Source: Epithemia pelagica
Lineage: Eukaryota > Protista > Bacillariophyta
Assembly: GCA_946965045.2 (NCBI GenBank)
Contig: OX337234.1
Location: 2,728,001-2,792,000 of the forward strand
DNA length: 64,000 nt
Direction of reading: 5' to 3'
How positions within the stretch are numbered: position 1 is the first letter of the stretch; the number at the start of each line of letters is the position of its first letter. The notes under the pieces were generated by a model that searched no databases, had not been told where the DNA came from, and saw nothing but the letters and a program-made list of their open reading frames with translations. Positions 1-64,000 of this stretch are shown here, in pieces. The translations under genes were made by a program, and so were the position numbers.

Positions 1-1287
1 ACAAGGCCAAGTTATGGATTCATGTGGGACCACCGAAAACTGGGACGACAACGATTCAATCAGAGCTCGCCGCGTTGCAACCGGAATTGAATAGGGATGG
101 GTATCAATACAGCAGTGGAGTCTTTGTGCAAAATAATCAACAGAGGTACTTTTTTGACCAAACTTGCCAGAAACAGCTCGCACAGGTACGATTCGAGGTT
201 CTTGCCTCACCACCCGATACGAATGTGACATCCTCGAAAGAGCGACAACTGCGCTTGTATCAGTCTCTTGTCCAAGTGCCCTGTTGGAAGCAGCGTTTGG
301 ACCTACTGAAATCATGGTCTGAGCAAGGGAAGCGTCATGTGATTTTGTCCAATGAGGCTATTGGCTTTCGCTGGATTCATTATCAGGGATTATCGCAACC
401 CACGCATGCGGACTGGATCTCTATCAAGGCAACCTTGGAACCCCTGTACGACATTCATGTCATTGTCACGTATCGTCGCTACTATGATTGGCTCGTGAGT
501 AGTGTCAACCATCAAAATCGATGGGTGCCCTCACATCCTCGACGCAACAAGTGGCCCGGTCGGCCACAAAATGGAAAACCACTCATCTCCTTGTACCCGG
601 CCATGCTGAATCCGGACCGCCAGAAACAAGTTTTGGACTTTTATCCGACGAGCGCCGTACTGCGCAACTTGGCACACTACTTTTCGGCGGAGGAACACAA
701 GTTGCACGTTTTGAATATGCACAATGACCATGGCGACGACAGTGGCCAAGGCAGGATGATTGAAAAAAGCATGGTGTCCACCTTGCTTTGTCGCCTCCTA
801 CCGGACACGCATTACGCCTGTCAAAAAAGCCGTGCCAAGGACAACCTCCCCGAAACGCGAGTGAATGCTCGTACGGACCACGAAATGGAGGAAATTGTCT
901 ATGATTTCATCGTCACGGGAGCTGCCCAACGAGGCTTGTTGGATATTCAGGGACGGAAGCGACACGAGGTGGCCTTGAAAGCACGACACTTTTACCAGGT
1001 TGAACGAAATCAAACTCTCTGGGATTCTTCCCTTTTCCTGTCCCACATGGGCCGAGGCCCAAGGACTACTCCAACAATCCTTGCACATGGAACAGCAAAT
1101 GGCCCACTTGTTTCACAATACCGACCCACTGGAAGCATTGTCCATGTTTAACTCAAGTCGAACGACGCAAGCCTTTCAAACCTTTGTCGGACAAACCAAA
1201 AAGTTGTGCACGGTCCATGTCCATCCATGTCTCGACGCCACGAGTGTCCACTCCATCCCGTGGCGGGAATTTTTTGCTTCCTTGTAG
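1..1287 (+). CDS. 5'-truncated P-loop/sulfotransferase-like protein with one frameshift at about 1025
   Basis: Motifs LWIHVGPPKTGTTTIQ, VILSNE and IVTYRRYYDWLVS. Removing one T from GATTCTT (1025-1026) joins QTLWD to LPFSCPTW...FFASL* (ORF 1000-1287). Confidence 0.6.
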
Positions 1288-2093
1288 TATAGTCGTGGTT
1301 GCACCGTCCGGTATCTTGGTGGCGTCGGCCCACGCCGGATGAAATGTGCTCCGCGTCATGCGACGTGGGGCTGGATGGGTATGCCTTGGACAGTGGAACG
1401 GATGGTGACTGCTCCGACAATCGACAGGCACATCCCAACAAGAGACGCAAAACAGCAGCAGCAGAACCGCCATGACAAATCCCAACAGCCACCACCAAAG
1501 GTGGCAGGAAGGCCCCTGCAGCTCACAACCATGATGTGTTGGAACAGGACACCACTCCTCTATAGTCGGAGAAACTCGACTGCTTCTTGTATACCGTCGA
1601 AACTCGTGGGACCTATACTTCATCCTTTGGTCTCGCAATTTTTCGCTCCTGGAAGACTTGCGCTAGCCTTTGTCGGATGACCAAACAACGTTTCGTAGAG
1701 GATTGCTTCCCCGAGCCGTGGTCCCATCCGTTCGTTCGGACCCAACTACTCCTCCAACTATATCCTTGGAGGCTATCTTTCGAGCTAAGTTAGCTACGAT
1801 GTATTGTCTCTGGGGGCTTTCTTCGCCCCCAATGATACTACCTAGTCTTTCCAGAGAACTTTGAAACGTAGAATGAATGATGATATTTGAGTCAACACGC
1901 GAGGTATTATTTGGCAAAGCATCCTATCTCATTTTTTTCTGGTCGTGGGTGTTGACCAAGAAAAAAAAAAAAAAAAAAAAAAAAAAGAGAGCCAAACTGT
2001 GAAGTGAACAACATCAGGGACGATACCAACGAAGCGAGCCGCAAGTCGATCCCTTAAAACAAACTGTATCCGCCAGACAAGGGCACGCCGCCG

Positions 2094-5000
2094 ATGGGGC
2101 GCGACGCGGACCCGCCATGGGCCATTCCGGCTGAGAACATGATTCCCATGGCCAAACCACGACCCAACTGCCAACCGAACGCCGATCCACCCCCGCCCAT
2201 CGGTTGGAAACACATACAACGCACGGCGGCCACAACATGGACCATGGAATCTCTCCATGGTCTTCGAAAAAACAAACAAAGCAAACAACGGCAGCCCTCA
2301 CCCCTTTCAACCCGTCACCATGGTAAACCCCAGAGCCCGAAAAAAGCCAAAAACACAGAACCCAACGGATACCCCGACTCGCCAAACGTGCTACGGAGTA
2401 AGGGCCCCAATCCCCCACGCAGCCACCGATGCAGCAAACCAAACAAGAGAATGACCAAGACAAGCCCACAAATGACCCTACCAGACAGCCGATCAACAAC
2501 AACAGGCCATCGACACGAAACCAACATTAAAGAACAAATGCACGTCGACAACTCCACCGTCAACGTTTCACTCCCCCGCTCAGGCACACACCCGCCACCA
2601 ACGACGAACCAAGAAACAACAACCAGGGCCACCGCCAAACAAATCGACGACATGGCCAGCAAGACACCAAACACCAAGCCCTCCATCTGCCCACCCATCT
2701 GCCCACCACCGACAAGAATGACCGGTCAACTAGATCAAGCCCTTCAACGAGTCATTGCTCAGTTACAAATGACCCGGCCAACAAACCAACCAAAAGGACT
2801 CGGCCACAAAACCAGTGAAAACCGAGTTTTTCACCCCAAGCTCTCAGCCGAAGCACCAACCGACCAGCCAAACTACCACCAACACCCGAAGATGCAAGTC
2901 CATTCGAAGCCCTCCTCCGGCCGCCGCCAGACCCGCTCCAAAAGCAACTTGACCGCCCTCAGTCCGCTCCCCCTCGTAGACACCAAACAGCACAGCACCA
3001 CCGCCGTCACCCCCGACCGCCGCAACATCAACAAAGAGAACAAAAAAACAAACAAAAAAACCACCGAAGAACCCACCACCGACATCCACACCGAGAAAAC
3101 AACAGTCACCACCCACGACACCAACGAGAAAAACACCAAAAACAACACCAACAACAACAACGACAAAACCACGGAGAAAACTAACACCAACAACAACCAA
3201 GACGGAAACGAACAAAACACGTACGGACACACGGAAGAGGAGACTCAGCCAACAACAAAGAACAAAACCAACCACGACGATACCACCACCACCGTCAACA
3301 ACGAACCAGGATCCAACAGCGAAGCAGGCACTCCAACAGCCAAGAATCCATACCTCCAACCCAAAACCGGAACAAAACGTCCCCCGTCGTCGGAACCAAA
3401 GACGCTGATTCACCTCCATGTGGCGGTGAACCACCACCAAAACCCCCAAATTGAGTCTACCCTTCCTAGACTTACGGAACAAGCCATAAAGACGCATCTC
3501 AACGAAGTCTTTTTCCATCATAGCAAACGGGAAGAGCCCATGTGGCTCCAGGTCCACTCCGTGGACTTTCTCGAGACCAAGCAATCTGGATCACGCCAAT
3601 TCAGGTCGGACAACCAGACGAGATCCACCAAAGGAAGCGGACACACCTCCACCTTCCATGTCACCCTTTCTCCGGCTCCAGCAAACGACGTCTTTGACAC
3701 CGAGATCTTTACCGAGCAAGGCCTACGTTTCGTTCTCCAAATGTGGCACAAACACCACAACGACGATTTTGTGTACGACGAGTTCGACTCACAAACCGTT
3801 CTCCGGCCAGGCACCAAACAATCCAATCCTACGATTAACCCCCGTTGGGACCAAATCAACGTGTACCAACCTGCATGCAACAACAGGACGAGCGACACCT
3901 TCGGCATTGTCGTCGGTGTGCCAGCTCAAACAATCAAACATCGACGGGCGGCCCTGGATCTGACAGGCGACATCCAGAACACCCTAACCCCCCATCTACC
4001 GCGCAAACTGAACTATCTGGATTTCTTCAACCACGTGGGATGCCGCACAGGAACGTTCAGCGGGGAACTGAAAAACAAACAACGTGGCCAAGTCCCGGCC
4101 ATTTACATCACGGCTTCGTTGCGAAACAACTTCGACGCCCTGCTTCGAAGCTACAACGCCTATCAGGCAGCAAATCGAAACACCGAACTCAAGTGGAACC
4201 ACAACAACATCCAAATCATCCCTATGCCAACAAGCCAAGCCAATCGGACGGCAACATTGGAAGCACTGAAGGATATCGACCAATTTTTCGGGGCCTGCGT
4301 TCGGATCAAACTGAAACCGATAAACCCAGAAGCCACCGACGGCGACTGGAAGCGACTACGACACCTACGTGAATTCGTGGCCGTCTTTCCCGAATTCAAC
4401 AATGAAGACCCAGACACGCAGTATTACACGCTATATTTGCGGAAGACGCCTGATACTCATTTGCTCACCACCAACACGATTAGACAACACCCCGACTTCC
4501 CGGAAAACATCTTGCTCCCCACCCTGGCAGCAGTAGCAGCGACACCTCCGAGACAACAAACCACCAACCAAGACCCGACAACTCCTTCCTCATCAAGTCA
4601 CACAAACAAACTCCTGGCCTTCACGAACCGGCTGCTACGCCGAAAACACAACAACTTGGAAGACAACACGGATGAGGCTGACGCCGACGTTCTCACAACA
4701 CCAACAACCAAACCAAAGAATCCCAATAGCCCACCGACCAACAAACGTAGCGCCTCCGCTATGCAACCAACCGACGAAGAAGCAAGCGACCCCTACGACG
4801 ACGGAACCGATTGGACACCAGTGGCAGCCCAAACAAACCAAAACCACTTCGCGGACCGAACTTCCCAAAACGACGACTCGAAACCTCCGGCCAAACGGAA
4901 CCAATTCGCCGCACTAGCGGAACAAACCGAAGACGAACAAAACAACGACGACCTGATGGACACTGAAGAATCAGACGACCACTCGCGGGCACTCATCGGT

Positions 5001-5285
5001 AGCGACGACAACCTAGACCCAGGAGAGGGCGACAACGAATTCTCTGCAACGACCATGCAAGAAATCGAACTCATTTTCAAGTACGTTGCACACAACAACC
5101 CTTCCCGCATCGAAGAAATGCGACAATTTTTAGAAAGAACAAAGTCATTTACGAATGACACAGACGCGCAAGATGCTTGGAGGTTTGCGCAGACTTTGGT
5201 ACAGTCTGGCAACCCCAACATCGCCGACTCGCGCACCGGCCATGTGGTCCCGCATGAAGATAGGGCCAAAGGGCCACATGAGTAA
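2094..5285 (+). CDS. ORF1 of the CRE-like element (1063 aa, low-complexity termini)
   Basis: Long ORF inside the element; its stop codon overlaps the ORF2 start region (ATG at 5278). Confidence 0.65.
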   Translation: MGRDADPPWAIPAENMIPMAKPRPNCQPNADPPPPIGWKHIQRTAATTWTMESLHGLRKNKQSKQRQPSPLSTRHHGKPQSPKKAKNTEPNGYPDSPNVLRSKGPNPPRSHRCSKPNKRMTKTSPQMTLPDSRSTTTGHRHETNIKEQMHVDNSTVNVSLPRSGTHPPPTTNQETTTRATAKQIDDMASKTPNTKPSICPPICPPPTRMTGQLDQALQRVIAQLQMTRPTNQPKGLGHKTSENRVFHPKLSAEAPTDQPNYHQHPKMQVHSKPSSGRRQTRSKSNLTALSPLPLVDTKQHSTTAVTPDRRNINKENKKTNKKTTEEPTTDIHTEKTTVTTHDTNEKNTKNNTNNNNDKTTEKTNTNNNQDGNEQNTYGHTEEETQPTTKNKTNHDDTTTTVNNEPGSNSEAGTPTAKNPYLQPKTGTKRPPSSEPKTLIHLHVAVNHHQNPQIESTLPRLTEQAIKTHLNEVFFHHSKREEPMWLQVHSVDFLETKQSGSRQFRSDNQTRSTKGSGHTSTFHVTLSPAPANDVFDTEIFTEQGLRFVLQMWHKHHNDDFVYDEFDSQTVLRPGTKQSNPTINPRWDQINVYQPACNNRTSDTFGIVVGVPAQTIKHRRAALDLTGDIQNTLTPHLPRKLNYLDFFNHVGCRTGTFSGELKNKQRGQVPAIYITASLRNNFDALLRSYNAYQAANRNTELKWNHNNIQIIPMPTSQANRTATLEALKDIDQFFGACVRIKLKPINPEATDGDWKRLRHLREFVAVFPEFNNEDPDTQYYTLYLRKTPDTHLLTTNTIRQHPDFPENILLPTLAAVAATPPRQQTTNQDPTTPSSSSHTNKLLAFTNRLLRRKHNNLEDNTDEADADVLTTPTTKPKNPNSPPTNKRSASAMQPTDEEASDPYDDGTDWTPVAAQTNQNHFADRTSQNDDSKPPAKRNQFAALAEQTEDEQNNDDLMDTEESDDHSRALIGSDDNLDPGEGDNEFSATTMQEIELIFKYVAHNNPSRIEEMRQFLERTKSFTNDTDAQDAWRFAQTLVQSGNPNIADSRTGHVVPHEDRAKGPHE

Positions 5286-8200
5286 TCCAACCACAAAACC
5301 ACCCAAACACTGTCCCGTGCCAGATTGCCCGTGGAAAGTGCCCCCATTGACAACCAACCCCCAAGCATCACTCAAACAACACCTCATCACCGAACACAAT
5401 GAAACCCATCCATCGGATTACCTCACCCCAACCCTATGCACCCAATACGGCCTCCATCCATGTCCGACATGCGACACTCCCACTGCCATCTTCGCCACCG
5501 AAGGCCACCTTAGAAAACACGTAACAAAAAAACATAGTAGGTCAAAGACGAACATCGACTTAGTCCTACAAACCTACCGACATTCTACACCAGAAACAAC
5601 GGCAAACTGGAAAAACAGCCTAGCTTACATCCACAAACTACAAATATCCCCACCGCCCTTCCGTCGGAGCCTCTGGCACAAGCTTAAGCCACCGCTCAGG
5701 GCTGAATTTTATGCCACCTACAACAACGTGACCAATTGGATACTTGAAGCCACATCGCCGCTTGCGCCAACCATTCTGAAAGACGAACGGCCACCCGCCT
5801 ATGACGTCGACGCCACCCCATTCTGGAAACTGCTCATCCTCCTAGAGCCGTTGCTCCTTGCACCTATACAGGGCACAGTGCACCTCACCCATTCGAACGC
5901 GTTCAGAGCAAGACTTTCGCTGCTGAAAGCGGGCAGGATTGAGGAACTCCATAACATGATATGGAACCCAACACCTTTGCCAAACACAAGAACAACAAAC
6001 AACAAAAAGAAGCGACAAAACCAAAAAAACAAACAACAACATCAGCCGACTGACCCATTGCCTTCATGGCGGCTAGCCTCCGCGCAACAACTGGCAGACT
6101 TAGGCAACTACCGAGCAGCAGTGAAAAGACTCACAACCAACACACCACCTGCAACCTTGACAACGGCACGAATCGACAGATGCCAAAAACAACTCTTCCC
6201 TGAAAGACGACAGCCACCGCCGGCGACAAGAGCGCACGGTCACACAAATATGCCTCCACCGGCAGCACAATACCTGAAACTACAAGATAAACAGTTTGAG
6301 TCAGCACTCCGACAAATGAAACCGGGCACGGCCTCAGGACCGTTCGCCACGTGCACAGACATCCTCGTGTCTATGGCAACATACAAAACAACAAGCGCAC
6401 CCGACGCAACACGGCCATACTTTCACAACATAAAAGCCCTGATCCAACTCGTGGTGACAGGACAAATACCAACCTCTGTACAACAAATCCTCGCAAGCAA
6501 TTATTTCCTTGCCTTACACAAGGACATGGCAAACCTGGAAAGACTGCGACCGATCGGCATCGGCACAGCCATACGAAGAGTAGCGGCCAAAGCCGCTCTG
6601 GTGCATCTCACCGACGACATTCGCCCCCTCCTCTTGAAAGGAGGCCAATACGGGATACAAGTCCCCGGGGGGGGTTGATTTTGTGGCCCAAACAACCGCA
6701 ATGGCGGTTAAACAATACATTGACAAGACTCATGATCTGGAAAACGATCTGGAAAACAACACAACAGAAAACAACACAACCGAAAACAACCAGCCAACAA
6801 CATCTCCAAGCCGGGCTCTCGTCATGCTAGACCTGGCAAACATGTTCAACAATGTCAGCCGAACCGAAGCAAGAAAGATTTTGTTAGAGAACGAAGCGAC
6901 AACACAATTGGTCCCCCTTTTCGACCTACTAACCAAACATACCTGTAACCAATGGTACTTTGATGACAACAAAGCGGCCAACTACCTCACATCAACCGAC
7001 ACTCCAATCCCACTCGTTCACCAACGAGAACTGTCGAACTGGAAAGAAAGTACCAACGAATACATGACAACCTTCCGTAAGACTCTGTCACTTTTTGCAA
7101 ACGAATACGCAGAAGAGAGCTTATACGTACCAACGAGGTATGATCACACAACACACAATCGCCTTTTGAACCACACTGTGCAAGAACACACAATCCCAAA
7201 ACTATTCACAGAGACCGACCCAAAGCAGCGAATCTTTTTGCCCGGCTTACTTTCGCCCCTAACGAGTATGGCTCTCTCTCTTCCACTCACCGCAACCAAA
7301 TTCCGTTTCCCAAACAGTGTCTTCCGAACCGCCATCAAACGGAAATTAAGATTGCCTTTGTTCGTCCGAGACCCCACACAATCCTGGCCCCAACGATGTC
7401 GCTGCTCAGCCACAAAAGAGATCGACCCAATGGGTGACCATCTGTACTCCTGCACCTCTGCTTCCAAAACACCTCTTTCAAATGCCATCAGAGACACACT
7501 CTACGACATTCTCCGCCAAATCGCTCCCGCAGCCGAAGCCGTCGACACTCCCCATGATGTCCACATCGAACCCCCAGGTTTGACACCACAACACCAAAGA
7601 AACATTAGACCAGCCGACGTCGGTATGCTCCTGTCCAAGCCGCACAAAAACTCACCGTTTCAATACGTCGCGATTGACATTACTATCCCACCTCCCCAGC
7701 AACCCCAAACCATTCTTGACCCGTCCGACCACAACACACTCGCCACTTTGGCATCTAGGACGCATCAAGAAGCGGCAAGGGCCAAGTTTTGCCGAGACCC
7801 CGAGACATCAAAACACCTTCTCCACAATGGCATATACCTTCTACCTTTTACGGTAGACCATCTTGGAGCGCTTGGTTCTTTCGCCGACCGTCTCCTTTTT
7901 CCATCAATTTCTCAACCACATTTGTTCTCAACGACACAACCACCACCTTGGACCAACGCCTTCTTCGGCAAAGACGAAAGACGAAGCAAAGCACATCCTG
8001 CGGCATACAGACTCTTTCAAGAAGCGTCAGACGCACCAAGCAACCTCTTTACCGCCGCCAACAGCAAAACAAAAAAATTCTCTTACCCAGAAGCCCATAT
8101 CTACTCAATCGGGCACTATGCAAAAGCCTCCCTTGGCCATGCAATCGTTTCGGCACTGGCAACTCATGCCAATACCAACATCGCCGCAATACGACAACAC

Positions 8201-8350
8201 CAAACAACACGAAAAACGAGAACCACTCAGTTGCAAAATCTGGCTACACCATGTTTTGCTCCGGTCACTCCCATCTACTCCCCCGCACCTCTGGCACAGT
8301 TCCTCAGTGTCACGGACGAAACACCCCTCCTTTGCGTACCCACCGCTTAG
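5278..8350 (+). pseudogene. ORF2 of the CRE-like element: zinc fingers, truncated RT, CCHC knuckle and RLE
   Basis: HCPVPDC..HLITEH, CPTC..HVTKKH, RLRPIGIGTAIRR, QYGIQVPGG, LDLANMFNNVSR, CRC..DHLYSC, RPADVG..IDITI. Frameshift in a G8 run (6667-6674); QG and YxDD motifs absent. Confidence 0.8.
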
Positions 8351-8438
8351 GAGTCCATTTGTTATAGACCGTAAAATAGTAAAAAAAAAAAAAGAGGACA
8401 CAAGTCCACACTACTGTTGTGTTCGTCGTCATGACACC

Positions 8439-11400
8439 ATGGCGGTTTCGATGCGAAGCAATGCGGTAAGGTCGTCGTCCAACAACTACTACTACTCCGA
8501 GTTCGACGAGTACCACCACTATCTTTCCTCCGATGGAGAAGGAGAACCACGAATCCGTCCGTCGCGACGTCACGAACAACCTCCCGTGTCGTCGGGACCT
8601 TTGCCACACTCGTTGGCGGCGGCCGTGTCTCACCATCCCAATCACACGCAGCAGCACCACCGTCCTCCTCCTCCGGTAGGTCGTCGTCGTGGTCGGCGTC
8701 CTCGTCGTCCTCGTCGTCGTCCTGGAGACGACGAGTGTCTTCTGTGTGGCTGCAATCCACACGATCCCCTCTTGTATTGGGTCTTTGTCTCCTTCTTGTG
8801 TGTGGGAACCTGTATTGCGTTTGTGGTGGTATGGAATGCCGCTCCCCGCCATTACTACTCCACCGTTCGCTACCAAAGACACGAGGATTCGGTGCTTCCG
8901 ATCCACCACGTTCACTCGAATCGAACTCCGATGTTTTTGACTCCACAACAGCAACAAGAACAACTCGAACACCAACAACAACTCGAAAATCAACAACAAC
9001 AAGTCGAAAACCAACAACAACAACCAGCACAAGCACTTCGGCCCTTGCCCATTGTCCGAGTTCGCCATGGTCAAACGCCCAAAATCAAGGTTCGCCTGGG
9101 GACGGGTACCACGGGCAATACCAGCCACCATAATCCTCCTCCCACGGCACCACCGACGGTCGAGTCCCTGCCGCAAGACACGTCACCCATTATTCATGCA
9201 TCGTCATCGTCCTTGGTGGATGAATCCTTGTCGTCGTCTCATGGATGGTCATACTGGACATCCTGGCTGTTTGGATCGTCGTCGTCGTCACCCTATTGGC
9301 CCGACTCGTTGGTCGAAGGTGTTCCCGGAGAAGTGGCCGACCAAGCCTATCTGCAAACCTTGGTCGACTTGGAACGACGCATCAATACCTTGTACCCTAC
9401 CGCCAAAGAACAAGCACAAGCACCACCGCAGTCATCGTCGTCGTCGTCGTCGTCGTCGTCGTCCACAAGCCTCGTTTCCTGCCGCCGTGTCCCCTATTCC
9501 AACCCAACTGCCACGGACCGTACCAACAATCGCACGGATGATTCGTCGTCGTATTTTTATTATTCCACCAATCCCATTGACTCGTGTCGTCCTCCCAAAC
9601 CAAAAGCATCCTTGCAGGGCACCACCACCACCACCAAGGGGGAACCATTGTCGTCGTCCTCCTCCTCCCAGGACCAAAACCACAATTACCAGGGACCCTA
9701 TTATTATTACAATCCACTGCCCCACACGGCTCGCATTGTGTGTGATCAAACCATTCCGCCCCAACAAGCCGTGCTGTTTGAGCAATTGTGTCCGGAACCC
9801 GTGACGGGCCGATTGTTTCCTCGGATTCCCACGGCGACGTCGGGCCTGGAACTGATGCCTCCGATTGTTACTCGCTTTGATCATGTTCGACCCTTTTCCA
9901 AACCCGCCAAACTACAAAAGGATTGTGACGTGCCGTGTTTGAGTCGTGGCACCATGGCCTTGACGTCGTATCGGTACATTGAAGGGACGAATTGGAAAAT
10001 TATCATGTCCATGGAAGGTCCCGTGTATTATCCCGAACTCAAGGTCGATCCCATGGCCTGGAAACAACATCAATTTTATTCCACCACGTCCTTGCAATCG
10101 GAAATTCCCATTCCCTACTTTTCGCACACGGATTATCCCATTTTGGATTCCACACCCGTCGATTTTACCAAGGCCATTCGGGGTGCCGTCTTTGTCGCAC
10201 GCAATTGTGTGAGTTCCAATCGTCGCGAACAATTGGTGCGGGAACTCAAGGCCTTGTCGTCGTCCAAGAAGGACGATCGTGTCGTTCGCATTGAATCCGT
10301 CTCGTCCTGTGAACACAATGCCGAATTACCGGCCGGGGCCGACGTGTCGGATAAGCAGAGTATATTGAACAAGTACTTGTTTGCCTTGGCCTTTGAAAAT
10401 CAATGCGCCACGGATTACATTACCGAAAAACTCTGGGGTGCTTTCATGGCGGGCACTGTCCCCGTCTATTATGGAGCGCCCAATGTTCGCGACCATGCCC
10501 CGCCCCATTCCCTCATTCTCGTGGACGACTTTGCCACGACACAAGCCTTGATGGAGTATTTGGAACAAGTCGCGTCCAATCAAACCCTGTACGAGTCTTA
10601 CCATGCCTGGCGGTACCAATCCCCACAACCGTTTGGGACCAAATTCAATTTTACGCACACTCATGGGACGTGTCGTACCTGTCGATGGGCCTATGCCCGG
10701 TTGTATGGATTGGGATGGAATGCCGTTCGTCAACAAGTCCAAGATGTCCGCATTCCACGCCAAACCTGTGTCCAGGCCACGACAGGGTTGTTGCAACATC
10801 CCGCCACGGAACAATGGATCCATGCCTCGACCGGTACCACACTCCCGGCGACTCGATGGAAGAAAACAACAAGCCCCCAACCACAACAACAACAACAACA
10901 AGACCAGCACAACAAGAAAACAATGCACACGACCACAAAGATCCACACCAACACGTCCACAACCCTGGCAAGTCAAACGGCCAGGTTTCTCAACACCGAG
11001 CAGCAGTGTCTCGAAGGAACCCTGGCTCAAGACAAGATTACCTTGGACCTGGATCCTCACCATTCACAACAGGGAGGAGGAAACGTTACCAAGGCTTCTG
11101 TAGGGGCCAAACTGGTCCGTGTCGTACGTCAAGTCGATGGTGTCATTGATATGGAAGTTTATGCCGTCCATCCAAATGCCTCCTCCTCCTCGTCCTCCTC
11201 CTCGACTGTCGATCCTCTGGTTCAATTGCATTTGCGCGTCTCGGCCTTGTCGGCATCAAGAGCAAGCTTTGCCCGTCTCCAACGAGGTCGAGGACGATTG
11301 CAAGATGGACTCTCTCGCATTACCATTCTGGCCTCGCCCAAGACGGTGACGGTTTCGGCCAAGGCCAATGTGTTGATTGTCAGCAAACTCGTCTTTCCCC

Positions 11401-11522
11401 TACGGTTGCGCATCATTTCCGAAGACGTGGATACCTTCCATCAAGGAGCCGATCAAGTGGACAATTACTTTGGCAGTGTCATGACCGAAGACTTTTACCA
11501 TCCCGTCGAAGTGTTTCATTAA
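8439..11522 (+). CDS. GT10 alpha-1,3/4-fucosyltransferase, type II membrane protein
   Basis: Motif YLFALAFENQCATDYITEKLWGAFMAGTVPVYYGAPN and an N-terminal TM segment. The likely ATG is 8439, because the upstream part of the computed ORF lies in the retrotransposon. Confidence 0.85.
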   Translation: MAVSMRSNAVRSSSNNYYYSEFDEYHHYLSSDGEGEPRIRPSRRHEQPPVSSGPLPHSLAAAVSHHPNHTQQHHRPPPPVGRRRGRRPRRPRRRPGDDECLLCGCNPHDPLLYWVFVSFLCVGTCIAFVVVWNAAPRHYYSTVRYQRHEDSVLPIHHVHSNRTPMFLTPQQQQEQLEHQQQLENQQQQVENQQQQPAQALRPLPIVRVRHGQTPKIKVRLGTGTTGNTSHHNPPPTAPPTVESLPQDTSPIIHASSSSLVDESLSSSHGWSYWTSWLFGSSSSSPYWPDSLVEGVPGEVADQAYLQTLVDLERRINTLYPTAKEQAQAPPQSSSSSSSSSSSTSLVSCRRVPYSNPTATDRTNNRTDDSSSYFYYSTNPIDSCRPPKPKASLQGTTTTTKGEPLSSSSSSQDQNHNYQGPYYYYNPLPHTARIVCDQTIPPQQAVLFEQLCPEPVTGRLFPRIPTATSGLELMPPIVTRFDHVRPFSKPAKLQKDCDVPCLSRGTMALTSYRYIEGTNWKIIMSMEGPVYYPELKVDPMAWKQHQFYSTTSLQSEIPIPYFSHTDYPILDSTPVDFTKAIRGAVFVARNCVSSNRREQLVRELKALSSSKKDDRVVRIESVSSCEHNAELPAGADVSDKQSILNKYLFALAFENQCATDYITEKLWGAFMAGTVPVYYGAPNVRDHAPPHSLILVDDFATTQALMEYLEQVASNQTLYESYHAWRYQSPQPFGTKFNFTHTHGTCRTCRWAYARLYGLGWNAVRQQVQDVRIPRQTCVQATTGLLQHPATEQWIHASTGTTLPATRWKKTTSPQPQQQQQQDQHNKKTMHTTTKIHTNTSTTLASQTARFLNTEQQCLEGTLAQDKITLDLDPHHSQQGGGNVTKASVGAKLVRVVRQVDGVIDMEVYAVHPNASSSSSSSSTVDPLVQLHLRVSALSASRASFARLQRGRGRLQDGLSRITILASPKTVTVSAKANVLIVSKLVFPLRLRIISEDVDTFHQGADQVDNYFGSVMTEDFYHPVEVFH

Positions 11523-11673
11523 GTGTGGTACGAATGTTCCCTGGGTTTGTGGAGAGTCGATACCCTTGAAACACTCTTTCCTGCCGTGATGGTGTGTCCC
11601 GCTCGATGTTCCTTTGGCAACGGAATGGTCCCTTCTCCTACTCGACCAACTGGATGGTCCAGTCGTGCGGTTT

Positions 11674-11891
11674 AACGACAACAATATCTTTTCATTCATG
11701 GAATGTTTTCTTTGGGAATGGCGTTGATGGACGAAATCTCAACCAGTCGGTCCTCGGATCAGACCGTGAGCTATCCTAGGACATCCCCGAGTAACAACAG
11801 CGTCTATTCATTCATGGAATGTTTTCTTGGAATGGCGTTGATGGACGAAATCGCATTCCCTCTCGTCAGACCGAGAGGTATCCTCGGACTA
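11674..11891. repeat. Degenerate two-copy tandem repeat, period about 116 bp
   Basis: TTCATTCATGGAATGTTTTCTT...GGAATGGCGTTGATGGACGAAATC...TCAGACCG occurs at 11691 and 11807. Confidence 0.8.
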
Positions 11892-12070
11892 TTGGCTCCC
11901 AGATTTGCCGTCTGCGACAGAGGACTCGCAACACCATACTCCTAGTTGACGAACACAAGTACGTTCTTCTGGCCAGTGATCAAATGGAGGTTAGGTACTC
12001 GTAAAGACATATGCGACAGTACTATATACGATCCATTATTTCAAGCTATCACTATTGACGAAATTTCATT

Positions 12071-12772
12071 CTAGGATGTTTCGGTTGATTCTTGAGCTGG
12101 GGCGTCTTCCTCTGTGGTTGATTTCACTTGGTTGACAAGTTCCGGCCATTGCTTGAATCGCATTCGGTGGTTGCAGTACCCATTGGGATGCTTTTCCAAA
12201 TAGCGCTGATGGGCAGCATGAGCCGCTGTGAATTTTTTGAGAGGTGTGACCAAGGTGGTGACGCTATTGCTCGCATAGACACGCAAGGCCCCTGCATCAA
12301 TCAAACCTTGAACTTCATCCCGAACCCGTTGAGCAATTTTGCTTTGTTCTTCGTCCCCACAAAAGACAAAACTGGCATATTGAAAGCCGACATCATTGCC
12401 TTGACGATTTTTGGTTGTAGGATCATGAAACTGGAAAAAGAATCGAGTCAATTCTTCAAAGTGTTTCTCGGGTTCATTCAACTCAACCATAAGGACTTCG
12501 ACATGGCCAGATTGTCCTGTACACACTTGCTGATAGGATGGGTTTTTCATCGACGGGCTATCGAATGGACTCATGAAGCCGACCTTGGCACTTTTAATAC
12601 TTCCAGGAAACTTCTCTTGAAAATTCTTGGTCACGTATTTCTCCGTTCCCCAATAACATCCCGCACCGAGGGCCACTTGGTTGGACAATCCCTGCTCCGC
12701 TTCCGCTGCCGGTCCAGCCGGACGTGTCTTGTTGCTGCTTTTGGATCCTTTCAAAAAATTAAAGATGGACAT
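12071..12772 (-). CDS. msrA: Peptide methionine sulfoxide reductase A
   Basis: GAGCYWGTE, PSYQQVCTGQSGHVE, HDPTTKNRQGNDVGFQY and HQRYL..GYC. Confidence 0.95.
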   Translation of the reverse strand: MSIFNFLKGSKSSNKTRPAGPAAEAEQGLSNQVALGAGCYWGTEKYVTKNFQEKFPGSIKSAKVGFMSPFDSPSMKNPSYQQVCTGQSGHVEVLMVELNEPEKHFEELTRFFFQFHDPTTKNRQGNDVGFQYASFVFCGDEEQSKIAQRVRDEVQGLIDAGALRVYASNSVTTLVTPLKKFTAAHAAHQRYLEKHPNGYCNHRMRFKQWPELVNQVKSTTEEDAPAQESTETS

Positions 12773-13115
12773 GCTTTTGATCTTCTCTTGTTTCAGTTTG
12801 ATTTGGTGTATTGATTCTTGGTGTTTGGGTTTTATGAGCTTTGTTTCGCTCTTCGCTCGTTGCCTTTTGGTTTTGTCATGATTGATTTTGGATGTTGGCC
12901 TGTGCAGGGAATGAAAGAGAAAGCTCTCTCGTGCCGACGTCGCTTTGTCGCGGTCGTGGCTATTTCGGTCGCGCGAAAAAGATCGGGGTTCTTTTCGAAG
13001 AATCTACCCTTGCTATGTGTATTTGCTATCGTGGAGTTGAAGGATTTGCTGTGTGGTTCCTCTCGTATTCCCGTTCCTTTTCATCTCACCCAGACTGCCC
13101 TGATGCTATGTGTCT

Positions 13116-13653
13116 GCTCAACGCTTTCTCAATACTCCTAATTCACAAGTCTGGACTGCATGGATGGATTTTTCTTGATGTCCACTCCCTCATGAGAAGT
13201 TGGTATCGCGGACACAGGATTTTCACTAAAAGCTTACTCCATTTGTTAAGCTTGCCTCCCATCACATTACCCCTTCTCGGTTCGTCAGGAACGCAAAAAA
13301 CCATCCATGGGCGTTTCCCCAGACTCTCATCTTGGACAAAGAGTGAAAAGATATGGCCCTTGTCGTCGGTAAACAAGACATCGACAAGTTTCGACCCATA
13401 ATCCGAAACATTATTCGGCAACCGGTTCTTTTTCTTCTCCAGAAACTCATGTCCAATCTGTGTAACGACAGCCACTTGATGTGGGTCCAAGTCGTCCACA
13501 GGCTCACCGTGGAGCTGTCCCCAGTGACGACGACGGCGTCCGCGCTTGCTTCCAGAACCACCAAGGTCGCCGTCGTCTACTCTCGCAGACAGAAATGTTG
13601 AGAATGGTACAGTCTTCTGCCAAGTTGTAATTGACTTCAAACCCCAAACTATG
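13116..13653 (-). pseudogene. Diverged duplicate of the leishmanolysin 3' end and downstream flank (18740-19279)
   Basis: Shared peptide LHGEPVDDLDPHQVAVVT..SKLVDVLFTDDK with small indels; the DNA aligns to 18740-19279. Confidence 0.85.
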
Positions 13654-14577
13654 CAATGCACCCAGAGTATCTTCTTTAGCGTACCGACGAACTCTTTAGC
13701 GACTCGAAGCACCAAGTGGTCACTGTCGACGTGAAAATGCTGAGCAGAAGCTGAGTCTCGCCGACGATTCAAAGCTAAACTGAAGACCAGTGTAAACAGC
13801 TTCTGAAAAATGAGTTTGCCAAGTTTCCCACGTGCTTGACCGTTGGAGTACATTATTCTTACTTCGAAGAAAAGCCACAAATCGATGGAGTGGTAGAGGG
13901 TCGTCCGCCCAAGCGCCGTTGGTTTGGATCTATGTGTGATCTACCGACGACATGCAGCGATCTGCCGATCTGCCAAAACCATTGACTTGATAGCGCCACA
14001 AGACCTTCACCCTGCCTTCACCGAATCGAACTAAGCAAAAATGTGCGGAACTCCAGAATATTTCCTCCATCCAGAATCCAGATCGTTATGACGATAACAA
14101 CAGCAAACAAATATGCCACCATTTTCCAGTTGAGAAACAGAGCAACGGAAGAACTTCCTCCAGGGAACGAATCAGGAGCAGCTGCGTATTAGCATCATGC
14201 GGAAATTGTGCGCGGAACAACCCTCTGGAATAAGTTGATGTCGCACAGGAATTTGCCGTGGATTCTATGGTGAAGACCGGTTTAAGGTATTGGAGCCATC
14301 GGCATTGCCGGCGAGTTTTGTTCGCAGTCAACATCACAATCACAGGGCATGGCAGTTTCGGGACACCGGAATGGGAAAATGTCAGGCAGGTCGACTCCTC
14401 TCAGCTTCTGATGACAGGCAACGTCTGCACGATCCATATAAATTAATAAGTCTCTTCCGTTCCTCCATCTCTATGTACAAATAAACCTGAACTTGCATGC
14501 TGCTGTTCCACGGCCCAGCGTGCGTGAGATTCGGCATTCAGCAAAGAAGCGCTGTTTGGAAAGAACATTAGCCCTCG

Positions 14578-17500
14578 CTAGCTTTCGATTGTGTGTGATG
14601 GTTGACTGGTGATGCATTCCTTGCATTTGCTGGAAGGCTTCTTCCAACTGAGATCTGGAGAACTCTGCTTCGGTCTTGAACACCTGACACCGCTCACAAC
14701 GTCGGCCAATTTCCATATTACTCTCAGAAGCAGATCCGCTAGCGTTGTGTTGGTCTTTATTCAACCGGTTGAGGAGCGCGAGACTGTTCTTGTGAGCTCT
14801 CTGGTCGCTCGGTGTCGAAGCCATGACAAAAGTTTTACCGCCGGTGGAACCAGAAGCAGACTTCTTCGAGCATTCATACACAAGATGTTTTTTCTGACGC
14901 TTTAGAACCCAACCGCCCTTTCTCAAAGCTTCCTCTACTGTTTCGGCGGGCACAAACGCTGGCTGCAAGTCCTCGGACACATCTTCGAGGTTCTCATCCT
15001 CGATTCCATCGATCGTGATTGCGTCTTCGTCGTCGTACAGGCTACAGTTCTGGACTGGTACATCTACCTTGGTGCCATCTCGCTCCAGCCGGACGACGAC
15101 AACACCTGCAAAGCACGCGATTACCCAACCAATCGCTTTCCTATCTCCAGTACGTGTACCATTGTCAATCTCAACGACGACCTTTCTCCCAACAGCAAAG
15201 TTCTGTTCTGTCGAGACTTCTAGCATAAGAGCACACGCATAAAATTCGACCTCCCTTCCACCAAAGAAGTCCTGTGTGATGCTTCGGTGCGGTCCATCTG
15301 TCGAGACTTCTTCACGCATAAGAGTACATGCATGGGATCGAACAAGGACTCTGTGCATCTCTCCATCGACTTGAACCATAATCAATCCTGGGTAGGATGA
15401 CATGACAGAGGCGTATCTGCTGCGATATGTTGCTATGACTTCATGAGATTCGGAAGGGGGTCCCGTTGACCAAGTTTCTCCAGCCATATCCCAGTCCACT
15501 ACAACTCGTGAACCCTTGGGAAATTCTTCGTCATAGTCCCTGTGGTCTTCTTCGAAAGGGTGACAGCAAGTGTCAGGGAGCTGCACTGGACGATTCTCAC
15601 CATCCATCAAGACGGCTACGACTCCCAGATAGGAAGCGACAACTGTCCCAAGCCGTTGATGATGTACTAACATTGTCACCTGAGATAAAACACTTGTGAT
15701 CGGGCTAGATTCCACCACAACTCTCTGACCGACGGGGAATTTGTCGAGGGTACTCGTCACCTCTTGCGTAACATGTGCAAGCATCTCGATACAGAAGGCA
15801 TCATTCTTGCCACGCTTTGGTGCCTTATTGCGAGTCTCGTTGACGACTTCCAGTCTAGTGAATTCTTTCGCTTCCTCTACAGTTCCAGGGAGAGTAACTT
15901 TGATGGTTTCGCTTGTCTCCGTGGCAAAAGCCATAAGCAAGGCCCGAAGTTCGGGCCCAGTGATGCTCTTGCGACCGAGAGCCTCGTAGAAGTCCATTGT
16001 TGCACTACGGGCGACCCATTGGCGATGCTGCAATCGGCACTTACAGGTTAGTCGGTTCATCTCTTCTTCAAAGGGAGTTCTTCGGCCAAGCATCAGTCGC
16101 CATTGGCGGTTCAAAAGCTCCGAAAGGTTGTTAATAGTGATCCATTTTCGGTGAAAACGTGATATCTCGGAGACACCAATTTGCTTTCTCACGTGCAGCG
16201 GAAACTCCAACGATCCAAGAGCACTATCAACGGTCCACAACGCCATGAGAAGGCACATGGTATGGACCAATAAACTCATGAGATCATTTTCACGATAATT
16301 CCGTTGAAAGAAACTACACCAGCTCGCGTACCAAAGCCAGTAGCAGGCGCTGCAAAGAATCAAAAAGCAAAATACCACAGTTGAAAGCGGTGGCGCCACA
16401 ATTTTGCGAGATCGTACAAGCCGCGATCGTTCATCCAGCTCAATGGAACGCTGCAGGTTCTTTCGTGGCATCGGCTGGGTCTCAAAGATTTCCTTCCGGG
16501 CTTCACTTTCGACTGTCGACTGAGGGACGCAACGAGAAGGATGTTTCCCTTTTGAAGTGGGAACCACGCAGTAGCTGAGGTCCAATAATCGGACATAATC
16601 CTTAACAAACTTTTTAACCTCTTTCTCTTTCTGTGCGACATCGTCTGCCGTATCAGACAGGCGATGGCGTGCTTTGCTGTCGACTGATGGAGCGGGTACG
16701 CACTGTTGAAGACGCTGGGTGAGGCTCGTTTCGAGTTTCTCCTTGTTATTTTCCATCATCTCCAAGTATTCGTTACGGATGAACTTGAGTGCCTGAATGC
16801 CGCCGCCGCTTGCAACAGCAATAAATTCCACGGAAATACGCTCCGACGCAGACATACCTCGTCCCAAGGCTTCGAGGCGGCGCATGGCTACTTCGACGTA
16901 TTGCGAGAAGGTGAACGCAATTATTAGCTGCAAGTAAGCGTTCATATTGTTTCTGCACGGAGGTTTGGGACGGAAGACTTTGCCACGTGCGATTTCGATG
17001 CTACCTCTATCATAGATGATGTCGATGCCACCTCTATCATGCATGATGGAGGTACTTCCTTGACATCCAAAAGGCACATCAAAATCAAGAGAAGCGGCCG
17101 GAAAGTTGTTCACATATCGACTCGACGTGGAACTCCTTCGCCTGAGTCGACGGTCAAAGTGGTACCTTGTGAAACCAGTTCCGTCTCTCAATATGCTATG
17201 GGTTTCACCAAATGAATCAGTAGGGAAGACGAAAAGACCCATCTCTGTAGCCAAAACTTCAATTTCTGCCGCAACAAGCGGTGTACCTCCAAACTCAAAC
17301 AAGAATGGCTTTGTGTGGTCTTCTTGAAGGGATTTCATGACCATCGCAAATTCATGAACAATGTCCGAGTTCAATTTCGAAACAGGCAAGTCGGATCTTG
17401 TTGTAGCTTTGACAGATTCGAACCGGTGGCAAAACTGGGTTCGAATGAGTTCCAAGGATGAGTGATTCAATGTTGCCAGCACCAAATCCGGTGATGACTT

Positions 17501-17959
17501 GATGATTTTGCGGGCAAAGAGCTCTCGAAGAATGACACTGTCTCCAAGGGCCAGGGCCGCAGCGAAAGCAATTTCGTCAGGTGTATTCTCACATCCATTC
17601 CCTAATGCGGGAAGTTGTAGTCCTCGCAGGTTGCCCGCAAGAGAAGATCTTGGCTGCAGAGCTTTGTGACGTATTTGCTGCAGCAATTCGATCAGCAATT
17701 CTCGCAAACCTTCCTCCCGCTGCATGCTAAACTCGAAATGGTCCATGAAATCTCCTTCACGCTGGTTCTTCTTGACCCCCTGACGCTGTTTTCGCTTCTC
17801 CTCCTGAAGCAGCATTTCCTCAATTTCCGCAGTGCGCTCCATCTGCCGTTGCTCTTCTTCTTTGGCTTCCTGTTGGCATTCTCTCTCCTTGAGCGCTTCA
17901 TTGCCCATATAAAACACTGCTCCCAGCGCCGCCAAGCCTACGACAGCTCGGTTTGCCAT
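14578..17959 (-). CDS. Large membrane protein with 3 SH3/Tudor-like repeats, a HicA-like domain and an Stc1-like zinc finger
   Basis: Long ORF with N-terminal and central hydrophobic segments and three F-x-x-G-x-[RK]-VVV repeats, then GWVLKRQKKH..TPSDQRA. Removing one base at 14646-14647 completes CERC..FSRSQWKK..CKEC with a stop at 14578. Confidence 0.7.
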
Positions 17960-18907
17960 GGTCCGGAGCTCTGCAGAAGGTTACACCCAAGGTCCACGGT
18001 CACAGCTAGGTAAGCTCGAGACAATAGATGACACAGGACAACTTGAAGCTTTTACGAGTTGATGAGGCTCCCGACCACAAGCTGTAGAATGCTTTCTACC
18101 TAGAACGTTGTTGTGCTCAATTACACTTCGGGACAATCCGTAGATTATAAGTTCATCCAGCGCCTAGATTGGTTTGTTTAGATCATCGCCATGACTCTAG
18201 ACCACGATACGTTTTGCCCACTTTACAAGATACCTTGGATCTTGGATGAACAATCCGTGCACTGTTCTTGACCCGTTGGCGTTGGCGTTTTGCGTTTGCG
18301 TTCGGGCGATGAGAACTATTTTGGTACCCCCAGCGGGGGTGCGTGAGTCCCGCAGGCCTCAGTCGGAAGAAAGCTGCAGTGAGTAAGGGACTTGACCTTA
18401 TAGTGCGACTGATGGAGTCGATCCTGCTTGGGAGTAACTATTTTGGTCGTGCGGTTGATTCGAAAAGTCTACCGTTGCTATCTGGATAGTTGCTATCGAG
18501 AGTTATTCCTCTCGTTTTCTTTTCATCTTGTCCATGCTGGTAGATGCGTATGCACCTCATTGACTTATGACATTGGCTGTATTGCTCCAGGTCAATTTAA
18601 ATACTCGTACTCCTATGAAATAAATTTCAGTAAATAATGACCTTGCGATGTTTTTACAACATGTCTTTGTCATGTTGCAACCTGAAGCAGACATTACAAT
18701 TTCACTTGCTTCTCCGCAATGGTGCACTGCGGACATTTTGCTCAATGCTTTCTCAATACTCGTATCTCTTCAGTGTGGACTGCATGGATGGATTGTTCTC
18801 GATGTCCAATCCCACATGGGAAGTTGGTATCGCGGACACAGGATTTCACTACAAGCCATACATCGATTACTCCATTTGTTAAGGTTGCCTCCCTCCGCCT
18901 CGGTTCG

Positions 18908-21538
18908 TCAGGAGCGCGAAAAGCCATCCATGGACGTATCCACAGACTCCTCATCTTGAACAAAGAGTGAAAAGATATTGTCCTTGTCGTCGGTAAACAA
19001 GACATCGACAAGTTTCGACCCAAAATCCGAAACACCATTCGGCAGACGGTTCTTGTTCTTCTCCAGAAACTCGTGTCCAATCCGTGTAACGACAGCCACT
19101 TGATGTGGGTCCAGGTCATCCACAGGCTCACCATGGAGCTGTCTCCAGTGACGACGACGGCGTCTGTGCTTGCTTCCAGAACCCCCAAGTCGCCGTCGTC
19201 TACTCTCGATGCAGACAGAAATGTCGGGAATAGTATAGGCTTCTGCCAAGTCGTAATTGACTTCAAACCCCAAATCATGTAATCCACCCACAGTAATGTT
19301 GGAAAGGATATTGACCGAATTGATCATACCGGTCAAGATTTCATTTCGCAAGCATCCTTCGTCCCAATGAACATAAATGGTACCCTTTTCTCCATCTTCT
19401 TCAATGGGAACTGTCCACTGACTGACATCTCCTTGTGCGCCACTGGTTTGTAGAATGTTCCGATACGCCTCGTTCGCGTGTCTGCCGGTGTACTCTCCCA
19501 GTTCCTCATACAGACCATTATCCTTCCACAAGGTTCCCAAGCCCAGGACATGTGCAATTTCGTGCGTCACTACACTCCCCAATGTGTTTTCATTCACCAT
19601 GGTCCACAAATCTACCGTATCCAGTGCCAGGTAGCCCGTAAAGCTTTTGATGAATCCCTGTGGATCCGTCCAGGTCAGACCCGGTCCCGCAAATCCCAAA
19701 ATGTTCAAATTGTTCGAACCAGACCCATCAATGGACGCCGCGGCCGCTTCAATGTAGATATCATCGACACTAAATCCCAAGACATTGTGACTGGTTCCAT
19801 CATCCGCCGTAAGAACTCGGCCCCATGTTTGCTTGGCGTTGAGAAAGGCTTTGGAGAAACTATGGAGTAGACTACCACTCTCCAAAAGACCTTTGGAAAC
19901 ATCCACAATCTCGATGCAAATATTGAAATTGTCCGGATCATTGTGTTCACAGAGCTCGGTTGCGGGAGGTTCCACGAGGTTTGTGTTTCCCCTCTCGTCC
20001 ACTTGGAAGCAATGATAACCGGTTGAGAAGCGAAAGTCACCGCCCTCCAGAACCCGGTTCCCATTGACCTTGACTTCGTAGGAACCATTTCCTTCATCAC
20101 AACATATGCCATCGCCGTAATCATCCATCCCCCGAAAGCAATAGGTCCTACCAGATTCAATGTCAGTCGTGAGCGAGCCTTGCGTTGTCTCTGTCCGTTC
20201 GTTTTGAAGGATAATCGTGCCTTGTTCGTCGGTAATTTCAAACGTAAACTCTTTGGGGAAAGCATCAGCGTTCCAGTGCACTTCCACTTGTGCCTTGAGA
20301 GTGTTTTGACTTCCAGTCCATACAGTACTAGTCGAAGGGGGAACAAACGAAGGAGTCACTAGGAGATCTTGGGTCGGACGCGGCGATGGAAGCGACGATG
20401 GCGTCGTCAGAGGTGCGTTCGTGGGCCATGAAGAGGGATTTCTGGATGGCACATTGGTGGGCCACGGAGAGGGTGGTTGCCACAGAGAAGGAGGGATGGT
20501 CGGCAGAGGTGTTGGGACTCTCGACGGGTTTGTTATTGGAGACTTGGATGGAAGGGATGACGGCGTCGTGAGAGGTGCTTCTGTGGGCCATGGAGAGGGA
20601 TTCCTGGATGGCATGTTGGTGGGCCACGGAGAGGGTGTTTGCCACAGAAACGGTGGGAGGGTCGGCAATGGTGTTGGGACTCTCGATGGGTTAGTTGTCG
20701 GAGACATGGAAGACCCTCGTAGAGCGGGTGCCGGTGTACTTGAGGATGGGTTCTTGGTGCCATCATCCTTTGACGGCACTTGCGATGGAGATTTTGATGG
20801 CATTCGAGATGGTGCCTCTGTCATCACCGATGGGGTCGTCGTGGGATGAGTGGAAGATGGAAATGCGGAAGGCCGCAGCGTCAGTTCCGGTCCCTCCAAA
20901 GAAGGACGTACAGTTGTGACAATGGTCGATGGGGGAGCGGATGGAATCCTGGTGGGCCGTAGAGATGGCGCTGGTGTGGTCGGTGGATCGAACATGGTTG
21001 GTTCCTCGGATGGACCTGTGGATGGTGTTTTGGATGGCCGACGCGATGGAGCGACCGTCATTGCTAAAGGAGAAACTGTTGGATCCAAAGACACTTTGGA
21101 AGCCGGTCCTGCTGACGGCGAAGGCACATTCTTGTCATCTAGTGTTGGAGCAACAACCCAAAAGCAGGTTGCATCGGTTTCGAGCTCCTCGACTGGACCA
21201 GTCTTGAACTCCACCTGCAACGTGTAGCAATACATCCCTTGGTCCAACATCTTGGGTGAAAGGACAGACACATTGCTGGTAGCTTCATCTGACACCTTGA
21301 CTTTGAGTTTGTGTTTCTTTTCTTTCTTGCCATCTGGACTGGTTTTCCAATATTCAAGCTTGGCCTTCTCCACGGATTCGGGAGGAAAGGTTGCCTCAAA
21401 TCGTACGTGGCCCGTAGACTCAATAGAATCTTGGACCGGAACGAGACTTGCCAAGTAGTTTTCCTTGGATGCAGCTGTGGAAGTGAATGCAACCACCATG
21501 ATGGTGAGACAACCAACCAGCCGGCTGTAGTGCATCAT
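18908..21538 (-). CDS. Secreted leishmanolysin-like (M8) zinc metalloprotease with Pro/Thr/Ser linker
   Basis: HEIAHVLG, HWDE..NEILTG and ITVGGLHDLGF; signal peptide after the ATG at 21538. Confidence 0.85.
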   Translation of the reverse strand: MMHYSRLVGCLTIMVVAFTSTAASKENYLASLVPVQDSIESTGHVRFEATFPPESVEKAKLEYWKTSPDGKKEKKHKLKVKVSDEATSNVSVLSPKMLDQGMYCYTLQVEFKTGPVEELETDATCFWVVAPTLDDKNVPSPSAGPASKVSLDPTVSPLAMTVAPSRRPSKTPSTGPSEEPTMFDPPTTPAPSLRPTRIPSAPPSTIVTTVRPSLEGPELTLRPSAFPSSTHPTTTPSVMTEAPSRMPSKSPSQVPSKDDGTKNPSSSTPAPALRGSSMSPTTNPSRVPTPLPTLPPFLWQTPSPWPTNMPSRNPSPWPTEAPLTTPSSLPSKSPITNPSRVPTPLPTIPPSLWQPPSPWPTNVPSRNPSSWPTNAPLTTPSSLPSPRPTQDLLVTPSFVPPSTSTVWTGSQNTLKAQVEVHWNADAFPKEFTFEITDEQGTIILQNERTETTQGSLTTDIESGRTYCFRGMDDYGDGICCDEGNGSYEVKVNGNRVLEGGDFRFSTGYHCFQVDERGNTNLVEPPATELCEHNDPDNFNICIEIVDVSKGLLESGSLLHSFSKAFLNAKQTWGRVLTADDGTSHNVLGFSVDDIYIEAAAASIDGSGSNNLNILGFAGPGLTWTDPQGFIKSFTGYLALDTVDLWTMVNENTLGSVVTHEIAHVLGLGTLWKDNGLYEELGEYTGRHANEAYRNILQTSGAQGDVSQWTVPIEEDGEKGTIYVHWDEGCLRNEILTGMINSVNILSNITVGGLHDLGFEVNYDLAEAYTIPDISVCIESRRRRLGGSGSKHRRRRRHWRQLHGEPVDDLDPHQVAVVTRIGHEFLEKNKNRLPNGVSDFGSKLVDVLFTDDKDNIFSLFVQDEESVDTSMDGFSRS
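20385..20695 (-). repeat. Two-copy 162-bp (54-aa) coding tandem repeat
   Basis: TNPSRVPTPLPT..PSPWPTN..PLTTPSSLPS twice; GTTGGGACTCTCGA at 20511 and 20673. Confidence 0.85.
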
Positions 21539-22327
21539 GATCCGTGCCGTCCGAAAATGCCTACGACGAACGGTCTGCCACTCCAAAATATGAGCTTTTC
21601 CAATGGCGCTCATGAGATGGATTCATCCTTGCGTTCCGGACTGGTCCAAAATTTCACTTTGGAACGGCGGGAAGGAGGCTCTTTCAAACGAACATTCCCC
21701 TTGTGGTTGTGTGTGGGCGGTCTGCGAGAGAAGGATCCAACCGACCAAAACCATGTGTCCAAGCCATTCTTATGTAACTGAATGAAACTAAAGCCTGTGT
21801 GACGATCCGTTGGGTGACACCGAGTATGTTCTTTCTTCGCACCGCTATCGTTGGAGCTAGACACATGAAATACATACACAAAAGTTCCGAAATGTACCAA
21901 CCACGTGATAGCATACCTGCCACGCTCACACACCAAGGACGCCTTGGTAAGGATGTTCTCCTCTAAGCGTTTGGTGGATAGGACGTACAAAGATCAAGAA
22001 TAAGAGAGCATCGTCAATCGTCTTTTTTTTTTCTTTTTTTTCTTGTAGAGATTTTGATATCAAAAGGGGGAGTTCCCGGATCGCAATGCAATCAACCCCC
22101 AGTAAAATTCCGCCCCCAATTCTGTTGATAATTCAAAGGGGTCCTCTAAGCTAGACAGTACAATATGGTAGAGCTACTAGCTATGAGTACCTTATTATGC
22201 GACATGCCCGACACAGATTACGGAAGATACAAGATACCTTTTGCACTACTTAATCGTAAACAGTACAATCCGCCTCAACATGTGAGACACACTTCAACCC
22301 CAACAATACACAGAATTCAGTCCAATA

Positions 22328-22348
22328 CCAGCTAACGGTGTAAACGGT
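22328..22348 (+). repeat. Left TIR CCAGCTAACGGTGTAAACGGT
   Basis: Reverse complement of 28432-28452 with one mismatch. Confidence 0.9.
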
Positions 22349-22848
22349 CGTAGCCGGCCTTGCCGAGACGTGGCCAGAAGCGCCTTCATTTACTATGACA
22401 CAAATAGTGAGAAGCCCTTTTGTTAAATGAAAAACTACCATCAGCCAAAATTTTGGAGATTTAGGGTAGCCCCTAGCTTGGACCCGTTTCAACGGATCAA
22501 TTGGACCCCTGAGAGCGAGACCAACGGTCGGAAATGATCCAATGGTCATCCAAGCAACATTCCCCGCCGTTGGTCTCGCTCTCAGACATCCAATAGGTTC
22601 CCAAATTTGGCTCCTAAAAGAACAGCCCCTTTTTTCGTCGGATGGTACTCACCAAAAAATGAGCGGCCTATGGAACTTCAGCCGACGCACCAACACTAAC
22701 ATTAATACCACTACAGTAAATCTATGTTAATCGCACATTAGTCTCATCCAATTTTCCAAAAACCAACCATCTCGTCCAACTGCGTTTGACTTGATTTCGA
22801 TACCATTATAAGGATTACATCCCTATCCCCGAGAGACAACAAACAACG

Positions 22849-25800
22849 ATGTCTGCATGCTCTTCTCACCAAGCAAACGAAACAGCAACCATGGATCCCT
22901 GCGCCTGTTGCCCCCTAAGCAACGACCTATTTCTACCCTCATCATTGCGAGAGAATTGCAGCACCTCTGCCAACAAAGAAAATACTGGTGATCCAATCAG
23001 TTCCACCTCAACGAAAGTCACAACAAAGAACAAGAAGAAACCAGCTAAAACTCCCTTACAACCACAACGTCGTTCGCGGAGACAGCCCTCTCGTGGCTCG
23101 AGAAAGAGAGGAGGCGGTCCTCCACCTCCTGCCTCTGCGGCATCTCCAAACAAACGAACAAGAAGCCAACGCCAAGAAGATAATGCACCCGTTGAAGACA
23201 CTGTTTTCGAGCTCCGCCGCATCCACAAGATCATCGAAGACTTCAAGAATGAAGACTGGGTCCCCTGCTCTGTTTTCGGATCTAACCGTTTGAAAGAATG
23301 GGAGGATGAAGATTTTTTCTTCTGTGGTCAATGTGACAACGCTGACTGGGATGAAAAGTCTGGCGAAAAGCTCAAGGTAAATCGGAAGAGGAAAAAGGGT
23401 CCCTACACATGTATTGCCAAGCACCGTAATTTAGTTAAACCAACGGCCCGTAGATATCCTGATGGTCCACCCCCAAGAATCAACAAGAAGAAACGACGAC
23501 AAGATCGACGGCATAGGCGAAATGACCCCCAGCCCATACCTACAAGTCGATTTCAACCTCCTGTTATGGGACCTAGTGCTACTCTCTCCGACATTGAAGA
23601 AGAGGATGAAGAAGATGACGTTGAAAACAACCGTACAATCTCGTCTGTAGAGCAAACAGAACCTCAAGAACAATTGGTCGATGATGGAACAGGCCCACCT
23701 GAACAAGAAGAAGCTTCTACTCCCATAGAAAGTCAAGGAAATCAGTTAAATGATTCTGAATCAAGCGAGTCTGAAGCACCTGTTGAACAAGACAATACTG
23801 TTACGATGGCCGTTGATTCTTCTGTAGATATGCCAGTGCCCATACAACCATTGAACCCGTCAATCAACCTTTCGGAGTTATCACTACAGGAAGAAGTGAG
23901 ACTGTTGAAAGAACGTCTTAGAAAATCGGAAGAACAAATAGAGACTCAAACAAAGAAGCTTCGCAACGAATCAGACAAGCTGCGAGATGCTAAGAAGAAG
24001 ATAGAAGAACTCGAACGAAATTGTGCTACATGCCAAAGTCGTCGCCTACCCACCTGTGTCACATCGAATGACCAGGCAGACACCCTCGTACAACATATCA
24101 GGAGTGTCATTGAAGATGCAACTAAGAACATCCGGAGTAGTAACAGTCGTGCTTTGAAGTATTTCTACGGCCAAGTCGCAGAGTTGTGTCTCGACGAGAG
24201 CGTCCACGAAGGGCAACTCAAGCAATGTTCTTACTCAGTCTTTCGAGACTATGTAAGGCAGAATATCTATACCCCCCACCGTGTACTGAAACAAATGGAT
24301 CTTCGGGGGGGTGTACTGAACTACGAAGGTATCGAACTACTGCGTTCCGTAGAGACAGATGGTGTTCCTAGAGAGAAGACGCTTCTTCCTAGTTCTGGTT
24401 GTATGAAAGCCTACGCTGCTTTGGTAGAAAGCTTTGGACGCAACATCTGTCCCTTCATCATGAAGACAAGCTCGAAAAATGGCACCGAAGGTTTTGCTTT
24501 TCGTGCAGCCGATGTACTCCTTTGCCTTCTGAAGGCTGGTCATCTTCTAAACTCCGAGGCCGTGGTGAGGTCGATACGAATCGCTGCCAGTCTTGATGGC
24601 GCACAATTTACTAAGAATTTGTCCCACACCTTGGTTGGTATCAAATTCAACGATCCATCCAACCCATATGCGCAGTCACAACAATCAGTCTTTCCTGTTG
24701 GATGTGTGGCAATGCCAGAAACGACTGAGAACGTGGTTGGAGTTTTTGCAAGAACCTTGGAAGAAATCAAGGAAGCCGTTGGAGTTGTATCCAAGGCACA
24801 CAAGATAAAGAAACCCACACTCTGTTTCAATTGTGATATGAAATGTGATTGGGAACTCAGTGGACGAGGGGGTGCCGCCAAGCAGCATACTTATCCCTGT
24901 TCTAAATGCGCCATTCACAGTGGACAGCTATGCCAACCATCGGGGATAAAACCAGACAAGTGCAAGACCTGTACTCAATTGGATCATCATCGCGACCCAA
25001 CTTGGATTTGCCGCCATGTAAAGATGCTCACTGAGGAGCATACTGCAACCTTGAAGAAAGAGGTCGACGACTTCCGTAATGGTCCCCTGCCTCTAATCGC
25101 TAAAGACCTTGCTTTGCTTGAGGAGCATAGCGAACTGTCGATGCAAGATGATCCCAATATTGTTGCAACGGAGATGCAAGCCAACGATATCCTTTCGATC
25201 CAATTTGACTTGAACCGGGCGACACAGGAGCAGAGGCAGGAGTATTCTCGACTGGTCACTTCAGATTTGAGGTTGCGTCGACTCCAAATGACAGGATCGT
25301 TGGAGGAACGACAGGAACGATTAAAGAATCAGAGAGTCAAGGAGTGGTCCTACAAAAGAGCATTGGAATGTCTGGACAATGCCAAGGCCTCCCAGAAGCG
25401 TATTGCCATCGTGCTTATGATGGACGCCATTCCATGCTTGCTCCATCTCGAGAATCGAATGGGGATCAAGTTTCTGACCATGGTGCTAAAGACGGGGATG
25501 AACAACTCGATCAATCCAAAGGACGGCCTTGAATTGGAGTGGATGCCTCATACAACAACAACAAAGGAAGACCGATGTGCTGCATTCGTCAGCAAGGTCA
25601 ATGGCATTATGAATTCAACAATTCTTGGATCAGAGGACCAACCAACCCAATGGACAGTGCCATACGACACCAAAACTTGCAAGATTGGAGACATTACAAT
25701 GGATAACGTGAGGATTCGGAAGCTCCTCATCAAATTTGAGCTGTTGATTGATTGTTGCTTTGTGGATAACGAGAAGGCCGGCCTCTTTAAGTCTGCAATC

Positions 25801-26539
25801 TACTATTTCAGGGAGGGTCTGAAGAAAGTGAACGTGCGACATGAAATGTCGGACAGTGAGATCTTTGCTTTTCAGAAAGACATCGACTACTTCTACAGAG
25901 ATTGGTGCTCATTGTATGGAGTCGAGGGGATAACAAACTACGCCCATATGCTGGGTAGTGGCCATTGCATGGAATATCTATTGCATTGGCGTAACTTATG
26001 GTTGCATAGTCAACAAGGCTGGGAAGGTAAGTTCAATCCACAACTGTGTATTTGACTGAGGGCTCCATCAACTGACGGCTGACCTCCTATGTGTTATAGC
26101 CTTTAACAGTTTGTTTAAAAGGTTCTACTTCTCTCGGACACAGAGAGGAGGCGCGGGGAATCGGGGAACGGCGGAGAAGAGTAGGTTGCGGTCAATGGCT
26201 CGATGGTTGCAGCGCCGAATGGTGTTCCTCATTGGAACCACTGAGGAAGAGATAAAACAACAATTGGATCGGTCGCAAGATGAGATAGAAAACTTCGATG
26301 AATGGATTCGTGACAATGGGGGGACACTGGAGTATGGCTTGTCAAACAAGGACGGACCAATTCGAGTGGAGGACTTGGAGGGGGCAGTGGTCGATGACTG
26401 GGAAGTTGGTCTCCCTCCGAAACAGAAATCGCCGCAACAATCTTCCGGACAAGTTCCGGAAGAAGCAAGTCTCAGAACTGTGGACCTGTTGCGTATGTTG
26501 GATCAGAATGATGATCTGGAGAATCTAAATAATGAGTAA
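22849..26539 (+). CDS. RAG1/Transib-like DDE transposase, about 1205 aa in 2 exons (22849-26026, 26100-26539)
   Basis: SLDG, CDMK, YPCSKC, PCLLHLENR, ITNYAHMLGSGH and SQQGWE|AFNSLFKRF. Intron GTAAGT..GCTGAC..TAG at 26027-26099 joins the two ORFs in frame. Confidence 0.8.
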
Positions 26540-26590
26540 TGAGAAGCACTTGATGGATCGACACTAAATTCTTATATATCTTATTGCAAA

Positions 26591-28114
26591 CTAGTTGAAC
26601 TGACGAATTAGGAGAAGGACCTCGTCAGCATCTTCCCATTTATGAATTTCTTGTTGATCCATGGGGAGGTCGTGGTCGTAGAACACTCCGCCGATAATAC
26701 GAGACACAACAAACGGGCCATTCTCGTTACGGTTGACTGCTATGACCTCATACACGTTTTGCTCGTCCCAGTCAGTGAACTGGTGGCCGATCTTGATACG
26801 GCTACTGGGGGAGTCTTGGGCAGTCGACTTGGCAATTTTGTTAGGTGAAGCAGGGCTTGATGCTTTAGAGTGCTCGGGATCACTCTCGGTGGTGTCGGAA
26901 GGTTCATGTTGGTAGACATCGGTCGTGTCAGTCTTATCGTCAGATGATGTTGGTGTTCCTTGGAGAATGTTCTTGAGGTCCTCAGTGGGAGGGTCATTCT
27001 TGAGCTTTCCCTTGTGGTCAAGGGAGTACTGATACTGCTCGTATCCCACTACAACGCGACAATGAAAGTCGGACCAACAAAGGTCAACTCGCTGGTCACG
27101 AGATCTGACCTTGAAATTTTCTTTTTCCTCGGATGTAGATCCCTTCACAAGTGTCACACGGTGCTCGGGCTTGAGGGAAGTTCCATTGGGACCGTCGGCA
27201 AGAGTGGGTTTGCGATCGGTACATCCATAAGTACTGCCGAATCCAAGCAAGCCTCGTAAGAACTGGAGGTCGTCAGAACTCCGAAACCGAATAATGGTGG
27301 TAGGGTAGCTAATCTTGACTTTCTTCCTGGTGAACTTGGGGTCGATATCGAGATAGGACGCAGAACCCTTGGTTGTATGGATGTCTATGCCTTGGATTCG
27401 ACAAAGCTGGACAATATAGGTCCAGGTTTCTGTAGGTACAAGACCAATGGTATCGCCAGTCACTTCGTGTTCCTCGGCCTGGCCCGAAGATTTGTTCAAC
27501 AATTTCACGAGAGCCTTGCGAAGAAGGAATAGGCCAACAAAAGATGACTGGTGAAAGCATCTTGGGGGACGAACTGCCTTATCCACAATGAAACGACAAG
27601 CGTGCTCGTTCGGAAAGCAAAGCTTTGTCTTCTCCTCTAATGGATGTAGACAACCAACCGGAGGATCACTGTCAATGATGGGCATCCGGAAACGAACAAA
27701 GAAGAAATTGTCAAGGCCTTCAGTCCAAATGTTCTTGGGAGACTTGAATTCATGTAGGGAAAATACAAAAGCCGGGTGGGAAATAACGGAGGAGGCATCT
27801 TCTACGACGTCAAATGTAGTGGACGATTCGTATAGTTCCGTGTTTCGTGAACCAAGGCCCAGCATCACCCTGGTGTAATTGTGCTTGGGCAGTTTGGGGT
27901 GAGACTGGTCATTTAGATTGTAGCGGGGAAACAAAGGAGGGAACAACACAAACCTGAGGCCGGTGGCATTGATTCGAGAGTGGATGCGTGCGATCGTCGT
28001 ATCGTCTTTCTGTCCGGGAAGATGGATGTGGACAAACGACCCGATGCGGAGGTGATCGTCGAGTCTCTTTACGTAGAAAGGCGGCTTATTGATGTCCGGT
28101 ACACTCCGAAACAT
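26591..28114 (-). CDS. Transposon accessory protein with putative N-terminal BAH-like domain
   Basis: Intact ORF of about 507 aa from the ATG at 28114, inside the TIRs and tail-to-tail with the transposase (51-bp gap). Confidence 0.7.
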   Translation of the reverse strand: MFRSVPDINKPPFYVKRLDDHLRIGSFVHIHLPGQKDDTTIARIHSRINATGLRFVLFPPLFPRYNLNDQSHPKLPKHNYTRVMLGLGSRNTELYESSTTFDVVEDASSVISHPAFVFSLHEFKSPKNIWTEGLDNFFFVRFRMPIIDSDPPVGCLHPLEEKTKLCFPNEHACRFIVDKAVRPPRCFHQSSFVGLFLLRKALVKLLNKSSGQAEEHEVTGDTIGLVPTETWTYIVQLCRIQGIDIHTTKGSASYLDIDPKFTRKKVKISYPTTIIRFRSSDDLQFLRGLLGFGSTYGCTDRKPTLADGPNGTSLKPEHRVTLVKGSTSEEKENFKVRSRDQRVDLCWSDFHCRVVVGYEQYQYSLDHKGKLKNDPPTEDLKNILQGTPTSSDDKTDTTDVYQHEPSDTTESDPEHSKASSPASPNKIAKSTAQDSPSSRIKIGHQFTDWDEQNVYEVIAVNRNENGPFVVSRIIGGVFYDHDLPMDQQEIHKWEDADEVLLLIRQFN

Positions 28115-28431
28115 GGTGGATTTAGGATACAAAGAACGTGTTGTCAATCTGAATCAAAGGAGTTGTGCTTGATTGTTGTGTCAAACAACCATCTTGATCG
28201 TCTGCATTTGGGTCGTTTGTCATTAGTTCTCCATTGGATGTTTGCTTCCGAGTGAGCTTTTGGCAAGAATTGATGAGGTGAATGTGGATGGTGTTGCGAC
28301 AGAAAGGACATTTATTTCTTAACAAAATGTAAGTCGGATTCGGATCCTATATTTTATGATTAAGGTCGCCAGTCGGCATTTTGGTGAGGGCAGGCGCGAA
28401 ACTTGGCCCTGGAGGCACGTGTACACGGGAA

Positions 28432-28452
28432 ACCGTTAACACCGTTAGCTGG
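28432..28452 (-). repeat. Right TIR
   Basis: ACCGTTAACACCGTTAGCTGG followed by TA. Confidence 0.9.
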
Positions 28453-28739
28453 TATTGCGGTAGGATCACTACTACTTTCCAGCGGCAACGTAAATTACCA
28501 TATAGCTTTCTGCTAAAACCTTTCGTATCTCTCTATAGTATAGACACCTCTGGGGAGTGTTATGAGTTACCTGTGCGCGCTATGCATTATTCAATTCTTC
28601 TGGGACGGAAACTTCAGCGAGAGTGGGGGACGAAACAAAAAAATGCTCCTCGAAAACAACAAACGAGTCCTCTCTGTGGTCCTCTCACAAAACGATCCAA
28701 CAAACAATTGAGAACACAGCCCCAAACAACACATTCACC

Positions 28740-29471
28740 ATGATCGCCGCACCTTCAGAACTCAGCCGAGCAATCACAAGTGGAGATTGGTCCATGGCAT
28801 CGAAACTGGCCAAACGGTTCCCAGAACAAGCCCGAAAAAAGTCCAACCGTGAAGGGTTGTTCGATGGACGCACCAACGCCAGAGTATATCCGATTCATGA
28901 AGCGCTTGTGGCAAATGCCCCTCTGAGTTGCGTCAAGGCCCTGGTGGAAGCTTATCCGGACAGTCTCTTGAAAGCAGAGTCTTCGTATCATCGTTTGCCG
29001 TTGCACTGCGCTTGTCGCAAGAATGCCGATCCTGCCGTCATCTCATATCTGGTCCGGAAGAACAAGCAAGCGTGTCTTGAGGAAGATTCACTTCGACGTC
29101 TCCCTGTGCACTATGCATTGACAAATGGCGCCAACCCACACGTGGTGTCCATCTTGGTGAAAGCCGATCCAGGGTCCGTTCGTGGCTGCGACTACTCGGG
29201 CTGGACGCCAGTCCATGTTGCCATTAATGTATGTGCGTCGCCCACCACGGTGGCAACCATGCTCAAGGCCTTTCCAGAATCGGTCCTGCTCAAAACCAAC
29301 AAGCACTCGAGCATGCGAAGTGTGATACCCAAAAGCAGTCCGTATCGAAAGGAACACAAACAATTAATCGAAGAGACACAAAACGTTGTCCAAATGGACA
29401 TACACTTGCCTTCCATGCGTTACAATTCCATGCGGGCGAGAGAACAAATACTCCTATATTGCTCCCTCTAA
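28740..29471 (+). CDS. Ankyrin-repeat protein
   Basis: YPIHEAL, LPLHCAC, LPVHYAL and GWTPVHVAI repeats. Confidence 0.85.
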   Translation: MIAAPSELSRAITSGDWSMASKLAKRFPEQARKKSNREGLFDGRTNARVYPIHEALVANAPLSCVKALVEAYPDSLLKAESSYHRLPLHCACRKNADPAVISYLVRKNKQACLEEDSLRRLPVHYALTNGANPHVVSILVKADPGSVRGCDYSGWTPVHVAINVCASPTTVATMLKAFPESVLLKTNKHSSMRSVIPKSSPYRKEHKQLIEETQNVVQMDIHLPSMRYNSMRAREQILLYCSL

Positions 29472-29880
29472 TGCTGCTACATAACATTTTTGAAAACATG
29501 GACTTTTGTCATCACATTTTTACAGAGGGAGTCTTTACTCTAGAGTACGAAAGCCATGCGATGCAAGTTACTCCAACCTAGTAGCTTGTCGTCAAGTGTC
29601 CCCACGTGATTGCGACCCCCATGGTGAGAAAGTAAACCTTCAGGATACATTGCATCATGATCCTTGTCTGGTGATTCCGTCGAACCAGAGAGAAATCAGA
29701 CAACAAAGACGGCGAACCCAATACCGGAGTTGCGTTATGCGACTGGGGAGTTGTCGACCACGGCCGGAATGGATAAATCAGGCTACGACCATGTCGGAAT
29801 AGTTCTCTTTGTAACCTGCCAAGCACACCATCTACAACACCGCACTGTAACTGGCATCCGAGGTCCTCTAATGTCTGAAC

Positions 29881-31897
29881 TCACTTGTAGTTTCCATCCA
29901 GGGCTGGGCTGTCTCTGCAGTTGTGAAGGCTTGGCTTGTCTCGATAGTGACATTTGAAGTTTGTGGTACTCAGGCAACAATGTTCCCTCAAACCTCCAAC
30001 AGTTGTAGTCGAGGCCAACGATTCACTTGCAATCTCCTGTGTTGTCTTGCCAACGCATTGGTCGTCCACATACCACTCTCCCATTTGTTGAAAGAACTTG
30101 ATTTTGTTATCCTTGTTTTCGGTCCAGCTCATGTGGAAGACAATGGGCTCCACCTTACCTGAAAAAATGTTCTTCATCATGTGTGGCTTGCGATGCCATT
30201 GGTAGCCACAAGGGAGATCTGGAGACTCCCGAGATATCACCTTTGTAACCAGCCCGTATGCCAATACATGTTCGCTGAGAGTATTGATGAGAACGTGTTG
30301 GTGACTTTTGGAACTCACAATGCTTGGCATTGAAAACAGCATCGCGTTGACAAAGGCACGAGAACGTTGATTGTTGTCGATAAAGTAAAAACCCGAATTG
30401 GCATCGTAGGGTGAAAATCGCAAACTTCGTGATCCATCTTCTTGAAAGATGATATCGTACTCCTTGGTCCACCTATTTTTGTCATCAAAATAGTCTTTGA
30501 TCGGGTGTCGAAACCACACCACATCGGCGTCTTGGAACAGAATGTCGAATCCCAGCTGAGATATCAGATGAACGCTGATCACTTTCATTGTCATTAACGC
30601 TATAAAGTTGTTGTCACCATAGTGCTTAGCAGCTTCATGGGGTATGTTTCCAAACATCTGTCCCAATGAAATCATCATTCGCCCACAGAAAATTGAGTAC
30701 CACCACATGATGAGAACCATGAGACGCATTACTGGTACGTACTTTTTCATTGTGATATGCAGTGAGACCCAAGGACGTTACCAAATCATGGGTATCTTTG
30801 TCTGCCGCAAATATGAGCACCGATGACGTATCAATGCCTCGAGCCTTGGCGTTACAGGCAAAGTTCATAATCAATTCGGACTGTCCAAAGTTGCACACCA
30901 TTACGGTTATTACGCGTTTTCCATTCCCTCTTTTGTAAGGCTTGAGATGTTTGGTGAGAGTCTTGAGTTCTCGTAATGCTTCCTCCAGTAAATTCAAGTA
31001 ATTTTGCAGTATATCAACGCCATTCTGGAAATGGCGCTCCGATGGTGGAATATTCTCATCAATTCCATTAGCTCCAAGATTCGATCCTACCAGTCTCAAT
31101 GGTTGATCTTTGCTGAATGGTTCGTATTTTCTCTTCTTTTTGATCGGAGAAATTCGCATCCATTTTTGGGCGTGGTAATTACTTGTTGGGTAGGGGACCA
31201 AGGCCAAACATGACCTTTGTGTGTGTACAGGGAACACTACAAGTTCCATGCAACGCTCCAGGGCTTGATCGGTGGACGAGACGACAGGAATCGCAGTCGT
31301 TGACTCACCTGGATGAGAAGGGTCCATGTGAGTGTGATTCGTGTTTCGTGTGCGTGCTGTTGCTTTGGAACCATACAGTACCAAGACATTGGAGGATGAT
31401 TGCGGATGGTTGCGGTACTCCACATTCATGGGGATACCCATATCAATCGTTTTGATAAACTCGGACGTCGGAATTGCGGCCATTCCAGCAGCTACATCAC
31501 GAATGGTCGAAAGATCCAAGCTATTCTTCGATGAAAGGGTTTCCCGTGCATCGACTTGGTGTAGATTGTCCAAATTGGTCTTGTGGACCAAACGATTCGA
31601 GTTGGCACATGCCTCCGCCAAACGCTCTTGTACAAGACGTTCGACACGATCCATAAATTCTTTTTCTAAAGTAGCCGTTCTCTCCTCCACTATCTGTTCC
31701 ACAAGACTATTCATGACACCCGATCTACTTTGGCCGAACGGAAACATGGTGTCACGCTCATGGAGCAACAACACCATGGTGGCCAAGCCAAGATATGTCA
31801 CAAGCGCCAAGAGTAGTAACGCATACCAAATTTGTTTGATACCAAAGGGTGGTCGCTGCTCTCCCCGATAATTCGACGCCGAGAACACGTGAATCAT
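29881..31897 (-). CDS. Nucleotide-diphospho-sugar transferase (GT77-like), 2 exons (31897-30743, 30657-29881)
   Basis: LFQDADVVWF, ANSGFY and FHMSWTENKDNK, plus an N-terminal TM segment. Phase-0 GT..AG intron at 30658-30742. Confidence 0.85.
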
Positions 31898-32534
31898 GTT
31901 GCAACGAAACTGTGAAGCAATCCGCAGTGATTCTTATTGTCGCGAGAGTCGACGGTTGCTCCCACGTTCTGATGCGTATTTTTGTTGCTTCGCCTTTTCG
32001 TCCTAAATTCGATCCTCTTTTGATGGTGTGTTTCGTTCCTTGGGACTCTCAAGTCTTTGGCTTCTTCATGCTAGGTTTTGCTCCGTTGAACATTATGCCG
32101 AAAAAAGTTCAAGGTGCGCTCTCCGACGCAATTGTCGTCATTTGAAAACAGCGGTTGCGGTGCAAGACCATCAGTCAATGAGGTCGAAGATTCGTTGAAT
32201 GAAACATGTGGAGGACTTGAATAACATCGAATCGCTCACCGAGCATGAGAACGGAGGAAGCGATACATATGGGACATGGAGGCTGCAGTGCCGCCATTGT
32301 TTGGCCTTCTGTGTGGGGGCGAAGAGGACGCGTTCGTAATACACCCCTTAATTTTGTACCGTTATTTCCCCTAACCAACAAAAATCTCACCAGACTGTAC
32401 GAGTTATAAAGGGGTGGAATATGGTACCCCTCCTTCGTTACGGTTCTCCCCTCCATTAAAATATATCCTTAACCCTAACGGAGCTTGACAAATTCGTTCC
32501 GACCATGTGGCGACAATAAGATCCATCAAGCAGG

Positions 32535-35096
32535 ATGGGAAGGAAACACTTTGGGGACAACATCAGCCAGGTCCAGACAAAAAAGAAGGATGTTTCACAA
32601 GGTCATCAAGTATTGTCGTCCTCACCATCCGCATCTCAAAACGAAACAACCACCACCACCACCACCACCATTGGAATTGATTTGGGAACGAGCAATTGTG
32701 CCGCAGCGATTTGGGATTCGACGCGGGGACATCCCAAATGGATGCGTTTGAATCGATTGGCAGAACCACAACAAAGCAACAGTAGCAAACCAGGTCGTGT
32801 CGTACCTTCGACAGTCTTGTTCACCACTCGCGATGCGGCAAATCAAATGGAACAGTTCTGGTCTTCGTCATCGTCGTCCGTGAAAGGTTCTTTGCCCTGG
32901 TTGCAAAACGTCACGACGATTCTCAAACACAAGTACCAAACCACAGCAAAGAGAAGCGACCACCAAAACCAATTGGCCGACCAGAAAAACAGTGGCGCAA
33001 AACGCACCGATGATGGCAGGTCAACACGACCCGAAGAAGAACCAATGTGGGCAATTGTGGGATATTCTGCTCAATGGATCCTCGACGTAGCCTTTGCCTC
33101 TGACGAATCCGCCACGACACAATCAAATTTTCCATTTTCAGCGCAAGAGGTATCATCAGCCTTTGTTTCGAGTGCGAAACGGGCCATTGTCTCACATCAC
33201 CAGCACGATACAAAGACCCGCAAGGACACATCATCCTTGAGTCTCCGTCAGGACCGTTCGTCCATTCCGTTGCACACTTCAATGGATGCAAACGGTACAG
33301 TGCTAATGGACATTCAGCCCTTGGGATCCAACAGACCTATCCAGGTCTCGCCTCTCCATATCATGGCCATTTTGCTGCAGTCCCTTTGTTCTGCAGCTCA
33401 AGACTATCTCCATGGTGTGTTGCGGGAAAAGCATCTTGCCGTACCGGGCGACACGTGGCGAATTGGTTCGCAGTGTGTCATTGGTGTCCCCGCACACTTT
33501 GACCAAACGCAACGACACCAAGTTTTGGAAAGTGCTCGCTGGGCGGGTCTGGACGATGCCTCCTTGTTGACGGAATCAACTGCCGCCGCCATGGCCTATG
33601 GATTGTTTGTCGCCAGTAGTAGCAATACTACCACGAAGGAGGACACCACACTCGCCCCAAAGAAATCCATTCTGGTTTTTGACATGGGTGGTGGTACCAC
33701 CGACATTACCATTGCAGAACTCAAGAGCAGCAGCGACGACGACACTGGTACTACAGAGGGTCCCTTTAGTGTCAAGGCAACGGCGGGCAATTCTCAGTTG
33801 GGAGGAGACGATATGGACCGTGCCATTGCCCAATCCTATGTCTTGTCATCCACCACGAACCAAACTACCACGGATATTCACTCATTGTCGGACTACGAGT
33901 GGCGACGCTTGCTTCGCAATTGCAAACAGGCCAAGGAACACTTGTGTGCCAAGATACTGGAGCAGGATGCATCTCGTCGTCGCAATGGCGATGATACGCC
34001 AAAAGATTTGTCTACAATAGAGGAATCCATTGAGTTTCAAGGTCACGTTTACAAGTTGACGGCGGACCAGTTACAAGCGGCATTGGAGGAGTTCATGGTA
34101 CAGGTCAACGATTTGGTGGAATTGTCCTTGACACGATATGCGGACAGTCTCACGGGACAACAACAACGACAACCAAACGAAGCGGCGGAAATCCACGAAG
34201 TCATTTTGGTCGGTGGAGCGACCCGGGTCTTTTGCATTCGAGACTATTTGAAGGGTATATTTTTGGGTCGGACCCACAGTCCCCAGGAATTGTGTGTTTC
34301 CGTCCATCCCATGGCAGCCGTCGCCCAGGGAACTGCCATTCAAGCCGCCATTCAATCTCGGTTGATTCCCCTCCATGAATTACAGTCCGCCATGATGTTG
34401 GATACTGTTCCTCATGATATTGGCGTGCGTCTGTCGTCGTCGTCGTCGTCGTCGCCGCCGACCGGGACGACGAAACGTCACGACGACAACAACGACTCGT
34501 TTGTCTGTCTGATTCCACGAGGTACGACATTGGAAGCTACGGGATCGGCCTGGTTTCAATTGGCTCATATACGACAACAGGGTGTCACGGTTCATGCTGT
34601 GGAACGAATTGCTGAATTTCCCAGTGGAAAAGAGACCTTGGTCGACTTGGGGATTTTTAACTTTCTCTTGTATCGACCATCGTCCCGTCGTTTGGAAGAA
34701 TTGGAACAGGATGGCGGTCGGTTCATCCAAATTGAAATGACCTTGAAAGAAACGGGAGAATTTTCTGTCGCGGTGGTGGATGAGAATGATCCCGAACAGA
34801 CACAGCGGCGGCGACGAAAGCAACAGGAACAACAACAACAACTCCAAAAAGAGCAGACACCATCCCGGCGTTCCAAACGATCGAAACAAACCGACTCTTC
34901 CGAATCTCAATACTACCTATTGCATGAGGACGACACCGGCCCGAATACCACTGGTGATGAATACGACCAAGAAGCAATGCCGGTGGAACAACTCCTTCTT
35001 GTGGCGGCATGTATCCTCTTGTTCTTTTTGTACTTGGGACTCAAAGTCTTGTTCCAAGACACACGGAGCGTGGAATGGACCACCAATGAGCTGTGA
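32535..35096 (+). CDS. Atypical Hsp70-family protein with C-terminal TM helix
   Basis: IGIDLGTSN, VIGVPAHF, ESTAAAMAYG, VFDMGGGTTD, LGGDDMD and ILVGGATR. Confidence 0.9.
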   Translation: MGRKHFGDNISQVQTKKKDVSQGHQVLSSSPSASQNETTTTTTTTIGIDLGTSNCAAAIWDSTRGHPKWMRLNRLAEPQQSNSSKPGRVVPSTVLFTTRDAANQMEQFWSSSSSSVKGSLPWLQNVTTILKHKYQTTAKRSDHQNQLADQKNSGAKRTDDGRSTRPEEEPMWAIVGYSAQWILDVAFASDESATTQSNFPFSAQEVSSAFVSSAKRAIVSHHQHDTKTRKDTSSLSLRQDRSSIPLHTSMDANGTVLMDIQPLGSNRPIQVSPLHIMAILLQSLCSAAQDYLHGVLREKHLAVPGDTWRIGSQCVIGVPAHFDQTQRHQVLESARWAGLDDASLLTESTAAAMAYGLFVASSSNTTTKEDTTLAPKKSILVFDMGGGTTDITIAELKSSSDDDTGTTEGPFSVKATAGNSQLGGDDMDRAIAQSYVLSSTTNQTTTDIHSLSDYEWRRLLRNCKQAKEHLCAKILEQDASRRRNGDDTPKDLSTIEESIEFQGHVYKLTADQLQAALEEFMVQVNDLVELSLTRYADSLTGQQQRQPNEAAEIHEVILVGGATRVFCIRDYLKGIFLGRTHSPQELCVSVHPMAAVAQGTAIQAAIQSRLIPLHELQSAMMLDTVPHDIGVRLSSSSSSSPPTGTTKRHDDNNDSFVCLIPRGTTLEATGSAWFQLAHIRQQGVTVHAVERIAEFPSGKETLVDLGIFNFLLYRPSSRRLEELEQDGGRFIQIEMTLKETGEFSVAVVDENDPEQTQRRRRKQQEQQQQLQKEQTPSRRSKRSKQTDSSESQYYLLHEDDTGPNTTGDEYDQEAMPVEQLLLVAACILLFFLYLGLKVLFQDTRSVEWTTNEL

Positions 35097-35380
35097 TGTT
35101 CTCATTGGAGGATCAATCAACAACAACAGCAGAAGCTTTGCATGGGATGTTGATTCCGCCCTACATTGGCCTCTAGCATTCTTCTCCAAACAAATGAGGT
35201 CGTCTATCGATAAATAAGACATAGCTATGTGTGGAATCACCGATTCCCGAACAGGATTCGGATCCCGCACATGCTTTCGAGTCCCGGTAAAAGATGGAAT
35301 GCGAATCTTTTCCGTCACGTTTTGGCAGATCTTTTTCGTCATCGAGAGAAATGAAAAATGCGAAGACATAAAACCAGAAC

Positions 35381-37924
35381 ATGACCTGGCACACCAACAC
35401 GTTTCTAACATCCGTCGTCCTCGTCCATTGGCTGTTGCTCTCATCATCATTCTCCATTTGCAACAGTCTAGTGTCTCCCTGTCCATCCATTGGTGGTGTC
35501 ACCTTGCAACGAATCCCCTGGTCCAGGAGTCCTTCGTCTTCTTCTTCTTCTTTTGATACCAAACTGATGCAACAACCACCAGGAACAAACGGCGTTTTGT
35601 CGGTGCAACCCATTGATGCCGAAGTGGTGGGTGCTTCGGGTCGGATTGGATCTCAATTGTTGCGGTTGCTTCGCGATCGTGTCCGAGCCGTACCCAAGGG
35701 CCTTTGTCCAGGCAGTTGGACCAACACAAATGAAAATGACAACGACGACGACCAGCATGGCAAACCCATTTTTGTGGCCACACCGGCCGCCACCTGGAAG
35801 GAAATTCATCACGTGACTCTGCCGCATCGAAGACGAGATTTGGTCTGGGTGGGCAATGCCTCCTTGTTGAAGGAACCGTCGAACGAGGATGATGGCGACT
35901 CGACCCTGGACATGTATCGACATGCCACTGTCGTGGTACCTCATTATGGTATTTTGACCGTGGGAGCTCTTCCGACCACATCCCCCCAAAGCAAGAGAAA
36001 TCCTGTCCCCACCTACATCTATGGTAGACATGCCGCATTTACAGCCGCCTTGCTCGAACAAGATGGCATTTCCGTGGAAATCCTTTCCTCCTGGTCCCAA
36101 CTGCAACAAAAGGCGGCGCAAAAACTCGTGTGGGCCTCGTGTTTGTGGCTCTTCTGCCATGCACCGGACCACGTGGTGGTGCAAGAACCAAAGGAGGAGA
36201 AACACGAGTTGCCCAACACTCGTATCGTTCCTCTTTCCGTCACGCAAGTGCATCAAACCTATCCCCAACAACTCGAACGATTGGTGCAAGAGTTGTGGCC
36301 CATTTTGTCCAACCAACTGAATGGAGGAGATTCCCCCATTAGTACCCATCAAGTTTTAACCTACATGCAAGATTACTCCGAGTCCATGCCAAAGGCTGTG
36401 CCCAGTTTGGAATTGGCCAAGGCCGAACTCCAGGAGCGGAATGGTGTCTTTTTTCGGTCAGGAACACACCGAGAAGAACAACCTTATCATTGTCAGTTGC
36501 TCCAGGCGATTGTAGGGTCAGCCACCGTGACGGCCCTACAGCAACAGCAGCAGCAGCAACGTTTGGAATCCGAACCAAGTCGTCCCAAACCCGAGATTGT
36601 CACACTGCCGGAATTGAATTTGTCCGTCTATGGATACCCACGTACTCGACAACGATTGGCCAAGAATGCCATGAACGTTGTCATTGTTGGCGGTGGTGTG
36701 TTGGGGACGTGTATTGCCTTGAATGCCGCACGTCTGGGCTTGGAGAAGATTACAGTGGTGGACCAACAACCTCCCTCCGAAGCAGCCGTGGGCAGCACGA
36801 CACCCGCTTCGTGGGCCTGGTTGAATGCCAATCAAAAATCTCCTCCCGCTTCCTACCAATGGCTCAATCATGTAGGGCTCTTGGCGTGGCGCAAAGATCC
36901 CCTGTTACAAAATTTGCCCCTGTGGAACGGATCCTTGGTTCAAACCAAACAACCCGTCGACGACGCCAAGACACTGCTCATGGGATATCCTTGTCAAGGT
37001 CCTCTGACGCGGAGTCAAATTGTGGCATTGGAACCGCACTGTATCTTGGACGCCGGTCCGTATCCCACTTACTTTTTTGCCGAAGAAGGCTGCGTCGATC
37101 CCTTGGAAACAGTCCGTGTCTTGCGTCAATCGTGTAGGGACCACCACAAGGTGACCTTTCGATTGGGTTGCCAAGTGGAATCCCTGGTGCGGAACGAGGA
37201 GGGCCTCGTGACGGGGGTTCAAGGGACGACGACGACGACCGTCCACAACAGCACCACGACGACAAGTATGGTCCTTCCAGCCACGGTGGTAGTGTCTGCT
37301 GCCGGTGTCGGGTCCGCAGCTCGTTCGTTGGGAGGCATTCCCCTTCTCACCAATCCTGGTACGATTGTTCTGGGTCAACCCAAAGAAAAGAACAAGGATG
37401 CTGTTACCGGAAACGAAGAACAAGAACCAGGCCTTCTTTCCCGTGTCTTGGTGGATGCCGTGAATGAGAGTCACATTTTACAACGACGCAATGGTACGAT
37501 TGCCGTGGGAGGTGGCTATCCTCAAGTGGGAGGCGTTTCTGCCGAACAGTCGGATCCGAGCGGGGCGGACCAATCGTCGTCGTCCTTGAATGCCACGCAC
37601 TTGTTGTCCTCGGCCGCCAAGTTCCTGGCACCCACCGTGGTCGCGCAATTGGATCCGGAATCGCTCGTCACCGAACAAGCAATACGACCCATGCCCGTGG
37701 ATGGCTACCCCTCGATTGGCCTCGTCTCCTCCTCGAATCCTGATGCGACGACGCTCGACCCCTCACTCTACTCGGTGGTGACGCATTCGGGGATTACCTT
37801 GGCACCCTTGCTGGGAGCTTTGATTGCCGCCGAAGTGTATCACAATCTCGATTTGGTACTCCTCCAACCATGGCGACCGCAACGATTCGATGCCAAAAAA
37901 CAAGCCACAAAAAGTCGCCTCTAG
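35381..37924 (+). CDS. Fusion of a ketopantoate-reductase-like domain and a DAO-family FAD oxidoreductase, with signal/transit peptide
   Basis: VVGASGRIG..KLVWASCLWL followed by VVIVGGGVLG..ASWAWLNAN..RPMPVDGYP..VTHSGITLAP. Confidence 0.75.
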   Translation: MTWHTNTFLTSVVLVHWLLLSSSFSICNSLVSPCPSIGGVTLQRIPWSRSPSSSSSSFDTKLMQQPPGTNGVLSVQPIDAEVVGASGRIGSQLLRLLRDRVRAVPKGLCPGSWTNTNENDNDDDQHGKPIFVATPAATWKEIHHVTLPHRRRDLVWVGNASLLKEPSNEDDGDSTLDMYRHATVVVPHYGILTVGALPTTSPQSKRNPVPTYIYGRHAAFTAALLEQDGISVEILSSWSQLQQKAAQKLVWASCLWLFCHAPDHVVVQEPKEEKHELPNTRIVPLSVTQVHQTYPQQLERLVQELWPILSNQLNGGDSPISTHQVLTYMQDYSESMPKAVPSLELAKAELQERNGVFFRSGTHREEQPYHCQLLQAIVGSATVTALQQQQQQQRLESEPSRPKPEIVTLPELNLSVYGYPRTRQRLAKNAMNVVIVGGGVLGTCIALNAARLGLEKITVVDQQPPSEAAVGSTTPASWAWLNANQKSPPASYQWLNHVGLLAWRKDPLLQNLPLWNGSLVQTKQPVDDAKTLLMGYPCQGPLTRSQIVALEPHCILDAGPYPTYFFAEEGCVDPLETVRVLRQSCRDHHKVTFRLGCQVESLVRNEEGLVTGVQGTTTTTVHNSTTTTSMVLPATVVVSAAGVGSAARSLGGIPLLTNPGTIVLGQPKEKNKDAVTGNEEQEPGLLSRVLVDAVNESHILQRRNGTIAVGGGYPQVGGVSAEQSDPSGADQSSSSLNATHLLSSAAKFLAPTVVAQLDPESLVTEQAIRPMPVDGYPSIGLVSSSNPDATTLDPSLYSVVTHSGITLAPLLGALIAAEVYHNLDLVLLQPWRPQRFDAKKQATKSRL

Positions 37925-38124
37925 CTCTAGATAAACAAACATAGCGTCTTGGGAGAGCTCGTGTATTTATCTTACTCTAGGGTCCAGAATGAGACTTGTC
38001 GTAATCTCTATGTAGTTGTTGATCTGTGTGGAAAGACCCTTGCACTGTCCGATTGATTCCTTTGGCTTTCCTCTTTGGCATTCGTGTGCTTGTTCGTCCC
38101 TTCCACGAACCGTCTGCAGCCTCA

Positions 38125-39576
38125 TTACGCTTGTTCTTCTTCTTCTTCTTCAAGTCGATCGGCGACAATGGACAAGACCTTGCGAAACAATTTGGCGGCC
38201 GGTGCTCCCATATCGCGCGGAACACACAACCGAGCCGCCACGGTTCGGAGCGCCTGAGCGGCCTCTGCTTGGTCTTGTGGCGCAATGGCATTCAAGGACA
38301 CGGCGTGTGCCGCCGCCTCACAGGGAGACGGTGTCAGCAAGGCTGTGGCGACCAATCGCAACCCGAGATCCGCCACCTCGGCATTGGTGGCCCGGGGTAC
38401 AGACGGTTGCGATTTCGGATGGGGATTGGTACAATCCTGAAGGACTGCTTCATGATTGGAAATGAGTTTTGTGGCAACTTCCACGGCAAATTCGTCTTGG
38501 ACCGTGGCGGTGGCAAAGGATTGGGTCAATGCTTGGGCCCGTGCTTCGGATTGTTGCATGCGTTGGACCACCTCGGGATTCCCGTTGGTGCCATTGCCAA
38601 AAAATTGCAGAAACATGGCATTGGTGGCTGTCCAGGAATATTCGTCTCCGGCCACGCGATTGGCATAGGGAGCAAAGGAATCCATGGTCTCAAACCAAGC
38701 TGCCAAATGAGGACGATTCTCCAAAATATCCAGGCCCGTGGTGAGCGGCATTTGATACCGCCATCGTTCCAAGGAGGGAATCAGGATGGCATCCAAGGCC
38801 GAAAATTCTGCACCCAATCGAAAGCAGGGTCCCGCGGATTGTTGTTGTTCTTGTTGTTGTTGTTGGGCCAAGGCGGCATCCAATTGGTCCAATTGCGTGA
38901 CAAAGGTGGTCCGAAGTTGCTCCTTTTCGGCGGTGGTCAAGGTTTGATTGCGCAAACTAAATTGAAAGGTAAAGCCCGCCTTGGTCAATTGTTCGGTCGC
39001 CTCCATGGCTTGTTGGTATTCCGGAGCATCGGCTCGCACCAATTGCGGACCCGACGTGGGAAATTCTTGGTCCAAGGCTTGCAAAATGCTTTGGGATTCC
39101 CACACCAGTCGTCGTTCATGCTTGACCTCTGGTTCTTGATTGTCGTTCTCGTCGTCGTTGTGGATGGTTTCATGGAATACCACGGCCGGTACCAAGGTCG
39201 TGGGAACCAATTGTTTGTACCAATCGGGTTTGTCTCGCAAATTGATCAATTGTTCTTGATAGGAAATATTCTTGGCTCGCAAGGCGACCCACACTCGTTC
39301 GCAAAAGGGACACCAGCCATTGGTATCGCGATACAAGGTGACTTGTGGAGGATTCGGCACTGACGACGAGCTGGCATCGACGCTGCTTGTGGCAAGGCGT
39401 TTCGACAAGTCCTCCCACGAAGATACGGTCGTTGTGCTTGGTGGTGGTGGTTCGACCACGGTTGCACTACTGGCAGAATGGAGCGGAGAGACGACCAAAC
39501 GACTGCTCAAGGCAGCCACCCAGGACAAAGTCCAGGACAACAACACGACAAAGACTCCAACCGAAAACGTCTTCAT
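38125..39576 (-). CDS. Cys-type glutathione S-transferase, probably plastid-targeted
   Basis: LYRDTNGWCPFCERVW, LVPA and WESQSIL; N-terminal signal peptide. Confidence 0.9.
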   Translation of the reverse strand: MKTFSVGVFVVLLSWTLSWVAALSSRLVVSPLHSASSATVVEPPPPSTTTVSSWEDLSKRLATSSVDASSSSVPNPPQVTLYRDTNGWCPFCERVWVALRAKNISYQEQLINLRDKPDWYKQLVPTTLVPAVVFHETIHNDDENDNQEPEVKHERRLVWESQSILQALDQEFPTSGPQLVRADAPEYQQAMEATEQLTKAGFTFQFSLRNQTLTTAEKEQLRTTFVTQLDQLDAALAQQQQQEQQQSAGPCFRLGAEFSALDAILIPSLERWRYQMPLTTGLDILENRPHLAAWFETMDSFAPYANRVAGDEYSWTATNAMFLQFFGNGTNGNPEVVQRMQQSEARAQALTQSFATATVQDEFAVEVATKLISNHEAVLQDCTNPHPKSQPSVPRATNAEVADLGLRLVATALLTPSPCEAAAHAVSLNAIAPQDQAEAAQALRTVAARLCVPRDMGAPAAKLFRKVLSIVADRLEEEEEEQA

Positions 39577-40236
39577 GTCTCAAGATGGCAAAATACGATA
39601 AGAGGGATGCAATGGTAGGGGAAAAGAAGAATCCCCGAAGAAGATAATATCTTTTGGAGGTTGCTCGCTTTGAAAGAATGAGTCACCATGGTCAACTTCA
39701 CGTCATCCATCGTCCGTGGTCAGTGAAATCAATGACGTCACCAATACCGGGTTCAAGTTCAAAAGCGAAGCAAAAATAATAGGAGTAAGTGATAGCTATG
39801 CCCTTACCGCTTTAATACTAGGAGTAGGAGTACTACGAGAAATATGGTTACGGGAGGACCAACGGTCATCATGGGGACGACCTACCTCTAGGTGGTAGCG
39901 GTCGAGGGGTAGAGCTATGTCTCTGGCTCATGTTACTCCTACTCTCGTAGTAGATGGATGTACTCCCAGTAGAAGAAAGATGCGAGATGCCATTGTGCGA
40001 TTTTTGATGACGAGATAGGGTCTTCTTCTCATTATCAGCTGCAACAAGTCTCCTTACACCTACACGCTGCAGAGAATAGGGGTGCCATATGAAAAGTTGT
40101 GGACTTTGCGAGCTCTAGCTTAGGCACACTGATGCTCCATGGAACGTAAGCGTTTCTTATTAAACTTTCCCTCCCTTGGTGTACCCATACCATCAGCCGT
40201 CCTATGCCGCCTGGGCGGTTTCAATTTTTGGCACAT

Positions 40237-42270
40237 CTACTTGTCATTCACAGGTCCCCAAAGCAAACCAGAAGGGCCACTGGGAGGCGCACTTCCCATA
40301 CGTGTCTTTAGGGAACCAATCTGCCCCTGGACAAGTTCTGAGATTGCACCGGATACTTTTCGGAGCGACTCCAAGTCCTGGACAGTTTCTGAGATTTCAA
40401 CGGATACTTTTCGGAGCGACTCCAAGTCCAGCAAAACAATTTCCAACTCGTTGCTGTCGGTTCGGCGACATCCGATATGTTGCCAACGCACCTCATTGTA
40501 AACATATCCTTTCCTCAAAAACTCCAGCAGCTTCTTCACGACTTTGTCAAGAACGCTTGAGCGATTATCCAGAGGCACTGGAGCAAAAACTGGCATTTTC
40601 AACACGTTTTGTGCATTGAGCAACACATGTTCAACTTGATCTTTGTAGTCCGCTTGCAGGTCTCTCCAACGCTGCACTTCATCTTCAACCTTTTTCCTGG
40701 TTTCCTCAAGATGTTGGGTACGCTTCTTTTCACGGTCTTTGGCGTTGAAAGGCGTCTCCGCATCAACGTTACCCAGATAAAACTTGAGAGCACAAGCTTT
40801 GCCGTCGTCATCCACACCCAGATAAACTCGGGCGTTCCTACCCTGACCAATCTCTCGTACAAGGCAATATCTTTTAGCCATAAGAAGAGGAGGGATCATG
40901 TAATCAATAAACATATTTTTCACCTTCGCCCATTTCAACGTGTCTTCTTCCACGCAAGGGTGAAGCCCATCGAGCTCGGATCCTTGTATGGGCCAAATCT
41001 CTTCCGCGTGGCTCGCTGTCTTCTGCTGGAGAGAGACAAGACCGCAGGCGATAGACAATGTTATACCCTGCATCATATTTCTGAGAGTGAATGGTGCGGA
41101 GTAAACAACTTCTGGGCGAGCGATAGTGATCGTCGGTGATAAATTGCGTTTCCGAATGTTCTTCCGACTGCCGCGCGTCGTCCTTTCCTCCTTCCACAAG
41201 CGTGGGATATCCCTGGAGTCTTGAAAGGCGCGTTTACCTGGGGACGTCTCGAGTTTTTTGTTATTTTTCTGTTCTTCCACTTCGTCTCCAATGACATCGC
41301 CTAAGTTCGCACCAGAGTTGATCAGCTCTACACCCTTTTGAACAATTTTCTGGTACTTCGAGCTTGACGTATTTCCACCACCGTCATCTTCCTGCCAGTC
41401 CTCTGTTTCATTTAAACTCTCTGGCTTCAAGCGACATAAGCAAGCCTCCCGGTAGGATGACAAGAGAACAAACGGCTGGGGGTTTCCTAGCCGATACTGT
41501 GCCACGAGGTAATCAGCAACTTGCCCCGCAATATGCCTGGATTCGAACAAGTTCTCACCGGGCATCTTGACTTCAATAATCAAAATGATGCCCTTTTTCG
41601 GGTGCAGCACCACAATCAAATCCGGTCGCAAGGAGAAAAGGCTCATCTCCTTGAACAGAGAGCAAGAGTCGAAGTATCCCAGCGATCGCAGACACATTTT
41701 CACCACATCTTGTACGTAGTCACAGACTGTCGCCTCGTTGTGGTAGGAGAGAATTTTTTTACCATCTTCCACAATGAGTTTATGATTGGTCACGAAAGAC
41801 TTGAGTTTGGAGCCATCTTTGTCCGTCAACGTGATGTCAAAAGTAAGATCGTGCGATGTAACAAATTTTGGGTCGACGGAACTTTCCGCTTGACGACTAT
41901 GGTCTTCGTGCGGGAGGAGGTCGTTGTCCTGAGGCATGTCAGGGATTCCATTGAAGTCTTTGATCATCTGATGAATGCTCCCTTGATCATCTAGGCGTTG
42001 CTTCTCCTCTTTTAGGCGTTGCTTCTCCTCTTTTAGGCGTTGAATCTCCTGATCCTTCGCTTTCTCCTGATCCTTCGCTTTTATTAGGAGGCGTTGAATC
42101 TCCTGATCCTTCGCTTTCTCCTGATCCTTCGCTTTTATTAGGAGGCGTTGATTCTCCTGATCCCTTGCTTTTAGGCGTTGAATCTCCGCTTTTGAATCCT
42201 CTAGCATTTGTTCCAAGTTCATTCCACCAGAGTTGATGTTGTCGTTGATGTCGCTGTTACTGGTAGACAT
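40237..42270 (-). CDS. Coiled-coil + PD-(D/E)xK REase + kinase-like protein (Crinkler-type architecture)
   Basis: RPDLIV..IIEVK..GQVADYL followed by IGQGRNARVY..ALKF..LLDLE; 54-bp and 21-bp repeats near the N-terminus. Confidence 0.7.
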   Translation of the reverse strand: MSTSNSDINDNINSGGMNLEQMLEDSKAEIQRLKARDQENQRLLIKAKDQEKAKDQEIQRLLIKAKDQEKAKDQEIQRLKEEKQRLKEEKQRLDDQGSIHQMIKDFNGIPDMPQDNDLLPHEDHSRQAESSVDPKFVTSHDLTFDITLTDKDGSKLKSFVTNHKLIVEDGKKILSYHNEATVCDYVQDVVKMCLRSLGYFDSCSLFKEMSLFSLRPDLIVVLHPKKGIILIIEVKMPGENLFESRHIAGQVADYLVAQYRLGNPQPFVLLSSYREACLCRLKPESLNETEDWQEDDGGGNTSSSKYQKIVQKGVELINSGANLGDVIGDEVEEQKNNKKLETSPGKRAFQDSRDIPRLWKEERTTRGSRKNIRKRNLSPTITIARPEVVYSAPFTLRNMMQGITLSIACGLVSLQQKTASHAEEIWPIQGSELDGLHPCVEEDTLKWAKVKNMFIDYMIPPLLMAKRYCLVREIGQGRNARVYLGVDDDGKACALKFYLGNVDAETPFNAKDREKKRTQHLEETRKKVEDEVQRWRDLQADYKDQVEHVLLNAQNVLKMPVFAPVPLDNRSSVLDKVVKKLLEFLRKGYVYNEVRWQHIGCRRTDSNELEIVLLDLESLRKVSVEISETVQDLESLRKVSGAISELVQGQIGSLKTRMGSAPPSGPSGLLWGPVNDK

Positions 42271-43036
42271 GGTGTTGTTGTTGTCGTTCTGTTACTTCGT
42301 TTGCGTGGACAGGTCGAGTGCGTCGCACGGAAAGGCATTGGGTGGAAGCGTTGCTCGTTTGCCAGAGTGTGGCACAGGTCCAAATTTGGCCCGGGCGAGA
42401 ACAGACGGTTTCCTGAGACCCGCATCGTACCGCCCCCGGTCAAGAAGGGACCGACGGACGAACGAGGAAGGGTCATCGCTCCCAAGAGTTCCAAATGCAT
42501 GTGAGACGCTTGTTGGGCCGGTCATTTCTATGACTGGACCAACAAAAGATTTGACGATTCATAAAAATCGTCGGAAAGAAGGGTTGAACGGGTCATCAAG
42601 GATCTGATCACCCATTGGTTCCGTAATTCTCTCGCGGGGATCGACCCAGCGAACACATCCTGCAGGTTGGAGCGGTCTGTGTTGTCGCGAGGTCGTCACA
42701 GTAGCTAGGAGAGGAGAGTGCTAGGATGTAGACACATGCGTTTGCCGAAAGGCCCCGCGCGTGTTTTTCATCGTTTTGGTCGCCTTTACAGTGACAAAAT
42801 TTCGACACACCCTTCGAGGGCGAAATCAATACTTGATATTAGGTAGCTATCGTCTATTTCTATTCGTCTGCGAAGAGCAAGGCAACAACACCAACACAAC
42901 AATCAATCCAGTCTTCCACCTTCAAAGAGTAGGTCCAGCATGTCTAATGTAGAGCTGAAAGCCCTTACATTCAAGGACGTCTGGGAAGCAGAAGGTACAG
43001 AGACGAGCGTTGTTGCACATTTTCAAAGTCTCCAAA

Positions 43037-43263
43037 TGCCAGAACTGACGATACAGTCTCTATTGAGGTCGTACGCAACAGAGACGATACTCTGATATGG
43101 TCAACCAGCGGCAGGGAAGATGTTGGAAGAGAGATGCAATGCAACAATCAAACAGTTCGGAATTATGATTTGGGAAGAGAGGCGGGACTTTATCTACCTT
43201 AGCAGCTCGACGGGCGCGCTCCAAGACTGCACATGCTATCCGTGCTACCTCATCTTCGCGACA
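43037..43263 (-). repeat. 3' LTR
   Basis: Appears identical to 49171-49397; PPT GAGAGGGAG adjacent at 43264-43272. Confidence 0.95.
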
Positions 43264-43327
43264 CTCCCTCTCAGACGTAGGAGAGCGCCATCATACACAA
43301 TAATTTTGCACAAGATCTTTTGGATCT

Positions 43328-46300
43328 TCACCAACCGGCCAGCATCTTTCGAGCACGTTGGAACAGAGTCTTTTCCAATCCTTTGGTAAGACAGTCTGCG
43401 ATCTGTTCTTCAGAAGCAACCTTGATCAACTGAATCTCACCCTTTGTCACATGTTCTTTGAAGAAGTGGTATTTTACAGCAATGTGCTTTGACCGTGGTG
43501 TCATCTTCGGCGTAGTCGCCAACAACAAAGCCCCGTTGTTGTCTTCGAACACTTTGGAGTGTGTTCGGCAAGGGAGAACTTTTGCTCCGAATAATTCTTT
43601 GATATCAGCTACCAGTCCTCGGAGAGGGATCAAGTCTCGCATGGCAAGGCTCAACGCGATGTATTCTGCCTCCATGGTGGAGACAGCGATTTCACTCTGC
43701 AATTTCGACACCCAATGCACTGGACAATTTGCCACCATGATCACGAAACCAGTTCTTGATTTGACACACAGTGGGTCTTGCGAATCTTCGACATTCCATT
43801 GCCCTGCAAAATCCGCATCTACGTAGCAATCAACCGTCAATTCACGCGTTGGATTGATGACCATTCCCTGGTCTTTGGTACCTTGGAGGTAACGACAAAT
43901 TCGCTTCACTGCTTGTCCGTGTGAAGCTTTTGGGTTGTGTGTAAAGCGCGCGCATTGGTGCACGGCGTAAGCGATCTCTGGTCTCGAATTTGACGCCAAG
44001 TATAACAACATCCCAACGACGGACGAATAGCTCCACTGCTTGGCGAATTCAGGGCCATCTTGGTCGGTACCGAGTGGTTTTTGACTCGCTGGAGTCTTGT
44101 CCGGGTTGCACGATTGCAATCCTGTTGCTTTGAGTACTTTATCGATGAGGCCCAACTGTTGCAGTTTTATTTGTCCGTCATCGAGTCTCTCGAACGAAAT
44201 TCCAAGGAACGCCGATACGTCTCCTTCAATTGTGAGTTCAAGATCGTCCTTCAGTGAGTCGAGTACCTTGTGAATTCGCTCTGCATCCGGCGCAGCCCAA
44301 ATGACGTCGTCGATGTACACTAAACACAAGATCTGTTTTGTTTTGTCGTAGAAGAGGCATGGGTCATACTCACTCTTCTTGAATCCTCTTTGTTCCAGGT
44401 GACCTTTCAGGTGGTCGTACCATGACAGTGGTGCTTGTCGTAGCCCGTACAAGCTCTTTCGAAGTCGTAGAACGAAGTCGCCATCCTCTGGTGGAGCAAA
44501 GTCCTTGGGTAGCTCCATGTACACTTCTTCGTCTAGAGTCGCTTGCGCAAACGCATTGGAGTAATCAGTTTGGATGGTTGTCCAGTTGAAGACAAGAGTG
44601 AGGAGTAGGACGAGACGGATCGTTGTCCATTGGACAACCGGCGCGTAAGTTTCAAAGAAGTCAACGCCATGTGTTTGTTGATCTCCTCTAACACAGAGTC
44701 TCGCTTTGAGTTTTCGAATCGATCCGTCTGGATATCGTTTACGGCGGAAGGCCCATGTGGATGGCAAGGCTTTGCGCCCTTGGGCTTTTATTATTGATCG
44801 ACGAACCAGTTCCCACGTGTCCTTTTGTTCTAACTCCGTCACTTCGTTTCCCATTGCAGCAACAAAGCCTTCTCGATCATCTCCAGTCATGGCTTCGAAG
44901 TACGAGGGCAAGTCTGGCGTTTTCTTCTTTGTGGAGGCTTGATAGACAATTGGGTCACGAAAGCCGAAAGTGTCTGATTCGACATCGGAATCGACGTATG
45001 CAAGATAAGCGGCGGACGTGGTGGCGTCGGTTACAAACGCGGCAAAACTGGCTAATGCTTGGTATCCAGCTCCTTGCGAGCCGTCGTAGCCCCAGCGGAG
45101 GGGTGCCTTGCGTTGTCGTGTCGAACGGCGAAGGGGTGTTGTGGGAGATGGTGCAGTAGGTGCCGGCGGCGGTTCCGGTTCAGGCGTTGGATTGGTAGCA
45201 TCGTCAGGCGGAGGAGCAGCGGGTGCAGGTTCGGTGGGCTCATCCGGCTGTGCTTCATCGTCGGTGGGAAGCGGTGCAGTGTCGTCTGTGTCGTCTGTCG
45301 GTGAAGGGTCTGTCTCCCTCTGATGCGACAATCCACCGTCATCGGAGGAAGGAGGGGTACGCTCCCTCTGATCGGCGAAGCGGATCTGACGGACCTGGGA
45401 GGAGCGGTCAACGTTGTCTTCATACTGGCTCATCCATTCGTCGGCCAAGGCCACCGGGTCGTCTTCGTCAAAGGCATAATGGTAGCGCGAATTTGCGAAG
45501 AGCTCCAGCCACTGGTTGGGATCAAATGGTGAGTCCTTGTCACTACCGATCACACTGGTGAACCAGTCGTCAAATACGACATGGAACTGTGGGGAAATGT
45601 GCCCAGTCCTGGTGTTGAGGACAAGCGGTACACGGGACGAATGGCGGCGCGAGAAACCGAGGAAAATCCCACGACGGGAGCGCGGCTTCCACTTTGGGAG
45701 CTTGTGACCATCCTGCAGAGTGGGTTCAAGCACGTAGCAGGGACAACCCCAAACGTGCATGTCAGCGAAGGTAGCACGCGAAACCTTTGTCCGAAGCAAC
45801 AATTCAAGGGGTGACATCATGCCTGCACTCGCCCGAGGCATGTGGTTGTGCTGGTACACAACATAATCAACGGCCATGGGCCACAAACTTGTATCGACTG
45901 CATCCGGCCAACGGATGGCAGCGTGAATCAGAATGGTTCGTACTTTGGTGAGGATAGTACCGATGGCACGCTCAGCGATGCCGTTCTGGTGATGAGCGCC
46001 GACACCGCTAAACTTGATGTTTTGCAGCCCTTGTTCGATCTCGTTGACGAAAGCTTTGGAGGCAAAGATTCCATTGTCAGACTGGTAAGCCTGAACAGTG
46101 ACACCCATATCAAACATACGCTTCTCATAGCGTTGTTTTGCAGCGATTGTTTCAGTGGCGGTGAAATTGACTAGGTGTTCCACGTGAATGTCTCCCGTTG
46201 CGTGGTCAACAAAGATGCAGCCACCGGAGTACATGCTGTCGGTGTGAGTTGCTCCGCGCGAGGAATAAAGGCGGCCCTTTTGCGTGACCGTGAAGTGGTC

Positions 46301-47593
46301 CATCGATACTCGCTGGCCAGGAAACAAATTCTCTTTCTTCAAGTTGTGTTCCTTTTCTTGCACAGAAGTTCGAGTGGAGGTGTCGGTCGGACGTCGCTTG
46401 GCTTTACCAAACTCACAGCTGGCACACTTGGGCAATTCACATTTTGCAGCTGCACGCAACAAAGGGGAGGTTCCCAATGCTCCAGTTTTCATCAAGCGTT
46501 GGATGGATGCCAAGCCTTGGTGACACAGGCGGTAATGCCACTTCATCAATTCCTTTTGCGCGGTGGTCAGATTCATATTTGCCAAGTTGGTTACGCATCC
46601 ATGGTTGACAGTTGGTGACGGTGCAAGTTTTGGTTCATTCCACATCTGACACGTTGGCAAGTTGTTGTCCTTGCTATAGCGGATGGAGGCACATTTGGAT
46701 TTCTGTTTGTGGAATTCGAATTTCGCAGCGCGGAGAACAAAACTTTCATCGGTGGCGTCGTTGTGTTGGAGATAGCTCTGCGGAGACAGCAGGCGACAAC
46801 GGGCGGCAGGTACATAATATGCCGGTGCTTCCAAGACGGTTGTTGTACCGTCGTCGAGCGTCATGGCCCATCGGACGGTGCCGGTTCCTTCGATCTCCAA
46901 ACCTTTGGCCAGGCCTTGCAACACGGATCCTTCGGACGCTGCATAGTCGACAAAATCTTCGCGGAATGGCGAGATTGTTATTGTGGCACCAGAGTCGAAG
47001 GTCACTGGAAAGGTCTTTGATGATGAAAACAACGAGGTCCAAGAAAAATAGGAGGTGTCTTTGGCTCCCTCTGTTGTTGGCTCGGCAGTGTTGGCTTCAA
47101 CGGGTGGACCGGCGGTTGGAAAGAGCGGGCGAAAATCCGGAATATCGACAGAAGGTTCAGTCATCGGAGGGATTGGGAAATCGAACGGCGTTTCCTCAAT
47201 GTCGGGCGGTGTTGTGTCTCCCTCTTGTTTCGGGCGGCGTTGATGACGGCAGCGCCAACGAACACATCCATGAAATCGGCGGTGATGAAAGCGGCTTGCA
47301 ACAATCAACGACGGGAATTTTGTGAGTGGCAATTCCAACCCAACAACCAAAGAGGACATGCTGAGCATGATCGCGGAGAGACAAAGGAACACCTTCGGTA
47401 TGATCGCCAATGGTGGAAGTCGACAGTAGTATTTTGGTCGACGAAAGCGGCGATAAGGTTTGCGAGGCCAAGCCAGTCGCCAGCCTGTGCGCCAAATGGA
47501 AAGGAATGGGCGAAGGAAGAAGAAATAGAGAAGGGGCAATGGATTCAACAATAAAAGAAAGCTCCAAATGGCGAGCAGAATCCGCCCAATGAG
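43328..47593 (-). CDS. pol: Copia pol (protease, integrase, RT, RNase H)
   Basis: FDSGA, WHYRLCH..CASC, SDNG..NGIAER, YIDDV, YVDADFA and IADCLTK. Confidence 0.95.
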   Translation of the reverse strand, partial: LIGRILLAIWSFLLLLNPLPLLYFFFLRPFLSIWRTGWRLAWPRKPYRRFRRPKYYCRLPPLAIIPKVFLCLSAIMLSMSSLVVGLELPLTKFPSLIVASRFHHRRFHGCVRWRCRHQRRPKQEGDTTPPDIEETPFDFPIPPMTEPSVDIPDFRPLFPTAGPPVEANTAEPTTEGAKDTSYFSWTSLFSSSKTFPVTFDSGATITISPFREDFVDYAASEGSVLQGLAKGLEIEGTGTVRWAMTLDDGTTTVLEAPAYYVPAARCRLLSPQSYLQHNDATDESFVLRAAKFEFHKQKSKCASIRYSKDNNLPTCQMWNEPKLAPSPTVNHGCVTNLANMNLTTAQKELMKWHYRLCHQGLASIQRLMKTGALGTSPLLRAAAKCELPKCASCEFGKAKRRPTDTSTRTSVQEKEHNLKKENLFPGQRVSMDHFTVTQKGRLYSSRGATHTDSMYSGGCIFVDHATGDIHVEHLVNFTATETIAAKQRYEKRMFDMGVTVQAYQSDNGIFASKAFVNEIEQGLQNIKFSGVGAHHQNGIAERAIGTILTKVRTILIHAAIRWPDAVDTSLWPMAVDYVVYQHNHMPRASAGMMSPLELLLRTKVSRATFADMHVWGCPCYVLEPTLQDGHKLPKWKPRSRRGIFLGFSRRHSSRVPLVLNTRTGHISPQFHVVFDDWFTSVIGSDKDSPFDPNQWLELFANSRYHYAFDEDDPVALADEWMSQYEDNVDRSSQVRQIRFADQRERTPPSSDDGGLSHQRETDPSPTDDTDDTAPLPTDDEAQPDEPTEPAPAAPPPDDATNPTPEPEPPPAPTAPSPTTPLRRSTRQRKAPLRWGYDGSQGAGYQALASFAAFVTDATTSAAYLAYVDSDVESDTFGFRDPIVYQASTKKKTPDLPSYFEAMTGDDREGFVAAMGNEVTELEQKDTWELVRRSIIKAQGRKALPSTWAFRRKRYPDGSIRKLKARLCVRGDQQTHGVDFFETYAPVVQWTTIRLVLLLTLVFNWTTIQTDYSNAFAQATLDEEVYMELPKDFAPPEDGDFVLRLRKSLYGLRQAPLSWYDHLKGHLEQRGFKKSEYDPCLFYDKTKQILCLVYIDDVIWAAPDAERIHKVLDSLKDDLELTIEGDVSAFLGISFERLDDGQIKLQQLGLIDKVLKATGLQSCNPDKTPASQKPLGTDQDGPEFAKQWSYSSVVGMLLYLASNSRPEIAYAVHQCARFTHNPKASHGQAVKRICRYLQGTKDQGMVINPTRELTVDCYVDADFAGQWNVEDSQDPLCVKSRTGFVIMVANCPVHWVSKLQSEIAVSTMEAEYIALSLAMRDLIPLRGLVADIKELFGAKVLPCRTHSKVFEDNNGALLLATTPKMTPRSKHIAVKYHFFKEHVTKGEIQLIKVASEEQIADCLTKGLEKTLFQRARKMLAGW

Positions 47594-49063
47594 TCATTCA
47601 CTGTCTTCATCCAGGATGGATGAAGCTCCCACAAAAGCCAAAGAAGCGGCTCCTGCAATCTTCTTGTCATTCTTTGGCGGCGGCTTATAATCGTCGTCAT
47701 GGGTCGATGTACCATGGGACAAGCGCCAGAATCCACATTTTGCACACCAGTGCCATGTCTTTCCTTCGACTGTCTTGGTTTCTGATTCTCCTGCACCGGG
47801 TGGTTTTGACTTCCAGGGCGCTTTAGGAGCTTTGCTTTTCCGTTGCTTTCCATTGGTTTTGTTATCCGGATTCAGTGGGCAGTCTTTCTTCAAGTGGTCA
47901 GTCGATCCACACAGATGACACTTGCGAGTTCCACTATTGGACGAGCCACTCTTTTCGCTTTTGAGGGCTGCTGATACTTGCTTTTGAACAAGGCTGTTGA
48001 TCTCTGCACGAGTGAACGTGAGTGCTTCGGGAGCATTACCGGTGTCACCTTTCTTTCCAGTCGGTCCCCATCGTTCAGCAGTGGAAAGGAGCGTGTATTC
48101 CGCATTGGCTTCTTCTACCAAGTCTTGCACGGACACGTAATCTGGTTCAGTCGAGCGTGCGTCAATTGCGGCTTTGGACAAGCCATGGACTCTGGTAACC
48201 CATTGGTTCACGGCAGTACTTCGGGCCATAAATTTGACGCGAAACTGTTCGACTGACGACGTGCACAGCTGCTCATTCAGAATGAATGGCGCGTCACTCG
48301 GTACATTGCGGCCCAGCTCAATACACGTTTGAAGGAACTTGGTGGTAAACACCTTGACATCCTCTCCAGGTGTCTGTCGCAACTTAAGGGACTCCAGCTG
48401 TTTCTTGAGAGCCTTGATTCGTTGAAAAGATGCCGTGCGTACTTCTCGGACAACGTAGATCCAGAGGATGGGTCCGAAGCGCATTTCTCGTGGTAAGAGG
48501 GGTCGAATGCTTGTCTTCACTGTTTCATCTAACACAGCCATGATTGCTTTGAATGCAAGGTCCATATTGTTTGTGGAGTAGTCATCATACAGCGGTGTTG
48601 ACGCTGCGAGCGCATTTCTGAAGTGGGTAACAACATACGCAGGAGAGAACTCCGAATCCTCATGCAGGATATTCACCAGTTGCGTTGGATTCTGCGGGTC
48701 TGGTAAGTAGAACTCCGCATCCATTCCATGAAACTCCATATGTTCTGACACAAGCTCCGCGAACTGTTCAAGGGTCAGTTCCTTTTCGTCTCTGGTAAAC
48801 TTGCGTGTATCCGAATCACTATTGATGATGGTGGTCTTATTCTTGAGAGCTTTGTGGGCCTCAGTTGGATCTTGGAGTTGGTAACAGTATGGACTTCTCG
48901 GAACGGTCCGAGTCGTTGCTTGGAAGTTCGTATCTGTTGGTCGTCCTCCAGTCCAGGGATGGATGCCCGTCAATCCACCGAGCCGTGGTCGTGTCGGTGC
49001 AGCAACTACTCGCGGTGTAGGCGGCGGTGGAGGCCTTGGAGGCGGTGTCGTGGGCGCACTCAT
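47594..49063 (-). CDS. gag: Copia gag with CCHC zinc knuckle
   Basis: CHLCGSTDHLKKDC and WHWCAKC..W..SH. Confidence 0.9.
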   Translation of the reverse strand: MSAPTTPPPRPPPPPTPRVVAAPTRPRLGGLTGIHPWTGGRPTDTNFQATTRTVPRSPYCYQLQDPTEAHKALKNKTTIINSDSDTRKFTRDEKELTLEQFAELVSEHMEFHGMDAEFYLPDPQNPTQLVNILHEDSEFSPAYVVTHFRNALAASTPLYDDYSTNNMDLAFKAIMAVLDETVKTSIRPLLPREMRFGPILWIYVVREVRTASFQRIKALKKQLESLKLRQTPGEDVKVFTTKFLQTCIELGRNVPSDAPFILNEQLCTSSVEQFRVKFMARSTAVNQWVTRVHGLSKAAIDARSTEPDYVSVQDLVEEANAEYTLLSTAERWGPTGKKGDTGNAPEALTFTRAEINSLVQKQVSAALKSEKSGSSNSGTRKCHLCGSTDHLKKDCPLNPDNKTNGKQRKSKAPKAPWKSKPPGAGESETKTVEGKTWHWCAKCGFWRLSHGTSTHDDDYKPPPKNDKKIAGAASLAFVGASSILDEDSE

Positions 49064-49158
49064 GGTCGATTCCTTTCTTCCAGCTTCGGCGTTTCAAAAC
49101 TTGGTTGATCCCGTTCTTGTCGTCGTTGTCTTAGCAATGCTCTTACAACTCGCTACTT

Positions 49159-49170
49159 GGGCTCATAACC
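49159..49170 (-). other. Primer binding site, tRNA-iMet half-molecule type
   Basis: GGTTATGAGCCC directly after the 5' LTR, resembling the Drosophila copia-type PBS. Confidence 0.8.
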
Positions 49171-49397
49171 TGCCAGAACTGACGATACAGTCTCTATTGA
49201 GGTCGTACGCAACAGAGACGATACTCTGATATGGTCAACCAGCGGCAGGGAAGATGTTGGAAGAGAGATGCAATGCAACAATCAAACAGTTCGGAATTAT
49301 GATTTGGGAAGAGAGGCGGGACTTTATCTACCTTAGCAGCTCGACGGGCGCGCTCCAAGACTGCACATGCTATCCGTGCTACCTCATCTTCGCGACA
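49171..49397 (-). repeat. 5' LTR
   Basis: Direct repeat of 43037-43263. Confidence 0.95.
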
Positions 49398-51483
49398 CCA
49401 AATTGGTGACCGACCGCTTTCAAAGTACTTCTCGATCGAGACTGGGATGCGATTGCCAACGATGAAAGAGTTCTTCGGCGCAATTTTAGAGCACGCTCCA
49501 AACAAGGTGTTGAGCATTGAGTTCCTAGGGCTTTGTGGAGTAGCTTGTAAACAGTCGAAAGGGTCGAAGAAACGGAAATATGATGACCACCGACGATTCA
49601 ATGACATGATGACTCCTTCCGGTTTCGGACGAACCGAGAATTGGAATTGCGTCCAGGTTGAACCGGCAAAGAGGATCCTGTGTTCTCGGCCTCATGGGGC
49701 ATCGCTCATCAATATCCGTCTTATGCATCCAATTTTCCAAGAAATGGTAGACGTTCTGGAAAGAGGGGACCCTGCCCGCCAAGACTATGAACTCGCAGCC
49801 CGACTAGCCTGTGTTCAACCAAACTCATACGAGAACGAAGGACGTCGTCGTGACAAAATTAATGATCTCCTCAACGAGTACATCGCGAAGGCGCATAATT
49901 TTGTCATTTCCGCTCGGATTGTTGCGAGGACTTCTGAATCCAATGGGTCGGCGGGCGCATTTTTTCAACGCGGAATACAAGGACGAAAAAGGCTTGGGAA
50001 CCGCGGATCCCTACATGGAAAACGCTGCCTACTACGCTCTCTACTGGTCTTATAGAGATGGCTCGAACTACCATTGCTGTCCGTGGATTATGTTGGAAGT
50101 GGTGGGACAAGAGGTAGGTCTATCTGGCGGTGCTTGGGCGTGTGGATACCCTTGCGTTCAACCATTGAGTAGCAATGTACCTTTTTTGGAATTACCTCAA
50201 GACCGCAACCTTCAACAAATGCAAGTACGACTGTGTATGGCGTTACGCATTGGCTTCTCGGGTCTTGCGGCTTGGTATCGCGACGTTGTTCCCACATTGT
50301 TGACACCAGACCCGCAAGCGCAATTTCCCTTTGCCAGAACGTTCACTGACTCAAAAACTGGAACCGAAATTGGCCTGTGTTACGAGGGAAAGATGGAGCA
50401 TCAGGCCAACAACAATGCTCTGTTTCGGGCCACAAGGTTAGATTCAAATGAGCTCGTGGTCGTCAAATTCACGCTGTGGTATGGAGAATCGGTGCATAAG
50501 TTGCTAGCGGAGCATGACTTGGCACCGCCGTTATTCGCTTGCGAGCATGTGGCTGACATGAAAATGGTCGTAATGGGGTACTGTGCGGGAAGCATGTGGC
50601 CCAATTCCCCTTCTAAGGCACATATGGAGCTAATCGATAGAGCGGAGAAACTTTTGGGGGAGGCCAATTTGGTTCACGGTGACTTACGGAAGCCCAACGT
50701 CTTTGTCGAAGGAGAGAAGATACGCATTATTGATTTTGACTGGGCAGGAACAGCGGGGACTGTCAAGTACCCCATCTGTTTGAGTACAGCCGAGACTTGG
50801 CACGAGGATGCTGCTGTAAGTTGCCCTATTGAACATGCTCATGATCAACACATGGTGAGATTACTATTGTGCTCATGAAGTACGAATGAACCAAAACCAC
50901 TCAGCCTCCAAGTGGCTCCCGAGGATCAGCCGTCTTCCAATTTAGAAACAGCAAGCCAGCAACAGCACCAGGAAGCGACAACAACAACAACCCACGACGA
51001 AGCAAACAATCCTCCATCAACAACCAACAATAACGATGCCGGCCCCGATGCTTCCCAATACACTGTTGCGACTGCTGTGGCCCCGCCTACCGATCCCTCC
51101 CCCCAATGTCGTGGTGCCATAGTAACCTGCCGTCCAACGAGTCAAAGGGACTTTCCCAACCTGAAGGTGAAAGTGCAGAAAGTTACAGAAGGGTCATATC
51201 TGGTCCCCCTTTGTCGTCAGCCACCCCTTCCCTGCCTCAACCCTGGCAATTCTGCCTCGCATCACCCACGGTTGGTTCTTGTGTCACCAAACACCGGCCA
51301 CACTCCGCCCCTCACTTTAGCATCGAACAATTGTTCACAATGAATGCGACAAGCAAAAAATTTTAGTACACCCATAGCTCCATAGCGTTGATCCATGCGA
51401 CAAAAAAAGGATTGTGTTTGCGTGAGCATAATGTCCAACCCATTCACAAGCAGTCCTTTACCTAGTAGTGGAAGTAGACCGTT

Positions 51484-52689
51484 TCATGGCCGGTGTGGAT
51501 AGCTAGTAGTACTAGTAGTAGAGTGTGGGTCCAGTGGATTGTGTTGTGGATGTTGTCGTTGTTGTTGTCGTCGGAGGAGCGTCAGGGCTTGACGGGCATT
51601 GGCCAGGGTGAAACCGACGGAACTTTGTACCGGCACGACGTGGTCTTGTTCAAAGAGGGACCGATATCGTTCATTGGCCGTTCCATGAATCAAGTCTTCA
51701 TCGTCCAAGGCAATCCAACAGGGTCCCTGGTGATGGTGTTGGTTGTTGTTGATTTTTGTAGGAGTGTTGGTATGGAGTGGTTGGTTGGTTCGAGGAACCT
51801 GCTGCGGCTGATGCTTGGAAGGATGGTTCATCCGCCCCATGGAGGGCGGTTTCCCTTTTTTGGTTCCGCGTCGTTTGTTGTTGTTGTGGTTGTTGTTGTT
51901 GTGCGGTTGGAACGGGTCGGTCGAGTGCGAGTGCGAATCGAAGGAGGAGGAGGATGCGGCAAGACAAAAGGATTGAGGATAGTGTGTGTGCAACCAATCG
52001 TAAATTTCGTATTGTCGTTCGGAATGCAAGAGTGGATTGGTGACATCGTCAAAGGCAAAGTCCTTCCAGGCCGTAGTACTCTGCAGGCAGGATGGTCGTT
52101 CTTGTGCTTGTTCTTGTTGTTGTCCATGCGTTTGGAGTGCTTGTTCAATCAAGGCAATGGCGTGGGGTTGGACCCGCCACGTGGAGGACAAGACCCAATA
52201 GGTCGGCCACGGTTCGGTTCGGAATGGTGTGGTGGTTGTGGTAGTAGTAGTAGCATCATCCATTGCGGTGGTGGTCGTCCGTGGAGTTTTCGTCGTTGTG
52301 GTTGTCTCTTGCAGTTGTTGCATCAGGTACGTCAAGGCATTCAATGTCGAGGAAGGAAAAAGTGATGACGAGGAGGAGGAGGACAACGAAGATGGTTCGG
52401 ATGTTGTTGTGGACCATGAATTTGGTGTTGGATTTGTTTCTTGTTGTTGATTTGTAGGAAATGGTGGAGACGGATTGGCGGCAGTGGTGTCGTCGTTGTC
52501 GGCGTCATTGGAGTCGTCGTCGTTGTCGTCCGTGTGGATCGTTGGATTGTTGTTGCTGCTGCGACCAATATCCTCTTGCACAAGACACTCCTTGTCGTCG
52601 TCAGTCGAACCCTCTGCCGTGGAAGAAAAGGGCAACAGGACGCCATCAATGTCGAGAAACACAATGTTGCACCGATGAGACGACCACAT
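51484..52689 (-). CDS. HAD-superfamily phosphatase (Swiss-army-knife RNA-repair-like HAD)
   Basis: IVFLDIDGVL, WVLSSTWR, RQYEIYDWL, WIALDDEDL and GFT; likely ATG at 52689. Confidence 0.8.
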   Translation of the reverse strand: MWSSHRCNIVFLDIDGVLLPFSSTAEGSTDDDKECLVQEDIGRSSNNNPTIHTDDNDDDSNDADNDDTTAANPSPPFPTNQQQETNPTPNSWSTTTSEPSSLSSSSSSSLFPSSTLNALTYLMQQLQETTTTTKTPRTTTTAMDDATTTTTTTTPFRTEPWPTYWVLSSTWRVQPHAIALIEQALQTHGQQQEQAQERPSCLQSTTAWKDFAFDDVTNPLLHSERQYEIYDWLHTHYPQSFCLAASSSSFDSHSHSTDPFQPHNNNNHNNNKRRGTKKGKPPSMGRMNHPSKHQPQQVPRTNQPLHTNTPTKINNNQHHHQGPCWIALDDEDLIHGTANERYRSLFEQDHVVPVQSSVGFTLANARQALTLLRRQQQRQHPQHNPLDPHSTTSTTSYPHRP

Positions 52690-52900
52690 TATGCACAGTG
52701 TAAAGTGCACATACAGCAACTGTGTTTGATTGTATTGTGTCTCTAGAGATGTGATCAAAGTACTCCTAAGCGGGATTAATTCCAGATCGCACATAAGTCG
52801 TACCTGAGGTACATCTGCGTGACCCCTGCTTGGGGCTGGGGATACAACAGAACATCTACACAACGACACACAACAACGCAATCAGGCAGAACAACGCGCC

Positions 52901-54481
52901 ATGAGCGGCTTTGAGACGATGGAGACTGCTTCTATCACATTCAAGGATGTATGGGAGGAAAACAAAACAGGCGAAGCGCTTGTCAATTATTTAATCGGGG
53001 CAGAGATGGCGGACGAGATCCTGGGGAAGTACTACAATAACGGAAAGCCGCTGTCCACGGTGAAGTCGTTTTTGGAAGAATTGGTTGATGGGGCACCCTC
53101 CAGATTGCTGGCGACAAAGTTTCTTGCACATTGTGCCACGACGAGTGCTCAACCGACTCGTAAACGCAAATATACGGACCACAGGCGCTACGGCGTACTT
53201 CCAACGCCATCAGGCTACGGCAGTGTGGTGAAGAAAACGGCTGGCGGTGATTTTGAAGGCTGGCTGGTGTATCAAGACAATCCTGATCTCGAAGTCATGT
53301 GCTTGCGACCGCCGGAAAGCACGTTCATCAGTGTTGCGCTCATGCATCCCGTCTTTTCCCGGATTACCGATGTCTTGATGTCAGGCCAACCGGAGCCCGC
53401 GGATTGGAAAATGGCGGCTGAGCTGGCTACCGTCCTGCCTAGAAACTTCACGGTGGAAGGGAGACGTCGTGACGAGGTCAACGAAATTCTGAATAAATAC
53501 ATCGCCAGGCCAGAGAATACAACTATCGCGCCAAAAATCATTGCCGGGACGAGAGAATCAGATGGAACGGCGGGAAATTTCTTCAATGTCGAATACAAGA
53601 ACGAGAAAGGATTGGGCAATGCGGATCCATACATGGAGAATGTGGGCTACTATGTTCATTTTTGGGCTAACAGTGACGGTCCCACAAAGCACTGTTGCCC
53701 GTGGCTGATGGTCGAGGTCGTTGGACAGGAAATGGGATTGTCCGGCGCCGCTTGGGCATGCGGATACCCATGTGCGCAACCGCTAAGTTCCAACGTTCCT
53801 TTTGTTTCGGTGCCGCAGGATGGCCACTTCAGATTGATGCAAAGCCGCCTCTGCATGGCAATACGTTTGGGCTTCCAACAGCTTCACCAGTGGTACACCT
53901 CCCAGGCTGTTATGCTACAAGCAAACCCCCAAGCTACTTTTCCTTTTCAAAGAGAGTTTCAAGTTGATGGAAAACAAGTGGACCTTCTTTACAACGAAAT
54001 TCTTATTCCTGGTTTGAGAAGACCTTTGTTTCTTGCTACGAGAAGAGATACAGGAAAGAATGTTGTGGTCAAATTTTCGTCTCACTATGGAACAGAAGTG
54101 CATCAAAAATTGGCAGAGAGCGGTATGGCTCCCGATATTTATGCTCATCTTTCTGTCGGTGGAATGGTAATGGTGATCATGGACTACATCGAGGGTGAAC
54201 GGTGGCCGGATCATCCAACCACACAACAAAAAGACAATCTCCGAGGTTTAGCAGCTAAATTGGAATCGACTGGCTTTGTCCATGGAGACTTACGAGCACC
54301 AAACATTTTGGTGCAGGGAGATCGTGTTCTTGCAATCGATTTTGATTGGGCAGGACGAGCGGGCCAGGCTAGGTATCCCATTCACCTCAACCAGGATGAG
54401 AAATGGCATGCAGATGCATGTGTGGGATGTCTGATCGAGCATTCCCACGATTCTTTCATGGTGGACCAACTTTGCAAATGA
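52901..54481 (+). CDS. Intact REase+kinase protein (Crinkler-type)
   Basis: ESDG..NVEYKNEKG..DPY, VVVKF, VHGDLRAPNIL and IDFDWAG. Confidence 0.85.
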   Translation: MSGFETMETASITFKDVWEENKTGEALVNYLIGAEMADEILGKYYNNGKPLSTVKSFLEELVDGAPSRLLATKFLAHCATTSAQPTRKRKYTDHRRYGVLPTPSGYGSVVKKTAGGDFEGWLVYQDNPDLEVMCLRPPESTFISVALMHPVFSRITDVLMSGQPEPADWKMAAELATVLPRNFTVEGRRRDEVNEILNKYIARPENTTIAPKIIAGTRESDGTAGNFFNVEYKNEKGLGNADPYMENVGYYVHFWANSDGPTKHCCPWLMVEVVGQEMGLSGAAWACGYPCAQPLSSNVPFVSVPQDGHFRLMQSRLCMAIRLGFQQLHQWYTSQAVMLQANPQATFPFQREFQVDGKQVDLLYNEILIPGLRRPLFLATRRDTGKNVVVKFSSHYGTEVHQKLAESGMAPDIYAHLSVGGMVMVIMDYIEGERWPDHPTTQQKDNLRGLAAKLESTGFVHGDLRAPNILVQGDRVLAIDFDWAGRAGQARYPIHLNQDEKWHADACVGCLIEHSHDSFMVDQLCK

Positions 54482-54765
54482 TCTAGAGTGTGTCTGATGC
54501 CGAATAAATGTTATGATTGGATGAATCTACGGAAGTTCTCCTAATGCACCTGTAAGACATATACAGCAATGTAGTCCAACGAACATGCAGTCGCACACTC
54601 TCAAGTTAGGATTTTCAAAGATGTACCAGCTAGTAAGTAGAGATATGAAGCATCCAGGTAGCGAGCTTTGTACTTTAACATCTTGTACCGAATCACGAGT
54701 GGTGACAGATCGAGCCAAAAGTCCACGGTCCGGCGAAAGCCGCGAGAAAGTGGAAGTAGACTGTT

Positions 54766-55994
54766 TCATGGTTGGTGTGGATTGCTAGTAGAAGTAGTAG
54801 TGTGTAGGTCCAGTGGATCGTGTTGTTGTCGTCGTTGTTGTTGTTGTTGTTGTCGTCTGAGGAGCATCAGGGCTTGACGGGCATTGGCCAGGGTGAGACC
54901 GACGGAACTTTGTACCGGCACGACATGGTCTTGTTCAAACAGAGACCGATATCGTTCATTGGCCGGTCCATGAATCAAGTCTTCATCGTCCAAGGCAATC
55001 CAACAGGGTCCCTGGTTTTTGTTGATTGTAGTGGGAGTGTTGTTGTTGTTGTTGTTGGTATGGAGTGCATAGTTGGTTCGAGGAGCCTGCTGCTGCTGCT
55101 TGGAAGGATGGTGGATCCGCCCCTTGGAGGGTGGTTTCCCTTTTTTGGTTCCGCGTCGTTTGTTGTGGTGGTTGTGGGGTTGGAATGGGTTGGTCGAGTG
55201 CGAGTGCGAATCAGGATGCTGCTGCTGCGTTTGCGGGAAGACGAAAGGATTGAGGATAGTGTGTGTGCAACCAATCGTAAATTTCGTATTGTCGTTCGGA
55301 ATGCAAGAGTGGATTGGTGACATCGTCAAAGGCAAAGTCCTTCCAGACCGTAGTATAACCATTCTGCAGGCAGGATGGTTGTGCTTGTGCTTGGTCTTCT
55401 TGTCGTTGTTGTAGTTGTTGTCCATGCGTTTGGAGTGCTTGTTCAATCAAGGCAATGGCGTGGGGTTGGACCCGCCACGTGGAGGACAAGACCCAATAGG
55501 TCGGCCACGGTTCGGTTGGGAAGGTTGTGGTACTAGTAGAAGCAGCATCCATTGCGGTGGTGGTCGTCCGTGGAGTTCTTGTTGTTGTTGTTGTGGTCTC
55601 TTGCAGTTGTTGCATCAGGTACATCAAGGCATTCAATGTCGAGGAAGGAAAGAGTGATGAGGACGATGAGGAGGAGGAGGACGACGACGAAGATGGTTCG
55701 GACGTTGTTGTGGACCATGAATTTGGTGAAGGATACGTTTCTTGTGGTTAATTTGCAGGGAAGGGAATGGTGGAGACGGATTGGCGGCAGTGGTGTCGTT
55801 GTCGTTGTCGTCATTGGAGTCGTCGTCGTCGTCCGTGTGGATCGTTGGATTGTTGTTGCTGCTGCTACCAATATCCTCTTGCACAAGACACTCCTTGTCG
55901 TGTGAGTCGAACCCTCAGTGGTGGAAGAAAAGGGTAACAGAACGCCATCAATGTCGAGAAACACAATGTTGCACCGATGACAAGACGACCACAT
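54766..55994 (-). pseudogene. Frameshifted duplicate of the HAD phosphatase
   Basis: Close DNA copy of 51467-52697; the motifs are spread over four ORFs (about 3 frameshifts). Confidence 0.85.
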
Positions 55995-56696
55995 GATACA
56001 TGATGCCTTGTTTGGGTTGCGTATGAGACGTTTTGTGTGTCGTGTGGTGTAGCTTGGTTCTGCGCTGGGGTGGTTTCTGGGTGGGGACAAAACTCGCTTG
56101 TAGACTGATTTTATCTAAGACACAGCTTCCTCTATTCTACTGGCTATGGGTTGGAGGCCCATTCTCCATTCTCCCTACCTATGACCTATAGGTACTTGGG
56201 AGTAATACAAAACAGTATCCGTACTCCTTCTCTGATCAGATGTGTAGTTCTCTAAACGGAAAAAACATTCGATGTTCCATTGGCATCTCTGATGCACTCA
56301 AACATGATGTAGAATTTGGTTGTTCCAGTTTGCTTTTCTGTTTCTACGAGTGTGACGGGAGAAATGTGGTATCTCTCTCTCTCTTCCTTTTGGAGCGAGG
56401 AGGGGCCGCGTCCCTTCGGTTGTCACACACATGAGAGAGAGATCCAATCATCCAGCCAATGCCACTGTGACAGGATGAACGCGGTTTCCCCAGGGCGTGT
56501 ATTCTCAACCACAACTAGCGCATCATTCAAAACCTCTTTTCTTCTTTCTCCTTGTCTTCTTTCTTGGTGAGCCATTTTGTATGGTTTTGGTTGGGAGGGA
56601 GCGTCCCTATCCGGAGGAGGAGGAGTACTATTCTTCCCAACCAACTCACCACTACCCCCAGACGACAAAAGGACAGCATTCCCAACCGTCTTAGTC

Positions 56697-58387
56697 TTAC
56701 CACCACCGCCAGCGTCGTCGTCGTCCTGGTCGTTGTTCGTGTCGTTGCAACAGGTCCAATACAGTTGGTGGCGCGTGGGCTTGTTGTGCGACATTCCAGG
56801 GTCGGTCGCCCTGTCAATTCCGAATCCACAAACTTGTAGGACCGTGTCGAATCAAGACCTCGACCATTCGGGCCTCCTCCTTGTCGTCGTCATTGTCATT
56901 GTCGTCATTGTTGTTGTCATTGTCGCTGTCGTCGTCGTCCAGACAAGGACGACGACGACGACACTGACAGGCTCGATGCAAGACCGTGTCTCCTGTCCAC
57001 GGGGTCGTTGCACCAAGGCGGGAAAGGCCTGGGCCAAACAATCCACCACATCGGCAGTATTGGACTGGACCGCCAGGTCCAAGATGGAACGACCATCCTC
57101 GGTTATGGGTGGAATGGGATCCCGGGGGACCAGAGGATGGGTGGATGACGACAAGGACGACGAGTCGGCGGCAAAGTATTGGAGCAACCATTGAATGACA
57201 TCGAGCGATTGACTCGATACGGCCCACACCCATGGTGTCATGCGTTGCGAATCCAGTACGACCATGGCGTGCGGTGCGGCCTGGACCAAGACGGCAATCA
57301 CGTCGACCGTACACGTTCGGCGCGAACAGGCGAGATGCAAGGCGGTGGACTGGGTCGGATTGTGGGTATCCACGACACTGGGGGCATGACCCTGTACCAA
57401 GGCTTGTATGACCTGGAGGGGAGCTTGACAAGCCACGGCGGCATGCAAGGGATACCATCCCTGATCGGCCGCGTGCGCCATGCCCTGCGGATACCGGTGC
57501 ATCAAGCTCTCCAGGACAGCCGGTGGTGCTCGATACGTACAGGCCATGGCCAAGGGCAAGGCTCCATCGAATCGGGCCCGGGACACACTGTCGGGATACT
57601 GGGCCATCAAATAGTCGACGACGGACTCGTGGGCGGCAAACGAACAGGCATACAAGAGGGGTGTCGCACCCTTGGTGGGATCGACTTGACGAATCGCGGC
57701 CGGATAGGCCTCGTAGACGGCTTGTACAACCGACAGGGGTGGATTCCAACACACGACACGGGCCAAGGGCGACAAACGTCGAAGTCGATGCACGCCACGG
57801 CGTGTCTCGACCAGACACTCGTACAGGCCCTGACAGGTTTGGGGAAATTCCTGCACAACGGCCACCATTGTGGCAAACAGACGGTCCCGTTTCGTCTTCT
57901 TGTTCGTGTCGTCGTCGTCGTCGTCGTCGTCGTTATTGGCAGTATCACTGTTCTTGTCGTGGTGGTTCGTTTCCCATTCCGGGGCATTCAACAATTGATG
58001 GAGAATTTCGTGGGCCGCCAAGGATCGGACCATGTCGTAGGCGCCGGGAGGCAAGGACTTGTAGTAGTACTATTCGTGGTTTCCAATAGTTTGGTCGTCG
58101 TCCTCCTCCTCTTGTGCGACGACGTGTGGTGAGTCGTCCTCCCTTCGTTTGCTTGTGGTTGTTGTTGTTTGGTCATTTCTTGTGGCGGTGCTGGTATTCG
58201 CCGGTTTCGTCGTCTGGTTGGTGGTGGTGATGGCAGGTTCGGAAGGAGGAGGTGTGGTCCAAGGATTCGACAAGGACAAGACCATGTTCTGGTTTCGAGC
58301 TCGTGGTGACATGCTGGACCTTGTTTCAACTTCGTGGCTCGAGGTAGTACTAGTTTTGGTGTGGTTGTCCTTGTCCTGTGTGTCCAT
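56697..58387 (-). pseudogene. Ankyrin-repeat pseudogene
   Basis: Ankyrin repeats (TPLLYAC, YPLHAAV, TALHLAC, TVLHRAC) with an in-frame TAG at 58070-58072, a frameshift near 56995 and an in-frame TGA at 56814-56816. Confidence 0.75.
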
Positions 58388-58761
58388 GTCAATCTGTGAT
58401 GGAGATGATGGTGGCCAAAGAATCGACGAAAACACACAAAGATTCTCGCTCTCTGATGCTAAAAATTCGCTTATCAGAAAGATTATACGTTCATTACAGA
58501 GAAAACTATCCTGGCTCACAGATGGGAGTCGTACACAGCTCCCACCAAAATCGGCCACATAGCCGTGGTAGTTTCCACACATTTGTCGTTCATTGCCAAA
58601 TATAGGCCACAATTTCAACACTCCTCTCAAATCAACCTTGCCGCTGCAATGTTGGTTTGTTATCGTCTTGTGGTCCTTGATTTATCCTAGGTGGTTCGCA
58701 TCATGCTACCTCCACCTCCATTCAACCAAGTGGTTCCGCTCATGCATAATCCACTTATCAT

Positions 58762-61700
58762 TCACTCTGTGCCAAAGATGTGGTGAAGCAAGTTCCGTAC
58801 AAACCCACGCCTCTTCTCTCCATTTGGCAGGACCTTGGTCAACAAATCCGCCTCGTTATCGTGAGTGTTTATGTAGGTCGTCCTCCACTCGTCCCTTGCC
58901 ACACCCTCCCGCACAAAATGGTATGCAATAGACTGGCTCTTCTTCTTTAGCGCCGAGTCTGGTATTGTAGTGTTCGCCAACACTGACTGATTATCTCCGT
59001 AGATAAGGCTTGGACCGTCGCACGGTATTCCAAGCATCCTTAGCTTGTACCGTAACCCTCGTAGGTATTCGCAACACTGCTTCATAGCAATGAATTCCGA
59101 TCCAAAGGATGATGATTCGATTGATGTCTGCTTCTTGCTCCACCAATATATCAATGCCGAATTCAGATAGACGAGAAAACCCGTTCGAGATCGTCTCGAT
59201 ACCGTGTCGGAAGCATGATCCGCATCGACTTTGGCGCGAATCACGAACCCCAATCCTCGAGGCTCCGGCATGTTGGGTGGGAACTCCTCCTTGCCATCAA
59301 TATGGCCAAACTCTGAGGCAGTCCAATCTCTTCGTTCAAACTCTGTTTCGTCAACGACGGGATCGCTTGGATCATACACAAGCTCTGCGTTGTGGTATTT
59401 CTTGAGGTATGCGAATACCTGCAGGACTTGTTGCATATGCCCCTCCCTCGGTAGGGCGAGATGGGACGACAACACTGATACCTCAAGACAGATATCGACT
59501 CTGCCTAACTCGACAATCCAACGCAAAACTCCGATCAAAGATTGATAGTACAAGGCTTCTCCCGGTGACAATTCCGCTGAGACATCCAGTTCTGCCCTGT
59601 AGTTGGCCTTCATCGGCGTGTCTGCTTTGCTTGGTAGGGACCACCTTTTGTTCTCCTCCTTGGACAAATGATCTTCCACATTCTTTACGGCGGCTTGGAC
59701 GTATTGCGAAGAACTGAAGGCCCATGCTTCGGCTCCATTTGCAAGCACAACCTTTCGAACTCTTCCACCGAGATACAGACTTGGAGGACCGACCGACTCC
59801 TCTTTCAACTCAAAATATCGGCCAATTTCCTCCCGGAGAATCTTCTCCGCTCTCTCCCCGATGGCCAAGGCGTCGTCTACATAGAGCAATACATACTCGT
59901 AGTACGGTGATCCGTCAGACTTTTCTGCCGGCCTCATCCAGACATCTGGATCCGCAGGGCATGACTTGAAACCAAGATGACTCATACATGACCTGAGAGG
60001 GTTCCGAAAGTCTTTTCCCGCCGTCTTTCTACCATATAATGCGCGATGAACGAGTGCAACCTTGCCCACGTTCTCGATCCCGAACTCAGGACCACATATA
60101 ATGTAATCCTTTCTCGAAGATGGCGCCTGGAGGTACGCATTTCTGATGTCAGCGGCGAAGACATCAAGCCCATTCAGAGCGGCGTACGTGAAAGCGATGC
60201 GTACGCTCTCTCTAGACACTACACCGGCAAACGTTGATCCCTCTGGATCCGGTGTCTTGTACCCATCGAGAACCCACCTGGCCTTCCTGGTAAAATCCAT
60301 TTTCACGTCCCAGACTAGGTGTCCGGTTACCAGGTGCCAACCATGGGGTGCCTTTTCTCCATCGGCTAGGATTTTGAAGGCGACTCCAACATTGAACATC
60401 TCCTTAGCTAGAGCCTTCATCCAATAATCATTGCCGTTTCTCTTGTCAAGCTCCTTCGCATGCTCCACACTTGTAGGTATCTCTATACCATACTTGTGCC
60501 GGATGTGTCGTGCACGTGTCTTCAGTGCCGATATGATTGCGTCCCTGCGCCGCAATGTTGACTTGGCCCACCATTGAAACGCGGGCTCATCATCCAACCC
60601 TCGTGCTACGGCGAACTCAGCCGTCTCGATAGGATATGATTCCTTCATGTCTGCCAATCGTTGCCAAGATTCGGATCCATCCTTCCACTTGACTAGCAGC
60701 CACCACCCTCTCGTCGTCTTCCTTGCCCTCCGTCTACCATGCCTGTCATAGACGTATTTGTCGCGTTTGGATACGGCCAGAGATTCGTCCTTCTTCCATT
60801 CGACTATCCCTTCCATCAGTCGCAGGTGTTTCCCATCTGTGTCAACCTCGGCAAGCATGCTTTCGGCTATGACATTAGCGGCATACTCCTTGACTTGGCC
60901 GTCCAAGAACTCGACTTCGTAGAGGATTGAATTGCTGTATGGGTCGTCATGGTATTTGCCAGACGTTGTCCCATCGGCCCCAATGGCTCGTCTCTTGACC
61001 ACTCCCTTGCTGATCTCGTCGCCGATCTGCATTTGCACTTCAGCGTTGATCATCCTGTCGTAGGCAGGGCATTGGTTCAAGAGTCTTCCCGTGTTGTCAA
61101 CTGTGTCTTCTATGTCCGGGGTGGTATATTGAGGTTGTTCATCGTCCTCATATGGATCATAAAATTTTTCATCGTCGTCGGGAATGGTAGGTGGTGGTTG
61201 TATGGAGGTGCCATGCCTCCTCTCAATCAATGCGTTGAAAGCCTCACGCTTTGATTGCTCACTGGCACTGTAGATTTCAGATTCTTGTAGTGGGCGGGTG
61301 GACCGTCGTGGCACCACATTTCCATTTGCTTTTAGAACCCATTGTGCCATCTCATTTCCTTCACCTTTTGCCGGACCAAGGATACGACCTAAGACCTCTT
61401 GGTTGTGGGGAAACTTTGCTGTGTGCTCACGGAAGTAGCACCATTCGTACCACTGGTATCGTCCAAGACTCGAAATATTCCCCCTCAACACCCAGCGTTG
61501 CGGTGTAGGGATTCGTTCCCCGAACGGTGATGTAATCTCGAGCCGTGAGATTGTAAATTCGGACTCTCCTCTCTAGGCAGTAGTCCCAAAACGGAAGCGG
61601 GGAGTTCGCTTCGCGCATGTCTTTGCGAACCGCTTCCTTTATCAACTTGATATACAACTCAGCTTTATTCGCCCAAGGCGTGCCCTCTTCCAACACACGA

Positions 61701-63292
61701 AGAGTTGTTCCGATGTCGTTAAGGAATAATTTCATGTCGGAACTCGTTTGTTCCTTGGACATGTCACAAATCAACGCATCGGGAGCACCAATTTCTTTTG
61801 CAAAGATCTTGACAGCCATCAAAACTTCTGACTTCCTCTTCATTGGCACCACATGCATGAAGCCTTTGTCAGTAACAAACAATTGGCAACATGTGTGGCC
61901 ACGAGACGACTTCCCTCCTTTCTTCGTCGCAAAGAAGGTGTCCATATAGAAGTATTCTTCTATTCGTCGGTACCGGAGCATTCGGTCGTTGGTGCCATAA
62001 TTCTGTGACAGGGTTGGATCTTCAGGCCTTTTCCCACGTTGGGATGTCACAGCCAAGGTTCGTTTGGCGTCGTCGTGACTGATCCTCCATACTTTGGCGA
62101 GGTGTTTGGCTCCAATGCCTTGGGACTTGCCAGCATGAACACTTGAGACGAAGAAATCATCAAGGTCTACATCTTCCAACGTGCTCAGGTCAATGTCCAT
62201 GTCGTCGTCTGGTTCTCTCTCGCCTTCAGAACTGTCATCGCTATTGTCCTCCTCATCGCCCTCATCCTGGATGGTGGTGGCTCCAATGGCTGCAACTTCT
62301 TTGCCATGGACCATTCTCTCCTCCAATCCCAGCGCCATCATGGATTCGACAAGGACCGAAGATATGCCAGATAGATGTCCACTGATTTCATCATATGGCT
62401 CAATGGCAGCGGATTTCCGAAGCTCTGCCATGTGGTTCCTCCAATGGTTCCGTGCTGCGCATGTTCGGTCGATTGCATGTGCTTCCATGGAGGATACCCG
62501 ATAATCCTGTTCATCATTCGGATCAGGGATATCATCAATTACAATTCGCAACTGGTCCTTTTTTTCCTTGATGTTGCCCTCCCAATCCAACATACTCGCC
62601 TCATTTGTCTCATAGGCGTCGGAGTGTGGGTTCCAACGGCTTGGAGTCAGGACGTATACGTCATGTCCTGCAACAAGGTCGTCTTCTGTTGGCTTGACAG
62701 TCGGGAAAAAGGAGAAGATTCCCCAAAGACTCAGAGGGATTCGGAAACCCGTGGACGGGAAAATGACCGCATGATCGTCTGTGGTCGGGTCATCAGTGTG
62801 GATCTTCGCCCGTTCGTTGACCTTGATGCCTGCCTCTCTCAGAATGAACGGTGGGATCAAGTTGTTCTCCATTGCTTGAACCCACAAGGCGTTTTGAATG
62901 ACGAGAAGGTATGGCTTCCCTGCATACGGGCAATCGTAACGGACAATGGCGTCCACCAGTTCCGCTTGCATCGATTTGTATTGGGGTGTGAAAGGACTAA
63001 CGTCGACCTTCCTCCCATGCTTGTTTACAATGTACCCATGCCGCCTGACAACAGGCATATTGGCATGGCTGTCCAGCTCCGTTCGATGCTCCCCATCCAT
63101 GTCCTGCATTTCCTCATCATTGTCCAGTGATGCAGCGGCAACAATCGCAAAGCATCGGTTTGGAACAATGGACTTATGCTGCCTGCATTGGCATTCATGC
63201 TCGAATTGTCCGTGTTTTCCAGGGTCCCATGGTTTTGTGTTGTCCGGCTGCAATATCCCTCCTCTCAAGGATGAGGACATGGCCGGACGCCC
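58762..63292 (-). CDS. pol: Copia pol with one frameshift (C5 run at 61480-61484)
   Basis: LDSHA, YMDTF..ICD..NKAE, LYVDD, VDADHA and ADLLTK. Confidence 0.9.
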
Positions 63293-64000
63293 TCACGAGA
63301 ACTTCGCCTGCTTGAGGATGGATTGGAGGGTGGATGGTTTCTTGGGAGCAGCAGCGGGTGGTGCGGGTGGGAGAGCTAACTGTTCCTTGACAGCATTTTG
63401 AACCATGCTTGCAATTTGCGCTTGCAAGTCGGTCGTCTCCTTGTCTTCTTCGATTCCATCCTTTGCGAACTTTTTAAGTTCCTTGGCCACGACGGAAGCC
63501 AGTTGCCGTTTGACAGACTTGTTGCTTTTCCCTTTCTTATCGTTCTGGTTGTTCTTCTTCTTTGAAGGGTTGGCTTTGCGCCATTCTCGCAGTTCATCTT
63601 TCTGCTCATCGGTCAGGTTATCATACTCACTGGGAGTATGGTATCGGAGATGGACCCCCGTCTTCCCAATGCTCTGCTTCTTCGCAGCGGTCGTGGAGCT
63701 CGCTTCAGCTGTCACGGTAGTGTCATCGATCTCAACAGAAGAGATTTGCGCGGCATTGCGCTTGTTATTGGTGGCGGCGGCTCTTTTCTTAGCCACAGGA
63801 TCGTAGGGCAGGAGGTGCGCCGCGCCCTTCTCGAATCTGTTCCGCATCCCATCAGGGTCAGTATCAGTGCGGACACTTGCCATTGCGGCTTGTAGTCCAG
63901 CATCAGAGCATTGAATCCCTTCAAGTAAGTACCCAACACGCGTGTGTTCATTGGGCAATTGATACGAGACATGGTCAGCACACTGTTGCATGGAGACATA
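63293..64000 (-). CDS. gag: Copia gag, C-terminal part
   Basis: RVGYLLEGI..LLPYDP..VHLRYHTPSEY..LREWR, immediately upstream of pol. Confidence 0.8.
   Translation of the reverse strand, partial: YVSMQQCADHVSYQLPNEHTRVGYLLEGIQCSDAGLQAAMASVRTDTDPDGMRNRFEKGAAHLLPYDPVAKKRAAATNNKRNAAQISSVEIDDTTVTAEASSTTAAKKQSIGKTGVHLRYHTPSEYDNLTDEQKDELREWRKANPSKKKNNQNDKKGKSNKSVKRQLASVVAKELKKFAKDGIEEDKETTDLQAQIASMVQNAVKEQLALPPAPPAAAPKKPSTLQSILKQAKFS

Follow-up and report, generated by a model that had tools for sequence, protein, structure and literature searches.

The element, its termini and its relatives

The window analysed, that is, the whole 64,000-nucleotide stretch of Epithemia pelagica DNA, contains a 6,135-bp element at 22323..28457 (no strand assigned), whose limits are given by the loose ends of other copies and by an empty allele. 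It is bordered by 26-bp terminal inverted repeats (TIRs), the left one (22323..22348, + strand) starting with CAATACCAGC, containing AACGGT and sharing its terminus with relatives, and the right one (28432..28457, − strand) complementary to it at 25 of 26 positions. As originally predicted, two intact genes lie tail to tail within the inverted repeats: ORF1 on the + strand encodes the transposase, and ORF2 (26591..28114, − strand) encodes a partner protein of 507 aa. Upstream of ORF1, a subterminal inverted repeat at 22500..22594 (no strand assigned) has 37-nt arms matching at 84% and carries AACGG motifs, and six copies of AACGG/CCGTT occur in the left 526 bp of the element.

In three read runs, loose ends of other copies were found exactly at 22323 and 28457, and the flanks of these copies differed at both ends, each end being seen singly rather than both flanks of one copy. 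An empty allele joining 22321 to 28458 was found in three of the four runs examined (X1, X2 and X3; two samples of one study), while X4 was left out because its reads covered parts of the flanks, not the element, and gave no contig across the site. These results showed that the element is real and has been recently mobile. The bases skipped by the empty allele amount to 6,136, the element plus one, and together with the C at 22322 and the C at 28458 (both + strand) this tentatively implies a 1-bp target duplication for the window copy. A second read mapping, at the right end and aimed at the partner flank of another copy with C at its left, gave only 4–13 contigs per run.

The TIRs begin with CAATACC, and the element has CACTA-like CA..TG ends. 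The original prediction was right in that inverted repeats enclose the genes, but placed them as 21-bp repeats at 22328 and 28452, five bases inside the real ones, by which the CA..TG ends were hidden. The 14-bp TIR core had two exact matches, and at least two matches (two mismatches allowed) were also obtained in 5 of 100 shuffles; as this chance test is weak alone, the ends were settled by the read data and by the identical termini in relatives. Because other copies end at 22323 and 28457, and neither CAATA nor TATTG is present in the empty allele, two other placements were ruled out: a TA duplication combined with CCAG ends, and a duplication-free insertion into a fixed palindrome.

Terminus types among relatives were CAATA, CACTA, CAGTA and CCTTA; CA..TG termini were found in the window and in CAATA-type relatives, while the sister clade begins with CC. 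Within the CCTTA clade, a 2-bp duplication was seen at locus L057, and L051 and L052, which share 4,812 bp at 100% identity but have different flanks, showed crossed 2-bp matches. The flanks of two-ended CAATA-type metagenome contigs matched at 2 bp in none of seven and at 1 bp in one of seven, and no 5-bp flank match was found in nine two-ended relatives with both flanks read. AACGG/CCGTT was enriched just inside the ends of 10 relatives, several of them close kin (13 copies left and 16 right, about 2.9 expected per side). A quick tree, which put the window on a long branch, served only to separate the CAATA from the CCTTA type.

All homologues bearing a name were from diatoms, and the probable diatom host named in the original prediction is supported. 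The final profile search returned 16 proteins, judged by identity to be all of the same family, and reached no other named lineage. No locus was found in the prokaryotic genomes scanned; in viral contigs, none of 36 pattern matches was confirmed as a relative, and 120 single matches to a 15-base terminal motif were accompanied by no profile hit for either gene. Small circular or viral genomes were rejected as the origin of the 5–6 kb metagenome contigs, since the TIRs and unrelated flanks lie inside these contigs.

The transposase and its predicted fold

ORF1 consists of exon 1 (22849..26026, + strand; residues 1–1059), with an N-terminal Cys/His cluster, an acidic linker, a coiled coil and the predicted RAG1-type core, and exon 2 (26100..26539, + strand), with a conserved helix and the C-terminal tail (profile match E 8.8e-15). 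Splicing across the 73-nt GT..AG intron (26027..26099, + strand), which lies directly 3′ of the catalytic Glu, gave exactly the 1,205 aa of the original prediction. The motif at this position was scorable in 57 of 61 homologues, of which 42 read S/T/A-QQGWE-x-F/M/L/Y-N uninterrupted and 15 break there, so that the predicted intron has comparative support from sequence.

All three catalytic residues are carried by exon 1, in frame, at the positions assigned to them originally: Asp583 at 24595..24597, Asp663 at 24835..24837, followed by an invariant CxxC, and Glu1059 at 26023..26025 within an invariant SQQGWE (all + strand). Neither they nor the zinc ligands varied among the 31 aligned cores, and the distance from the second Asp to the Glu is 396 residues in the window transposase. 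Both His before the catalytic Glu were likewise invariant and spaced H(5)H in the 31 cores; they are likely an equivalent zinc pair, the exact spacing differing from the H-x4-H of RAG1 (RAG1 motif as given in the original prediction). The motif-level pairings with RAG1 proposed earlier agree with the invariant columns and with the fold match over the whole core. In the N-terminal region, a C..CxxC..C-x3-H cluster at 23266..23424 (+ strand) was seen by eye in most of 21 homologue N-termini, and the corresponding residues 41–120 in the model of homologue P0007 had a pLDDT of 85–94; this candidate is likely a zinc-binding module.

The fold was predicted for P0007, which is 46% identical to the window's protein over the core, and the model had a pLDDT of 81. 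RAG1 headed its Foldseek rows, followed by HzTransib and BbRAGL (E from 1.6e-10 to 2e-3), and the next unrelated row was at E 0.04. Consistently, a wide structure search gave RAG1 a Z of 19.6 (rmsd 4.8, 455 aligned), followed by BbRAG1L (18.5), HzTransib (12.8), the P element (10.6), ISCth4 (8.2) and Hermes (6.5). In the structural alignments, 455–507 residues were aligned with RAG1/RAG1L versus 384 with HzTransib, and the identity to RAG1, RAG1L or Transib was 11–14%. For the window's own core, ESM features placed RAG1 clusters at 0.96, with a recognition value of 2267, just below the 2300 mark of the tool; no Transposase_21-type (TnpD) protein was among the rows listed.

Searches by sequence were silent. 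With single queries of the core and, at E up to 10, profile queries against solved structures, neither RAG1 nor Transib was found and only coiled-coil noise appeared; Pfam gave only coiled-coil or chance matches for ORF1 and 38 homologues (a transposase family in 0 of 39, Transposase_21 included), and no match for exon 2. Distant kinship with EnSpm/CACTA is compatible with these lists. By the structural matches, the core is a predicted RAG1-type RNase H domain with a DDE triad and a zinc-binding insertion, and the fold match foreseen by the original prediction was obtained on a homologue. Its broader claim of an apparently autonomous RAG1/Transib/CMC-related transposon is supported by the empty allele and by the fold of that homologue. 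The top match to RAG1 implies no special kinship, since RAG1 and Transib were the only members of the clade recognised among the solved-structure matches; ESTA elements likewise match RAG1 by HHpred, according to the available part of PMC12730594.

The partner protein and its pairing with the transposase

The partner model (pLDDT 89) comprises a BAH domain at residues ~9–170, an alpha/beta domain at ~185–390 and an SH3/Tudor-like barrel at 434–507. In the wide search, each of the top 18 rows was a protein with a BAH domain (best match at Z 10.6, with rmsd 2.7 and 119 aligned), Foldseek agreed on this domain, and the partner profile matched the BAH domains of Rsc1 (E 0.0047) and ORC1 (E 0.083); Pfam BAH was matched by 1 of 45 partner-family members (E 6e-4). 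Matches of the C-terminal barrel stayed at background level (Z ≤6.1), and the middle domain, searched within the full-length model, had no match in the wide search, which is no evidence of a new fold. No match was obtained for ORF2 in Pfam, singly against solved structures or, at E up to 0.001, in a viral structure library, and the wide structure search matched it to no DNA-binding fold.

The partner is therefore predicted to carry an N-terminal BAH domain, and with the helix-containing domain of ~200 residues and the 70-residue barrel behind it, the model leaves no room for a propeller. As modelled, the partner is not RAG2, which bears out the earlier expectation of a non-RAG2 partner and gives a predicted name to the domain left unnamed there. 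The position aligning with the Trp of ORC1, which we take to be an aromatic-cage residue, is L, V or I in 75 of 108 rows and F in 8, so that classic methyl-lysine reading by this BAH domain is doubtful.

A convergent partner homologue was found at 57 of 59 metagenome loci with at least 500 nt beyond the transposase, and at none on the other strand, these loci including at least 10 near-identical pairs and thus not being independent. The convergent layout proposed for the window is accordingly seen in related loci as well, with transposases as little as 23% identical. Transposase and partner co-diverged over 21 elements (Mantel rho 0.75, 0 of 2000 permutations as high), as shared descent alone would give. 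The dN of the partner was far below dS in six of eight pairs, the remaining two being saturated, and ~1.5–1.9 times that of the transposase core; by these sequence estimates, the partner is under purifying selection.

Relation to known lineages and the proposed mechanism

Similar to ProtoRAG/RAGL elements, the window element has a core predicted to fold like RAG1 and bearing DDE and C2/H2 zinc ligands, a convergent gene pair inside TIRs, and a second gene with a chromatin-reader-type module, PHD in RAGL and predicted BAH here; the AanRAGL pair is tandem, unlike the convergent BbeRAGL and PflRAGL-A, according to the available parts of the sources (PMC9435367, PMC10629977). In contrast, RAGL partners are six-bladed kelch propellers with PHD, not BAH, alpha/beta and a small barrel; RAGL TIRs are RSS-like and start with a CAC heptamer instead of CAATACC; and RAGL duplications are of 5 bp, versus an apparent 1 bp in the window and 2 bp in the sister clade. 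The transposase further differs by an insert of ~110–140 residues after the CxxC with extra invariant Cys/Cys/His, by a second-Asp-to-Glu distance of 396 rather than ~254 residues (RAG1 numbering from the original prediction), and by sequence similarity to RAG1 below detection. Of the label ProtoRAG-like, the layout therefore stands, while RAG2, the CAC heptamer, the 5-bp duplication and sequence similarity to RAG1 do not.

With Transib (HzTransib, PDB 6PQN/6PQX), the element shares the core fold (Z 12.8), short TIRs and cut-and-paste movement. Transib has a single gene, however, whereas a second gene is conserved in the present lineage, whose transposase measures ~1,000–1,200 aa, and canonical Transibs make 5-bp duplications, unlike the difference of element plus one base at the empty allele; 2–3 bp duplications in some Transibs are given in the accessible part of the Nozomi-lineage preprint (10.64898/2026.08.26.747230). 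The element is thus most probably neither ProtoRAG nor Transib.

The CMCT clade, as delimited in the part of PMC12730594 at hand, consists of EnSpm/CACTA, Mirage, Chapaev, Transib, Plavaka, ESTA as well as Lanisha. The DDE triad, in which C(2)C follows the second Asp (31 of 31 cores), and the 5′-CA..TG-3′ termini of the window and CAATA-type relatives agree with that account, while the His spacing of H(5)H differs from H(3–4)H, and the apparent 1-bp duplication lies under the 2–5 bp stated there. A CMC-type transposase also travels with conserved accessory gene(s) in Sly1-1 of Neurospora and in giant red-algal Plavaka; the partner in Sly is of unknown function and, unlike that of the window, divergently transcribed in Chaetomium (PMC4592977, in part), and Plavaka elements of 17–19 kb carry methylase, SET and oxygenase genes (10.1101/2025.02.11.637652, in part). 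The word BAH is absent from the main texts of both. Lanisha, a proposed separate cut-and-paste superfamily from a moss with EnSpm-like motifs (PMC8245031), could be compared by the brief description in the available part only, and identity at a distant level is possible; no plant name was among 77 transposase match rows, most of them nameless.

The element thus most likely represents a two-gene lineage of its own, with affinity to the CACTA/Chapaev/Transib clade, and no such lineage with a convergent BAH partner was found in the literature searched, Repbase and Lanisha lying outside that search. Quite tentatively, it may be an undescribed superfamily-level RAG1-fold lineage, widespread in diatoms, in which an independently recruited BAH second subunit cooperates with the transposase in the tail-to-tail layout of RAG1–RAG2 and one clade uses a 1-bp stagger, below any reported among members of the CMCT clade.

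As a whole, we consider probable a two-gene cut-and-paste transposon with a RAG1/Transib-like enzyme facing a BAH chromatin-binding cofactor; the element and its enzyme chemistry are very likely as proposed, the partner is likely needed for mobility, and we lean towards its acting through chromatin binding. By analogy with RAG/Transib biochemistry, a transposase dimer would bind both CAATACC ends and cleave each of them through a nick and a hairpin on the flank; the stagger at insertion would be very short, 1 nt for the window copy and 2 nt for the sister clade. The partner would act for the element in the nucleus, likeliest by contacting nucleosomes through BAH and barrel, which may give the transposase access to the ends or to target chromatin, much as the RAG2 PHD does for RAG1, by an unrelated protein.

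An overlapping reading, which we hold possible though clearly the weaker, makes the partner an obligatory transpososome subunit like RAG2, in direct contact with the core and required for cleavage itself. The near-universal pairing, the RAG-like convergent layout and the longer alignment with RAG1/RAG1L (455–507 residues) than with stand-alone HzTransib (384) favour it, and Tao et al. report that RAG1L and subgroup I Transibs retain the RAG2-binding alpha11–alpha12 region (PMC9435367); yet subgroup I Transibs do so without a partner gene. Moreover, partner and RAG2 share no fold, and the partner's dN is ~1.5–1.9 times that of the core. On the model of En/Spm TnpA or of the VANDAL accessory protein, the partner might instead be a sequence-specific DNA-binding or anti-silencing factor for the element's own DNA, which binds subterminal AACGG and keeps the element active without touching the transposase. 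We regard this as rather unlikely: the motifs enriched inside the ends are few and come from 10 elements, several of them close kin, the transposase's Cys/His module or a host factor could bind them, and the partner had no match to a DNA-binding fold, even though its BAH cage looks degenerate, its middle domain has no structural match, and accessory genes of chromatin function occur in Plavaka and VANDAL (10.1101/2025.02.11.637652, in part).

True membership in RAGL/ProtoRAG or Transib, with RAG2L replaced or diverged past recognition, would fit RAG1 as the best structural and ESM match, the convergent layout and the RAGL element of another stramenopile, Aureococcus (PMC9435367). It is improbable given 11–14% identity against a mean of 26% among RAG1L and Transib cores (PMC9435367), CAATA/CCTTA instead of CAC termini, the absent 5-bp duplication, the Asp-to-Glu distance of 396 against ~254 residues and the different, confidently modelled partner fold. 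A second gene that plays no part in transposition, either captured from the host, where BAH domains are common modules, or carried as a passenger, is very improbable. This reading is already largely refuted by the gene's constant position and strand at 57 of 59 loci, its retention across transposases down to 23% identity and the purifying selection on it.

A standing question is how the RAG complex, with its two subunits, arose from a one-gene Transib-type enzyme; among recruitments of this kind, that of RAG2 is the best known. If the preferred reading, a transposase with a BAH cofactor, is true, the element would represent the RAG1-plus-helper layout in an independent version; if the more tentative reading of an undescribed superfamily-level lineage also holds, it would be a natural parallel, intact and still living, to the step from which RAG arose. 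In this lineage, a RAG1-fold enzyme seems to have been joined by an unrelated reader-type protein, encoded in the same orientation as in RAG and retained over deep divergence. The lineage would allow a comparative test of whether a second subunit contributes activation, chromatin access or target choice, the window copy being intact, polymorphic and small enough for cloning. The 1-bp duplication, if confirmed, would mean that targets whose geometry differs greatly from the 5-bp stagger are acceptable to a RAG1-type active site, and an active native DNA transposon could serve as a tagging tool in diatoms.

Genes, ends and empty site

The element is a real, intact, polymorphic two-gene transposon belonging to a RAG1-fold lineage. 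The transposase gene ORF1 has its frame on the forward strand at 22795-26055 (earliest ATG at 22849) and the partner gene ORF2 on the reverse strand at 26591-28153 (ATG at 28114), the two lying tail to tail, their stops about 50 bp apart. A GT..AG intron of 73 nt was predicted on the forward strand at 26027-26099, and its removal yields a protein of 1,205 aa with SQQGWEAFNSLFKRF over the joint. The joint motif was scorable in 57 of 61 transposase homologues, 42 of them continuous like the spliced ORF1 and 15 stopping at the same place, a pattern that unspliced gene calls would give. A terminal inverted repeat (TIR) of 26 bp, complementary at 25 of 26 positions, is present at 22323-22348 and 28432-28457; the original prediction had recognized this repeat and drawn it five bases too narrow on each side.

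Mobility was tested with contigs from four public sequencing runs (X1-X4) of one study, representing no more than three samples, X1 and X3 being the same sample. In X1, X2, and X3, contigs from other copies diverged from the window exactly before 22323 and after 28457, demonstrating copies elsewhere and fixing CAATACC..GGTATTG as the termini. Each of these runs also contained a contig joining 22321 to 28458, that is, a site free of the element, with a short side of 27 letters that falls under the caution mark of 30. Since 430 left-flank bases were matched, and the right-flank match continued beyond small indels at equal depth, this contig reads as the allelic chromosome. The summed depth in X1 was about 335-360 over the element vs. 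88 for the contig crossing the right junction and 80 for the empty allele, in keeping with several element copies, though depth gives no copy number. Three more joints of one depth (22436-22570, 22600-25972, and 26036-28431) were found in X1 and X2, where one contig matched just short patches of the element, the right end among them. A deleted or diverged derivative is suggested, possibly one that is short and non-autonomous, or else a relative that has diverged.

The empty allele was shorter by 6,136 bases, namely the 6,135-bp element plus one, and the C on either side of the element in the occupied allele is a single C in the empty one, so this difference reads as a 1-bp target duplication. 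A one-base indel is possible instead, because the empty haplotype is diverged from the window (7 substitutions and 19 gap letters across 430 bases).

Structure of the transposase and its partner

The 61 transposase homologues showed core identities of 23-99%, and those named to species all belonged to two diatoms, Epithemia clementina and Fragilaria crotonensis, so the host is a probable diatom, as originally proposed. An alignment of 31 cores was made from the window and 30 of the 39 loci examined, leaving out near-duplicates and those truncated at one end. The D, D, and E residues, a CxxC after the second D, the LLH His, and an H-x5-H pair were invariant over all 31, demonstrating catalytic conservation, and an additional Cys/Cys/His set past the CxxC was likewise invariant.

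Sequence searches against solved structures and Pfam gave no RAG1, Transib or transposase-Pfam match for the transposase. For folding, the intronless homologue P0007, with 46% core identity to the window transposase, was chosen to include the helix after the catalytic Glu (model pLDDT 81). Foldseek placed RAG1 at the top (E 1.6e-10) and HzTransib and BbRAGL next. In a wide structure search the model matched RAG1 with a Z of 19.6 (rmsd 4.8, 455 aligned, 11% identity), followed by BbRAG1L (18.5), HzTransib (12.8), P element (10.6), ISCth4 (8.2), and Hermes (6.5). A RAG1-type core is thus predicted, so that the RAG1-type transposase read from motifs holds at the level of the modelled fold and not at that of sequence similarity. 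The alignment with 4WWX begins at RAG1 residue 405, which suggests that the model contains a counterpart to the nonamer-binding region. For the transposase core of the window itself, ESM features lay with RAG1 clusters at 0.96, with a recognition value slightly under the tool's mark. The modelling establishes the fold class only and not a special kinship with RAG1, since EnSpm, Chapaev, and Plavaka structures were not noticed among the hits and ESTA elements likewise match RAG1 (passages of PMC12730594).

ORF2 had 9 close homologues and 135 by profile, and its model, built from an alignment of 115 rows, 77 of them proteins and 38 of them locus frames, had a pLDDT of 89. A BAH domain is predicted at residues 9-170, for which BAH-containing proteins filled the first 18 rows in the wide structure search (best Z 10.6, rmsd 2.7, 119 residues) in accord with Foldseek; the profile weakly matched the Rsc1 and ORC1 BAH domains, and 1 of 45 family members scanned had a Pfam BAH match. 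Residues 434-507 form an SH3/Tudor-like barrel with Z of 6.1 or less, which is background, while the alpha/beta middle, folded only within the whole protein, had no structure match. Methyl-lysine reading by the ORF2 BAH is not established, as the position facing the aromatic-cage Trp of ORC1 is mostly aliphatic. ORF2 may bind a protein or the surface of the nucleosome in the manner of Sir3. The ESM clusters nearest to residues 1-400 (window 26915-28114), at 0.78-0.86 and leads only, comprised hypothetical and BAH proteins of Mucoromycota as well as clusters with Transposase_21 or DUF1258, a hint at possible kinship of ORF2 with BAH-like modules that are fused to other CMC transposases.

Relatives and relation to known systems

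A metagenome scan confirmed 318 stretches, the best 80 loci of which were used for a pairing test with a partner profile built without locus frames, at loci with at least 500 nt past the transposase. Among these best 80, 21 were too short, and 57 of the 59 testable loci carried a convergent partner, demonstrating the gene pairing; this fraction overstates independence, because at least 10 locus pairs are near-identical. The two partner-less loci extended merely 568 and 604 nt past the transposase, and opposite-strand partner matches were absent among the testable loci. The median gap between the genes was 48 nt. Transposase and partner identities co-varied (rho 0.75, 21 elements), which shared descent explains, yet this shows stable co-inheritance down to 23% transposase identity. 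Purifying selection on the partner was detected in six of eight pairs, the remaining two being saturated.

Complete relatives measured 4.6-5.2 kb with TIRs of 12-16 bp, and AACGG occurred just inside the ends 29 times vs. about 6 expected (10 elements, some close kin). In other copies of the element, T was the last base of at least two left flanks and the first base of at least two right ones, the pairs being unlinked; this comparison of single-contig with merged rows by eye assumes, as the rows imply, alphabetical tie resolution, and the merged loose ends agree with a 1-bp duplication. Against it, matching single flank bases were seen in only 1 of 7 two-ended metagenome contigs, possibly chimeric, from relatives with CAATA termini. 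In the clade with CCTTA termini, L051 and L052 carried the same element (100% over 4,812 bp) with flanks matching crosswise only (GT/GT, AT/AT), and L057 had GC/GC, which suggests a 2-bp duplication there. As a family property, the 1-bp duplication has about an even chance. The CCTTA(A/C/G) sister clade (L049, L051, L052, L057, L061, L070) showed hints of a 2-bp duplication, and the three members included in the tree formed their own starred branch. Amid the CAATA clade, L018:909-6030 had the canonical CACTA terminus at both ends, and in L025 (1-17 and 262) one copy's right end lay about 245 bases upstream of another's left end, that is, related elements in tandem.

The modelled fold points to a manner of working like that of RAG1/Transib. 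By analogy with RAG, BbeRAGL, and HzTransib, as described in passages of PMC10629977, the transposase would bind the TIRs, excise the element by nick-and-hairpin cleavage, and insert it by strand transfer. ORF2 would most likely be a chromatin-binding cofactor of transposition. The strongest rival makes ORF2 a RAG2-like structural subunit. The modelled architecture of BAH, alpha/beta, and barrel excludes a kelch propeller, so ORF2 is not RAG2, which bears out the predicted non-RAG2 partner. The second rival is a TnpA/VANDAL-like factor that would bind DNA of the element itself, and the last is a passenger gene, against which the recurrent pairing and purifying selection speak.

Third among the rivals is true RAGL membership. 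The element had been called ProtoRAG-like, and beside a predicted RAG1-type fold its tail-to-tail pair upholds that name for the layout alone, while the RAG2, heptamer, and 5-bp duplication of RAGL are lacking; Transib differs in having a single gene. With the CMCT clade (EnSpm/CACTA, Mirage, Chapaev, Transib, Plavaka, ESTA, Lanisha) the element has in common DDE, C(2)C, and CA..TG termini, but it has H-x5-H in place of the exact H(3-4)H spacing. Because of this spacing and the unsettled duplication length, it is here called allied to the CMCT clade and filed in no described family. These comparisons used PMC9435367 and parts of PMC12730594, PMC8245031, 10.1101/2020.07.03.163634, PMC10629977, PMC12477816, 10.64898/2026.08.26.747230, 10.1101/2025.05.19.654958, PMC4592977, and 10.1101/2025.02.11.637652. 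Titles and abstract starts in a literature set that lacks Dfam, Repbase Reports, and the majority of subscription papers gave no description of the element, and the RAGL survey supplement (PMC9435367) contained none of five diatom terms. The lineage is apparently undescribed, and Lanisha, compared by passages only, may bear on its novelty. The significance of the element would be greater should the partner prove to act jointly with its transposase and the 1-bp stagger be confirmed.

Neighbourhood of the element

The transposon is located between a leishmanolysin-type M8 peptidase gene (18908-21541, reverse strand; Pfam E 1.4e-8), whose domain follows a long Pro/Thr/Ser-rich stalk containing a 162-nt tandem duplication, and a divergent ankyrin-repeat gene (28740-29471, forward strand). 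All four runs had contigs about 87% alike on the latter, suggesting that it has paralogues. A nucleotide-diphospho-sugar transferase frame (29881-30777, reverse strand; PF03407, E 3e-21) probably belongs, as its final exon, to a gene starting in frame 30635-31933. Further away, about 8 kb at 2001-10000 were strongly skewed towards A and C, with an AT skew reaching 0.51 and a GC skew as low as -0.36, which suggests a long coding or repeat region of low complexity.

Follow-up and report, generated by a model that had tools for sequence, protein, structure and literature searches.

How the transposase ancestor of RAG1 came to need a partner is a standing question, and, to our knowledge, RAG2 is the only well-studied case. 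Other cut-and-paste elements likewise keep a second gene under selection—Harbinger, for example, carries a Myb/SANT accessory protein. Among the closest described systems, RAGL elements combine two genes, a partner made of kelch repeats and a PHD finger, CAC ends, and a 5-bp target duplication (PMC7204232, in excerpt; PMC9435367), and Transib elements of subgroups I and II encode a transposase only, again with a 5-bp duplication (PMC9435367); Transib is also treated in the accessible part of a 2026 preprint (10.64898/2026.08.26.747230). As listed in excerpts of PMC12730594, the CMCT clade comprises EnSpm/CACTA, Mirage, Chapaev, Transib, Plavaka, and ESTA, together with Lanisha, the last of which is named as a transposon group in the accessible part of PMC8245031 and has its definition in Repbase Reports 2020. 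Plavaka (with the PAG genes) and VANDAL are known to carry accessory genes, which in VANDAL act in anti-silencing (10.1101/2025.02.11.637652, in excerpt).

We analysed a 64,000-nucleotide stretch of the Epithemia pelagica assembly (contig OX337234.1, positions 2,728,001 to 2,792,000; hereafter the window), which contains a whole two-gene DNA transposon whose transposase and partner genes both lie inside 26-nt inverted repeats (Table 1). One contig in each of three runs (3/3; one study, at most two samples) joins position 22321 to 28458 and represents an empty allele, and other contigs depart from the window sequence at 22322/22323 and at 28457, with differing flanks. Together, the joint and departing contigs indicate that the 6,135-bp unit is mobile and multi-copy and that an allele without it exists at this position. 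Element-internal contig depth was about 335, as against 70–88 in the junction and empty-allele contigs, which is compatible with about four element copies, depth itself not being a copy number. That the empty allele is an excision footprint was judged less likely, because over about 450 bases its haplotype departs from the window by 7 substitutions and 19 gap letters and thus diverges more than the element copies do among themselves (17 substitutions and 6 gap letters in 3,452 bases).

Table 1. Features of the two-gene element, in window positions
Feature	Position	Strand	Basis or remarks
Whole two-gene DNA transposon, 6,135 bp	22323–28457		Inverted ends and contig joints
Left terminal inverted repeat, starting CAATACCAGC	22323–22348	+	26 nt, 96% complementary to right arm
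Right terminal inverted repeat	28432–28457	-	Pairs with left arm
Single C, again at 28458; apparent 1-bp target duplication	22322		One site only
Sub-terminal imperfect palindrome	22500–22594		37-nt arms, 84% complementary
Transposase exon 1	22849–26026	+	Catalytic D583, D663, E1059; C684xxC687, H866, H1033, H1039
Predicted 73-nt GT-AG intron, phase 1, directly after the catalytic Glu	26027–26099	+	Splice-site bases
Transposase exon 2, coding for C-terminal helices and an acidic tail	26100–26539	+	Intronless relatives
Partner gene encoding 507 aa, convergent with transposase	26591–28114	-	ORF containing every motif quoted in the earlier note
Predicted BAH domain, residues 9–165, without aromatic methyl-lysine cage	27620–28090	-	Profile and fold searches
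Basic alpha/beta middle domain with long beta-hairpin, residues 185–385, conserved	26960–27562	-	Predicted model
Acidic Ser/Pro-rich linker, predicted disordered	26810–26959	-	pLDDT under 50
Predicted SH3-like beta-barrel and C-terminal helix, residues 436–507	26594–26809	-	Predicted model, fold search

The empty-allele joint omits 6,136 bases, one more than the element is long, and one letter there is ambiguous; the contig comparison does not give the letters between its two sides. Since C stands on both sides and the joint skips the element plus one base, a 1-bp duplication is indicated, and the target site duplication at the window site is apparently 1 bp; the flanks, CAGTC and CGGTA, differ and are both kept in the empty allele, so this site is without a 5-bp duplication. 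Among nine relatives with paired ends, none (0/9) showed a 2–9-bp duplication and three (3/9) had identical bases flanking the two ends, which is near chance, the flanks of these relatives being possibly chimeric. The window element opens with CAATACC, and its first 10 bases are those of the paired-end openings of L004, L005, L006, and L016; across the nine relatives the termini were conserved, reading CAATACCAGC in four, CATTACGG in four, and CACTACCAGC in one, that is, CAA in four, CAT in four, and CAC in one.

These ends and this target site differ from those of RAGL elements, whose CAC is invariant, and from the 5-bp duplications of both RAGL and Transib; the CAA termini and the apparent 1-bp duplication led us to exclude that the element is a RAGL or a Transib. 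It resembles the CMCT clade in its CA..TG termini, and it has a CxxC and two His residues ahead of the catalytic Glu as the clade does, a likeness that is partial in the spacing: the His pair is separated by 3–4 residues there and by five in the window family. Several members of that clade also have accessory genes; the clade's duplications of 2–5 bp are longer than the one apparent here at a single site, and the accessible part of the clade's description mentions no BAH partner (PMC12730594, in excerpt). If the 1-bp duplication holds, the target geometry would fall outside the 2–5 bp range of the clade. Overlap of the window element with Lanisha or with a Repbase entry is unlikely in our estimation. 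No description of the element was found in the literature covered, Repbase and most subscription papers lying outside that coverage, and motif searches of two paper supplements (one of them in part) returned no transposase motif and, for the terminal 10-mer, a single match inside a longer sequence. A two-gene RAG1-fold transposon lineage with a cage-less BAH partner is apparently undescribed.

Several smaller observations concern the ends. Contig depth was raised at the left end (22323–22770, with 25972–26036 and 28414–28457), and internal joints connect 22436 to 22570, 22600 to 25972, 26036 to 28431, and 22644 to 22729, which suggests that short non-autonomous derivatives with common ends exist, several of these joints being short-sided and possibly artefacts. 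Each flank of L016 has a copy of the 7-mer ATCCTAC (98–105 and 5133–5141), one and two bases off the element ends, which is either chance or an offset duplication. A further copy of the 10-mer CAATACCAGC, at window position 9116, lies within an ORF without the remaining terminal repeat and is probably there by chance.

The transposase core is predicted to have the RAG1/Transib fold, judging by a model of a relative that is 31% identical (L015), and shows about 10–13% identity to RAG1 in structure alignments. Among 45 sequences, the CxxC motif is invariant (45/45) and the two His residues, five residues apart, occur in 44/45 and 45/45. RAGL elements (ProtoRAG, protostome RAGL, and AanRAGL of Aureococcus), with RAG1-RAG2 among the closest known systems, are likewise marked by a RAG1-fold DDE transposase and by two tightly linked, usually convergent genes inside terminal inverted repeats; Transib (HzTransib), by contrast, has a transposase alone, whereas here a second gene is constant and the transposase carries a SAP-like insertion. 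The putative intron is supported by intronless relatives, in which QQGWEAFN is read uninterrupted, and a second ATG at 22891 could also serve as the start. The two genes converge, with 51 nt from one stop to the other. No confirmed relative of the transposase was found among the prokaryote genomes or viral contigs searched, and no partner–transposase fusion among proteins of 1,041–2,970 aa, the latter being weak evidence.

As a second gene lying tail to tail with the transposase, the partner occupies the genetic slot of RAG2, but its protein is unrelated: in place of kelch repeats and a PHD finger, it is predicted to be built from a BAH domain, a basic domain, and an SH3-like barrel. The earlier note had read it as a BAH domain, an acidic linker, and a small Tudor/SH3-like barrel, and had seen no kelch repeats. 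Profile and fold searches bore out the first of these, the modelled N-terminal domain having the beta-sheet fold of 120–140 residues that marks a BAH domain, and the linker, 16–115 residues long across the family, is likewise predicted. A C-terminal SH3-like barrel also emerged, present in 95/121 family rows and missing or cut in 26/121; in the model it resembles Tudor and chromo-barrel readers among other folds, so that "SH3-like" stood, but "Tudor" could not be told from other barrels of this kind. Kelch repeats are indeed absent: between BAH and barrel the model leaves 200 residues with three long helices and long strands, which makes six kelch blades impossible. Kelch and PHD proteins were also absent from the fold-search lists, which excludes nothing by itself. 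Single-sequence scans against Pfam and against PDB sequences gave no match.

What the earlier layout missed is the conserved basic middle domain, which has pLDDT mostly above 90 and holds most of the invariant columns of the family. It is net positive in 99% of 119 rows, with a median pI of 9.6, and likely binds nucleic acid, DNA. It had no PDB sequence match and no consistent Pfam match, and comparison with viral folds gave nothing meaningful (TM-score up to 0.10). By language-model features, its nearest neighbours were unnamed clusters and clusters partly annotated as Transposase_21 (15%) or RAG1_RNase_H (12–42%), a proximity that we treat as a lead only. An origin of the partner by decay of a transposase-core copy was rejected, hhalign giving probabilities of 0.3% and 0.1%.

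Partner relatives formed 9 close clusters, with 132 representatives at E ≤ 0.001, and close homologs begin at the same point as the window ORF. The copy that predominates in the contigs carries 8 additional bases at window position 28139, upstream of the partner's start codon, and these probably explain a 546-aa database version with a longer N-terminus. A divergent sub-lineage comprises L021, L024, L035, L053, and L080; four of these (L021, L035, L053, and L080) have CATTACGG as their ends, and in L021, L024, and L080 the partner is more divergent, with a poorly aligned C-terminal barrel.

BAH domains that read methyl-lysine include those of SHL, EBS, AIPP3, BAHCC1, and mouse ORC1. The earlier note proposed that the partner may work as RAG2's PHD finger does; taken strictly, it would then read a methylated histone lysine and steer the transposase to marked chromatin. 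Its RAG2-like position beside a RAG1-fold transposase fits this, as do the closest solved folds of its BAH domain, which include SHL and EBS, and the modelled likeness of its barrel to Tudor and chromo-barrel readers. On the other hand, SHL binds H3K27me3 through a cage of Tyr41, Trp63, and Tyr65 (PMC6013494, in excerpt), and these positions align to T40, L57, and P59 in the window partner (a sequence-profile alignment with E = 0.0018, not a superposition). Across the family, the three positions are aromatic in 1/108, 8/113, and 11/113 rows, so that, as far as aligned residues can tell, the Tyr/Trp/Tyr cage of the readers gives way to Thr/Leu/Pro here and is absent family-wide. In the barrel, no more than three columns are mostly aromatic (F446, Y455, and F506), with the spacing of core residues, and the barrel itself is missing or cut in the rows noted above; even a loose PHD Cys/His pattern was found in 0/121 partner rows. 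Given non-aromatic cage residues and no row with the PHD pattern, methyl reading of the RAG2-PHD kind is very unlikely. Reported BAH ligands also include unmethylated histones, the nucleosome core, and other proteins (PMC13068663, in excerpt), and the partner's domain would in principle be closer to BAH domains with ligands such as these.

We gauged how tightly the two genes are linked in 80 metagenome loci fetched via the transposase (the best 80 of 175, at 23–45% identity). A convergent partner homolog lies downstream of the transposase in 59/80 loci overall, in 59/67 loci with at least 300 bases downstream, and in 50/50 with at least 1,300; the profile behind these counts had been iterated once on those very ORFs, of which the seed profile by itself found 27, and reversed ORFs, used as a control, gave no match. 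Of the 8 loci with at least 300 bases but no partner ORF, two held weak traces and six none, the latter including L049 (980 bases) and L070 (1,121 bases). A search from the partner side of metagenome contigs yielded 83 pattern matches, none confirmed as loci. As a proxy for this reverse relation, 13/18 partner sequences come from contigs equal in size to those of a matching transposase cluster (members being listed for 10/22 transposase clusters, and equal size not being adjacency), and 8/10 further partner clusters had a member on a contig of a size seen for a transposase.

The two genes also share a history. Among 30 transposase–partner pairs, identity matrices correlated with a Spearman coefficient of 0.67, which 0/2,000 shuffles reached, and 19/27 splits were common to both gene trees (built with FastTree), against a mean of 0.3 and a maximum of 4 in 1,000 shuffles; one supported partner split contradicts the transposase tree. 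Because linkage by itself is enough to give two genes a common tree, these matching trees speak for co-inheritance and not for contact. Partner dN/dS was 0.075–0.20 in the 22 estimable of 25 pairs, above the transposase's 0.04–0.08; the pairs are non-independent, 15/22 of them being drawn from a single clade of six members, and dS approaches saturation. Together with linkage, these values indicate a gene selected as part of the element.

A captured host gene, or passive cargo without a role for the element, would be in keeping with BAH domains being host chromatin modules; yet position and orientation are fixed in 59 loci, the trees match, dN/dS is well under 1, and none of the 18 and 31 listed cluster members of partner relatives is a named host protein. 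That reading is largely refuted and, in our judgement, barely credible. The earlier note had likewise tied the partner to the element and had asked whether its homologs always neighbour this transposase, taking the lack of a BAH/Tudor fold, or homologs that are ordinary host genes apart from the transposase, as grounds to abandon the idea. What we found was the reverse on both counts: BAH and barrel folds are predicted, the gene sits inside the inverted repeats, homologs lie beside the transposase in all 50 loci with at least 1,300 bases downstream, and the trees agree. In our view, the partner is almost certainly an accessory of one sort or another that the element encodes and selection maintains.

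As to its role, the linkage, the selection, and the predicted structure point, on balance and by a little, to a required accessory of transposition that engages DNA in chromatin without reading methyl marks. The basic middle domain would grip DNA, either the element ends or the target; the cage-less BAH domain may contact a protein or nucleosome surface, as some BAH domains do; and the tethered SH3-like barrel could be a second docking module, partly dispensable. A more specific version—an unnamed RAG1-fold lineage with 1-bp duplications that independently gained an obligate, partly new-fold BAH subunit docking the transposase on nucleosomes—is possible but doubtful as a whole.

The main rival is an anti-silencing protein working outside the transposase complex, which would bind element DNA through the basic domain while its BAH domain recruits or decoys host silencers. 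Linkage, selection, the basic domain, and the cage-less BAH fit it equally; DNA methyltransferases and silencing proteins with BAH folds head the partner's fold-search lists; and such accessory genes are known in VANDAL and proposed for Plavaka (10.1101/2025.02.11.637652, in excerpt). The second genes of VANDAL, Plavaka, and Harbinger, set apart here by their descriptions, have other domains and belong to other transposase lineages. Against anti-silencing, the element showed no conserved target repeat array apart from the one sub-terminal palindrome, and the partner's occurrence in 50/50 loci, with transposase identities as low as about 25%, speaks for a core role over a host-specific counter-defence; we regard this rival as rather unlikely. 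A self-regulator, binding at the ends or promoters of the element to curb the transposase's expression or activity or to set its timing, would suit a protein with DNA-binding-like and chromatin-type domains, but nothing supports it directly, and retention in every lineage is less to be expected of a pure brake; we consider it quite improbable.

The family is useful beyond this locus. Its two-gene system is compact, intact, and by all appearances still mobile, nature provides dozens of variants, intronless ones among them, and with an unrelated partner in RAG2's place it makes a general need of RAG1-fold enzymes for a helper in DNA or chromatin engagement directly testable. It also adds a transposon-borne, apparently cage-less BAH domain and a basic middle domain not yet assigned to a fold. 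Were the nucleosome-docking subunit true, it would be a second solution to RAG2's job, and RAG1-type enzymes would have repeatedly recruited chromatin-engaging partners.

The genes of the window are compact, and the element has a neighbour on each side, both outside its ends. To the left (18908–21613, minus strand) lies a leishmanolysin-like M8 peptidase (Pfam E = 1.4e-8) that bears a Pro/Thr/Ser-rich repeat region, and to the right (28740–29471, plus strand) an ankyrin-repeat protein, of which the contigs contain divergent paralogous copies.
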